A DNA stretch of 32,000 bases, from contig OW818668.1 in assembly GCA_942493105.1 (NCBI GenBank), positions 1,080,001 to 1,112,000 on the forward strand. The letters are read 5' to 3'. This DNA is from an uncultured Erysipelotrichaceae bacterium. Lineage in GTDB: Bacteria > Bacillota_I > Bacilli_A > Erysipelotrichales > Erysipelotrichaceae. The first letter of the stretch is position 1, and each line of letters begins with the position of its first letter. Shown one piece after another: positions 1-32,000 of the stretch. Below the pieces are notes generated by a model, which saw only the letters and a list, made by a program, of their open reading frames with translations, did no database searches and had not been told where the DNA came from. Both the position numbers and the translations under genes were made by a program.

Positions 1-562
1 CAATCAATGTTTTAATCGTTTTTTTCGTCTCTACTAAATTTAGTTTGTCTTGTTTTACTGATTCTGTAGAAATAGGCATAAAAAGTCGGTTTATCAAAAT
101 CTCCTTTGTATCTTCAATTGCATATGTAATTAATATAGAAATCTCTCCAGCCTTAATTTCTTCATCCTGATAGCTTTCCATTTCAGGTCGATCCAAATAA
201 ATTGGCTTTACGGAAAATATGCTACTTCCATTTAATGGTACAGTCATCGAATTATCTAAACAAAGTTTTCTATCGTAATCTGTAACCACCTTTAACTTCA
301 TAATCTCCCTTTCGTAATTATCAAAAAAATAGTTTGCAACTTGGGGTGAGATTATAAGCTTTTTAGAAAGTCCATAAAAATAAACCCCACTCCTGAATGA
401 CTGTATATCAATTTCTCCATAATTATTAAGTATTTTTTCAATATATCCAAAATAAAGATCAATTATATAATCACAGAAACTACCTTTTTCCATATACTTT
501 TCCAAAGATAATCTATCAAGCACATCGTAAAATATATACATGTATTCAAATTGTTTATTCAT
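1..562 (-). CDS. hypothetical protein, N-terminal 187 codons (gene continues beyond left edge)
   Basis: Not in the supplied track because it runs off the edge. Checked by hand: the minus-strand frame with codon low ends at 2,5,...,560 has no TTA/CTA/TCA from 2 to 562. ATG is the complement of 560-562, preceded by GGAAAGGGA (SD-like). Translation starts MNKQFEYMYIFYDVLDRL. No domain recognised. Confidence 0.5.
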   Translation of the reverse strand, partial: MNKQFEYMYIFYDVLDRLSLEKYMEKGSFCDYIIDLYFGYIEKILNNYGEIDIQSFRSGVYFYGLSKKLIISPQVANYFFDNYEREIMKLKVVTDYDRKLCLDNSMTVPLNGSSIFSVKPIYLDRPEMESYQDEEIKAGEISILITYAIEDTKEILINRLFMPISTESVKQDKLNLVETKKTIKTLI

Positions 563-739
563 TTTATCCCTTTCCTCATAATAAAAGCCATTACAAAAAT
601 TGTAACAGAGAATCTTTAGATTTACATATCTATTACATATTGAAGTGAATATTTTGAGGAAGTGTGAAAGTGGATTAGGTCGACATTTATAGAGTAACAA
701 TGTTGAAGTGGTCTGAGAAAAACTACTCAGACTTTGGCT

Positions 740-847
740 TTGGCAAACTCACCGTTGGACAAGATTGGTAGTGCCTAAGCGTTAATACTAGAATGTAGGG
801 AATGCTCCATGTGGAGCTGATACGAAGACCGTGGAGAGTTCTGGAAT
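740..847 (+). ncRNA. R1 element copy 1: unclassified structured-looking intergenic element
   Basis: About 108 nt, roughly 84% identical (hand alignment) to 6093-6201, while flanks are unrelated. Helices: GCTCC 804-808 / GGAGC 813-817 (loop differs between copies); GGACAA 757-762 / TAGT(G)CC 769-775, where A762-T769 is C-G in the other copy; ACTCACC 747-753 / GGAGAGT 833-839. TAG 769-771 stops the frame that is open in copy 2, so it is non-coding. Preceded by hairpin GTCTGAG 711-717 / CTCAGAC 726-732. Confidence 0.55.
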
Positions 848-858
848 TAGATGAATTG

Positions 859-891
859 ATGGTAGACTAGCGGACTAAGAAAAGGGATATT
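859..891 (+). promoter_or_regulatory. S box copy A: conserved promoter-like box (TAGACT 863-868, 17-nt spacer, GATATT 886-891)
   Basis: One of four copies of GGTAGACTA-N8-AAGAAAAGGGATA(A/T)T. The -35-like and -10-like hexamers are exactly 17 nt apart in all copies. Lies 78 nt upstream of ATG 969. This copy lacks the upstream ACACGCATAGTAGG flank. Confidence 0.5.
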
Positions 892-968
892 GGAAATAAT
901 GTTGGGTAGGTCATAAACCTCTCCATGAAAGTCAAAGAAGACCAATTTTCCCAAAATGAGGTATCAAT

Positions 969-1232
969 ATGATATTTAAAAAAACTTGGAAACATAAAAT
1001 CACAGGGCGTGATGGAAACTGCATTCTTTTTGGAGTTAACATCATTAGTTACGAGTGGAATGTTACCGGAGAAAAGATAACAGTTTTTGACCCTAAATAT
1101 CACGAGGAACATATACTTAACGTTTATACTGTTAATATTGATGGAACAATAAAAAGGTTTGCTGCTGGCGAATTTAGCAACGGTGTATGGGGATTCTACT
1201 TAGAAAAATGGTTTATTAAAGTAAGACAATAA
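969..1232 (+). CDS. hypothetical protein (87 aa)
   Basis: ORF track. GAGG 958-961 lies 7 nt before the ATG, within the CAAAATGAGGTA block also found before ORF 4769. No domain recognised. Confidence 0.7.
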   Translation: MIFKKTWKHKITGRDGNCILFGVNIISYEWNVTGEKITVFDPKYHEEHILNVYTVNIDGTIKRFAAGEFSNGVWGFYLEKWFIKVRQ

Positions 1233-1321
1233 GAGGATTGTTGGTTTTTAGATTACAGTGGATTTATAAGAGAGCCCTGTGAGGATTATCATATAAGTAC
1301 AACAGAGTAAAAAGGTTTGGT

Positions 1322-1421
1322 CGTTCCCGTTATCCCGAGGGACACGAACTCACTCAGCCCTTAAGCTAATACTCGTCAACACAGAACGCTTCCCTAAGTG
1401 TCCCGGATTGACAGAGGGAAT
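1322..1421 (+). ncRNA. R3 element copy 1: unclassified structured-looking intercistronic element
   Basis: About 100 nt, ~90% identical to 7799-7897 with unrelated flanks. Complementary arms: GGGACAC 1339-1345 / GTGTCCC 1398-1404; TTCCC 1324-1328 / GGGAA 1416-1420; AAGC 1363-1366 / GCTT 1388-1391 (AAGT/GTTT in copy 2, i.e. G-C changed to G-U on the + strand). Confidence 0.6.
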
Positions 1422-1460
1422 AAGAAAATATTCGAAGGAATTATTATTGGAGGTAACTTG

Positions 1461-2354
1461 GTGAACGAATATAAAGAAGATTGGATCAATGAGACAATCG
1501 ACATATCAATGATAATTAACTTCAAAGAACTAAAAGGGGTACTAGACTGTACTTATGTTGTTCTTGAAATACTCGGTGAGAATCTTGGAACGATTATAAA
1601 AGCGATTTTTTCAAAAGATAAGGTGCGTTATTTATCTTCAGCGCTTATTACTTCACTTGAGAATACAACAAAAAGCATTTATATTTGCTGTAAAATTGGA
1701 AATATCATTGATGCGAATGTTCTTGCGAGAAAGTTCAGAGATGATTTATTTCAACTCTTATTCATTCTTGATTCAATAGAGAAAATTGATCAGTCAAAAA
1801 TTGATTTAACTACCAAAGAAACAAATAATATCAAGTTATTTGCTGATCTTGAAGATTTGGTAGATTTATGGTTTGACAACGAAATACACCTACACAAACA
1901 GAAACATAAATTAAAATACTCTCAATATAAGAGCAGGATTATGGAAAACAACGTGATTCTAAATGGTCTTTATGAAGAGCATTTGAAACTTGCATTTGAG
2001 AATCACGAGAAGCTCGATAATTATGTTCATAGCAACGGTCAAGGTTACACATTAGGGAATCAATTCAGTTTCTCGAGTCGAAAAGAATATGCTCATGAAA
2101 TCTCTTTACTTCAATCAAAGCTGGAAGACATAATGGTTTGCTTTATATCCTCAGCATTTCTCATAAGTCCAGATTTATTCATCAGCGGAGATTATTTCGA
2201 TGCAATAGAAAGACGACAAGTTCCTACAGAAGGTATGAAAAGACAAATCGCTCCAGGAATTCAAGATTTCTTTGACCTTATCGGCAATAGAAAATATAGA
2301 GGATTAGGAAAGTATCTTGCTGACGAAAATAAGTACCATATGAGTATTGAATGA
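1461..2354 (+). CDS. hypothetical protein (~298 aa, predicted alpha-helical)
   Basis: The track ORF starts at GTG 1398, which lies inside the R3 GTGTCCC arm. The in-frame GTG 1461 has GGAGG 1449-1453 seven nt upstream and is the more plausible start. No domain recognised with confidence. Confidence 0.7.
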   Translation: MNEYKEDWINETIDISMIINFKELKGVLDCTYVVLEILGENLGTIIKAIFSKDKVRYLSSALITSLENTTKSIYICCKIGNIIDANVLARKFRDDLFQLLFILDSIEKIDQSKIDLTTKETNNIKLFADLEDLVDLWFDNEIHLHKQKHKLKYSQYKSRIMENNVILNGLYEEHLKLAFENHEKLDNYVHSNGQGYTLGNQFSFSSRKEYAHEISLLQSKLEDIMVCFISSAFLISPDLFISGDYFDAIERRQVPTEGMKRQIAPGIQDFFDLIGNRKYRGLGKYLADENKYHMSIE

Positions 2355-2383
2355 TAGAGATTATTCAATCATTGTGAGTTCTT

Positions 2384-2403
2384 AGGTGTAACATAAGTGT
2401 AAC
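2384..2403 (+). repeat. 20-nt direct repeat, left copy (AGGTGTAACATAAGTGTAAC)
   Basis: Matches 2588-2607 at 19 of 20 positions. Contains GTGTAAC twice, 11 nt apart. Resembles the junction box ..AGAGTAACAAC of other intergenic regions. Confidence 0.7.
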
Positions 2404-2545
2404 GTTTTCCGAGAAAACATCTGTTTTTTATTAATCTTTATTTAAACGATTTATCAAAAAACCCTTATTTTATATACGTTTTTTCATTTTTGATAACGAA
2501 AAATACTCAAAGTTTAGAATCCTGTTGTCGGCACCATGACACATC

Positions 2546-2571
2546 AAACCCTGATAGAATCAGGGTTTTTT
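2546..2571 (+). terminator. rho-independent terminator-like hairpin inside ORF-less segment
   Basis: AAACCCTGAT 2546-2555, loop AGA, ATCAGGGTTT 2559-2568, with the T run extending to 2571. No annotated ORF ends here. Confidence 0.6.
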
Positions 2572-2587
2572 GAACCTCAATTCACTC

Positions 2588-2607
2588 AGGTGTAACAAAA
2601 GTGTAAC
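2588..2607 (+). repeat. 20-nt direct repeat, right copy (AGGTGTAACAAAAGTGTAAC)
   Basis: See 2384-2403. This copy sits at the position where other junctions carry the AGAGTAACAAC box, ~35 nt before the S box flank. Confidence 0.7.
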
Positions 2608-2640
2608 AGTTTAATAAAAAACGATAGAAAAATGTACGAA

Positions 2641-2685
2641 AAACACGCATCGTAGGTAGACTAACGGTTGAAGAAAAGGGATAAT
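2641..2685 (+). promoter_or_regulatory. S box copy B (TAGACT 2657-2662, 17-nt spacer, GATAAT 2680-2685)
   Basis: AAACACGCATCGTAGGTAGACTAACGGTTGAAGAAAAGGGATAAT. Both the flank and the hexamers are conserved with copies C and D. Confidence 0.55.
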
Positions 2686-3984
2686 GAAAACGTGAGTAAA
2701 AGTCAGTTCAATCATGATGTCAAACGTGGCAATGGTCAAGCATACTTGATTCTTTTGAATGCGAAAGACAGAGAGAACTATAAAAATGAGCTTTTAGAAG
2801 CTTGCTTGAGGTGTGACACCTTGAATGCCCAAGATGAACCTGGACGGGCAGATTATCTCTATCGGATGATCAGACTTTATCCTGATCCTAGCTACTTTGA
2901 AGCAAAAATCATTGAGAAACTCAATGATCCCACGATGGAGTTTGGCTTGTTTGACCAATTGTCGGATTTGTTGACCTTTATGGCGAAAGAAGGAAGTCAT
3001 AAGGCACTTGATCATATGTGGGCACTCTACGACATTCTAATTGATAGGATGAAAAACGAGAAGAGTTCGCCGGAAATCGAATCAAATTTGGATCATTTGG
3101 CTGTTGATCTTGATCAGATTCTAGGCTTCACCGCTTTTGAAAAGATCGCTCAGGATTATGTCGACATCAATTTGATGTTGGATCTTCACGATTTTGACAT
3201 GAGTTATTTTTTCTTCATGACTTCAGAAAAATACGGGAAGTCCATAACCCAAGCCTATACTGATCAATTTAAACCCATCAATGAAACTGACAACATTCAT
3301 GATCAACAACGCCCACGACCTGAAAAGGGTAAGATGACCCTTCAGGATATCATCGATCAAAACGATAAACTGAATCATTATCAAATCAGAAAGTATCTGG
3401 AAACGGTCACATCCAAAGAACTCGATGATTTATTTGAGCTGATTAAGAAAGAACCCGATTTCAATCGTCGTTTCCGACTCCTTTCCTTTTTTAGTTTCAC
3501 TGATCATCCCATAGACATCGAATTGGTAATCGGTTGGCTAAAGGACCAAAAAACCCCATTTCCAGATAGGGTATATTGGGTATTATTGAGAAGACCTTGT
3601 TTGGCGGTGTATGACTATGCCAAGAGTAAACTGAGTGATCGAAAGCATGCCAATACTGCCTTGATTTTGATGTGTGCCAGTTTCAATCATCAGGAAAAAG
3701 ATGAACTTATCTATCGTATAAAACATATTAAGAACAAGTTTTTCTTACATGACCTGTTCTCTTGGGCATTATTGAAGTTGTATGAAAGGGATACTAAGGC
3801 ACCGGAGGAATTAATGTGGTATTACTTGCATGAGTCAGTCTGCTCTCACTGTCGATTTTCTTTGGTCAAAATCATGGGCAAAAGGAAACTACTCTCTCGA
3901 GATAATCTGGTGGAATTGACTTTCGATTGTAATCAAAACACGATCGATTATGCAAAATCGCTCCTAGAGGCATATACGGAATAG
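2668..3984 (+). CDS. hypothetical protein (up to 438 aa; start uncertain)
   Basis: Long ORF in track. The TTG 2668 start lies inside the S box spacer. The next in-frame start is GTG 2692, right after the -10-like hexamer. No domain recognised. Confidence 0.7.
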   Translation: MKKRDNENVSKSQFNHDVKRGNGQAYLILLNAKDRENYKNELLEACLRCDTLNAQDEPGRADYLYRMIRLYPDPSYFEAKIIEKLNDPTMEFGLFDQLSDLLTFMAKEGSHKALDHMWALYDILIDRMKNEKSSPEIESNLDHLAVDLDQILGFTAFEKIAQDYVDINLMLDLHDFDMSYFFFMTSEKYGKSITQAYTDQFKPINETDNIHDQQRPRPEKGKMTLQDIIDQNDKLNHYQIRKYLETVTSKELDDLFELIKKEPDFNRRFRLLSFFSFTDHPIDIELVIGWLKDQKTPFPDRVYWVLLRRPCLAVYDYAKSKLSDRKHANTALILMCASFNHQEKDELIYRIKHIKNKFFLHDLFSWALLKLYERDTKAPEELMWYYLHESVCSHCRFSLVKIMGKRKLLSRDNLVELTFDCNQNTIDYAKSLLEAYTE

Positions 3985-4085
3985 TTTAAGCGAATACGAA
4001 TTCAGCGGTGCCTTCTAAGAACTGGTAAAATAAGGTTGCAGTCGAGTTTGAAGCCATTCGTCTTTCAGGAAGAAATCCAGGGAGT

Positions 4086-4607
4086 ATGATAAATCACATG
4101 AAATACAAAGCCATTAATGAAATAAGCCACTTCTCATACCATGATGCTGAAATCACGTCGTTTTCCATTAAGGAACATACAATGCATTGGATCGTAGATG
4201 ATATCAATGCAACTATAGAGAACTCTCAAAACAACTTACCTGAAGACATGCGTATTCTAGGATGCATCATTGAGTTTGAAGATGTTCAAGTTGACGAAAT
4301 CATATTCTGTGCCAACTCGCAGTTTGACGAAAACTGGAATTTAATAAAATCTGAACCAGCAAGAAACGTAAATCCTTCTGAATTTGCGACTATTCTTGAA
4401 GAAACCATGAATTCCTGGTGTCGTATCCAAGATTTATCAGCATTGCCCGAAACGAATAATGGAAGATATAGAATCAGTATCTGTCTTGATGGTCATGTTG
4501 GAATTTACAATCTTAACATATCATATAGGACATTCATTGCGCAGTGGGATGAATATTACGGAAAAGCTTGGTATGAAGAAGAACGATGGAAAAACAGTAA
4601 GAAGTGA
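4086..4607 (+). CDS. hypothetical protein (173 aa)
   Basis: ORF track. AGGGAG lies just upstream. ATG 4086 or ATG 4098 are both possible starts. There is no S box between it and the preceding gene, so it is probably co-transcribed. Confidence 0.7.
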   Translation: MINHMKYKAINEISHFSYHDAEITSFSIKEHTMHWIVDDINATIENSQNNLPEDMRILGCIIEFEDVQVDEIIFCANSQFDENWNLIKSEPARNVNPSEFATILEETMNSWCRIQDLSALPETNNGRYRISICLDGHVGIYNLNISYRTFIAQWDEYYGKAWYEEERWKNSKK

Positions 4608-4624
4608 ATGTTGAGCAAATTTGG

Positions 4625-4665
4625 GTGTGTTGAGAATATGCAGTTCGGCTATTTAGAGTAACAAC
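4625..4665 (+). repeat. cassette-junction boxes J1 (GTGTGTTGAGAATATG) and J2 (ATTTAGAGTAACAAC)
   Basis: J2 aligns with 685-700 (ATTTATAGAGTAACAA), 6061-6076 and 11141-11153. The J1 core TGTTGAGAA recurs at 6011-6026 (GTGTTGAAAATA) and 7755-7770 (TTGTTGAGAAAC), always shortly after a stop codon. Confidence 0.4.
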
Positions 4666-4674
4666 ATAATAATT

Positions 4675-4717
4675 AAACACATAGTAGGTAGACTATCAGA
4701 TGAAGAAAAGGGATAAT
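4675..4717 (+). promoter_or_regulatory. S box copy C (TAGACT 4689-4694, 17-nt spacer, GATAAT 4712-4717)
   Basis: AAACACATAGTAGGTAGACTATCAGATGAAGAAAAGGGATAAT, 52 nt upstream of TTG 4769. Confidence 0.55.
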
Positions 4718-4768
4718 GAGAATAGACATTATAACTCGAATGGGTCTTCAAAATGAGGTAACAATAAT

Positions 4769-5992
4769 TTGGATAAACAAAAATATGAAAGATGTACTCC
4801 CCACAGAGACGAAGTATTTAAGAATGAATACCGTTCTTTTTTTGCTTTGAACAAAGTGGAAATGCAATGGAACCAGGTTTATCTAAATCAATCGACTTCT
4901 GTTTATTTTGATGGGGATATCATTGTCAAAGTGATTGAAAACAAACTTGTGGTTTGTGAAGATGGAACTCTGTTTGGCTCTTATATAGAATTTGATACAT
5001 TTGATAATACCGAATCCAGAAGCTTTATTTTACCAAAAACCAATCGGGGGAAAAAGAAGAAGATTACTCCTTCCTCAGTCATGAGTATACTGCCCCAAGG
5101 ATGCAGCTTCTATTTCTTTATATCTGACGAAGATTCTAGTAATAGGATAGTTTTATTAAACAATCGAAACAATCAGGAGATCAGAATCACTGGATTTGAT
5201 AGTGTAAGGACCGCAAACCAATTACATTCCTTTTTTGAGGATTATGTTAAGACATGCCCCAATGATTACTTTGAGAAAATTGATCGATTGAGAAATGCAA
5301 AGCATGTTACCATTAAATACCGCACTGGTGATATCTTTAGGTTCGATTTGGACCGAAGCCATTATGGTTATGGATTGATCATTGCCAGTATCTCAAAACT
5401 AGAGAAAGATAAATTGATTTATCCTCCTCATGGTTTGTGTACACTGATGGGTCAAGGTTTGATCATTCGGTTATATAAGATCAGCACTGAAGATCCAAAC
5501 TTGAAGTCTGAAAATCTTAGAAGCATTGACTTATTGCCTGCTGATGCTATGATGGATAATACCATTATATGGAATAGACACCCTATCGTTGATCATAAAA
5601 AACTAGAGGAAAATGACGTAGATTTTCCGTTTCAACTTAGTAAAACTACGAGCGGAAACATCGTGTTGGATCGTTTTATAAGCTGGGGAATCGGTATTAA
5701 GAAATCGGACCAACATAGTTTCCCTACAAATACTAAATTCAGCTGGAAATCTAATTTAGCTATATCGCAAATTATTCCTTATTATCTACTGGAGAAAGCG
5801 TTACAAGGTTGTTCGGGCACCAGTGTTTATTCAGATTTGCGTCACCCAGATAACATCGAACAATACCATGCTGTTTTAGAATATTTCGGCCTAGATCCCG
5901 AGATAAGTTTTGATGAATTTAATCGGTCTTGCGGAGGAATGACAAGAAAGCAGTATGCAGATTACATAAATTTCCCAAAAGATCAGAACTAA
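4769..5992 (+). CDS. hypothetical protein (407 aa); C-terminal half faintly reminiscent of Imm26-type immunity proteins
   Basis: ORF track. GAGG 4755-4758 is in the shared CAAAATGAGGTA block (4749-4760). The segment YRTGDIFRFDLDRSHYGYGLIIASI resembles the GDxFxxPL..G.YGxG pattern I associate with Imm26-like proteins. This is from memory only and is not verified. Confidence 0.65.
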   Translation: MDKQKYERCTPHRDEVFKNEYRSFFALNKVEMQWNQVYLNQSTSVYFDGDIIVKVIENKLVVCEDGTLFGSYIEFDTFDNTESRSFILPKTNRGKKKKITPSSVMSILPQGCSFYFFISDEDSSNRIVLLNNRNNQEIRITGFDSVRTANQLHSFFEDYVKTCPNDYFEKIDRLRNAKHVTIKYRTGDIFRFDLDRSHYGYGLIIASISKLEKDKLIYPPHGLCTLMGQGLIIRLYKISTEDPNLKSENLRSIDLLPADAMMDNTIIWNRHPIVDHKKLEENDVDFPFQLSKTTSGNIVLDRFISWGIGIKKSDQHSFPTNTKFSWKSNLAISQIIPYYLLEKALQGCSGTSVYSDLRHPDNIEQYHAVLEYFGLDPEISFDEFNRSCGGMTRKQYADYINFPKDQN

Positions 5993-6092
5993 GTATCGGT
6001 TGAATTGGAACGTGTTGAAAATAGCGAAATCCTTTGTAAAAATAACATTGTGATACAGAAATTTATAGTATCAAATAAATCATATCACGCTC

Positions 6093-6201
6093 TTGGCAAA
6101 CTCATTGTGGGACACGATTGGGTGTGCCTAAGCGTTCATACTAGACTGTGGGGAATGCTCCACCTGGAGCGAATACGAAGACCGTGGTGCGTTCTGAGAA
6201 T
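6093..6201 (+). ncRNA. R1 element copy 2
   Basis: Aligns with 740-847. Helices: GCTCC 6157-6161 / GGAGC 6166-6170; GGACAC 6110-6115 / GTGT(G)CC 6122-6128; ACTCATT 6100-6106 / GGTGCGT 6186-6192. The track ORF 6005-6259 spans it but is stopped in the other copy. Confidence 0.55.
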
Positions 6202-6269
6202 GGACTGTAGTATTTATATAAAAGCGCCTATAAAAATCAGTGGATACACTCACAAATGAATTGAGGAAA

Positions 6270-6830
6270 ATGATGCTTAAGAACGAAAATACTAAACTTC
6301 CTTCTTATCGAATACCAATTATCATGATTTTTGGTGCTGTATTGTTATACTTCGCAATCTTCGCAATCGATGACTTTTTTGATTTCAGCGAGGGGTTCTT
6401 AAGAAATCTGTACTTTAGTGTTATGGGAGCAATATGTATTAGTACACTACTTTTCAATCTTTTTGAATTGGGCAATGTTTTAGATAAGCGCAATCTAGCT
6501 AAACTAAAAAGAACAAAAAAAGAAGAGCTTCGTTTTGTTAAGATACCATTGGAAGAAATACTTCATCTATGCGAATCAAATGATATTTTACGAATTGTCA
6601 TTACAACAGATTCTGGGATCGTAAAGACTGGCTCAGCTTCAGATTTGAATAGGAGAACTGGTAAGTTCTTTGACAAGGTTTATTATATCGATGATGATAA
6701 TTTCAATACAATTGAACAATATAGCCAGACCTTAACAGAGCGCATTCATGGTGATAGGTATTTATCTGTGATTACGATTGAGGATCTGCCTCCAACAGAA
6801 TTCAATAGGAAGTATTTAAATAATTTATAA
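6270..6830 (+). CDS. membrane protein (two N-terminal TM helices plus a soluble C-terminal domain)
   Basis: The track ORF starts at 6240. The in-frame ATGATG at 6270 follows GAGG 6263-6266 and gives MMLKNENTKLPSYRIPIIMIFGAVLLYFAIF. Hydrophobic stretches are visible by eye. Confidence 0.7.
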   Translation: MMLKNENTKLPSYRIPIIMIFGAVLLYFAIFAIDDFFDFSEGFLRNLYFSVMGAICISTLLFNLFELGNVLDKRNLAKLKRTKKEELRFVKIPLEEILHLCESNDILRIVITTDSGIVKTGSASDLNRRTGKFFDKVYYIDDDNFNTIEQYSQTLTERIHGDRYLSVITIEDLPPTEFNRKYLNNL

Positions 6831-6838
6831 TCCACATA

Positions 6839-6870
6839 ATTCAATTCATTTGCTTGCATTTGAATTGAAT
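6839..6870 (+). terminator. AT-rich hairpin after ORF 6270-6830 (weak terminator candidate)
   Basis: ATTCAATTCA 6839-6848 / TGAATTGAAT 6861-6870 with a 12-nt loop. There is no clear T tract afterwards. Confidence 0.3.
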
Positions 6871-6894
6871 AGTTTAGATGAGAGTCCAGAAATA

Positions 6895-6936
6895 CACGCA
6901 TAGTAGGTAGACTATAAGGGCAATAAAAGGGATAAT
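6895..6936 (+). promoter_or_regulatory. S box copy D (TAGACT 6908-6913, 17-nt spacer, GATAAT 6931-6936)
   Basis: ACACGCATAGTAGGTAGACTATAAGGGCAATAAAAGGGATAAT. The implied TSS near 6943 would leave GGTGG 6950-6954 plus ATG 6959 as the translation start. Confidence 0.55.
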
Positions 6937-6958
6937 AATGATAACAACGGGTGGCAAT

Positions 6959-7351
6959 ATGAAAAAGAATAATTTGCTGTTAATTTCTTGGATTCTGACT
7001 GTCTTATATTTTCTTCTACTGTATAAATCGCTAAGTAACATTGGTTCACAAACAAACGATGCTTCTGGCATTATCGCGCTTGGCCTATTAGGTATTTTTG
7101 TGTTTCCACATATTATCTTGGCTTTTCTAGGAGGTTTATTTAATATTCTCGGTTGGGCACTCAATAAGAAAGGATTTGCACTTACTGGGGCTATTCTGTA
7201 TTCCGTGGCTATGGTATTTATGATTCCGCTTTTTTATTTCCTCATCATTCAAATGGTGTTGTCATATATCGGGTACGCAACTATGAATACTTCTATCCAA
7301 AATAGTAATAGAAACGAAAGACGGAATTTGGACGATTACCGATCACTATAA
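6959..7351 (+). CDS. small polytopic membrane protein (~4 TM)
   Basis: The track ORF starts at 6938, 2 nt after the -10-like hexamer. The in-frame ATG 6959 (MKKNNLLLISWILTVLYFLLL) has an SD-like GGTGG. The protein is mostly hydrophobic. Confidence 0.7.
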   Translation: MKKNNLLLISWILTVLYFLLLYKSLSNIGSQTNDASGIIALGLLGIFVFPHIILAFLGGLFNILGWALNKKGFALTGAILYSVAMVFMIPLFYFLIIQMVLSYIGYATMNTSIQNSNRNERRNLDDYRSL

Positions 7352-7417
7352 CGCTATTCATTAATGAACATTATTTGAAAAGCGACTCATTTTCGAAATT
7401 TAATTGCGGAGTAAAGA

Positions 7418-7747
7418 ATGAAAATACTAAGAAAGTGCATATTGACAATGTTTATAGTAGTCTCTCTTTTTGGGGGGATATTTTGGTATTATCATCCAAC
7501 ACATTATAAATACAATGGCCGGTTTATCATTGGAAGTTCTATAGAAGAGATCACGTCCGAATACGGTGACTTTGATAAGGTTTTTTACACAGATTCCAGC
7601 AACATCACAATATCGGGTGCTGGATATCTCGTTCAACAAGAAAAGAAGGGGTTCTTAGGAACAAGCCCTGAAAAGTACTATATGATCGTCTTTGATTCTA
7701 CCGGGAAGGCAATTTCGGTATCCATTGGGGGTGGGTGGGGTGGCTAA
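7418..7747 (+). CDS. small membrane-anchored protein (109 aa, N-terminal TM)
   Basis: ORF track. GGAG lies 7 nt before the ATG. N-terminal hydrophobic segment CILTMFIVVSLFGGIFWYY. Confidence 0.7.
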   Translation: MKILRKCILTMFIVVSLFGGIFWYYHPTHYKYNGRFIIGSSIEEITSEYGDFDKVFYTDSSNITISGAGYLVQQEKKGFLGTSPEKYYMIVFDSTGKAISVSIGGGWGG

Positions 7748-7798
7748 GAGCCAGGCTTGTTGAGAAACGAATAATCCCTAATCACAGCTTAGATCATC

Positions 7799-7897
7799 TG
7801 TCCCATCATCCCGAGGGACACGAATGCACCCAGCCCTTAAGTTAATACTCGTCAACATAGAACGTTTCCCTAAGTGTCCCGGACTGACAGAGGGAAT
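7799..7897 (+). ncRNA. R3 element copy 2
   Basis: Aligns with 1322-1421. Arms: GGGACAC 7815-7821 / GTGTCCC 7874-7880; TCCC 7801-7804 / GGGA 7892-7895; AAGT 7839-7842 / GTTT 7864-7867. Ends 46 nt before ATG 7944. Confidence 0.6.
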
Positions 7898-7943
7898 GAA
7901 TTTATTGCCGGTGATATTTAGAGATTAAAAATATGGTGGGGAT

Positions 7944-8828
7944 ATGAAACGTAAAACTAAAAGAACAATTTGGATTATAGTGACATTTTTTGCATTAATG
8001 ATTTTGGCTGACTATTCAAACAACAATCAGGAAACAAGTAGTTCAATAATCGGTTTTCTTGAGCTCAGTGTTATTGTTATATCAATTATATCTTTCGGTA
8101 AACTGTTTGGTCCAAAGAAAGTGAATAAAGCTCCGTTTATAACTGAAAGACCCTATAATTCTTCTCAAACTAACAATGAAGCAACAATGGATCTTTCGCT
8201 TTTTACTAATATCAATTCCTATACAGTTCCTCAAGAAACTTATCCAGAACATTCTGGAAGAATTGGGGAGAATCGGGTTGCTAAAGAGCTTAGCAAATTA
8301 GGTATTGGACGAAAGATCATTAGAAACCTAATAATTGGAAATGATCACGCTACAACAGAAATTGATTGTGTATTTATCACTGAGTGCGGAATTTATGTTA
8401 TTGAATCGAAAAACTTCAATGGATGGATCTTTGGTAATCTATCTCAAAAAAATTGGACGCAGACATTTCCTAATCAAACAAAAAATCAGTTTTTTAATCC
8501 AGTTCTCCAGAATCAGGGTCACATTAACGCACTTCGATATCTTTTAGATAAGTACCCAGGTATTGATATAAGATCAGTGATCGTTTTTTCTGATAGTGCA
8601 ACTCTAAAGAAGATACCAGAGTCGACAAATGATCTGCTTATTCTTAATGAGTCTGAACTGTATAAAATACTTGAGGCATCAATAGAATATAACAAAAAAA
8701 TAAGGCGAGGACCTACTTTAACACCAGATCAAATCTATCGCATTTGGTTTTTCCTTTATCAACATAATATTGAATCTTTCAGGAAACGCGATAAGCATAT
8801 AGAAAATGTTCAGAATAAGAAAATATAA
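7944..8828 (+). CDS. NERD (nuclease-related domain) protein with two N-terminal TM segments
   Basis: GENRVAKELSKLG...EIDCVFITECGIYVIESKNFNGWIFG...NPVLQNQGHINALRYLL...VIVFSD matches the NERD pattern (E-x-D, EVK-type core) as I know it. N-terminal hydrophobic stretches are present. GGTGGGG SD lies before the ATG. Confidence 0.8.
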   Translation: MKRKTKRTIWIIVTFFALMILADYSNNNQETSSSIIGFLELSVIVISIISFGKLFGPKKVNKAPFITERPYNSSQTNNEATMDLSLFTNINSYTVPQETYPEHSGRIGENRVAKELSKLGIGRKIIRNLIIGNDHATTEIDCVFITECGIYVIESKNFNGWIFGNLSQKNWTQTFPNQTKNQFFNPVLQNQGHINALRYLLDKYPGIDIRSVIVFSDSATLKKIPESTNDLLILNESELYKILEASIEYNKKIRRGPTLTPDQIYRIWFFLYQHNIESFRKRDKHIENVQNKKI

Positions 8829-8890
8829 AACTAGATCTCAGCATAAATCTTCAGTACCCATATTAATTTGAGTCAAATATTTCTATGATG

Positions 8891-8953
8891 GCCTTGAGAG
8901 ATACAAGTCTAATTAGACGCTATCCAAAGTGTCCCAGATTGACAGAAGGGGAT
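8891..8953 (+). repeat. R3 element copy 3: 5'-truncated and diverged
   Basis: GCCTTGAGAGATACAAGTCTAATTAGACGCTATCCAAAGTGTCCCAGATTGACAGAAGGGGAT aligns with the 3' two-thirds of R3 (1358-1421). Agreement is best over the last ~38 nt. The GGGACAC arm is absent. Confidence 0.55.
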
Positions 8954-9173
8954 GTAGAGTCTGTTCTTTTAATTTTCCTGAAATCTTTATTCATTTTAAT
9001 AGATAATGTAATTTAAGACATATTGAATCATCTTTTCTTTAGTAAAAAGCTTGATTAAGTAGAAGGAATTTAAGAAGGACGCATTTTTTAATCAATCATA
9101 TACATATCGTTCAAGGTTTAGAGGATAAGTTGGTGATTCATTAATTCAGGATTGAAAGACTTTGTATAAAACA

Positions 9174-9202
9174 TTGATTTGTGTTTGAAATGAGCCTACA
9201 AT
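9174..9202 (+). promoter_or_regulatory. sigma-A type promoter candidate for the ABC operon
   Basis: TTGATT 9174-9179, 17-nt spacer, TACAAT 9197-9202, ~58 nt upstream of ATG 9260. Confidence 0.4.
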
Positions 9203-9259
9203 TTAAACGTTGTTTATGAGCTGGCTTTTTTAAAACTAAAGACGTGAAAGAAGGTTCTT

Positions 9260-9976
9260 ATGACGATAAGTGTCAATCAAATCAGTAAATCATTTGGGAA
9301 AAAGCGGGTCTTAGATCAAGTCTCACTTATTGCAGAAAAAGGTGAAGTGTTAGGTTTGTTAGGTCCATCAGGAGCAGGTAAAACAACCTTGATTCGCTTG
9401 ATTACCGGTGCAATCAAACCGGACAGTGGTCAAATCTCTTTCGATGAGATTATGGTCCCGGATAAACGACTCTTAGGCAAGATGGGCTTTATGCCTCAAT
9501 CCGATTCCTTATATATTGATCTTACAGGAATGGATAATTTAAAATTCTTTGGTCGTCTTTATGGACTAAAAGAGAGAAAACTAAAAAAGCGCTGTGAAGA
9601 ACTCTTGAAATTCATCGGCTTATATGACGATCGAAATAAACTAGTGATCAATTACTCTGGGGGAATGAAGAAACGTCTCTCTTTGATCATTGCATTGCTA
9701 CATGATCCGGATTATCTGATTCTGGATGAACCTACAGTTGGAGTCGATCCTGCTTTGCGCAGAACGATTTGGGAAGAATTCGATACCTTGGCTAAACAAG
9801 GGAAGACCTTAATCATTACGACTCATGTCATGGATGAAGCCGTCAAGTGTACGAAATGTGCCCTGATTTATCAAGGCGAATTGATTGCGTTCGATACGAC
9901 CGAAAAATTACTTGAAAGTACCAAAAACAATACGCTAGAAGATTTATTTTTTATGACGGAAGGATGTGAAGGATAA
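9260..9976 (+). CDS. ABC transporter ATP-binding protein
   Basis: Walker A GPSGAGKTT, signature YSGGMKKRL, Walker B LILDEPT. Confidence 0.9.
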   Translation: MTISVNQISKSFGKKRVLDQVSLIAEKGEVLGLLGPSGAGKTTLIRLITGAIKPDSGQISFDEIMVPDKRLLGKMGFMPQSDSLYIDLTGMDNLKFFGRLYGLKERKLKKRCEELLKFIGLYDDRNKLVINYSGGMKKRLSLIIALLHDPDYLILDEPTVGVDPALRRTIWEEFDTLAKQGKTLIITTHVMDEAVKCTKCALIYQGELIAFDTTEKLLESTKNNTLEDLFFMTEGCEG

Positions 9977-10986
9977 TGCGGGCAACAATTATTCGAATCA
10001 TCAAACAAATGTTGAACGACAAGCGTTCATTGGCTTTGGTTTTGTTTGCACCGATGTTGTTGATGACTTTTATGTATTTTATTTTTGGGACCAGCAATTA
10101 TACACCATCTATTGTTGTGAAGGATCTTGACCCCTTTTTGGTCGAAAAACTTCAACTTCAGGATGTCAACTTTGTTGAATCCTTTGAATCCAATGAAATG
10201 ATTCTCAAAAATAAGATTGCAGATGCAGTCATCTCACTCGAGAATGGGCAACTGGTCATTGAGATGATGGAACCGGATTCGGTCAAGACAGCGGCGGTCA
10301 CTAAAGTGTTGAGTGATGCCATGAAACAAATGATGCCAAAGGCTTTGACTTTAAAAATGAGTTTCATTTATGGATCCAATGAAGCCAATGTTTTTGATAG
10401 TTTAGGCTATGCTTTATTGGGTGTATTGTCATTCTTTTTTGTATTTTTGATTGCTGGGATTTCGTTTATTCGAGAGAGGACATTAGGAACCATGGAACGA
10501 TTCATGTTGACCCCCATCAGTCGCCCAGCAGTTGTTTCTGGGTTTTTGTTGGGCTATGGTGTCTTTGCAGTCTTACAAAGCATTTTGGTAGTTTTGTATT
10601 CTAAATATGTTTTGTCGATGGTCATTTCAGGATCTATCTTTGCAGTCGTTGTTATCATGACTTTATTGGCCTTTGTGGCTTTAGCTTTAGGTGCCGTTGT
10701 TTCTGTTTTCGCCAACAATGAATTCCAAGTCGTTCAATTCATTCCGATCATTATCGTGCCTCAAATCTTCTTTAGTGGTTTGATTCCTGTCGATACCTTA
10801 CCCTATCATTTGGATAAACTCGCTTTCCTCATGCCCGTGTATTATGCCTGTACTGGCTTAAAAGACGTCATGATCAAAGGAGCTTCCTTAGAGGATATTT
10901 TACCTGTTTGTGGGATCTTGGTTGGCTTTATTGTCGTGTTGTTTGGACTTAACATTCTTCTGTTGAAAAGATACAGAACTTTATAA
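9976..10986 (+). CDS. ABC-2 type transporter permease
   Basis: TAATG overlap with the ATPase gene. N-terminal TM, large extracytoplasmic loop, then 5 C-terminal TM segments, typical of ABC-2 exporter permeases. Confidence 0.85.
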   Translation: MRATIIRIIKQMLNDKRSLALVLFAPMLLMTFMYFIFGTSNYTPSIVVKDLDPFLVEKLQLQDVNFVESFESNEMILKNKIADAVISLENGQLVIEMMEPDSVKTAAVTKVLSDAMKQMMPKALTLKMSFIYGSNEANVFDSLGYALLGVLSFFFVFLIAGISFIRERTLGTMERFMLTPISRPAVVSGFLLGYGVFAVLQSILVVLYSKYVLSMVISGSIFAVVVIMTLLAFVALALGAVVSVFANNEFQVVQFIPIIIVPQIFFSGLIPVDTLPYHLDKLAFLMPVYYACTGLKDVMIKGASLEDILPVCGILVGFIVVLFGLNILLLKRYRTL

Positions 10987-11094
10987 AATCAAAAGATCAT
11001 TGACTTAATCCCTGAAATGAATCAATTTACGTATAGTTACAACGTTCAAGTGGAATGAATATCAAAAGTGACAATACCAAGTTCTCATATGTTA

Positions 11095-11184
11095 CTTAAT
11101 TCTAGCGGCTAATACTAAACGATAAAAAGTGTACCAAATACATTTATAGTATGTAGATTATAAGGATAAAAACAATTATACAAT
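11095..11184 (+). repeat. degenerate R3-like remnant plus J2-like box plus S-like box
   Basis: CTTAATTCTAGCGGCTAATACTAAACG..AAGTGTACC (compare R3 CTTAAGCTAATACTCG...AAGTGTCCC). Then ACATTTATAGTATG (J2). Then AGTATGTAGATTATAAGGATAAAAACAATTATACAAT (compare S copy D AGTAGGTAGACTATAAGGGCAATAAAAGGGATAATAAT). TAGATT 11154-11159 is followed by TATACA after 17 nt or TACAAT after 19 nt. Confidence 0.4.
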
Positions 11185-11305
11185 ATTAGATTTCTACTGG
11201 AATTCTGATGCAAAGCCTCTGGTTCCTTATACAGTTTGTTTTGTTCATTAAGATTCTGTGCTAGTATGATTTTTATATAGAACTTTTCTATTGAATGGAG
11301 ATGAC

Positions 11306-12241
11306 ATGTTGTACAGAAGATATTGTAAAAGATTTGATTTGTCGATCAGCGAAATAGGTTTTGGCGGTTGGCAATTAGGTAATGATGCTATTTGGGGTCC
11401 TATGACCTATGACGAAGGCGTTGAATTGGTAAGATCTGCTTACCATAAAGGCGTGAATTTTTTCGATACAGCTCCAGGTTACTCCAATGGATTAAGTGAA
11501 AAAATCATTGGTGAAGCTTTAAAAGATCATCGAAAAGATGTGTTCATTAATACAAAATTCGGACACAATCACCTGAATGAAACGCATTTTGGTGAAGCAT
11601 TCATCGAGAAATCAATCAACGAAAGTCTTGAAAGATTGCAGACAACGTATGTAGACTCTGTAATCCTTCATAATCCTCCTAGAGAAATTTTAGAAGGCAA
11701 GACGAATCATCAAAAAGAATTCTTAAGAATGAAGGAAATAGGAAAGATACGCGGTTATGGTGTAAGCATAGATACCTTAGAAGATTTGGATTTGGTATTG
11801 AATAATTTGGATGTCGATGTCATAGAAATACTCTTTAACATCAACAATCAATCTCCCAAATATTTATTCAACAAAGTAAAAGAAAAAGGCATTCTGTTGA
11901 TTGCGAAAGTACCTCTTGATTCAGGTTGGTTAAGTGGAAAATATAATGCTCAAAGTCATTTTACAGGAATACGCTCACGCTGGGATCAAGACGTTATTCT
12001 AAACAGAGCTAAGATCATTGATAAAATCAAGGCCATTGTACATGATGAAAATTTAGTTAAATATGCGCTTGGCTTTATATTGAGTTTTGATGCAATAACG
12101 ACAGTCATCCCTGGGGTCAAGAACATAAATCAACTTGATGCAAATATCGAAACGGCTCAGTTTCAATTAAGTGAAGATATCAAACATAAGCTAGAGAAAT
12201 TATACGAGGAAGAGATTAAACCATTAAATTTACCTTGGTAA
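11306..12241 (+). CDS. aldo/keto reductase family oxidoreductase
   Basis: The track ORF starts at TTG 11291. ATG 11306 follows GGAG 11297-11300. Motifs GFGGWQLG, FFDTAPGYSNGLSEKIIGEAL and a C-terminal IPG are typical of AKRs. Confidence 0.85.
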   Translation: MLYRRYCKRFDLSISEIGFGGWQLGNDAIWGPMTYDEGVELVRSAYHKGVNFFDTAPGYSNGLSEKIIGEALKDHRKDVFINTKFGHNHLNETHFGEAFIEKSINESLERLQTTYVDSVILHNPPREILEGKTNHQKEFLRMKEIGKIRGYGVSIDTLEDLDLVLNNLDVDVIEILFNINNQSPKYLFNKVKEKGILLIAKVPLDSGWLSGKYNAQSHFTGIRSRWDQDVILNRAKIIDKIKAIVHDENLVKYALGFILSFDAITTVIPGVKNINQLDANIETAQFQLSEDIKHKLEKLYEEEIKPLNLPW

Positions 12242-12249
12242 TATACTTA

Positions 12250-12298
12250 GGGAGCACCCATCGTTTTGATCTAATCAAAATTTTGGGTGCTCCCTTTT
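12250..12298. terminator. bidirectional terminator between convergent genes
   Basis: GGGAGCACCCA 12250-12260 / TGGGTGCTCCC 12284-12294, followed by TTTT. The loop contains a nested TTTTGAT/ATCAAAA hairpin. Confidence 0.8.
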
Positions 12299-12301
12299 AA
12301 A

Positions 12302-13798
12302 TCATTGACCCCAAGGCGTTATCTTTAAGATGTCTTGGTATTTTTTTAGATACAGAGTGATCGAGAAATCTCCTTCATCTTGACTAAAATCAAACACGAA
12401 CTCATTGGTAAAGGAAATGGCATATTCCCCTAGAAAAGAATGAACTGAAAGGGTAGGAGCCAAGGCTTCATAGACTTCATCCAGATCATAGTCTTCTTGG
12501 TATTCGCTGTCACTGATGATTTGAGCAATTTGATCTTTTATGAAAGAGCGGTAATCAAATCCATCGATGAAGACATCCTTCATCGTAAGAAGGGTTCCGT
12601 CTGCTTTGTAAGTTTGTCTTACCCCACGCACGACTTCACCATCGGCATATATAGAACTTCTGACATTCAGATAGGGTCCATCAAGGCTTGCGCTGAATTC
12701 ATAATAAACGGCTGTATGTGTTTTGATAAGTTCTAACAGAATGTTGCGCTCATGACTTAGAATGGTGGCTCTCATGTTTTTATATTTTTCGGGGAATTCA
12801 TCATCATAATAAATCCTAGAATGAAGGGTATGTCCATCAATGATTTCATTGAGGACATCTGTATGAGTCTGATACAGATAATTCTTTGTTTTTAGGGTAC
12901 TTGGATTGGTGAAAAGAGATTGATCATTATGAACAAAACGCTGCCCAAAAGCCAATATATCTTTGAAACCCTGCATTTTGAATTCCATGGAGACTGTTGA
13001 GAAATCATTGATAAACTCTGGATAATGTTCGTTGAACAGTAAATTGATTCTGTTGTCAATTATGAAAAACTTAAGATCACCGCGGATTCCTTTGAACCCA
13101 CCCACATACTGATAACTGTCGATCCATCCTTGTAGTTCATCTTTGATCGGATCGGTCATACTTTGGGATTTAAGCAAGATGGCTTCATTCAATCTGCTTT
13201 CGAAATCGCTGCCATTGATGAACAGATCACTCAATGTCAATTCATCTCCTGTATTCAAATCAAAATTCATCGCATCCATAATCGAAAAATCTTTGTAGTC
13301 ATCTTTGGCATTGATCAGTATTGAAGCATAAAAGCGGACGGATAAGATATGGTTGGCATTGAAGTAAGGATAACAAGAAATATTGATGCTTTTTATGGTG
13401 CGTTTGTCTTTGGGATAAGCAGCATAAAATCCAGGATAAACCGGTAAATTATCAAACTTGGCATATTTTTTAAAATCATTGATTTTATCGTCGATTTTTT
13501 GGTTGATGAGATCTTCAACCGTTTGATTCAAGAGTCCATCGATATGCATGGTTCCATAATCAATGAGTACCCCATCTTGAGTGGTTTCTGCTGGGTATTC
13601 GATGAAGTTAGTTTCAATACCGTTAGAGAACCAAGTATTTTCAGTGTCTGCTTGAGTTACTGTGCCATGAGGCAATGCAAATGAAATGGCATCTGGAGTA
13701 GGAATCTCAGGAAAAGGTTCACGCTCTGGGGTCACAAGCTTTGTACAGGCACTTAAACTAAGAAGTCCTATCAATCCGATCAATAGTTGCTTTTTCAT
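12302..13798 (-). CDS. lipoprotein, function unknown (possibly DUF3298/DUF4163-like)
   Basis: Signal peptide with lipobox LSAC. The domain guess rests only on the general look of the sequence (IDGL..QTVEDLINQKIDDKINDF). The start overlaps the upstream stop (ATGA). Confidence 0.75.
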   Translation of the reverse strand: MKKQLLIGLIGLLSLSACTKLVTPEREPFPEIPTPDAISFALPHGTVTQADTENTWFSNGIETNFIEYPAETTQDGVLIDYGTMHIDGLLNQTVEDLINQKIDDKINDFKKYAKFDNLPVYPGFYAAYPKDKRTIKSINISCYPYFNANHILSVRFYASILINAKDDYKDFSIMDAMNFDLNTGDELTLSDLFINGSDFESRLNEAILLKSQSMTDPIKDELQGWIDSYQYVGGFKGIRGDLKFFIIDNRINLLFNEHYPEFINDFSTVSMEFKMQGFKDILAFGQRFVHNDQSLFTNPSTLKTKNYLYQTHTDVLNEIIDGHTLHSRIYYDDEFPEKYKNMRATILSHERNILLELIKTHTAVYYEFSASLDGPYLNVRSSIYADGEVVRGVRQTYKADGTLLTMKDVFIDGFDYRSFIKDQIAQIISDSEYQEDYDLDEVYEALAPTLSVHSFLGEYAISFTNEFVFDFSQDEGDFSITLYLKKYQDILKITPWGQ

Positions 13799-14664
13799 TT
13801 TAGTGGGATATATCCGGCATGAGCCAATAGGTCTTGACCTTCATCAGTCAAAAGATAATTCACAACTTTTCTAACATCGCTCCCTGCCAATTCTCTCTTA
13901 CGGAAAACCGCATAGTAGGCTGTTTGAATCGGATAGGAATCATTGGCGATGGTCGTAGGGTTAGGATAGATGCCATTGATTTTAAGCAGCTTGACGTCTG
14001 GATTGGTCTTCATATCGGTCACATAGTAATAATATGAATAACCGATCGCATCAGGTTGATTGTCATAATGTGAAACGGAATCCACCAATTCATCCATGGC
14101 TGTAGAGATCCATTCAACAGGAGGATTCATAGGGGTTAATTCTTTCATAACAAGATCTAAAAATCCAGTCTGTGATCCCGAATTCTCAGGTCTTTGCATG
14201 GCCCGTATTTCAACATCTTGTCCACCAACTTCTTTCCAATTGGTGATCTCACCGCTATAGATCTTACGGATCTGATCCAGCGTCAAAGAGTCGACCGGGT
14301 TATCTTTATTCACCAAGAAGATAAACCCTTCTGAAACGATGGGAATGATCTCCAGTTCTACTTTACGTGTTTTAGCCAATTCTGTTTCTTCTGCAGAAGG
14401 ACTGGTCACAAAGATCAAATCTTTCTTTCCATCGATAAGATTCACATAAGCAGGATGCGTTTTATTACACAACACATAAGGTCTGACTTCTTCAATGGTT
14501 TGTTTGATTAAGGTCGCCATTAAGACTTCAGCTAATGGTATCGAAACGGTAGAACAATCAATCCTAGGATAAGTCTCCATTGTAAAAACAGGCCTTATCG
14601 GCGTTTTGGTCAAGGTACAGCCCCCCAACACTATAATCAAGAATCCCAATATTATTTTTCTCAT
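13795..14664 (-). CDS. PstS-family (PBP-like) substrate-binding lipoprotein
   Basis: The track ORF extends to 14796. The internal ATG (complement of 14662-14664) has GAGGTGG upstream and gives MRKIILGFLIIVLGGC (lipobox). LTLDQIRKIYSGEITNWKEVGG...RPENSGSQTGF is typical of PstS-like binding proteins. Confidence 0.75.
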   Translation of the reverse strand: MRKIILGFLIIVLGGCTLTKTPIRPVFTMETYPRIDCSTVSIPLAEVLMATLIKQTIEEVRPYVLCNKTHPAYVNLIDGKKDLIFVTSPSAEETELAKTRKVELEIIPIVSEGFIFLVNKDNPVDSLTLDQIRKIYSGEITNWKEVGGQDVEIRAMQRPENSGSQTGFLDLVMKELTPMNPPVEWISTAMDELVDSVSHYDNQPDAIGYSYYYYVTDMKTNPDVKLLKINGIYPNPTTIANDSYPIQTAYYAVFRKRELAGSDVRKVVNYLLTDEGQDLLAHAGYIPLK

Positions 14665-14862
14665 AATCCACCTCAACAATATTCTACACCTTAATAAAAT
14701 CGTGGCAACTTTTTTGGTGACTTTTGAACTAAATGGCTCACAAAAATCAACTTCTACACCTTGATGATTTATTATCTTTTCTATTCTCAAAATCAATAGT
14801 TAAATAGCACATTACCTTAATAGAATGCGATTTATGCTTGTTTTACCATTTTTTCTGTACGG

Positions 14863-14898
14863 TAGTCTTTGACTAAGGTATGATATGTTTAAAGACTA
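14863..14898. promoter_or_regulatory. inverted repeat in divergent promoter region
   Basis: TAGTCTTT 14863-14870 and AAAGACTA 14891-14898 are exact reverse complements separated by 20 nt. They lie between the binding-protein gene and the kinase gene. Confidence 0.3.
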
Positions 14899-15022
14899 TA
14901 TTTTTAGAATTTTTTAGTTAAGGAAACTGTCAATTCAAAGTAAGGATACACATGATTTTACTTCATATTTCACTCAAATAAACCTTTCAATACAACCATA
15001 ATGGTTAGGAGGACTTAATTCC

Positions 15023-17194
15023 ATGCTGGATATGAGAACGCTTATGATTACCTTTATGGTAAACAGTGTCATCAACACGACTGTATTGGCCATATATTGG
15101 CGACAGAACCGTGAGTATTATAATGGGATTTCTTGGTGGGTTCATGCTTTAATCTTACAAACCATGGGTTTTTTATTGATTGCGGTCAGGGGCATCTTGC
15201 CTGACTTCATCACCGTTGTGGTCTCAAACACGCTTATCGTTATCGGAAGTTTCTTATTGTTAATTGGATACAAAGAGTTTGTTCATTATAAAAATTCTAA
15301 TGTTATCAACATTGGTTTGATTGGTCTATATTTTGTTCTTCAAATCTATTTTACATACACTCTCCCTTCAGCATCCTACCGAATTATTTTAATATCAATT
15401 TTTACATCGCTGATGTTTGCACAATCAGGTCGTTTGTTGTCGAGTTCAAAGAAACATGCTTTTAGTTTATTTACTCGGCTCACCGGTGATATTTGCTACG
15501 TTTATGTATTGGTACAATTGTATAGAATTGGTGTTGAATTATACATCCCGACCACAGATTATTTTAATACAGGTCTGTTGGCTACTTTAGGACAACTGAT
15601 CAATCAGTTCATGATGATTGCCCTTGTTTTTTCATTCATCATTATGGTCAACAATTTGAATCTGGATAAAAGATTGATCAAAGAAAGAGAGCTTGAGGAT
15701 AGTAAACGCAAGCTCATGGATTTTATCGATCATACAAAGGACTGGGAATTTTGGATAAAAAACGATGGTCATTTTGACTACATGTCAAGTTCTGTTGAAA
15801 CAATTACTGGATATAAGGCTTCTGAATTCACACTTAATCCTGCTTTGATGTTTGATATCATTCACCCAGAAGATCTTGAAATCTTCAATCAAAGTTATAG
15901 AGAAGGGACAGTCATGCAATTTAGGATCATTGATAAAACTGGGAACATACACTGGATTGAATCTGTTAGTAAACAGATATTTGATATCAAGGGTTTACCC
16001 AATGGTTATCGTGTCAGCAATCGTGATATAACACAGCGAAAGATACTTGAAGAAGAAATACATGCCAGTAGAAAAAGAGCGGAAGATCTCTACAACGATG
16101 CACCTTGTGGTTATCATTCTTTAAACAAAGATGGATTGATCATCAATATGAATGATACAGAACTAAGTTGGCTTGGATACAAACGCGACGAATTGGTCGG
16201 TAAACTTAGGTTCTTGGATATTACCTCTTCTGAAGGCATCGAAATTTTCCAGGACAATTTTCTCCAATTTCAAGAAAGTGGTATTCAAAACGATGTTCGT
16301 ATTGATTTACTTACAAAAGATGGAAAACAGCTGCCCGTCATCATCAATGCAAAGGCAGTCTATGATGCGCAAGGGAATTTTCTTTACAGTTTGACGACTG
16401 TCTTTGACCGTACTGAAATCAACAGAGTTGAAGCTGAGTTGATTACTGCAGAAGAAAAAGCAAGCTTTGCAAACAAAGCTAAAAGTGATTTCTTATCGAA
16501 GATGAGTCACGAATTAAGGACTCCGCTTAATGCGATTATTGCGCTTTCTGGACTACTGAACAGAACCTTGGTTACTAAAATATCAGAAGAAGAACTAGAC
16601 TATCTTGATATTATACACAAGAGCGGGAATAATCTTCTAGAACTCATCAATGATGTCTTGGACATTTCTCGTATCGAATCTGGCAAAGTTGAGATCCAAC
16701 TTAAAGTATTTGATTTAAATGAAGTCATAAATCAGCAAATAAACTTGATGCGACCGCTTGCCAACAAGAAGAACATCGATCTACTCTGTCATCTGCCAGA
16801 AGAAGAATTATCGCTTGTTAGCGATGAATATAAGATTGTTCATGTCATACAAAACCTGCTTGGCAACGCGATTAAATTCACGGAAAAAGGTCATGTGTCT
16901 GTTTCTGTTAAGAAGACATTAAACAATGTCTTGATCTCAGTTAAAGATACTGGAATTGGAATTGCTGAAGCCAATATCCCATTTATCTTTGATGAATTTA
17001 GACAAGCTGATCAAAATATTACACAACGTTATGGAGGAACAGGATTAGGTCTATCCATCGTAAAGAAATATCTTGATATGCTCAATGGCAATATCCGTGT
17101 TTATAGTACTTTGGGTCAGGGAACAGAGTTTGTCGTTGTACTTCCGTTGGACATCAGTGAAAAACCCATCGAAGAAGACGTTCAAATCGTTTAG
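15023..17194 (+). CDS. membrane sensor histidine kinase with PAS domains
   Basis: AGGAGG SD. About 6 N-terminal TM segments. Two PAS-like regions. H box SHELRTPLNAI. HATPase boxes NLLGNAIKFT, DTGIGI, GGTGLGLSIVK. Confidence 0.9.
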   Translation: MLDMRTLMITFMVNSVINTTVLAIYWRQNREYYNGISWWVHALILQTMGFLLIAVRGILPDFITVVVSNTLIVIGSFLLLIGYKEFVHYKNSNVINIGLIGLYFVLQIYFTYTLPSASYRIILISIFTSLMFAQSGRLLSSSKKHAFSLFTRLTGDICYVYVLVQLYRIGVELYIPTTDYFNTGLLATLGQLINQFMMIALVFSFIIMVNNLNLDKRLIKERELEDSKRKLMDFIDHTKDWEFWIKNDGHFDYMSSSVETITGYKASEFTLNPALMFDIIHPEDLEIFNQSYREGTVMQFRIIDKTGNIHWIESVSKQIFDIKGLPNGYRVSNRDITQRKILEEEIHASRKRAEDLYNDAPCGYHSLNKDGLIINMNDTELSWLGYKRDELVGKLRFLDITSSEGIEIFQDNFLQFQESGIQNDVRIDLLTKDGKQLPVIINAKAVYDAQGNFLYSLTTVFDRTEINRVEAELITAEEKASFANKAKSDFLSKMSHELRTPLNAIIALSGLLNRTLVTKISEEELDYLDIIHKSGNNLLELINDVLDISRIESGKVEIQLKVFDLNEVINQQINLMRPLANKKNIDLLCHLPEEELSLVSDEYKIVHVIQNLLGNAIKFTEKGHVSVSVKKTLNNVLISVKDTGIGIAEANIPFIFDEFRQADQNITQRYGGTGLGLSIVKKYLDMLNGNIRVYSTLGQGTEFVVVLPLDISEKPIEEDVQIV

Positions 17195-17233
17195 AATAAA
17201 CATGATATTTAAAGGATAGAAAGAGGTCGAAAT

Positions 17234-19444
17234 ATGAGAAATAATGCCTATGTCTTTTTACTGGTTGATGACAAATATGAGAATCTGATCATTCTCAAAG
17301 CTTTGATCAAAGAATCATATCCAAATGCAATCTTTCATAGTGCCCTAAATGGAAAAGATGCATTAGAATTAGCTCGTTCAGAAGAACCGGATGTCATCTT
17401 GTTGGATATTATGATGCCAGATATGAATGGGTATGAAGTATGTGCCTTATTAAAAAGTGAACCAGTCCTAGAAGATATACCGGTGATGTTTGTGACTGCA
17501 TTGAACAGTGATAAAGAAACGCGTTTGAAAGCCATAGAAGCAGGTGCTGATGCTTTTCTTCACAAACCCATAGAAAATCTGGAGCTGTTTGTTCAGCTGC
17601 GAACTTTACTTCGCTTAAGAGCCTATAATCTCAGAAAGAAAGGAAAAATTACTGATCTTGAAGGGGATTTGAAAGTAAAAAATATAGAATTGCAGGCCAG
17701 TGAAGAACGCTTTAGACTGATGGTTGAAAGCATTTCTGATACCATTGGTATCACAGATCCTGATGGGATCATCAAGTTTAGAAGCCCCAATAATGAACGT
17801 TTATTTGGAATAAAGCCTCAGGATATCATTGGGAAGAGCTCATTTGATTTCGTTCACCAGGATGATAAAGAAAGATTACGTAATGAATTCTCTGTGTTGG
17901 TCAATGAAGGTAATGATGCGAGACGTAGTGGAGAATTTAAATATTTACGTCAAGACGGTTCGGTAGTTAACGTTGAACTTGAAGGACGAAATATGATGGG
18001 AAATGAGCTGATTGACGGCATACTCTTAACCTTTAAAGATATTACTGAGAAAAAAGTTGCGAATCGTAAAGTTGAAGAAGAATCTGAGAAACTAAAAGCC
18101 TTGGTTGAAAGCACAGATGATTTGGTGTGGATGGTGAATCCGAAAGATTATGGACTTATTCTGTTTAATAAAGCATTATATCGATATTTCGAAACCGGCT
18201 CTGGTATTAAAATAGAAAAAGGGATGCGTCCTCAAGATTTGCTTAAGGCTGATTTTGCCTTAAAATGGAAGGAAATGTATGAAAATGCCCTGCAAAATGG
18301 AGCCTACAAGTTAGATTATGGAACATCAGCATTAGGTAGAATACTGAGACTATCATTCTATCCAGTCAAACTTAGAGATGAGGTCATTGGTATCACAGTT
18401 GTAGGCCAAGATATCACCGATCTAAAACGAAGTGAAGAAAGTCTTCGTAAAGCACTAGTCCAAAACCAAAGAATTCTAGACAATCTTACAGATTCTTATT
18501 TTCAAACAGACTTATCTGGAAAATTAATCATGGTCAACCCCAAAGCCTACAAAATGTTTGCGTATCAATCTATCGATGAAATGATTGGTTTACCCGCATC
18601 ATCACTTTATGCCTATGTAACTGATCGAGATTATCTTATGGGTGAGTTGAGAAAACATGGTAGCTTGAGTGACTACTCATTTCTCGCTTGTCGAAAAGAT
18701 GGCTCTACCTTTTGGGTCTCGATGAATGCTCAATTTTTAAGAGACGAAACCGGAACCATCATAGGAACTGAAGGTCTAGTTCGAGACATCAGCGAACGCA
18801 AGAATTTTGAGGACGAGATTGAAAAACAAAGCGATGATTTAAAGAGTAGCAACAAAAAGCTAAAAGAAAGAATCAATCAATCGGTTAGTGCCATATCTAG
18901 AATTGGAGAGTTAAGAGATGTTTATACAGCCGGTCATCAAAAGAGAGTTCAATTATTGGCGTGTGAAATCGCTCGTGAAATGAATTTGTCTGAAGAAGCC
19001 ATCATTAATATTTCATATGGTGCCTTGATCCATGATATTGGCAAGATCACAGTATCTTCGGATATTCTAAATAAACCTGGTAAAATTACTCAGCTAGAAT
19101 ATCAGATCATACAGACTCATGTTGAACAAAGTTATAACATCGTCAAGGAGATCGATTTCTCTATTGAAGTACCTACCATGATTTTACAGCATCATGAACG
19201 ATTAGACGGTTCAGGTTATCCCAATGGCCTAAAGGGAGATGAGATTACACTGGAAAGTCGAATATTAGCTGTAGCAGATGTTGTTGAAGCCATGACCTAC
19301 CATCGTCCATATCGTCCAGCCATAAGCATCGAGGTTGTATTGAAAGATATTGAGCAGAATAAAGGGATTAAATTCGACACACAGGTCGTTGATGTTTGTA
19401 TAAGTCTATTTAAAGATAAGAACTATCGATTCCTAGATGATTGA
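17234..19444 (+). CDS. response regulator receiver - PAS x3 - HD-GYP phosphodiesterase
   Basis: REC domain (LLVDD...DVILLDIMMPDMNGYE...K). PAS regions. HD-GYP core HDIGK...HHERLDGSGYP. Confidence 0.9.
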   Translation: MRNNAYVFLLVDDKYENLIILKALIKESYPNAIFHSALNGKDALELARSEEPDVILLDIMMPDMNGYEVCALLKSEPVLEDIPVMFVTALNSDKETRLKAIEAGADAFLHKPIENLELFVQLRTLLRLRAYNLRKKGKITDLEGDLKVKNIELQASEERFRLMVESISDTIGITDPDGIIKFRSPNNERLFGIKPQDIIGKSSFDFVHQDDKERLRNEFSVLVNEGNDARRSGEFKYLRQDGSVVNVELEGRNMMGNELIDGILLTFKDITEKKVANRKVEEESEKLKALVESTDDLVWMVNPKDYGLILFNKALYRYFETGSGIKIEKGMRPQDLLKADFALKWKEMYENALQNGAYKLDYGTSALGRILRLSFYPVKLRDEVIGITVVGQDITDLKRSEESLRKALVQNQRILDNLTDSYFQTDLSGKLIMVNPKAYKMFAYQSIDEMIGLPASSLYAYVTDRDYLMGELRKHGSLSDYSFLACRKDGSTFWVSMNAQFLRDETGTIIGTEGLVRDISERKNFEDEIEKQSDDLKSSNKKLKERINQSVSAISRIGELRDVYTAGHQKRVQLLACEIAREMNLSEEAIINISYGALIHDIGKITVSSDILNKPGKITQLEYQIIQTHVEQSYNIVKEIDFSIEVPTMILQHHERLDGSGYPNGLKGDEITLESRILAVADVVEAMTYHRPYRPAISIEVVLKDIEQNKGIKFDTQVVDVCISLFKDKNYRFLDD

Positions 19445-19617
19445 GTATAAAAACCATTGGGAAGAGTGAATATCTATGAGTCAGATATGCATTTTTGATA
19501 TATAAAACACATAGAGTATTTTTGATATCAAACCGAATAATCCCATTTTTGGTAAAAGTGTGATATGATGTGTATCCATGTAGGAGAATCCTACATCCAG
19601 AAAGGTATTGGTTTTAC

Positions 19618-19815
19618 ATGCAAGGCAAAGTAAAGAAGTTTAATAAGGAAAAAGGATTTGGTTTTATCGTTAATAGCGATGGTAAGGAAGTATTCTTCCA
19701 CTATTCACAATTAAAGATGGATGGATTCAAGGATATCCAAGAAAACGCTGACGTTGAATTTGAACAAGTCGAGACAGATCGCGGCTTACAAGCTCAAAAC
19801 GTCACCAAGATATAA
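19618..19815 (+). CDS. cold-shock protein (CspA family)
   Basis: MQGKVKKFNKEKGFGFI...VFFHYS carries the RNP1/RNP2-type motifs. The track ORF start at 19570 is an upstream extension. The 5' leader has hairpin GTAGGA 19580-19585 / TCCTAC 19589-19594. Confidence 0.9.
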   Translation: MQGKVKKFNKEKGFGFIVNSDGKEVFFHYSQLKMDGFKDIQENADVEFEQVETDRGLQAQNVTKI

Positions 19816-19822
19816 GCTCATT

Positions 19823-19850
19823 AAGATTGGCCATAAGCCAATCTTTTTGT
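19823..19850 (+). terminator. rho-independent terminator after csp
   Basis: AAGATTGGC 19823-19831 / GCCAATCTT 19837-19845, followed by TTTGT. Confidence 0.8.
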
Positions 19851-20102
19851 ATGGAAAACCATATTAACCCTGGTCATAGAGAACAAATTTAATATGAACT
19901 TATTGACTATTATGCAGATAAATCCAATAAATGCAATTTTTACATTCATCTTAAATGGTTATAAATTTAGAGCCAGCAAAAAAGATGAAAAGGTGTCTAA
20001 ATCAAGTTTAGGCAAAAGTAAAAGTGGATTGATAATGATGAGTATGCTGTTTTATTTAAGTGTATAATGAACTCAAAAGAGTTAAACACTTAGGAGTAAT
20101 GT

Positions 20103-21038
20103 ATGAGAACTTTGAAAATAATTCTGAGTTTGTTGCTGATGAGTTTAACGTTAATTGCCTGTTCAGCGCCTAAGAAAAATGACAAATGGGACACCCAAGA
20201 AATGGCTGGAATCACAGATCCAGGGTTTTCTGTTGTCAGTAAAAGTAAGACAAATAAGGAAATCAAATTTCTATTTAAAAATGTCGAAGTTGCATCAGCG
20301 AATGAATTTCTAACGGTACTTTATGCTGCCGAATTCAAGGAGAATGTCTATTATAATTTTACCCAAACGTTCTATACCTATTCAGCAGCCAATCCTTCTG
20401 GGAAAAGTATCGATTTCGAATACAATATCGTAGAGAAAACTGCGAGTTTCACCTACTCTTTATCTGGTGGTTCTACAATTGTATCTGGAGTTGTGGATAT
20501 GGGTTATTACATTAGTGCGAAATTTGAAAAAGACTTGGATAATGATAATAAGAATTATACAGCTTGGCTTTATTACAGTATTAACCCAGAAGTGCGTATC
20601 ACCAATCAAAGTGAAAAAGTAGTTTCTTGCATGTTGAAAGACATTAAGATCAAAAGTTCATCACGTTTCGGGTTTCTAAGCATATCCGATGACGTATATG
20701 TTCAGAAGACCATAGTCGAGGCAAATTGTTTGAATCAAGGTTTTATCGATCCAACGTTCATTGTCCGCCAAAAAGCAATTGGCAAGTTCCCTGTTAATAT
20801 CGCTTATTCTGAGAACCAAAAGCCATATTTTGATGCGATGTCGCTTAGTCAGGCAGATTTGACTTTCGTTGTTTCTTTCACTGCTGAAATCAAGACAGAT
20901 AAAGGTACCTACACCAAAGTTTATGAGGTAACTGTTCTTCCTTCTGGAAGTGATGTAACTGGGATGAAAAATCAAGTTTATGATGTGGATAAAAGAATCA
21001 ATGATGTGTCAAAAGGAACTCCTTTTACCAAGAAATAG
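20103..21038 (+). CDS. lipoprotein, function unknown
   Basis: AGGAG SD. Signal peptide with lipobox LIAC. Confidence 0.8.
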   Translation: MRTLKIILSLLLMSLTLIACSAPKKNDKWDTQEMAGITDPGFSVVSKSKTNKEIKFLFKNVEVASANEFLTVLYAAEFKENVYYNFTQTFYTYSAANPSGKSIDFEYNIVEKTASFTYSLSGGSTIVSGVVDMGYYISAKFEKDLDNDNKNYTAWLYYSINPEVRITNQSEKVVSCMLKDIKIKSSSRFGFLSISDDVYVQKTIVEANCLNQGFIDPTFIVRQKAIGKFPVNIAYSENQKPYFDAMSLSQADLTFVVSFTAEIKTDKGTYTKVYEVTVLPSGSDVTGMKNQVYDVDKRINDVSKGTPFTKK

Positions 21039-21357
21039 TAGATTTGATCTCACGATCATGAACAATCATTTTTAATATCATGAAGAAAATATTGGTATGT
21101 AGTATAGGTTTTCAATTCAGTTTTGAGTATTAATAGGAGTTGTAATAGCTTCAATAGAATATGGATTTCAAAAACTTTCATATTCATAAAAATGATGAAT
21201 GTTACAAGATTAACAATACGAAATCGCTTATTAGGATAATATCGACTAATTATCGATAGACAAAGAGATTATAACAAGCGATAATAATGGTATTAGTTGT
21301 ATCGATGTTTTTAAAATAGCCAATCGAGTTTTGTATATATGATCCTTGGAGAACTCA

Positions 21358-24252
21358 ATGGAAAGCTTCAATTTGAATAAAAACGAAAAAAACGAAATCA
21401 AACTTTCGCGTTCAGATGAAAAGTTTAAGTGGCTTTTTGAACTTTCACCTGTCGGAATGGCTTTAATTAATCATCAAACAGGTGAGTTTATTGAAGTTAA
21501 TCAGTCTTTGCTTACAACAACAGGCTATACAAAAGAAGAATTTCTTAAATTGAGCTTTTGGGATATTACACCTCATGAATATAGAGAACAAGAATTACAG
21601 CAAATGAAAGACCTTGAATCTAAAGGTCGATTTGGTCCAAACGAAAAAGAATATATACGAAAAGATGGGTCAAGATTTCCAGTACGTATCAGTGGGTTCT
21701 CATTTGACGATGTGGATGGAACTAAACTAGTTTGGGGAATCATTGAAGACATCAGTAGTCAGTACAGAAGGATATTTAATGACCTTAGAGATGCGTATAT
21801 ACAAATCGACTTATCCTATAACTTAATCTTGGTAAACCCAACGGCTATAAAGATGTTTGGCTATAATACTTATGATGAAATGATTGGATTGAGTGTGGAT
21901 AAATTATTCCTTGATCAAGATGGACTGGAAAAAATACGTGAATATTTAGATAAAAATGATAATTTAAATGATTTCAGTTGCCAATATGTTCGAAAAGATG
22001 GAACGTGGTTTTGGGGTTCACTGAATGTTCAATTAGTAAATGACAAACTTGGAAGTCTAATTGCGATTGAAGGCGTCATTCGTGATATCAGCGAACAAAA
22101 GCGTATTGAAGCTGAGGTAAGTGCAAACGAAGCGAAGTTTAAGACGGCATTTATGACGGGTGCGGATGCTTTTTATTGGGCTACCTTAAAAGACGGTAAA
22201 ATTATTGAAATCAATGATAGTTTTGAATCATTTTTTGGATATTCACGAGAAGAAGCAATCGGCAAAACGTCGACAGAGCTAAATCTATATAGCGAACCAA
22301 GCGATCGAGCAAGAATGATTTCAGAGCTTAAAGAGAAAGGTGTTATTCGAAATTTTGAATTGGTCGGAAGAAAAAAAGACGGCAGCAAAATCTTTGCATC
22401 GCTTTCTTCTAGTATAGTCAACATCAATGGTGAGCATTATAGTCTTGGAATTTTACATGACATAACCGATCGCAAAAATACTCAAGAAACCATTTTAAAT
22501 CTTAATCAAAATCTGCGAACATTATCAGATCGAATGGTTTTTGCAACACATTCAGCGAAACTTGGTATATGGGATTGGGATGTAGTAAACAACGACCTAA
22601 TCTGGGATGATGGAATGTACAATCTCTATAATATCCATCGCAAAGATTTTAATGGAGCGTATGAGGCTTGGATGTATCACATTCATCCTAAAGACAAAGA
22701 AAAAGCAGAAATTGCAATTCAAGATGCTCTACAAGGCATAAAAGACTATAATATTGAATTTAGGATTCTTTGGTCTAATGGATCTGTTCATTACATTTAT
22801 GCGACAGGTCAGGTGTTCTTTGATTCTAATGGGAAACCATTACGTATGGTTGGAATCAATCAAGATATAACTCAAAACAAGAATTTAGAGATTAGCTTAT
22901 ATGAAACTGTGAAACAAAATCAAAGGATTTTAGAGAATCTTCAAGATGCTTATTTTCAAGCTGATCTAAAAGGTGTGTTTACCATTGTTAACCCCATAGC
23001 TGTACAATTATACGGATATAATAGTGCAGATGAAATGCTTGGACAACCAGCCAAATCCTTATATGCTAATCCAATTGACCGAGATATCATGATTGCTACT
23101 CTAAAACAAGAGGGTCAAGTTAAAGATTATACTTGCCAAGGATTAAGAAAAGATGGAACAGCTTTTTGGGTTTCAATGAATGTCCAATTTGTTAAGAATA
23201 ATGATGGAACAATTATGGGGACTGAAGGTGTGGTCCGTGATATATCAAAACGTATTCAAGATGAAAATAAAATAAAACATGAAGTCCAAAGATATGATGC
23301 TCTTATTGAGAGTACAAATGATTGGATTTGGGTAGTCGATTCTAAAAGTTTTGATTTGGTTTTATTCAACTCGTCTGTCGCAGACTATTTCAAAAGAAAT
23401 CATAATATTATTTTGAGACCAGGTATGCCCAATGATGAAATGCTCTCAGAAAGTCGGAGAATATTGTGGAGGCAACTGTACACAAAGGCCATCAAAGAAG
23501 GTAAGTTTTCAATAGAGTATCAGACAGCATCTGAAAATATACACTTTTTGGTTTCATTGGCTCCGGTTGTTATAGATGATTCAATCGTAGGTGTTTCGAT
23601 ATTCGCTAAAGATATATCCAAAGAAGTCCATTATAAAGAAGAGTTAGAAGCAAGCAATATCATGTTATCAAGCAGACTCAATCAAACCATCAATGCCATA
23701 TCAAAGATTGGTGAAATGCGTGATGTATATACTGCTGGACATCAAAGAAGAGTTGCTGAGTTAGCATGTGCCATAGCTAAGGAAATGGGCTTATCAGAAG
23801 AAAAAGTTAACAACATTTATTTTGGAGCATTGATTCATGATATCGGAAAGATCAATATTGCATCCGACATTCTGAATAAACCCGGAAAGATCTCAAGTCT
23901 TGAATATCGTATTTTACAGACCCATGTTGATCAAAGTTTCGATATTGTCAAAGGAATTGATTTCCCATCACAGATCATATCGATGATTTATCAACATCAT
24001 GAGTATTTAGATGGTAGTGGATATCCAAAAGGACTGCATGGTGATCAGATTATTTTGGAAAGCAGAATTTTAACAGTATCTGATGTGGTTGAAGCCATGT
24101 CTTCTCATCGACCTTATCGAGCTGCCTTAGGTACACAGAAAGCACTTGAAGAGATATTAATGAACAAAGGAAAGAAATACGATAAAGATGTAGTAGATGC
24201 TTGCGTTAGATTGTTTATCGAAAAAGGATTTGCTTTTACAACCTATATGTAA
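21358..24252 (+). CDS. multi-PAS (about 6) HD-GYP phosphodiesterase
   Basis: ATG 21358 follows GGAG 21348-21351 (the track starts at TTG 21346). Repeated PAS modules. HD-GYP core HDIGK...HHEYLDGSGYP. The C-terminal ~190 aa are closely similar to those of ORF 17234-19444. Confidence 0.9.
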   Translation: MESFNLNKNEKNEIKLSRSDEKFKWLFELSPVGMALINHQTGEFIEVNQSLLTTTGYTKEEFLKLSFWDITPHEYREQELQQMKDLESKGRFGPNEKEYIRKDGSRFPVRISGFSFDDVDGTKLVWGIIEDISSQYRRIFNDLRDAYIQIDLSYNLILVNPTAIKMFGYNTYDEMIGLSVDKLFLDQDGLEKIREYLDKNDNLNDFSCQYVRKDGTWFWGSLNVQLVNDKLGSLIAIEGVIRDISEQKRIEAEVSANEAKFKTAFMTGADAFYWATLKDGKIIEINDSFESFFGYSREEAIGKTSTELNLYSEPSDRARMISELKEKGVIRNFELVGRKKDGSKIFASLSSSIVNINGEHYSLGILHDITDRKNTQETILNLNQNLRTLSDRMVFATHSAKLGIWDWDVVNNDLIWDDGMYNLYNIHRKDFNGAYEAWMYHIHPKDKEKAEIAIQDALQGIKDYNIEFRILWSNGSVHYIYATGQVFFDSNGKPLRMVGINQDITQNKNLEISLYETVKQNQRILENLQDAYFQADLKGVFTIVNPIAVQLYGYNSADEMLGQPAKSLYANPIDRDIMIATLKQEGQVKDYTCQGLRKDGTAFWVSMNVQFVKNNDGTIMGTEGVVRDISKRIQDENKIKHEVQRYDALIESTNDWIWVVDSKSFDLVLFNSSVADYFKRNHNIILRPGMPNDEMLSESRRILWRQLYTKAIKEGKFSIEYQTASENIHFLVSLAPVVIDDSIVGVSIFAKDISKEVHYKEELEASNIMLSSRLNQTINAISKIGEMRDVYTAGHQRRVAELACAIAKEMGLSEEKVNNIYFGALIHDIGKINIASDILNKPGKISSLEYRILQTHVDQSFDIVKGIDFPSQIISMIYQHHEYLDGSGYPKGLHGDQIILESRILTVSDVVEAMSSHRPYRAALGTQKALEEILMNKGKKYDKDVVDACVRLFIEKGFAFTTYM

Positions 24253-24338
24253 GGATTTCTGTAGATATTCTGATTTAGTTTAATAAATTGCAGCCTCTTT
24301 TAATTTGATCATATTCATTACACAGGAGGATCTCTAAT

Positions 24339-25790
24339 ATGAGTTATGTATTGGCTCTGGATGCAGGAACAACTCAAATCAAAGTAGCTCTTTTTGGTCA
24401 TGACGGAACAATTTGTGCCATTTCAGAGCGAAAAGTAGATGTTTATTTTCCAACTCATGGTTATGTGGAACAAGATCCTTTACAGATTTATACAGCTACA
24501 ATAGAAGCAATAAAGGATACTTTAAATAAAGCAGGGGTTAACTCTGATGAGGTAGTGTCGTTAGGCATTACCAATCAAAGAATCAATGTTTTGATGTGGG
24601 ATGTTAAAACAGGTCAACCTATTTATAATGCCATGGGTTGGCAAGACCTAAGAGGACCTGATAAGACACCAGGTTTAATGGCGAGAAATTCTGTTGAATT
24701 TACACTAGCTTCTTTGGTTGTAGGTAAGATCCTATGGTTATTTGAAAGATTCCCTGATTTACGAAACAAAACAGAATCAGGTGAAGTTGTTTTTGGTGGT
24801 ATAGATACATGGCTTCTTTGGAAACTGACTGGTGGAAAAATCCATGCAACCGATGTTTCAAATGCTTCTACAACGATCCTTTATGACATCCAAAAAATGT
24901 GCTGGAATACAGAACTTCTTTCTGAAGTCAATGTGCCTCTAAATATCTTTCCACAAGTATTAGAGAGTGGACAACTTTTTGGCCATGTATCAACACCGGA
25001 TCTAGAACTAAACTGTCCGATTGCAGCACTTGTGGCAGATCAACAGGCCTCTTTGTTTGGACATCGTTGTTTTGAAACCAATCAAGCTAAAGTTACGATG
25101 GGAACTGGGTGTTTTGTGATGGTTAATATGGGTCAAAACCTAGATAAACCACCTTTTGGAATCATTAAACACATCGCATGGTCTATCAATGATCAACAGA
25201 CGATCGCGATGGAAGGCTCTATCCTAAGCTCTGGCAGTGCGCTAGAATGGCTAAAAGATGGTTTAGGGCTTATATCATCTCTAGATGATTTGGAATTACT
25301 TGCTTCAAGTGTAGAAGACAGTGGTGGTGTATTTTTTGTTCCAGCCTTAACAGGTTTAGGATCACCTTCGTGGGATACAAAAGCACGAGGCTTGTTGATT
25401 GGTTTAGATCGGGGTACTCAAAAAGGTCATATTGCCAAAGCTGCGATAGAATCTCTTGCTTTTCAGATCCGAGAAGTTATGGATGCAATGTATCCTGCTT
25501 TCTTAAATACACAAACTTTATGTGTGGATGGTAAACCCACAACGAATAAACTTTTGATTCAAACATTGGCAGATGTATGTCAAATGAAGGTAGAAAGAAA
25601 ATCGAATTATAATTTGTCACTCACGGGAGCCGCTTATTTAGCAGGTCTCGCTTCTGGGTTCTGGTCTACACCCGCTGAAATCTCTCAATTTCCTGTAGAA
25701 ACAGAAGTGTTTTATCCTCAACACAATAGGGAACACGACTATATTAAATGGTTAGAAGCTGTTAAACGATCTCAGTCATGGCTTGATTAA
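24339..25790 (+). CDS. glpK: glycerol kinase (FGGY family)
   Basis: AGGAGG SD. LALDAGTT, GITNQR, WQD.R, DTWLLWKLTGG..HATDVSNAS and DQQASLFG..C...AKVTMGTGCF all parallel GlpK. Slightly short at 483 aa. Confidence 0.75.
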   Translation: MSYVLALDAGTTQIKVALFGHDGTICAISERKVDVYFPTHGYVEQDPLQIYTATIEAIKDTLNKAGVNSDEVVSLGITNQRINVLMWDVKTGQPIYNAMGWQDLRGPDKTPGLMARNSVEFTLASLVVGKILWLFERFPDLRNKTESGEVVFGGIDTWLLWKLTGGKIHATDVSNASTTILYDIQKMCWNTELLSEVNVPLNIFPQVLESGQLFGHVSTPDLELNCPIAALVADQQASLFGHRCFETNQAKVTMGTGCFVMVNMGQNLDKPPFGIIKHIAWSINDQQTIAMEGSILSSGSALEWLKDGLGLISSLDDLELLASSVEDSGGVFFVPALTGLGSPSWDTKARGLLIGLDRGTQKGHIAKAAIESLAFQIREVMDAMYPAFLNTQTLCVDGKPTTNKLLIQTLADVCQMKVERKSNYNLSLTGAAYLAGLASGFWSTPAEISQFPVETEVFYPQHNREHDYIKWLEAVKRSQSWLD

Positions 25791-25948
25791 AGGTATTAAT
25801 CAAGTGCGATCGCTCAATCATAACTTTTAGCTCCTAAACTACGCGAGCAAATCTTGTGGGACTTTGCTGATATGGTTATTTTGTAAAATTTCTAATGATA
25901 GTATTGTCGTGTTTACTCTGCCATTAAGAGTCAAGAAAGAGAGTGTTT

Positions 25949-26878
25949 ATGAGTTCATTTAAAGATCTACGCATCGTTGACAATTTCTATCAAACTTCAG
26001 CTTTTTATCCCATGCCTACGATTTTAGTATCTACTTTATCTGAAGATGGTAAGACTTCTATAGGTTCCTATTCATTATGCTTTCCTTACTATATTGCTGG
26101 AAAATCGTATTATGCGATGATCCTAGAGTGTCGAAATTCATCAAATACAGCTCAGAATATCCTAAGAACGGGTAAATGTGCACTCAACTTTATTGAAGAC
26201 AGTCGCAAAGATTTCAAAGAAGCAGTACGTCTTGGTTTTCCTGGAGAAACAAGCGCTGAAAAAATGGCATCCTGCAAATTTAAACTCGAGGAAGGTCAGG
26301 CAGATTTTGCTGATGCTCCAAGACCCTTAATTGTATCAAAAGCTTATCAAGTTTTTGAGTGCACTTGGGACTCAAGTCTTGAGCATGTTGAGGACGATAG
26401 TAAACGAATTGGACAGCTCGAAGGTATTGAGCCTCCTTATCATGATTTTAATGGGATCACTTCTAAATTTGGTTGTCATTTTATCTTGAGAATAGACAAG
26501 ATTTTAATGAAGGAAAAGTTCTATGACGCCATCATCAACGGTGTCAAAGCTTCGACTTTCCCAAGAGTTCCTGTCGATTATGGATACAGGGACTCAACGC
26601 ATTTCTGGTATACCCGATTTAGACGTCCTATCGCTGAAAAAGTACCAGTTGGAAAAGAGGCTGATGTCCAATCTGTCATGTATGCTGCTAATCGTCTTGA
26701 CCCTGAAATCAAATTCACTGAAGGAGCCTGTAAAACAGTCACCAAAGTTCCTAGGATTTTTCTGAAAGTCGTTCTTACACAATGCATCGATTGGGCTAAA
26801 GCCAACAACGTTACAGAAATTGACGAATCGCATATGAAAATCATAAACGACAAGCGTAATTCCGAGAAGAAACGATAA
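25949..26878 (+). CDS. flavin reductase-like (FMN-binding split-barrel) domain protein
   Basis: The N-terminal region FYPMPTILVSTLSEDGKTSIGSYS..FPY resembles the flavin reductase-like fold. Start is ATG 25949 or GTG 25943. The assignment is tentative. Confidence 0.55.
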   Translation: MSSFKDLRIVDNFYQTSAFYPMPTILVSTLSEDGKTSIGSYSLCFPYYIAGKSYYAMILECRNSSNTAQNILRTGKCALNFIEDSRKDFKEAVRLGFPGETSAEKMASCKFKLEEGQADFADAPRPLIVSKAYQVFECTWDSSLEHVEDDSKRIGQLEGIEPPYHDFNGITSKFGCHFILRIDKILMKEKFYDAIINGVKASTFPRVPVDYGYRDSTHFWYTRFRRPIAEKVPVGKEADVQSVMYAANRLDPEIKFTEGACKTVTKVPRIFLKVVLTQCIDWAKANNVTEIDESHMKIINDKRNSEKKR

Positions 26879-27098
26879 TAACACTTTCTCAAGGTGCTAA
26901 ATCAATTGCAATCTGAATTTTTTGATTAACCTTAGAAAAGGTTAAGCGATTTATATAGAGAATAACCAAATTCTATAAGAACTACTACACCACCTATAAA
27001 ATCATTAAGTGATATTCTTTTAGAGTTCTTATTTATAGTGATTAAAAAAGAGTTTATAATCGTATATAAAAGCGTATAATGCTTAAAAAGTGAGCCTT

Positions 27099-27887
27099 AT
27101 GAGAAAAAACCTGATTAACAGTAAACGCATCGTTATTAAAGTCGGATCCAGTACCTTAACCTATGGCACTGGAGCCATTAATTTGAGTCGAATGGACAAA
27201 CTTGCCCAGATTATTTCTGATCTTCTTAACCAAAATAAGGAAGTGATTTTAGTTACTTCAGGTGCTATTGCGGTTGGTGTCAGTAAACTTAAACTCAGTG
27301 AGCGACCAAAATCAACACAGGATAAACAAGCTGCGGCTGCAGTTGGTCAAAGTGAACTTATGCATTTATACAGCAAGTTCTTTTCTGAATATGGGCATAT
27401 CGTTGCGCAGATATTATTGACTAAGGATGTTGTTGAAGAAGATAAGAAACGTCTCAATGTCATCAACACATTTGAAAGTCTTATTAAAAAAGGAATCTTG
27501 CCCATCGTCAATGAAAATGACACTGTTGCGACAGATGAAATTGAATTTGGAGATAATGATAGTTTGTCAGCCTTGGTCGCAACATTGATCCATGCAGATC
27601 TTTTGATCTTACTTTCAGATATCGATGGTCTCTATGAAGCAGATCCAAAAAGAAATCCCAACGCAAAATTAATTTCCTTGGTTGATAAAATCGATGATAC
27701 CGTTCTCGCAAGGGCTGGTGGTGCCGGATCAGATCGAGGAACTGGTGGAATGATGACTAAACTTAAAGCAGCTACCATAGCCACCCAAAACCACATTCAT
27801 ATGGTTATCGCTTTAGGCGAACATCCAGAAATCATTACAGACATCCTACAGGGAAAAGACATTGGAACCCTGTTTATTGCCCAATGA
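27099..27887 (+). CDS. proB: glutamate 5-kinase (short form without PUA domain)
   Basis: IVIKVGSS.LT, VTSGAIA.G, NENDTVA..E...GDND.LSA and GTGGM.TK are present. Start is ATG 27099 or GTG 27090. Confidence 0.9.
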   Translation: MRKNLINSKRIVIKVGSSTLTYGTGAINLSRMDKLAQIISDLLNQNKEVILVTSGAIAVGVSKLKLSERPKSTQDKQAAAAVGQSELMHLYSKFFSEYGHIVAQILLTKDVVEEDKKRLNVINTFESLIKKGILPIVNENDTVATDEIEFGDNDSLSALVATLIHADLLILLSDIDGLYEADPKRNPNAKLISLVDKIDDTVLARAGGAGSDRGTGGMMTKLKAATIATQNHIHMVIALGEHPEIITDILQGKDIGTLFIAQ

Positions 27888-29122
27888 ATGAGGTCTTAAT
27901 CAAAGCTGAAAAAGCTAAAAAAGCATCAATTCAACTTGCTCTTTTAGATTCTGATAAAAAAGATGCTTTTCTTGTAGCTCTATCATCATCACTTAACCAA
28001 GCTTCAGATCTTATTTTAGAAGCCAATAAAATTGATCTACAAAATAATGCTCACCTTAGTGATGCCTTAAAGGATCGCTTAAGAATCACTCCCTCTCAAC
28101 TCAAATCGATATCAGACTCTTTGATTCACTTAAGCCAAGCCACTGATCCAGTTGGTCAAATCCTTTTTGAAAATAGACGGCCCAATGGTTTGCTTATCCA
28201 AAAAATAAGTGTTCCATTAGGGGTCATCGCTATGATTTATGAAGCACGTCCCAATGTGACCATAGATGCCTCAGCGTTGGCATTTAAGGCAGGTAGTGCC
28301 ATTATATTGCGTGGTGGTAAAGAAGCCATCAATACGAATAAAGCCCTCGTACAAATCCTTAAATCGACTTTAGTAGCTCAAAAACTTGATCCTGAACTCG
28401 TTCAATTGATTGAAGATACTGATAAAGAGTTGGCGAAAGTTCTGATGACTGCCAATGGGTTAATCGATCTTTTGATCCCTAGAGGATCAGCAAGATTGAT
28501 CAAGACTGTTCTTGAGACAGCTACTGTTCCTGTTTTAGAAACAGGAGTTGGGAATTGTCATGCCTATGTAGAAAAAAGTGCAGACCAAGATATGGCCATC
28601 AAGGTTGTGATCAATGCTAAGTGTTCAAGGCCTTCTGTTTGTAATGCCCTAGAAAAAGTTTTGATCGATCAAGAAATTGCTGAAGCTTTTTTACCTAAAT
28701 TGATTCTTGCATTGAGAAAAGCCAATGTGAAGATTTTAGGGGATGAAGAGGTCGCAAAAATCGATCCCAGCATTCAACTCGCAACCCTAGACGATTGGTC
28801 AGAAGAATATCTTGATTTAAAGATTGCCATCAAGATCGTTAGAAACATTGATGAAGCACTGAATCATATCTCGATCTATTCCTCTAAACATTCAGAAACA
28901 ATTCTAACTTCAAATGATCTTTACGCAAAACGATTCTTGGATGAGGTTGATGCGGCTGCAGTATATCACAATGCTTCCACACGCTTTACGGATGGTGGTG
29001 AATTTGGATTCTCTTCTGAAATCGGGATATCAACTCAGAAAATGCATGCTCGTGGACCAGTAGGTTTATCAGAATTATGTTCGTATAAATATAAAATCTT
29101 TGGGAATGGTCAAATTCGATAA
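27884..29122 (+). CDS. proA: gamma-glutamyl phosphate reductase
   Basis: ATGA overlap with proB. YEARPNVT, ILRGGKEA, CNA.E..L and HSE.I.T motifs are present. Confidence 0.9.
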   Translation: MNEVLIKAEKAKKASIQLALLDSDKKDAFLVALSSSLNQASDLILEANKIDLQNNAHLSDALKDRLRITPSQLKSISDSLIHLSQATDPVGQILFENRRPNGLLIQKISVPLGVIAMIYEARPNVTIDASALAFKAGSAIILRGGKEAINTNKALVQILKSTLVAQKLDPELVQLIEDTDKELAKVLMTANGLIDLLIPRGSARLIKTVLETATVPVLETGVGNCHAYVEKSADQDMAIKVVINAKCSRPSVCNALEKVLIDQEIAEAFLPKLILALRKANVKILGDEEVAKIDPSIQLATLDDWSEEYLDLKIAIKIVRNIDEALNHISIYSSKHSETILTSNDLYAKRFLDEVDAAAVYHNASTRFTDGGEFGFSSEIGISTQKMHARGPVGLSELCSYKYKIFGNGQIR

Positions 29123-29155
29123 ACAAGCTCATTGAATTTTCTTCTAATTAGACAT

Positions 29156-29184
29156 AAAAAATCAACTGAAAATGTTGATTTTTT
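29156..29184. terminator. bidirectional terminator between proA and the aminopeptidase genes
   Basis: AAAAAATCAAC / GTTGATTTTTT with loop TGAAAAT. An A run lies before and a T run after. Confidence 0.75.
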
Positions 29185-29214
29185 ATGGTCATAAATTTAT
29201 GCGAAGTGATGTGA

Positions 29215-30459
29215 TTAGTTAACGCCGTTGAATGCGAAGTTTCCTTCTATAAATATGGAATAAGCTTTGTTTTCTTTATCATATCCAGTTACTTTAAGAT
29301 CTTTAGAACCAAACATGAAGTCAATGTGTATTTTTGAATGATTCAGATGAAACTGACTCCATTCATTTAGATCTGTACTTGAACATCCTTCAATACAGCT
29401 TGGAAATCCTCTTCCGATAGCCAAATGACAGGCTGCATTTTCATCATATAAAGTATTGAAGAATAGGAGCCCTGATTGAGCGATGGGGCTTTTTTCTTGT
29501 ACGAAAGCCACTTCACCTAAGTATGAAGCCCCTTCATCTGAAGCGACAAGTTCGGTAAGCAACTCAAGATTCTTATCGGCTATGATTCTTACGATTTTTC
29601 CTTCTTTAAACTCAAATCCGAAATCTTCAATGATGGTTCCGCCTAATTCTAAAGGTTTGGTTGCATAAACAATCCCATCAACTCTAAACTTATCTGGAGA
29701 GGTACATACTTCTTCAGTTGGGATATTTGCGACAAAGCGAATGACATCATCCCCACGACTGAATCGTGCATTGGGATGAAGCCCTATGGTTAAATCAGTA
29801 CCTAGTGCATTCTCAAAATGAAGGCGATCTAGTTTGAAACTATCCAAAACCTTACCGAAAGATGCAAGATCACTTAAATGTTTCTTCCAATTTTCAACAG
29901 GGTCTTCATTTAATCGTATGCGACAGATGTCATATACTGCATCAAACATTTTATTGAGTGCAACATCTGGAAGATCATCAGGGTATAAGGTTTGAGCCCA
30001 GAGTTGATTTGGATAAGAAGCGATACACCAGGTAATGTTGTCTTTCGCAATATAAGCTCGTATATGATTTCTTAAATCATTGGTGAAAGATTGAAGTGCA
30101 CTAGAGGCAGCATTGGATACATCTTTGAATAGATAAGGATAAGCTGATTTGATGAGCAAAGAACAGGCACCTTGTTTAAGATAATGAAGACGAGATTCCT
30201 TTTGCCAGTCTTTGACTTCTTTGATGTCATTTGGATCTAGGTTTAAACAACGTTCTTTATCGATGATCGCATCTGTGTAAAATACAATGACGTCCTTAGC
30301 TTTACGTTTAAATGCTGCTTCAGTGCATGCTTGAACCAAAGGGTAGGCATCAACCGGAGCTTCGATGATGAGAATTTGATCGGCCTGTAGATTGACACCC
30401 ATTTCAATCAATAGCTGTGCATATTTTGTAAGACGTTCATCGTGTGTGCTTACTTGCAT
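29215..30459 (-). CDS. M29 family aminopeptidase (AmpS/PepS-like, aminopeptidase T type)
   Basis: Length of 414 aa and sequence character (LAKLLV-type N-terminus, ...EE.C.SP...G......P........I.......F..G..V, ...NT..DEN...H.A.G) match thermophilic-type aminopeptidase II as I recall it. Confidence 0.75.
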   Translation of the reverse strand: MQVSTHDERLTKYAQLLIEMGVNLQADQILIIEAPVDAYPLVQACTEAAFKRKAKDVIVFYTDAIIDKERCLNLDPNDIKEVKDWQKESRLHYLKQGACSLLIKSAYPYLFKDVSNAASSALQSFTNDLRNHIRAYIAKDNITWCIASYPNQLWAQTLYPDDLPDVALNKMFDAVYDICRIRLNEDPVENWKKHLSDLASFGKVLDSFKLDRLHFENALGTDLTIGLHPNARFSRGDDVIRFVANIPTEEVCTSPDKFRVDGIVYATKPLELGGTIIEDFGFEFKEGKIVRIIADKNLELLTELVASDEGASYLGEVAFVQEKSPIAQSGLLFFNTLYDENAACHLAIGRGFPSCIEGCSSTDLNEWSQFHLNHSKIHIDFMFGSKDLKVTGYDKENKAYSIFIEGNFAFNGVN

Positions 30460-31619
30460 ACATAGATTCCATTTTGACGGGTGGTTAAATATTCTGTTGT
30501 TTCATGACCGATCAATGCCATGTCTTCTTGGCCAATACGACCATCTTTGAATTCAATGTTTATGTCGACTGTAAAGATCATCCCCACTTCCATATTGGCT
30601 TCAACACGACCTAAATAGCGCTCCCACCTTGGACCCATCATGACTCCGCCATCGTGCGTTTCACGACCGACTTGATGACCAAACCCGAAGTTGAAATCTG
30701 GATATCCAAAAGCTTTGATGGCTTCTCGTGCTGCTTCATCAGGGACGTAAGCTGGGGTATTGGGACGCATAAGGGCTAATCCCACATCTTGAGCTTTCTG
30801 AATGTTGGTTAAGGCTTGTTGATAATGTTGAGGAACTTCGGTTTCACCATCGTTGAGCACATAGTAAACCCGTTGAATGTCTGAACAATAATCATCTACT
30901 CTTACCCCAAAATCTAAAGTAACAAGTTCACCTTTTTTACAGGTATATTCACCAGGACCAGCGTGTCCCATTGGGGCATTTTTAAGCATGACGCCAGGAT
31001 TATGTTTTATTTCCCAGGCATTGCCTTGTTGATAATGGCGGATTCGATCTTGACAGAATTGATGAATTTCGATTTGTGATTTACCAGCTGTAATAAAGTC
31101 TTTTGCCTCAAGAAGAATTTTTTCTGTACACGCAATTGCTTTTTTGATGGCTGCTAGCTCAGAGCTTGTTTTGATGCCTCTTAATCGATTGATGATGCCT
31201 ACAGCACTGATGATTTCACCTTTATATCCAAACTCGTTAAATAGCTTGGTGAGAAATAAAAACATCCCATGAGTTAATCCATCACTTGCGACATCACTGG
31301 AATAGTTTAGTGCAATCTGTTGCGGTTTTAATCGATCTAAGAGCTCAAAGAAGGCGTCCTTAAAGGATTTATCATAAGAGATGACTTCATCATAGAGGGC
31401 TTGTTGTTGCATGCCATAGGCATCAAGATGTCCTGCTAAACAAATACTGAACTTAGGAGTAATGATGATGGCGGTGTTGCTACCTAATTGAAGGGTGGAT
31501 AAAAAGGGTAGAACAGGTTCTGAATTCATAACGGTTTCTCGACCGATGGTGATCCACATATCGATCTTAAGATCTTCTAAAATTCCTTTTGCTTGACTGA
31601 TTTTTTCTTTTTGTAACAT
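30450..31619 (-). CDS. M24 family peptidase (Xaa-Pro aminopeptidase/dipeptidase-like)
   Basis: The track ORF extends to 31655. The internal ATG (complement of 31617-31619) has AAAGGAG five nt upstream. The pita-bread region D.G......Y.SD..R, ...GH..G...H and ..VD are present. The stop overlaps the next gene start by 10 nt. Confidence 0.8.
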   Translation of the reverse strand: MLQKEKISQAKGILEDLKIDMWITIGRETVMNSEPVLPFLSTLQLGSNTAIIITPKFSICLAGHLDAYGMQQQALYDEVISYDKSFKDAFFELLDRLKPQQIALNYSSDVASDGLTHGMFLFLTKLFNEFGYKGEIISAVGIINRLRGIKTSSELAAIKKAIACTEKILLEAKDFITAGKSQIEIHQFCQDRIRHYQQGNAWEIKHNPGVMLKNAPMGHAGPGEYTCKKGELVTLDFGVRVDDYCSDIQRVYYVLNDGETEVPQHYQQALTNIQKAQDVGLALMRPNTPAYVPDEAAREAIKAFGYPDFNFGFGHQVGRETHDGGVMMGPRWERYLGRVEANMEVGMIFTVDINIEFKDGRIGQEDMALIGHETTEYLTTRQNGIYVCK

Positions 31620-31629
31620 GTTGGCTCCT

Positions 31630-32000
31630 TTATAGCTCAAATCGAGACCGATCAAATTTTGATAAGAATTCTGCCCCAGTTTCAGTCACCAGGATCATAT
31701 CCTCTACACGCATATAACATTCATCCACAAAAAACATCTTTGGTTCACTACAGAAAACCATGCCTGGTTTTAGAATAAAGTCCACTGAACGATTGACCAT
31801 AGGGTGTTCATGACAATCGATACCAATCTGATGACCTAAGTTACCTTTCTCTTGGAAACGAAGATCCTTACCATATCCTAACTCTGTAACTTTCTTTAAT
31901 ACTAGATCATAAAGTTCATTGTTGTTGGTTTTATAAGGGACTATGCTTTCTACCATGAATTGTTGACCTGCTTGTAAAGCATGATAGGCATTTTTTATAT
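31630..32000 (-). CDS. M24 family peptidase, C-terminal part (gene continues beyond right edge)
   Basis: The frame stays open to position 32000 upstream of the track Met (..IKNAYHALQAGQQFMVES..). GHQIGIDCHEHP and MVFCSEP...RVEDMILVTETG are typical of the M24 C-terminal domain. Confidence 0.75.
   Translation of the reverse strand, partial: IKNAYHALQAGQQFMVESIVPYKTNNNELYDLVLKKVTELGYGKDLRFQEKGNLGHQIGIDCHEHPMVNRSVDFILKPGMVFCSEPKMFFVDECYMRVEDMILVTETGAEFLSKFDRSRFEL

Follow-up and report, generated by a model that had tools for sequence, protein, structure and literature searches.

Within the window analysed here, a 32,000-nucleotide stretch of DNA, nine ORFs follow one another on the + strand between positions 600 and 8955, and they raise the question of how mutually unrelated genes came to stand behind the same short pieces of spacer DNA. 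The initial annotation had described the region as a cassette-like array with reused junction modules, in which each unit seems to carry its own promoter box, and had compared it with integron arrays and polymorphic-toxin immunity islands. Its statement that the coding sequences are unrelated agreed with our comparison, in which no protein pair within the window reached E<1e-5. We give an even chance to the reading that 600-8955 is part of a variable polyimmunity island in a low-GC Bacillota lineage that has been poorly sampled. One of the modules bears a tRNA gene end, and the island therefore probably arose as small gene units were inserted again and again at one site.

The ten array spacers were compared all-vs-all by BLAST, which gave 11 HSPs of >=30 bits (best 116 bits, 715 nt aligned). 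In 60 dinucleotide-preserving shuffles of the spacers no HSP reached 30 bits, the top shuffled score being 29.7 bits. The repeats, R1, R3, S, SEG and the J boxes, made up 1283 of the 2009 nt of spacer DNA (64%), and each large module lay where the initial annotation had placed it or a few bases off. The same modules were found ahead of unrelated ORFs, as expected for a cassette-like array. SEG occurred once, most other junctions were R1, R3 or S, and the junction between ORF 7 and ORF 8 was free of modules. No copy of R1, R3 or SEG was found outside 600-8955 across the 32-kb window; the sole module match there was a weak S-like stretch at 11136-11180. This element precedes an ordinary aldo/keto reductase gene. 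The decayed R1, the IS3-family relic and the tRNA-Thr 3' end had been overlooked before.

Table 1. Features of the array and its borders, in order of position in the window.
Feature	Position	Strand	Remarks
Left neighbour, divergent 203-aa ORFan	1..562	-	translation; runs off window
J2	660..724	+	conserved upstream extension of R1, GGTCGAC-TTT-TAGAGT-ACAATGTTGAAGT
R1 copy 1	725..847	+	nhmmer E=4e-34
S copy 1	846..914	+	TAGACT-17-GATATT promoter-like box and conserved leader
ORF 1	969..1232	+	87 aa, no family match
R3 copy 1	1314..1427	+	
ORF 2	1461..2354	+	~297 aa; weak, sub-threshold DUF5677 match
SEG	2379..2626	+	attP-like junction module
SEG heptad pair DR1	2386-2403	+	
SEG weak hairpin and T-run	2404-2430	+	followed by conserved AT-rich arm
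SEG tRNA-Thr 3' end	2520-2536	+	17 nt, TCCTGTTGTCGGCACCA
SEG intrinsic terminator	2546-2575	+	predicted
SEG heptad pair DR2	2590-2607	+	
S copy 2	2635..2691	+	TAGACT-17-GATAAT
ORF 3	2692..3984	+	~430 aa, no family match
Decayed R1	3938..4021	+	64% identity to R1 positions 27-115
ORF 4	4098..4607	+	169 aa
J1 and J2	4618..4666	+	short copies
S copy 3	4672..4725	+	
ORF 5	4769..5992	+	407 aa, Imm26 domain (E=2e-20)
J1 and J2	6000..6077	+	
R1 copy 2	6078..6204	+	near family consensus
ORF 6	6240..6830	+	196 aa, membrane protein
S copy 4	6890..6957	+	
ORF 7	6959..7351	+	
ORF 8	7418..7747	+	
J1	7752..7790	+	short copy
R3 copy 2	7792..7904	+	
ORF 9	7944..8828	+	294 aa, transmembrane segment and NERD domain (E=1e-28)
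R3 stub	8891..8954	+	3' half only; start 8891/8901
IS3-family relic	8956..9070	-	terminal repeat-like TAGAGTCTGTTC... and 31-aa transposase fragment

The two R1 copies (740-847 and 6093-6201) were 85% identical over 109 nt (E about 1e-26), and nhmmer lengthened them to 725-843 and 6078-6198. For R3, 1325-1432 and 7801-7906 were 88-91% identical (E about 4e-29). Both modules are non-coding and showed no structural covariation. R1 has a 10-bp terminal inverted repeat, a promoter-like box (TTGGGT-18-TAGAnT) and an invariant GCTCC-N4-GGAGC hairpin with a variable loop; in the decayed copy, into which the final ~16 codons of ORF 3 extend, this hairpin carries a 5-nt deletion. J2 at 660-724 aligned with R1-upstream regions in five related contigs (L028, L029, L032, L033, L034), and the other, short J1 and J2 copies aligned with longer conserved blocks of related loci. 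Ahead of R3 copy 1, a short block (TTTATAAGAGAGCCCT.TGAGGA, ~1262-1300) is common to L028 13630-13660, and window positions 1178-1302 matched that contig; upstream of S copy 4 lies an imperfect hairpin (6830-6879, inverted repeat I7). The S box reads TAGACT-17-GATAAT in 13 of 18 copies and differs at one or two positions in the other five. Several modules thus carry promoter-like boxes, as had been claimed. These promoter calls, like the terminator calls, are consensus matches only, and over the whole region such sites were in no overall excess (39 versus 35 expected from shuffles).

The segment between two 20-mers that had been noted as ORF-less was real, and no coding potential was found in it; what had been missed is that it holds a tRNA-Thr 3' end. 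New here are this tRNA-Thr 3' end with its terminator in SEG and the tandem GTGTAAC heptads on both sides. The pattern GTGTAAC-N4-GTGTAAC had two matches in the window against 0.08 expected, and the heptads flank the core at about 135 nt on its upstream side and 70 nt on its downstream side. By analogy, this spacing resembles the arm-type site layout of a tyrosine integrase, and SEG may be described as attP-like. The terminator stem showed compensatory changes between copies (CCCTGAT/ATCAGGG, GCCTTAT/ATAAGGC, CCCTTAT/ATAAGGG).

Related arrays were collected from L028, from six contigs found via the R1 pattern and from more found via cassette homologues. In about ten metagenome contigs, which probably come from five or more related low-GC Bacillota, the modules, shuffled in their combinations, separated small ORFs that are unrelated to one another; all copies were co-oriented and 0.5-1.3 kb apart, and the near-identical contigs L035-L039 had one structure in common. 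One flanking gene had its nearest relatives in Izemoplasmatales-like MAGs. Control loci L001-L027 (386 kb), viral contigs and ~45 kb of non-array flanking DNA yielded no module matches, and R3 had none in GTDB representative genomes. Between genomes the modules were 82-95% identical (SEG 82-88%, R1 up to 94%, S up to 95%), and R1 identity was 0.81 within and 0.82 between genomes. Cassettes common to genomes were 66-79% identical at the nucleotide level for most (Imm26 cassette 66%, 169-aa cassette 79%) and 92% for one; the flanking 1148-aa core gene was 69% identical between L028 and L032. Homologues of ORF 4 (75-89%) were preceded by other modules in sister arrays. That the same cassettes stand behind different modules in other genomes favours the cassette reading.

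Two of the arrays, in L030 and L033, start exactly at a real tRNA-Thr gene, and the isoacceptors differ (CGT at L030 241-316, GGT at L033 7253-7326). Aligned with L030, SEG was essentially co-linear from TCCTGTTGTCGGCACCA through the terminator, DR2 and S, and unrelated 5' of TCCTGTTGTCGGCACCA. Single arrays contained up to 4-5 SEG copies in the complete arm-core-arm layout. The terminal SEG of L034 kept core and terminator and lacked DR2 and S, an attR-like arrangement. The window holds no tRNA gene and its array adjoins the divergent ORFan, so tRNA anchoring was seen in the relatives only. This ORFan had no Pfam match and a single protein match (P0025, 203 aa, 100% identical); positions 552-576, which hold its RBS and start, are similar to an inverted 3' part of S (inverted repeats I2 and I18). 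On the right the array ends in a scar marked by the IS3-family relic, whose transposase fragment was detected by tblastn (8975-9067, 61%, E=5e-6).

A recognised immunity domain was found in one of the nine window cassettes (Imm26 in ORF 5, orthologue P0003, 59%). Pfam matches in sister-array cassettes were Imm32, YxiG-like, DUF4279, DUF4304 and DUF2691. The occurrence of Imm26, Imm32, YxiG-like, DUF4279 and DUF4304 among the cassettes suggests an island of the orphan-immunity type ('polyimmunity'), and the earlier guess of a polymorphic-toxin immunity island fits this content.

About half of our confidence goes to a model in which small integrase-less units were accreted in tandem at tRNA-Thr with promoter-bearing modules and reshuffled by inter-module recombination. 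The spacers would be copies drawn from a small, conserved family of non-coding modules that travels with such islands. With the 17-nt tRNA-Thr 3' end and the tRNA's terminator as core of an attP-like junction, and with the arm-type heptad layout, the island would grow as units of 2-5 kb without integrase insert site-specifically in tandem at tRNA-Thr, a putative integrase being supplied in trans; internal SEG copies would be the junctions of successive units. S would belong to the downstream arm. Since S, J1 and R1 bear predicted sigma-A-type promoter boxes, and R1 has an invariant hairpin in its leader as well, units and single cassettes could arrive with expression signals of their own; the terminator in SEG may shield one unit from the next. 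Modules of 60-250 nt and 80-95% identity at the cassette flanks would be a substrate for general recombination, with modules in the same array or with DNA from relatives, which could delete, swap and reorder cassettes and leave R3/R1 hybrids (joined at GGGACACGA), stubs and decayed copies. In this model the repeats, their conservation and restriction to arrays, the identity of the tRNA piece and the reassortment of cassettes and modules are observed; the integrase step, the promoter activity, the route of recombination and the immunity function are inferred.

Should the modules be for expression only, they would be promoters, leaders and terminators of co-regulated genes under purifying selection, changes of the island would be limited to horizontal transfer and ordinary recombination, homologous or illegitimate, and the tRNA-Thr piece in SEG would be a relic of one old duplication, with site-specific integration inactive. 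The promoter-like boxes, the covarying terminator, the varying R1 breakpoints and decayed copies, the S-like element before the aldo/keto reductase gene and the lack of a recombinase in the window would fit. Plain duplication, however, does not predict the recurrence of complete SEG copies, array starts exactly at two different tRNA-Thr isoacceptors or a terminal SEG lacking its downstream arm, and we consider this explanation unlikely. A new structured cis-regulatory or small RNA family comprising R1, R3 and the SEG upstream arm, controlling cassette expression, has a small chance: the highly conserved DNA upstream of the ORFs is non-coding (R1, R3, SEG) and the R1 hairpin invariant, but no Rfam match was obtained even at E<=5, covariation was absent and folding z-scores ranged from -1.3 to +0.4.

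To an integron-like platform we likewise give a small chance. R1 and R3 would be attC-like, with GGGACACGA or the GCTCC-N4-GGAGC hairpin as core, and single ORFs would be captured one by one by a dedicated recombinase whose gene lies outside the window. The co-oriented unrelated ORFs, the R1 inverted repeat and hairpin, an R3/R1 hybrid joined at the common 9-mer GGGACACGA, an ORF (L030 3152-3862) between a 5' and a 3' part of R1 split at the hairpin, and the precedent of rAID-1 all speak for it. The RYYYAAC/GTTRRRY boxes are missing, however, R1 and R3 show neither covariation nor preserved pairing, fold energies were no better than shuffles, several junctions lack a module, and other truncated R1 and R3 copies break elsewhere, at points that differ between copies. 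Searches of the window and of the available array flanks revealed neither an integrase nor any other recombinase. The initial annotation was right that the junctions are not attC and that the window holds no recombinase, and its cassette array, immunity content and promoter boxes stood. An integron-type mechanism was not supported as stated, given the module-free junctions and the lack of attC-type structure or covariation, nor was crossover at a single point in R1/R3, as the breakpoints vary. The attP-like SEG, with its tRNA-Thr 3' end, points to site-specific accretion of the phage or island type rather than integron chemistry. Selfish dispersed repeats (MITE, BOX or NIME type) piling up without a role for the genes would account for the star-like divergence from consensus, the equal identity within and between genomes, the short inverted repeats at the termini of R1, R3 and the SEG core region, and a mosaic like that of BOX and NIME elements. 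We hold this very improbable: every copy runs in the direction of the genes and lies within an array (none in ~45 kb of flanks and 386 kb of controls), the alignment shows no target-site duplications, a matching transposase is absent and the modules are more conserved than a core gene.

Among known systems, the array resembles the heterogeneous polyimmunity loci (Zhang, Iyer, Aravind 2012, PMC3482391) as well as acquired interbacterial defence clusters, above all rAID-1 of Bacteroidales with its intergenic repeats 'reminiscent of integrons' (Ross et al. 2019, bioRxiv 10.1101/471110), in its co-oriented, diverse small genes, in recognised immunity families without a toxin and in gene content that varies among relatives; with rAID-1 it also shares repetitive intergenic sequences. 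It differs from these systems in that it belongs to another phylum, has no XerD-type recombinase at the array and combines at least five types of module in its spacers instead of repeating one motif. Moreover, an attP-like site based on tRNA-Thr is among the modules, and only a minority of cassettes bear a recognised immunity domain. Sedentary chromosomal integrons, whose attC sites are homogeneous (Vibrio VCRs, for example), likewise form long co-oriented arrays of unrelated, mostly unknown ORFs with ~120-nt repeats far more alike than the genes, whereas here IntI is absent, as are attC sequence boxes and a conserved attC hairpin, some junctions are repeat-free, repeat types are several and cassettes have predicted promoters. 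In Neisseria NIMEs (dRS3 and RS repeats) and pneumococcal BOX elements intergenic DNA is also made of reusable short modules, and NIMEs, which cluster near toxin/immunity (maf) loci and silent cassettes, may promote recombination. The modules described here have no sequence relation to these and are longer, strictly co-oriented, island-confined and partly att-derived. In tandem elements that target tRNA genes (the genomic-island accretion model, integrase-less CIMEs, staphylococcal composite SCC/pseudo-SCC islands), direct repeats of the target gene 3' end bound successive units, the array begins at the intact target, and recombinase-less units can sit between att repeats. The arrays studied here share target 3'-end repeats, a start at the intact target and recombinase-less units. 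They differ in that no integrase was seen, the units, with 2-5 kb and 2-7 genes, are very small, both arms persist at the junction (full attP-like) together with a predicted built-in promoter, and a second repeat layer of R1, R3 and S lies inside each unit.

The spacers of the array (600-8955) were found to be built from recurring non-coding modules. R1, R3, S and the paired 20-mers described in the initial annotation were recovered in place by repeat search, pattern search and BLAST. The window contains two copies of R1 (85% identical), two of R3 (88-91%) plus a stub, and four of S, and modules make up 64% of the array spacer DNA. When the ten spacers were aligned all-vs-all, 11 matches scored 30 bits or more, the best of them 116 bits; 60 dinucleotide shuffles gave none. 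Absent from that annotation were a decayed R1 and an IS3-family relic. The decayed R1 overlaps the last ~16 codons of the ORF before it, the 3' end of which seems to be recruited module sequence. Several junctions in sister loci, as well as one in the window, were without any module.

Coordinates and contexts of the features in the window, in contigs with sister arrays (L028-L037) and around a distant cassette homologue (L044)
Feature	Locus	Position	Strand	Context
Left neighbour of the array	window	1-562		Divergent gene; product a 203-aa ORFan (full length)
S-like stretch, left	window	552-576		Start region of the ORFan (AGGAAAGGGATAAAATGAATAAACA on - strand)
Nine array ORFs	window	within 969-8828	+	
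SEG	window	2379-2626		DR1 2386-2403; core 2520-2536; core with terminator 2520-2575; DR2 2590-2607
ORF with module-like 3' end	window	2692-3984	+	
Decayed R1	window	3938-4021		
169-aa ORF	window	4098-4607	+	Behind decayed R1, ahead of J1/J2+S
169-aa ORF (75% aa)	L032	6001-6507		Behind full R1, ahead of SEG
Imm26 ORF	window	4769-5992	+	Pfam E=2e-20; J1/J2+S upstream, J1-J2-R1 downstream
Imm26 ORF	L028			R3 + degenerate S upstream, R1 fragment downstream
182-aa ORF	L028			R3+S upstream
182-aa ORF (92% nt to L028)	L033			Upstream without module
Junction without module	window	7352-7417		
NERD ORF	window	7944-8828	+	Pfam E=1e-28
IS3-family relic	window	~8956-9070	-	Terminal-repeat-like TAGAGTCTGTTCTTTTAATT and 31-aa transposase fragment, 61% identical to IS3 OrfB of L030
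S-like stretch, right	window	11136-11180		75% over 48 nt, including ATAGTATGTAGATTAT; ~110 nt upstream of ordinary aldo/keto reductase gene
Peptidase_M24 ORF pair	window	30450-31956	-	Adjacent, overlapping; 401 aa and 108 aa
R3/R1 hybrid	L029	996-1174		R3 5' arm joined to R1 3' part at the GGGACACGA 9-mer
tRNA-Thr (CGT)	L030	241-316		Array start
tRNA-Thr (GGT)	L033	7253-7326		Array start
IS3-family element and IS110-family transposase gene	L030	5264-8343	IS3 -, IS110 +	Inside SEG terminator hairpin loop
IS3-family element and IS110-family transposase gene	L035	54-2973	IS3 -, IS110 +	Inside SEG terminator hairpin loop
16-nt match to the same IS end	L032	6770-6790 (oriented)		TTCTGAGTCTG.TCAT at equivalent SEG position
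Large conserved gene	L028	15794-19240		Adjoins array
Large conserved gene (72% aa)	L032/L037	8107-11604		Adjoins array; opposite relative orientation
Region with homologue of 169-aa cassette (41%)	L044	163-2673		Homologue three genes downstream of co-oriented tyrosine recombinase

The G+C content of the window was ~36%, with no compositional break at the array region. The nine array products are mutually unrelated, and only the Imm26 and NERD ORFs matched Pfam; NCBIfam and PADLOC added just weak NERD-related matches. To the right of the array lies an ABC-2 transporter, and beyond it come signalling and metabolic genes of ordinary kinds. This end is scarred, because the IS3-family relic directly abuts the R3 stub. 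At the left end the start of the divergent ORFan resembles the inverted 3' part of S and may represent an inverted cassette or an inversion breakpoint. Near the other end of the window, the shorter ORF of the Peptidase_M24 pair covers only the C-terminal part of the domain; a gene that was disrupted or partly duplicated could explain the pair.

Cassettes and modules are combined independently of each other. Three cassettes were each found with different modules in different genomes (see table), and one R1+R3 composite sits ahead of unrelated ORFs in L029 and L032. The homology of shared cassettes stops 0-45 nt beyond the ORF, so that what moves is in essence the ORF together with its ribosome-binding region. 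The proposal in the initial annotation that cassettes are swapped by recombination at shared junctions is borne out in part, with a chemistry unlike that of integrons. The surroundings of the 169-aa homologue in L044, with a primase-like gene and a resolvase, resemble a mobile element and contained no module. Another distant cassette homologue stands alone among housekeeping genes (L042/L043), with no module there.

Sister arrays were detected by several routes. One was the Imm26 protein, whose orthologue (59%) is encoded on the JGI contig L028; this contig carries three full and two partial R1, two R3, four S and a whole SEG; its modules are 78-95% identical to those of the window, compared with 66% for the Imm26 gene at the DNA level. 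When metagenomes were scanned for a 21-base pattern of R1, six further contigs with several co-oriented copies apiece emerged, and additional array contigs were reached via cassette homologues. The ends of L030 and L032 overlap by 663 nt at 100% identity, giving a joint array of ~16 kb. The sister arrays consist of small co-oriented ORFs (60-440 aa) with spacers of R1, R3, R1+R3, R1+S, R3+S or J1+SEG+S, and sometimes none. Between L028 and L032, SEG is 84-86% and R1 ~90% identical; a non-array gene common to both shows 69% DNA and 72% aa identity. R1 identity was 0.82 between genomes and 0.81 within a genome. The copies are thus not homogenised within genomes, and are therefore held by selection or exchanged horizontally.

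Other loci totalling 386 kb, Izemoplasmatales MAGs included, were free of modules in profile searches, and so was the DNA flanking the arrays in the window, L028, L034 and L035. Four module patterns gave no match in viral contigs, no match was obtained in the plasmid collection, and the R3 pattern was not found in GTDB representative genomes. With the flanking ABC-2 permease as query, relatives were retrieved only at 50-72% identity, all without the island. The same large conserved gene adjoins the arrays of L028 and L032/L037, and the island position is roughly conserved between these genomes, unlike in the window. L040 (ENA ERZ27239121) contains a more divergent 15-gene array with five R3 and two S copies and neither R1 nor SEG; module usage therefore differs between lineages. 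One S-like stretch was observed outside the array in the window, and S could be a promoter or operator type that the source organism uses more widely.

SEG is the ORF-less segment of the initial annotation. According to Rfam and ARAGORN, the arrays of L030 and L033 each begin at a genuine tRNA-Thr gene; the window has no tRNA gene. The L030 tRNA region and every SEG copy run co-linear starting at TCCTGTTGTCGGCACCA: in both, the end of the tRNA is followed by a variable spacer of 8-10 nt, an intrinsic terminator, GTGTAAC-N4-GTGTAAC and S. Upstream of TCCTGTTGTCGGCACCA the tRNA body and SEG are unrelated. Every SEG copy, that of the window included, carries this 17-nt sequence and the terminator, whose stem shows compensatory changes between copies. 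In a full SEG, DR1 is followed by a weak hairpin and ~115 nt of very conserved AT-rich arm; then come the core, which consists of tRNA end and terminator, and after it DR2 and S, where DR1 and DR2 are the GTGTAAC heptad pairs. DR1 precedes the core by ~135 nt and DR2 follows it at ~70 nt; by analogy with lambda-type attP, arm-type sites of a tyrosine integrase would be placed there. The array start has tRNA, core and downstream arm (attL-like), internal copies have both arms, and the last SEG of L034 has kept core and terminator and lost DR2 and S (attR-like). Units inserted site-specifically and in tandem at a tRNA gene would be expected to show this pattern, and SEG is a putative attP-like junction built on the 3' end of tRNA-Thr. 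Units bounded by SEG measure 2-5 kb and contain 2-7 ORFs. None of them encodes an integrase, so that the putative enzyme would have to act in trans.

The start of SEG (GTTTTCCGAGAAAACTAT...) may resemble the streptococcal XerS site difSL, a likeness on which we did not rely. The terminator hairpin loop was occupied by insertion sequences in L030 and L035, and L032 has a short match to the same IS end. A coding function of SEG was rejected: the consensus has an open frame, but some copies are frameshifted and no third-position bias was detected.

Of the other modules, S, R1 and J1 carry predicted promoter boxes. S contains TAGACT-17-GATAAT in 13 of 18 copies (the other five differ at one or two positions), followed by conserved GAGAATAAC..TTGGGTGGGA. 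R1 has TTGGGT-18-TAGAnT, an invariant GCTCC-N4-GGAGC hairpin with variable loop and an invariant GAATACGAAGACCGTGG; J1 has TTGAGA-17-TAAAAT-like boxes. As consensus matches, these boxes fit the suggestion of the initial annotation that each unit has its own promoter. A palindrome in S, ATAGT-N6-ACTAT, was not significant alone (3 matches, 1.5 expected). R1 and R3 share GGGACACGA and a second block, GCC.TAAGC.T.AATACT. Besides the hybrid in L029, one ORF of L030 lies between R1 5' and 3' parts split at the hairpin, and other truncated copies of R1 and R3 break at differing places. R1 and R3 may serve as recombination sites, as leaders or as both. R1 as a coding sequence was rejected (stops in 7 of 18 copies, no third-position bias, frameshifts in some copies), despite an open frame in the consensus. 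So was a long-range R3 helix proposed by hand, the pairing of which is not preserved across 12 copies. RNAalifold found no covariation in 18 R1 copies, and neither strand of R1 or R3 folded better than shuffles (z-scores -1.3 to +0.4). Apart from the two tRNAs nothing reached the Rfam gathering score, with two chance-level matches at E<=5. R1, R3, J1 and J2 have no similarity to these tRNA-Thr genes.

Among 41 sister-array ORFs, single members matched YxiG-like, DUF4279, DUF4304, DUF2691, DUF5071, DUF7336, Imm32, GNAT, LRR, Lcl_C and zinc ribbon families; L040 encodes Imm32, DUF4279, DUF4304, DUF2691 and VanZ. Many other products are small membrane proteins or lipoproteins. We take the DUF families to be linked to immunity. 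A recognised immunity domain was found in one of the nine window ORFs and in three to five ORFs per sister array; no toxin domain was found. By domain content the arrays would fit heterogeneous polyimmunity loci, in which at least four tandem co-oriented genes belong to different immunity families without a toxin gene (Zhang et al. 2012, PMC3482391), and orphan-immunity clusters (Ross et al. 2019, bioRxiv 10.1101/471110), although most products have no known function.

How the arrays arose was considered against known repeat and cassette systems. MITEs have terminal inverted repeats, duplicate their target site and are dispersed in both orientations; short inverted repeats are found in the modules, but the alignment shows no target-site duplication, and the copies are co-oriented and restricted to arrays. 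In integrons and CALINs, attC is an imperfect palindrome with RYYYAAC...GTTRRRY and a conserved fold, whereas the ends of R1 and R3 lack RYYYAAC/GTTRRRY boxes and show neither covariation nor preserved pairing, with folding equal to shuffles; the initial annotation had likewise seen neither attC junctions nor a recombinase. Integrons have one site per cassette junction, whereas some junctions here have no module. An IntI-type tyrosine recombinase adjoins an integron array (it is not required for CALIN), and here Pfam detected no recombinase among window ORFs of at least 90 aa across 32 kb and no Phage_integrase in the array-flanking ORFs of sister loci.

The most likely history is that small promoter-bearing units accreted at tRNA-Thr and would then have been reshuffled by recombination between recycled modules. 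IS activity, seen in the SEG terminators of L030 and L035 and the relic of the window, would be an extra disturbance. A bolder reading seems unlikely to us: a cassette-capture platform of wall-less-related Bacillota, in which a host-encoded integrase, acting in trans, adds very small integrase-less units with promoter-bearing tRNA-Thr attP-like sites in tandem, and the units are maybe re-sorted at R1/R3 cores. If true, Gram-positive bacteria would have a functional counterpart of integrons and rAID-1 that stocks orphan immunity genes via phage-type att chemistry.

To the way in which orphan immunity gene arrays are assembled and renewed, the only clue known in Bacteroidales is a recombinase with repetitive spacers. 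The locus offers a testable anatomy in a different phylum, with a repeated, putatively attP-like junction anchored on tRNA-Thr, spacer modules with predicted promoters that are more conserved than the genes, and directly exemplified reassortment of cassettes and modules between genomes. The R1, R3, SEG and S profiles can be used to retrieve such islands from metagenomes without protein homology. We file the array as a variant of known orphan-immunity and tRNA-island systems. rAID-1 is headed by a XerD-family recombinase, whereas none was found in the window or the sequenced flanks; an orphan-immunity gene array with repetitive spacers, assuming the DUF families do act in immunity, is found here too. 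Integrative elements that target tRNA genes encode an integrase, in contrast to the arrays and flanks examined. As in those elements, direct repeats of the tRNA 3' end bound the inserted DNA. Such elements also have an intact tRNA gene at one end of the island; one stands there in L030 and L033, and none in the window.

Follow-up and report, generated by a model that had tools for sequence, protein, structure and literature searches.

The VCRs of Vibrio cholerae, the ~123-bp attC repeats of its chromosomal integrons, have dyad symmetry and stand in one orientation between unrelated ORFs. The BIME/REP elements of enterobacteria, the BOX elements of Streptococcus pneumoniae and the NIME/Correia elements of Neisseria are modular, hairpin-forming intergenic repeats scattered genome-wide, which are co-transcribed with the flanking genes and may act as recombination substrates or mRNA stabilisers. 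Among arrays of immunity genes, the rAID-1 loci of the Bacteroidales (2019, doi 10.1101/471110; PMC12247911) are defined by an adjacent XerD-type tyrosine recombinase and have a layout reminiscent of integrons; in the account of heterogeneous polyimmunity loci by Zhang, Iyer, Aravind et al. (2012, PMC3482391), short distances between genes are stressed and conserved spacer repeats are not reported. Here, we analyse R1, an element found in a 32,000-nt stretch of DNA from an uncultured Erysipelotrichaceae bacterium (the window). R1 is a non-coding spacer repeat, oriented and, in the sequence examined, restricted to arrays; it is mosaic with other modules and is often truncated or hybrid. It is one of several conserved spacer modules combining in this way, the others being U1, U2, D5, a 330-nt module and a promoter-like box, D3; the combinations seen include U1-R1, U2-R1, R1-D3, R1-D5, an R1/D5 hybrid and half-elements.

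The comparison with rAID-1 is of particular interest. Both systems have co-oriented short genes, many of them putatively of the orphan immunity type, both vary between genomes, and both carry repeated conserved intergenic sequences. In the R1 arrays, R1, D3, D5, U1 and the 330-nt module all recur between ORFs, and the co-orientation and gene size are those of rAID-1, with immunity-family domains in a minority of the ORFs. However, no XerD-family recombinase heads the array in the window, L014 or L021, and L016 has only IS110- and IS3-family transposases; since the defining tyrosine recombinase of rAID-1 is absent, the R1 arrays are not rAID-1 members. They also differ in their host (Erysipelotrichaceae, Bacillota) and in their spacers, which are long (110-330 nt) and of several unrelated types, and the likeness is one of layout, not of sequence. 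By analogy, the rAID-1 intergenic motifs would be the closest functional analogue of R1. Judged from their predicted gene content, the R1 arrays also appear to resemble the heterogeneous polyimmunity loci (PMC3482391): unrelated immunity families stand in tandem on the same strand with no toxin genes between them, and the content differs among relatives. Unlike those loci, most ORFs of the R1 arrays have no recognisable immunity domain.

With the VCR/attC repeats, R1 shares a length of ~120 bp, dyad symmetry, a single orientation, unrelated promoter-poor ORFs between copies and high similarity within a lineage. In contrast to integrons, there is no intI, the stem geometry differs, and a full R1 stands before the first cassette. 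The only candidate attC core sites in the R1 consensus are GGCAAAC and GCGTTCT; both violate RYYYAAC/GTTRRRY, and their placement, within the 5' arm but beyond the 3' arm, is incompatible with the base of a stem. Nor does each cassette have one site with a single crossover, many junctions carrying other modules or none. In build, R1 seems most like the BIME, BOX and NIME mosaic repeats, as a small set of intergenic, hairpin-forming modules occurs in varying combinations. It differs from them in being confined to cassette arrays in the pieces examined, in its single orientation and in having no sequence similarity to them.

A repeat search of the window returned 740-843 and 6093-6196 as a two-copy family with 86% identity, and blastn gave E = 1.6e-30 for the pair. 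When the copies were aligned with MAFFT, similarity stopped a few bases from the limits assigned in an earlier note on this DNA, and the flanks were unrelated. The claim of that note that there are two ~84% identical copies with unrelated flanks was thus borne out, and all the bases it quoted, those of hairpins H1 and H2 and the TAG at 769-771, match the window sequence. Its limits lie near the ends of the pairwise alignment, but the family consensus opens with CTCAGACCACGGTCTT, which puts the true 5' start 10-15 nt further 5', near 727 in copy 1 and near 6080 in copy 2. Because the start had been placed too far 3', an 11-bp inverted repeat was overlooked. The R1 copies of the window are in differing states (Table 1): copy 2 is nearly intact, copy 1 has decayed and only a relic remains of the third. 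Copy 2 is 77-92% identical to copies in other genomes and 83-92% identical to those with both arms intact. In the third copy, the last 33 nt (3989-4021) are clearly recognisable and were inherited along with the downstream gene (4086-4607), and the 5' part is now coding sequence for the C-terminus of the ORF that it overlaps. That R1 is non-coding, as had been proposed, agrees with the absence of a 3-nt substitution periodicity and with the single-base indels and stop codons found among the copies; on these grounds a coding remnant was rejected, although one frame of the consensus is open.

Table 1. Positions in the window of the R1 copies, the neighbouring modules and the array genes.
Feature	Position	Strand	Remarks
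U1 module	~668-729	+	directly 5' of copy 1; GTGGAtTAGGTCGAC...TAGAGTaACAATGTT...; ends in hairpin 710-733
R1 copy 1, core	727-850	+	most diverged full-length copy; 69-84% identity to other copies
Copy 1 closing inverted repeat	731-741/825-835		decayed; 8 of 11 positions paired, only 5 Watson-Crick
H1 hairpin, copy 1	757-775	+	GGACAA/GATTGG/TAGTGCC; site of the proposed compensatory pair
H2 hairpin/palindrome, copy 1	804-817	+	GCTCC-N4-GGAGC; loop variable
Sigma-70-like match, copy 1	765-794	+	TTGGTA-18-TAGAAT; weak, speculative
D3 box	863-891	+	TAGACT-17-GATATT; promoter-like, just 3' of copy 1
Further D3 copies	2657-2685, 4689-4717, 6908-6936
Window array	969-8828	+	nine co-oriented ORFs, few or no known domains
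Imm26 ORF	4769-5992
NERD ORF	7944-8828
D5	1317-1433, 7792-7909, 8901-8953		second GC-rich module, ~100 nt
330-nt module	2364-2694		AT-rich, 31% GC; up to three times per array
Third R1 copy	3938-4021	+	degenerate; overlaps the 3' end of ORF 2668-3984
R1 copy 2	6080-6203	+	near family consensus
Copy 2 closing inverted repeat	6084-6094/6178-6188		10 of 11 positions paired
H1 hairpin, copy 2	6110-6128	+	GGACAC/GATTGG/GTGTGCC
H2 hairpin/palindrome, copy 2	6157-6170	+	GCTCC-N4-GGAGC; loop variable
Sigma-70-like match, copy 2	6118-6147	+	TTGGGT-18-TAGACT; weak, speculative

The R1 consensus, built from 20-24 copies, comprises in order an 11-bp inverted repeat near both ends (AGACCACGGTCTT ... AAGACCGTGGT), a third ACCGTGG motif, the hairpin H1 (GGGACAC-GATTGG-GTGTGCC), an unpaired stretch that is highly conserved (TAAGCGTTCATACTAGA), 5-8 nt of very variable sequence, the hairpin H2 (GCTCC-N4-GGAGC) and GAATACGAAG, after which the 3' arm follows. 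The inverted repeats are subterminal, lying 5-9 nt from the ends, and the arms are near-palindromes, AGACC-AC-GGTCT and AGACC-GT-GGTGC, with a 2-nt centre of opposite polarity. Four of the five H2 stem pairs are invariant among 20 aligned copies. The G+C content of R1 is 47-52%, compared to 28-36% in the neighbouring intergenic DNA. The central 70 nt are clearly more conserved than the arms, which suggests a sequence-specific partner (protein or RNA), and the inverted repeats decay as neutral DNA would. Intact copies fold at about -50 kcal/mol with z = -3.6 to -3.7 on the + strand, and the - strand folds as strongly (z = -3.8 to -4.7; all intact-copy folds together extend to -4.8); as single-stranded DNA, intact copies fold equally well. 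The copies in the window fold more weakly, with z = -1.7 for copy 2 and z = 0.0 for copy 1. Downstream of the putative sigma-70-like match lie the 5-8 nt that vary most within R1, and H2 comes next.

In other arrays, roughly half of the R1 copies have U1 before them, and the terminal hairpin of U1 in the window was scored as terminator-like; U2 is an alternative to U1 directly 5' of R1. D3, with the general form TAGACT-17-GATAAT, is the 3' end of the 330-nt module. In a distant array (L014), its hexamers and 17-nt spacing are kept and the spacer sequence has diverged. A ribosome-binding site with a start codon was considered for D3 and rejected, since the ATG after D3 opens no main ORF and the Shine-Dalgarno sequence lies 40-80 nt further on. 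Given the conserved hexamers and spacing in L014 and an ATG that does not open the main ORFs, D3 is best read as a promoter. The earlier note had placed an S box downstream of copy 1; with no relevant Rfam match there, this is not a SAM riboswitch, and what the note saw was probably the D3 box. D5 follows R1 in two arrays and is also found alone, and L014 has D3 and D5 without R1, which makes R1 the more lineage-restricted module. R1 and D5 do not appear to be diverged homologues, as their local alignment score was reached by 26% of shuffles and they have only a 13-nt motif in common.

A profile search of all the retrieved sequence found ~33 R1 copies or fragments in ~12 gene arrays, with 1-5 per array, every one of them intergenic and on the strand of the flanking ORFs. 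Within the 1.1-21 kb pieces around the matches, R1 is present only inside arrays of short, mostly unrelated genes, a restriction based on pieces of 8-20 kb, and the same search found none in the 23 kb of housekeeping DNA of the window. When one genome per species was scanned for an exact pattern, R1 turned up solely in MAGs with the label uncultured Erysipelotrichaceae, apart from one chance match in Pedobacter; further copies came from a metagenome scan and from contigs reached through homologues of the cassettes, and plasmid, phage and viral collections gave no match. The ORFs of the arrays are short, co-oriented and almost all unrelated from one array to the next. The domains recognised across the arrays are Imm26, Imm32, DUF4279, DUF4304, DUF2691, YxiG and NERD, with most ORFs having no match, and scans of the cassettes for PADLOC defence systems and NCBIfam families gave only weak NERD-type matches. 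In the window, the ORFs are separated by R1, by D3 with the 330-nt module and by D5. A PBP gene and its neighbour are located a few kb from the window array, and one MAG has an array directly beside the orthologues of both; the chromosomal neighbourhood is thus conserved, in contrast to the cassette content. No recombinase was detected in the window when all large ORFs were scanned with Pfam, and the arrays of the window, L014 and L021 have neither a tyrosine nor a serine recombinase within or beside them. The 203-aa gene to the left of the window array has no family match. At the head of the L016 array, IS110- and IS3-family elements have inserted, and their ends are unrelated to R1. In several arrays, R1 takes up all of the space from a stop codon to the following ribosome-binding site: in L002, 16 nt separate R1 from the ATG, and in L021, 23 nt separate the stop codon from U1-R1 and 31 nt separate R1 from the ATG. 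R1 is therefore probably co-transcribed with the genes. Because the GC skew is positive on the + strand, the orientation of R1 is confounded with the direction of replication.

The arrangement of the cassettes points to exchange between arrays. The order 330-nt module/D3, ORF and R1, with or without U1, recurs with unrelated ORFs: an Imm26 protein of 407 aa in the window (4660-6201), an Imm32 protein of 95 aa in L009, an ORF of 300 aa in L006/L008 and one of 161 aa in L021 all stand between the same modules. Where two arrays have a cassette in common, the homology ends at module or ORF edges. The cassette that is 97% identical between L004 and L012 begins precisely where a truncated R1 has its 3' end and extends to 12 nt past the stop codon, and the one present in L009 and L014 starts at the end of D3 and ends 9 nt past the stop codon. 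Homology among the window, L016 and L014 ends within the last 33 nt of R1 and at the stop codon, and between the window and L016 the cassette carries those 33 nt along. Truncated R1 relics and hybrids are common, with truncation or hybrid points at alignment columns ~40, 52, 70, 80-83, 100 and 108-112; the R1/D5 hybrid is joined at the common GGGACACGA motif (column ~40). Breakpoints scattered in this way favour homologous or illegitimate exchange and disfavour a single crossover site. Copy 2 is 90-91% identical to R1 copies of a MAG in which the syntenic PBP is only 65% identical, and its neighbour 42%, at the protein level. In the block shared by L006 and L008, R1 is 85-87% identical, compared to ~90% for the adjacent ORF, and extra purifying selection on R1 was accordingly rejected. 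As R1 does not exceed the adjacent ORF in conservation, its similarity across genomes is attributed to recent sharing of array pieces and not to exceptional constraint.

The folded-RNA reading of R1 is not supported. R1 would in that case be a cis-acting structured RNA, a 5' leader or intercistronic element that is riboswitch-like or serves as a processing site or 5' stabiliser for the cassette mRNA. R1 is indeed a GC-rich island within AT-rich intergenic DNA, strictly co-oriented with the genes and immediately before ribosome-binding sites in several arrays; its intact copies reach the folding energy and z-scores given above for the + strand, and relics truncated at the 5' end keep the 3' half beside the downstream gene. 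However, although the three helices proposed earlier have 87.7% of cells paired in 20 copies, no covariation measure for them rose above shuffled controls (226/500 and 205/500 shuffles reach the observed values), nor did any for a structure with the closing stem, and the RNAalifold consensus is weak, at -12.8 kcal/mol with a positive covariation term (+0.36). The earlier note had relied on a compensatory change at A762-T769 of copy 1. This is the only two-sided change in the whole structure, a single event in the one decayed and most diverged copy, and the equivalent pair is simply broken in three other copies. The bases and the retained stem of H2 are as they were described, but only one of the five pairs varies, so that the stem holds almost no covariation information. 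A long-range pairing of ACTCACC with GGAGAGT, also put forward, competes with the better 11-bp closing stem, which is 86% paired and itself without compensation, substitutions in one arm being unmatched on the other. Mismatches in the helices do not single out the + strand as had been suggested, as those compatible with the + strand (G·U, 12) are not more frequent than those compatible with the - strand (A·C, 18), and the - strand folds as well or better. R1 may be followed by a start codon after 16 nt, by D5, by the promoter-like box D3 or by unrelated sequence of 70-250 nt; a constant expression platform is lacking, as is a T-run after the element, and with no terminator and a varying 3' neighbour an independent small RNA finds no support. 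The D3 of the first cassette stands downstream of copy 1, which also adjoins a divergently transcribed gene, and thus no obvious transcript would cover this copy. Searches with the covariance models of Rfam 15, whose families include the SAM/S-box riboswitch, ribozymes and curated repeat elements, gave no match at gathering thresholds in the whole window and none on R1 at E<=10 in 1-9500, where the only two matches were eukaryotic and at chance level (a miRNA precursor and a snoRNA), neither of them on R1 or on the supposed S box. ARAGORN found no tRNA-like gene. Since the copies are 84% identical on average, the covariation test is limited in power and an RNA function is unsupported only; we consider it unlikely, and the evidence points in the direction of the earlier note's own fallback, a DNA-level site rather than a leader.

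Among DNA-level alternatives, R1 might be a non-autonomous mobile element, MITE-like or derived from the end of an IS, with a remote transposase whose target and orientation specificity would confine it to the arrays. The 11-bp inverted repeats 5-9 nt from the ends, the many highly identical copies across divergent genomes, and the neutral decay after copying with its many relics would all be expected of such an element. Insertion by the IS110 family is site- and orientation-specific, and an IS110-family transposase heads one array. Nevertheless, inspection of the flanks by eye showed no target-site duplication, the element has ragged ends and a subterminal inverted repeat, no copy in the 1.1-21 kb pieces had the opposite orientation or lay outside an array, and plasmid, phage and viral collections hold no match, all of which make a mobile origin rather improbable. 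Derivation from the IS110-family element of L016 itself was rejected, as the IS sits in the 330-nt module and its ends have no similarity to R1. Lower still in our estimation is a site for a trans-encoded site-specific recombinase, either attC-like or a small invertible switch between the palindromic arms. The outline of the VCR/attC repeats, the near-palindromic arms with their centres of opposite polarity, the cassette boundary that falls at a 3' arm, and the R1 fragment after the last cassette of L021 could each be read in this way. Against it stand the lack of a tyrosine or serine recombinase in or beside the arrays of the window, L014 and L021, ends that do not fit RYYYAAC/GTTRRRY, cassettes without R1 in which other modules substitute, and breakpoints at no fewer than six positions; the interior is inverted in none of the ~33 copies and, at 87 bp, would be very short for inversion. 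It could also be imagined that R1 and its sister modules are the attachment or crossover site of an integron-like system of immunity-gene capture in Bacillota, with the recombinase elsewhere in the genome and the scattered truncations representing secondary decay of inactive sites, but we hold this to be very improbable. An equally poor prospect is a promoter or operator, in which the internal sigma-70-type TTGGGT-18-TAGAnT would be used and a common regulator would recognise three ACCnnGGT-like palindromes. A promoter scan does match in copy 1, the most variable block falls at the discriminator position ahead of the almost invariant H2 as a would-be mRNA 5' end, some cassettes have no room for another promoter, and the TAGAAT box is kept in two of three 5'-truncated relics. 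However, the match is weak (8-9 of 12 positions, 18-nt spacer), with 39 found and 35 expected in shuffled sequence, and the "spacer" is conserved as much as the hexamers. The GC-richness of R1 is also atypical for promoters here, the 330-nt promoter-type module having 31% GC, and the better promoter-like box D3 often lies directly downstream.

Our preferred reading, with a probability of roughly 0.45 and thus still tentative, is that R1 is a conserved spacer giving portable homology, by which immunity-type cassettes would be exchanged within one clade of uncultured Erysipelotrichaceae. Patches of common sequence would be provided by the spacers R1, the D3-ended 330-nt module and D5, which are 85-95% identical, and a cassette flanked by two modules could replace another, be added or be lost by ordinary homologous recombination. 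Exchange would follow DNA uptake or transfer, with no dedicated recombinase beside the array. R1 would probably be transcribed along with the genes, and, as a secondary effect, its GC-rich hairpins may form an intercistronic barrier or stabilise mRNA 5' ends, protecting or delimiting stretches of mRNA in the manner of REP/BIME and BOX elements; alternatively, R1 may carry a weak promoter. Any repeat offers homology, however, and portable homology does not account for the GC-richness of R1, for an 11-bp near-terminal inverted repeat with two hairpins that fold so strongly in intact copies (z -3.6 to -4.8) or for the greater conservation of the central 70 nt. Recombination is deduced here from sequence comparison and no event was directly observed, and direct repeats would promote the loss of cassettes as well.

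These results also counsel caution in annotation, since one compensatory pair between two copies is too little to call GC-rich intergenic hairpin repeats "structured RNAs". Arrays of orphan immunity genes are thought to aid survival of the toxins of competitors, and the gain and swapping of genes in such arrays is understood only for systems with a recombinase, such as integrons and the rAID systems of Bacteroidales. The arrays of Erysipelotrichaceae have the same cassette-like turnover, with long, oriented common spacers and no adjacent recombinase. If portable homology is indeed the role of these spacers, it would represent a simple, recombinase-independent way to variable defence arrays in Gram-positive bacteria.

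The element that the earlier note called the S box, downstream of the first copy of R1 (the non-coding spacer repeat of the array), is probably the D3 box, which is probably a promoter carried by each cassette. It is preceded by a conserved TAGG, and in three arrays a conserved leader of ~55 nt lies downstream of it. L014, a distant array without R1, retains the D3 hexamers and their spacing with a diverged spacer sequence.

Within the 330-nt module, two direct repeats (CTTAGGTGTAACAtAAGTGTAAC) lie at window 2381-2418 and 2585-2622, and window 2543-2572 is a terminator-like hairpin. Related arrays also contain it (L002, L004, L008, L009, L013 and L021), and it occurs three times in L011/L016. 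Between L006 and L012, which come from two different genomes, the module is 96% identical whereas the downstream ORFs differ. At the head of the L016 array it is the insertion site of an IS110-family gene, adjoined by an IS3-type rve gene pair; members of the IS110 family are known to insert site-specifically into repeats.

A second GC-rich module, D5 (~51% GC, ~100 nt), is distributed more widely than R1 and is present also in arrays that lack R1. A possible fold places a GTCAA/TTGAC stem around an inner ACGCTT/AAGTGT stem, and some substitutions look compensatory (for example, ACGCTT/AAGTGT to ATACTT/AAGTGT or to ACGCTT/AAGCGT).

Coordinates of spacer modules and other features in the window and in related arrays
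Feature	Location	Remarks
D3 box, TAGACT-17-GATAAT	window 863-891, 2657-2685, 4689-4717, 6908-6936	other arrays: L001-L012, L014, L021
330-nt module	window 2364-2694	AT-rich, intergenic; D3 at its end
D5	window 1317-1433, 7792-7909, 8901-8953	
D5	L014 32-154, 2323-2436, 3107-3227, 6644-6701	
D5	L021 9786-9894, 13420-13529	
IS110-family transposase gene (DEDD_Tnp_IS110 + Transposase_20)	L016 54-2973, same in L017	co-oriented with array
Pair of large proteins of PAS/HD-GYP type, 736 and 968 aa	window 17234-24252	adjoining PAS histidine kinase
108-aa ORF, Peptidase_M24 C-terminal part only	within window 30450-31956	- strand

Elsewhere in the window, the DNA repeats D1/D2 (18485-18789, 21784-22088 and 22939-23243) are repeated PAS-domain coding segments. 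The partial Peptidase_M24 ORF may represent a fragment of a gene or a duplicate with a frameshift; a complete M24 peptidase gene lies directly downstream of it.

In L021, a related array, two R1 copies lie 335 nt apart (6826-7461) with no ORF called in between, an interval that may be a decayed cassette, and an R1 half-element (11226-11297) follows the last cassette and directly adjoins the terminator of a gene in convergent orientation. The degenerate R1 at window 3938-3984 encodes the last ~15 codons of ORF 2668-3984, and a spacer repeat has therefore been absorbed into a coding region; R1 has likewise been taken into the coding region of ORF 3272-3826 in L016.

Follow-up and report, generated by a model that had tools for sequence, protein, structure and literature searches.

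R3 is a real hairpin-forming repeat of about 100 bases that had not been catalogued before. It was found in the window, by which we mean the whole 32,000-nucleotide stretch analysed here, and on related metagenomic contigs. Literature searches found no published description of the element, and Rfam (release 15) gave no match at the gathering threshold in the whole window and none at E ≤ 10 between positions 600 and 9300 (4227 families). We tentatively propose that R3 is a co-transcribed leader or intercistronic RNA element belonging to a dispersed repeat family. With equal reserve, it may represent the best-preserved type within a family of intergenic elements, GC-rich and lineage-restricted, interspersed in a mosaic island of accessory genes. 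The island around R3 includes immunity-like and defence-like genes.

Position of R3 in two units of the window

The features of the two units and the remaining S boxes are listed below.

859-891, + strand: S box copy 1, promoter-like TAGACT-17-GATATT at the head of unit 1 (repeat family, n = 4)
969-1232, + strand: proximal ORF of unit 1, 87 aa, no family match
1259-1321, + strand: 5′ extension of R3a, less conserved (block GTGGATTTATAAGAG...), homologous to L005 and L013 and more weakly to others
1322-1424, + strand: R3a, a type-1 R3 element (repeat comparison; covariance model, 122.8 bits)
1461-2354, + strand: ORF297, distal ORF of unit 1, 297 aa, GTG start, identical to public protein P0001
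2545-2572, + strand: perfect hairpin with a U run, intrinsic-terminator-like, closing unit 1 (read from the sequence)
2653-2685, + strand: S box copy 2; the conserved block reaches upstream to about 2520 on L017
4685-4717, + strand: S box copy 3, 5′ of the Imm26 ORF (repeat family and promoter scan)
6904-6936, + strand: S box copy 4, head of unit 2 (repeat family and promoter scan)
6959-7351, + strand: 130-aa membrane ORF, with a homologue at another place on L017
7418-7747, + strand: 109-aa ORF, N-terminal segment hydrophobic; a homologue lies 3′ of NERD on L021
7798-7900, + strand: R3b, a type-1 R3 element (repeat comparison; covariance model, 122.8 bits)
7944-8828, + strand: NERD ORF, distal ORF of unit 2, 294 aa (Pfam NERD, E = 1.2e-28)

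The earlier note had placed R3 in the same slot of both units, and this was borne out. R3a (1325-1421) and R3b (7801-7897) form a direct repeat of 97 nt with 91% identity (blastn E = 3e-32), each having small ORFs on its proximal side and a larger ORF on its distal side, and the 3′ end of R3 stands 40 nt (unit 1) and 47 nt (unit 2) before the distal start codon. The claim that the proximal and distal genes are separated by neither a promoter box nor a terminator also held. The scan gave no S box or terminator-like site between proximal stop and distal start (1233-1460 and 7748-7943), and no strong promoter was found there in either unit; the single promoter-like match, at 1263-1292, was weak (9/12), and the scan's match count was not above its shuffles.

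The distal proteins of the two units are unrelated. ORF297 is all-helical and has a weak similarity to DUF5677 that lies below the cutoff (E = 0.013); its structure model, with a pLDDT of 44, was unusable. The NERD ORF combines an N-terminal hydrophobic segment with the NERD domain, is identical to public protein P0004, and has orthologues that form a graded series. Both small ORFs of unit 2 have hydrophobic N-termini. The same 26 nt of the terminator-like hairpin behind ORF297 are present on L020, and the hairpin is not in the terminator-scan list.

All four S boxes of the window are sigma-70-like. Three of them (2657-2685, 4689-4717 and 6908-6936) were listed by the promoter scan as TAGACT-17-GATAAT, matching the sigma-70 consensus at 9/12 positions, while copy 1 is not in the scan list and its hexamers were read by eye. 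Homologues of the S box were found on L013, L017, L021 and L022. The SAM 'S-box' riboswitch was rejected as an identity for this box because Rfam gives no match.

R3 and its relatives as a repeat family

The GC content of R3 is 51%, compared with 31% in the remaining intergenic DNA of the island. Its core covers about 100 nt, and the looser 5′ extension brings this to about 165 nt; in R3a this 5′ side comprises about 65 nt of less conserved homology (1259-1321) that is common to copies in other genomes. A 23-nt core pattern matched three times in the window, against 0.00 expected from shuffles. The flanks of R3a and R3b are unrelated, and the tract of identity stops exactly at the arms, giving sharp edges. 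The most conserved feature of R3 is its primary sequence, not its structure, and this applies especially to the 3′ half, which is kept in decayed copies. The relatives of R3 in the window are as follows.

737-850, + strand: D4a, a distant relative of R3, abutting S box 1 (repeat and family alignment)
3938-4021, + strand: D4-type remnant (3′ half), overlapping the stop of ORF 2692-3984 (repeat comparison)
6090-6203, + strand: D4b, second D4 copy, between the Imm26 ORF and ORF 6240-6830 (repeat and family alignment)
8893-8949, + strand: R3c, a decayed copy of which the 3′ half alone is recognisable (nhmmer E = 1e-5; covariance model, 18.8 bits)

R3c begins 65 nt past the stop of the NERD ORF. 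D4a and D4b (737-850 and 6090-6203) constitute a 104-nt repeat; D4a has a 5′ arm of type 2 and a 3′ half with a hairpin insertion of about 20 nt, and a homologue of D4b lies directly 3′ of NERD on L021. The combination of a type-2 5′ arm with a type-1 3′ arm was considered as a hybrid att recombination product and set aside, as the family-wide alignment suggests ordinary divergent subfamilies. The 23 kb of housekeeping genes in the window contain no R3 copies.

R3 copies in other genomes

The survey of copies covered 32 kb of the source genome and the fetched related contigs. Ten further copies were found on seven metagenomic contigs, and the covariance model found 13 copies in the window and seven independent contigs. 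All 13 stand between genes and share the strand of their neighbors, and nine of them end 3-85 nt short of the following start codon. An exact-pattern scan of metagenomes gave one true match (L005) and five chance matches (L001-L004 and L006). Two core patterns had no match in the GTDB species representatives; in IMG/VR the patterns gave no matches or chance ones (L023 and L024, inside a 700-aa ORF of a phage contig), and blastn against plasmid and phage collections gave none.

R3 homologues were found upstream of genes elsewhere, as the earlier note had anticipated, and orthologues of both distal genes are again preceded by R3 in sense orientation. On L007/L008, an ORF297 orthologue (81% aa identity) follows a diverged R3 that ends about 40 nt before its start (the position was scored as kept on L007), and R3 stands 3-48 nt before the start of NERD orthologues on L012, L017/L018, L021 and L022. 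The last of these shows the full order of unit 2, i.e., S box, small membrane ORF, R3 and NERD. Since the slot recurs in other genomes, a cis relationship of R3 to the following gene is plausible. The proposal that R3 acts in cis on the distal gene was partly supported, through the recurrent position upstream of orthologues; the copies downstream of NERD count against it. Such copies occur in four genomes, where the outer neighbors of NERD and its flanking R3 are all different. Equivalents of R3c follow NERD on L013-16, L017/18 and L022. Between the four copies just 3′ of NERD and the next gene there are 124-305 nt, and two of these copies have lost their 5′ arm.

The association with a toxic product, which the earlier note had also suggested, was not supported, and neither was a tie to any particular distal product. 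R3 also precedes a DUF4062 gene and an unrelated membrane ORF; it is absent at the NERD orthologues on L019 and L020, and from the position directly upstream of NERD on L013.

Within the genome, R3a and R3b are 87-91% identical, compared with 49-71% for positional orthologues. This indicates the behavior of a repeat family and not the simple vertical inheritance of a leader. Where NERD orthologues share just 59% aa identity, the R3 cores are 71% identical, which argues for selection or spread. The S box, R3, D4, the ORFs of 130 and 109 aa, and NERD occur as modules whose order differs between genomes. The earlier note had missed that R3 is a member of a dispersed family whose copies evolve in concert. 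Since the family is dispersed and evolves in concert, a mobile or recombination-based explanation has to be weighed.

R3 as a possible mobile or junction repeat

According to this explanation, the main rival, which we consider somewhat unlikely, R3 would be a DNA repeat, non-autonomous and either mobile or prone to recombination, and either MITE-like or a 'junction' repeat at cassette seams; its position 5′ of genes would be a by-product of tolerance, and any effects on expression would be incidental. The arms of about 24 nt resemble terminal inverted repeats, and the R3a-R3b identity ends exactly where they do. The closeness of paralogues within a genome, the R3 copies on both sides of NERD in four genomes with different outer neighbors, and the different orders of the same modules across genomes all agree with it, as do the decayed half-copies that abut the stops of upstream genes and a stem that has no RNA-strand asymmetry. 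However, no target-site duplication was found at the edges of the R3a, R3b, L005, L013 and L017 copies, and homology runs past the arms on the 5′ side. With their conserved 3-nt bulges at different positions, the two arms look more like those of a folded hairpin than like a pair of equivalent ends bound by a transposase.

MITEs typically occur as many dispersed copies in both orientations, together with a parent IS that has the same ends. In the 32 kb and the related contigs covered, R3 has one orientation in 5/5 independent insertion contexts, and its density is low, the 23-kb housekeeping part of the window being free of it. Neither a transposase nor a recombinase was seen among the scanned window genes (2-25790) or in the precomputed Pfam lists of the fetched contigs bearing NERD or R3, and the plasmid, phage and IMG/VR collections gave no R3 matches. 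A Transposase_mut gene was seen on L009/L010 only, and these have no R3.

R3 was also compared with known repeat families. It is like the known dispersed intergenic hairpin repeats in its length of about 100 nt, its intergenic position, its long imperfect hairpin with inverted-repeat ends, its several diverged subfamilies, the greater likeness of copies within a genome than between genomes, and its location inside transcription units, where hairpin repeats are known to alter mRNA processing or stability. It differs from them in its low density, its single orientation, its confinement to the accessory island in the sequence covered, the missing target-site duplication, an interior more conserved than the arms, and the recurrent linkage to NERD and ORF297; similarity in sequence and an Rfam match are also absent. 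REP/BIME elements are palindromes of 20-40 nt with a GTAG/CGTC tag and a high copy number, whereas R3 is about 100 nt long, has no such tag and is found at low density.

Fold and covariation of R3

The two ends of R3 can pair to form an imperfect closing stem of about 19 bp, with conserved asymmetric bulges, around a sequence-conserved interior of 52 nt. In R3a the stem consists of UUCCC/GGGAA, GUUAUCC/GGAU(U)GAC and GGGACAC/GUGUCCC, with 18 Watson-Crick pairs and one G-U pair out of 19, and in R3b 17/19 pairs are Watson-Crick. The arms, of about 24 nt, form duplexes of -14 to -24 kcal/mol in the better copies, and they differ by conserved 3-nt bulges (indels) at different positions. Helix 2 is made of other sequences on L013 (GUCAUUC/GAAUGAC), L017 (ACUUUC/GAAA(U)GU) and L007 (UUCAG/CUGAA). 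The folding energy of single sequences was no better than that of shuffles (z = -0.16 and -0.14), and the comparison of cognate with non-cognate arm duplexes was uninformative (mean -15.7 versus -14.4 kcal/mol).

In the unfitted alignment, 81% of the stem cells were paired, compared with 20-44% for slid partners, and no pair had changed on both sides. The model-fitted alignment of 13 copies had 75% of its stem cells paired, against 25-44% when slid, and a covariation score of 0.267 against at most 0.144; the observed value was reached by 0 of 500 shuffles. Since the unfitted alignment holds no both-side change, this signal depends on register shifts and model fitting, and the covariation of R3 is modest and alignment-dependent. 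No consensus structure was found in the interior, and a local 3′ hairpin (UUCCCU...AGGGAA) and interior helices were rejected as having no consensus support.

As to an expression platform, no terminator follows R3 and no sequestration of the RBS is visible; the RBS lies 30-40 nt past R3 in the window, and the tail of R3 abuts it in L017, L021 and L022 only. With neither an Rfam match nor an interior consensus structure nor an expression platform, the earlier suggestions of a ribozyme or a ligand-binding leader found no evidence.

Strand asymmetry was absent from the stem, with 21 G-U and 23 A-C cells, and the pairing therefore fits DNA or the other strand as well as the sense RNA. This bears on a comparison with integrons. 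Their attC sites have R″ (RYYYAAC) and R′ (GTTRRRY) boxes at the ends and a variable interior, and they go with an adjacent integrase and promoterless single-ORF cassettes. R3 shares several traits with attC sites such as the Vibrio VCR: a hairpin of about 100-120 nt whose pairing is imperfect, asymmetric bulges that are conserved, one extrahelical base, a single orientation in all copies, and a position at the borders of single accessory genes within a shuffled array. Copies border NERD in differing genomic contexts, the cassette order is mosaic, and the pairing has no RNA-strand bias.

If the analogy were followed, the R3 family would be attC-like sites folding as single-stranded DNA for a tyrosine recombinase, in an integron-like cassette array of a low-GC Gram-positive lineage, which is quite improbable. 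It is just as improbable that R3 and D4 would be folded single-strand recombination sites, possibly for a different recombinase, delimiting exchangeable cassettes such as NERD, immunity-like and membrane genes. The attC boxes are absent on both strands, and R3 ends in UUCCC...GGGAA instead. No integrase was found among the window genes at 2-25790 or in the precomputed Pfam lists of the related loci, which cover about 100 kb. Each unit between elements contains one to three ORFs, and the units have S-box promoters of their own and a terminator. The interior is the most conserved part of R3, opposite to that of attC.

Other explanations for the conserved sequence

Conservation of primary sequence over structure, in particular in the 3′ half that survives in decayed copies, also speaks for a DNA binding site (operator or roadblock) or an internal promoter element, where a lineage-specific regulator would recognise the invariant 3′ block GAAYGCTTCCCTAAGTGTCCCGGATTGACAGAGGGAAT. 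This block contains the inverted repeats TGTC-N7-GACA and TTCCCT-N19-AGGGAA and a perfect TTGACA. But TTGACA is not followed at the appropriate distance by a consistent -10 in any copy, the promoter scan gave no match inside R3, and a promoter within the element was rejected for want of that -10 partner. An element of 100 nt with long-range complementary arms is atypical for an operator, and a linked candidate regulator gene is absent. We regard this explanation as improbable.

Another explanation would be a small peptide encoded in the frame ...ERFPKCPGLTEG..., which is open in every copy and in which a few substitutions of the 3′ block are synonymous. This is scarcely credible: first codon positions are the most variable, there is no third-position periodicity, and the central changes all fall at second codon positions. 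Copies are out of frame with one another through a 2-nt indel, a start codon is missing from R3a, and a profile of the conceptual peptides had no match among 5.8 billion proteins. The missing periodicity, the indel and the lack of protein homologues effectively refuted R3 as a coding sequence.

The earlier note had compared R3 with type III toxin-antitoxin systems, in which tandem direct repeats of 34-40 nt precede the toxin gene, an intrinsic terminator lies between them, and the toxin is a ToxN/AbiQ-type endoribonuclease. R3 would then be an RNA partner restraining a toxic distal protein. As in ToxIN, CptIN and TenpIN, it is non-coding and immediately upstream of a potentially harmful gene on the same strand, one distal gene being that of a NERD (nuclease-related) protein. 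The analogy did not hold in other respects. R3 is a single unit and not a tandem array; none of the three trivial arrays (about 20 nt) given by TRF is near R3. There is no terminator between R3 and the distal gene, and Pfam, NCBIfam and PADLOC matched the distal proteins to NERD or to nothing, with no ToxN-type family match; these proteins are mutually unrelated (NERD, the DUF5677-like helical protein, DUF4062 and a membrane ORF). Some NERD orthologues have no R3, and R3 is also found downstream of NERD. An antitoxin RNA is thus very improbable.

Proposed role and significance

Among the explanations considered, a part of the mRNA that influences the following gene is the likeliest for R3, although it may instead work as a DNA recombination or mobile element. 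The RNA element would be transcribed within mRNAs from the S-box promoter or another upstream promoter, fold as RNA, and affect the following gene in cis, either as its leader or as an intercistronic determinant. Long imperfect duplexes are of the kind cut by RNase III-type enzymes, and the likeliest mechanism would be a processing or stability site formed by such a duplex, or a site at which a sequence-specific RNA-binding factor docks. In either role R3 could uncouple the expression of the distal gene from that of the proximal ORFs. The copies may have spread and been homogenised among cassettes via recombination or gene conversion.

Comparative genomics has found cis-regulatory leader RNA motifs upstream of accessory and defence-type genes, and these are catalogued in Rfam. 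R3 is like them in that a conserved non-coding block, rich in GC, stands on the sense strand shortly 5′ of start codons, is kept upstream of orthologues across genomes and has conserved pairing potential. It is unlike them in having no family match and no expression platform, in its weak and alignment-dependent covariation, in also being located downstream of genes, and in being followed by unrelated gene families instead of one.

Should R3 function as an RNA leader, unrelated defence- and immunity-type cassettes would have a portable expression module in common. Such a module would offer a handle on the way in which horizontally acquired genes are fitted into host operons at tolerable levels, and RNA family catalogues would gain a new candidate motif. 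If it is a recombination-prone or mobile repeat, R3 would mark the seams of island shuffling and aid the delimitation of cassettes in poorly sampled Gram-positive lineages. If the attC-like explanation were true, an integron-like cassette system would exist beyond the groups known to have integrons. Whichever applies, this island and its relatives are easily recognised by their R3, D4 and S-box repeats and open to mining for accessory genes that are new.

R3 copies in the two units of the window

The earlier note had described R3, a GC-rich element of about 100 nt, as a repeat shared by two gene units: unit 1 (S box 1, an 87-aa ORF, R3a and ORF297) and unit 2 (S box 4, ORF130, ORF109, R3b and a NERD gene). 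This was borne out, as the copies at 1325-1421 and 7801-7897 form a 97-nt direct repeat with 91% identity (blastn E = 3e-32), and in an alignment which included the flanks the similarity ended sharply at both edges. A 23-nt core pattern of R3 matched three times in the window, compared with 0.00 matches expected from shuffles. A decayed third copy, R3c, was found at 8893-8949 by a two-copy profile search, 65 nt past the NERD stop, and only its 3' half was recognisable. The distance from the end of R3 to the distal start codon is 40 nt for ORF297 and 47 nt for NERD. The earlier gene models of the two distal genes were right, their products being exact public protein entries.

Features of the two units
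1461-2354, + strand: ORF297, 297 aa, GTG start; identical to a public protein entry
7944-8828, + strand: NERD ORF, 294 aa, NERD domain (Pfam E = 1e-28); identical to a public protein entry
2545-2572: hairpin and U run at the end of unit 1

In both units, a sequence scan from the proximal stop to the distal start found neither an S box nor a terminator-like site. The sole promoter-like match there was a weak one at 1263-1292, from a scan whose match count was not above shuffles; apart from it, the proposal that no promoter box or obvious intrinsic terminator separates the proximal and distal genes held. The terminator hairpin after unit 1 (2546-2571) recurs without mismatch over 26 nt at positions 4180-4205 of an unrelated contig, L020, where it has the opposite orientation; it may be another small dispersed element.

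R3 in other genomes

R3 matched no Rfam family and no annotated plasmid or phage record, and no published description of it was found in the literature. Exact-pattern scans with the R3 core gave no match in GTDB (one genome per species) and no genuine match in IMG/VR, and a metagenome scan returned one true homologue, on contig L005, with a membrane-anchored ORF on one side of R3 and a second membrane ORF on the other. On L006 (1979-2003), an otherwise unrelated-looking contig with 40% GC and few ORFs, 22 nt match the R3 3' arm perfectly; this was judged to be chance, given the expected number of chance matches to the pattern.

Further relatives were reached by starting from the distal proteins. 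An ORF297 orthologue (contigs L007/L008) is 81% identical and frameshifted, with a diverged R3 upstream which ends about 40 nt before its start. For NERD, a graded series of full-length orthologues was obtained. R3 lies immediately upstream of NERD on L012, L017/L018, L021 and L022, and immediately downstream on L013-L016, L017/L018 and L022; on L021 the downstream place is taken by the D4 repeat, and L013 carries a full R3 copy ahead of a DUF4062-DUF2971-NERD block. The expectation that R3 homologues would precede genes elsewhere was correct for the orthologues of ORF297 and NERD but incomplete, as R3 also occurs 3' of NERD and is absent from the NERD loci of L019 and L020. With a covariance model built on five copies, the total reached 13 R3 copies, every one intergenic and on the strand of its flanking genes.

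The entire order of S box, small membrane ORF, R3 and NERD is repeated on L022, and S boxes were also found on L013, L017 and L021. Genes outside the R3, S-box and NERD modules were different at every locus. Homologues of ORF130 (window 6959-7351) and of ORF109 (matching segment, window 7413-7517) occur at L017 15773-16177 and L021 3512-3616, respectively, and their placement bears no relation to R3 or NERD. This shows that modules are shuffled independently, and the R3 islands are mosaics of them. The analysis covered 32 kb of the source genome and about five independent insertion contexts; most of the related contigs were found via NERD orthologues, which biases the contexts seen.

These comparisons left little of the earlier analogy with type III toxin-antitoxin systems, in which R3 would be an antitoxin-like RNA. 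R3 is not in a tandem array and has no terminator. No toxin of the ToxN type was detected, diverse genes occupy the distal place, and R3 is missing from some NERD orthologues; we consider the analogy very improbable.

Two neighbourhoods were observed in addition. L013 1-19156 is a dense defence island with a DNA methylase, McrBC, DUF4062, DUF2971, an OLD-family ATPase with a UvrD helicase (Gabija-like), a TIR protein, DUF4238 and the NERD orthologue, and it supports a defence-related role of the membrane-anchored NERD protein. On L009 (1472-3752), a distant ORF297 homologue (29% identity) is followed directly by a C5 DNA methylase and has HNH-domain genes nearby, a hint that the family of ORF297 (DUF5677-like) may be part of restriction or defence systems.

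The island, D4 and the S box

The first 9 kb of the window is a chain of mostly orphan ORFs with one Imm26 immunity-family protein and one NERD. R3, D4 and S-box elements are interspersed along it, all of them on the + strand, and none recurs in the remaining 23 kb, which contains ABC transporter, signalling and metabolic genes (Pfam, ORFs up to 25.8 kb).

Elements of the island and their relatives
3938-4021: remnant of a D4 3' half, overlapping the stop of ORF 2692-3984
836-898, 2631-2692, 4663-4724, 6882-6943: S boxes in the window
L013 7203-7258; L017 7850-7900; L021 2897-2946; L022 104-151, 794-846: S boxes on other contigs

D4 is a 104-nt repeat (737-850 and 6090-6203) with 86% identity between copies. 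D4 and R3 gave weak but reciprocal profile matches, and in a family-wide alignment D4 had the R3 layout, with a type-2 5' arm and the conserved centre CACGA...GCC..AAG..AATACT..GAAYGCTYCC; its 3' half bears a hairpin insertion of about 20 nt (GCTCCATGTGGAGC). D4 is a distant relative of R3. The D4 on L021 (2760-2866), in the post-NERD place held by R3 in other genomes, is followed by an S box, like window 737-898. The 84-aa ORF 6005-6259, which spans the D4 copy at 6090-6203 (D4b), is probably spurious.

The scan listed three of the four window S boxes as TAGACT-17-GATAAT, a 9/12 sigma-70-like match; S box 1, absent from that listing, was read by eye as TAGACT-17-GATATT. The SAM riboswitch of the same name was rejected, as Rfam gave no match. 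The consensus is ...CACGCATAGTAGGTAGACTA-N10-AAAAGGGATAAT, and the S box is a conserved, dispersed promoter-like module common to several uncultured genomes, always with accessory genes downstream. For the copy at 2520-2687, about 170 nt are conserved with L017. Because conservation extends strongly beyond the two hexamers, a dedicated regulator or sigma factor is suggested.

ORF 4769-5992 contains the Imm26 domain (polymorphic-toxin immunity, E = 2e-20), and the orphan ORFs 2692-3984, 4086-4607 and 6240-6830 near it belong to no family that could be matched. The island may consist of arrayed orphan immunity genes; no toxin gene was found in the window. Outside the island, 17234-19444 and 21346-24252 encode paralogous PAS/HD-GYP (HD_5) signalling proteins with about 69% nucleotide identity over the C-terminal 530 nt; within both, PAS modules are repeated (repeat families D1 and D2). 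A 22-bp inverted repeat at 12249-12295 (86% complementary, 3-nt loop), between a convergent aldo/keto reductase gene and a lipoprotein-like ORF, is probably a bidirectional terminator.

Structure and composition of R3

The ends of type-1 R3, the subtype of R3a and R3b, are complementary: 5'-UUCCC GUUAUCC [CGA] GGGACAC ... (52 nt) ... GUGUCCC GGAU[U]GAC [AGA] GGGAA-3'. This gives a stem of three helices and 19 pairs in all; its 3-nt bulges are asymmetric and one base is extrahelical, features kept in the better copies. Arm complementarity is poor in type-2 copies. When the five best copies were aligned without model fitting, 81% of stem cells were paired, compared with 20-44% when the partners were slid, and in fixed columns 0 pairs changed on both sides; compensations seen by eye require one-column register shifts. 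In the alignment of 13 copies, 75% of cells were paired (25-44% in slid controls), both-side changes occurred in 11 pairs and the covariation score was 0.267 (<=0.144 in slid controls; reached by 0/500 shuffles), statistics which depend partly on the model-fitted alignment. Helix 2 variants are GUCAUUC/GAAUGAC (L013), ACUUUC/GAAA(U)GU (L017) and UUCAG/CUGAA (L007). Since G-U (21) and A-C (23) stem cells are about equally frequent, the sense RNA strand is not marked. Single-sequence MFE of R3 was no better than shuffles.

No consensus structure was found in the 52-nt interior, which holds the most conserved sequence of R3, chiefly GAAYGCTTCCCTAAGTGTCC, continuing into the 3' arm and retained in decayed copies. 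The GC content of R3 is 51%, compared with 31% in the other intergenic DNA of the island. A DNA operator or promoter element is improbable, as the TTGACA in R3 has no consistent -10 partner.

R3 is non-coding. The frame ERFPKCPGLTEG is open, and its coding was rejected: variation is highest at first codon positions, a 2-nt indel breaks the frame and R3a is missing a start codon. The conceptual peptide profile found no match among 5.8 billion proteins, and a peptide gene is hardly credible.

Evolution of R3 and its relation to known elements

R3a and R3b are 87-91% identical. R3a and the copy that precedes the ORF297 orthologue share 56% identity, compared with 81% for the two proteins, and R3b shares 49-71% with the copies upstream of NERD orthologues. 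The L005 and L013 copies, which have different downstream genes, are 80-82% identical to R3a/R3b and thus closer than the positional orthologues. The family therefore spreads or undergoes concerted evolution, and R3 is not simply passed down together with its gene. Even so, where two genomes have NERD proteins of 59% identity, their R3 cores still share 71%, which would not be expected of unconstrained spacer DNA.

Concerted evolution fits the main rival to our reading, in which R3 is first of all a repeat at the DNA level, either MITE-like or a recombination junction, as do its inverted-repeat ends, its flanking of NERD in differing contexts, the mosaic islands and the lack of RNA-strand asymmetry in the stem. 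We judge this possible but rather unlikely, since R3 has no target-site duplication, homology reaching past the arms, conserved asymmetric bulges, one orientation only and low density, and no transposase was found near it. An attC-like single-strand recombination site is quite improbable: R boxes are absent, the units carry promoters of their own, and no integrase was seen.

Our favoured reading, a tentative one, is that R3 is transcribed as part of the mRNA and influences the following gene in cis. As a leader or intercistronic element, R3 would fold into a long imperfect duplex at which the mRNA is processed or its stability is set, or alternatively would be bound by a sequence-specific factor; expression of the following gene would be affected, and recombination would move R3 between cassettes. 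The transcribed-element and DNA-repeat readings need not be exclusive; ERIC and Correia-type repeats are both DNA repeats and co-transcribed RNA elements. In kind, R3 is like those intergenic repeats of other bacteria that are dispersed, form hairpins and are co-transcribed, and also like the leader motifs of comparative genomics. It lacks the defining features tested for type III toxin-antitoxin systems, attC sites and REPs, and has those of MITEs and riboswitch-like leaders only in part. R3 is a well-delimited, conserved element tied to cassettes of the defence and immunity types, in a low-GC lineage that has been poorly sampled.
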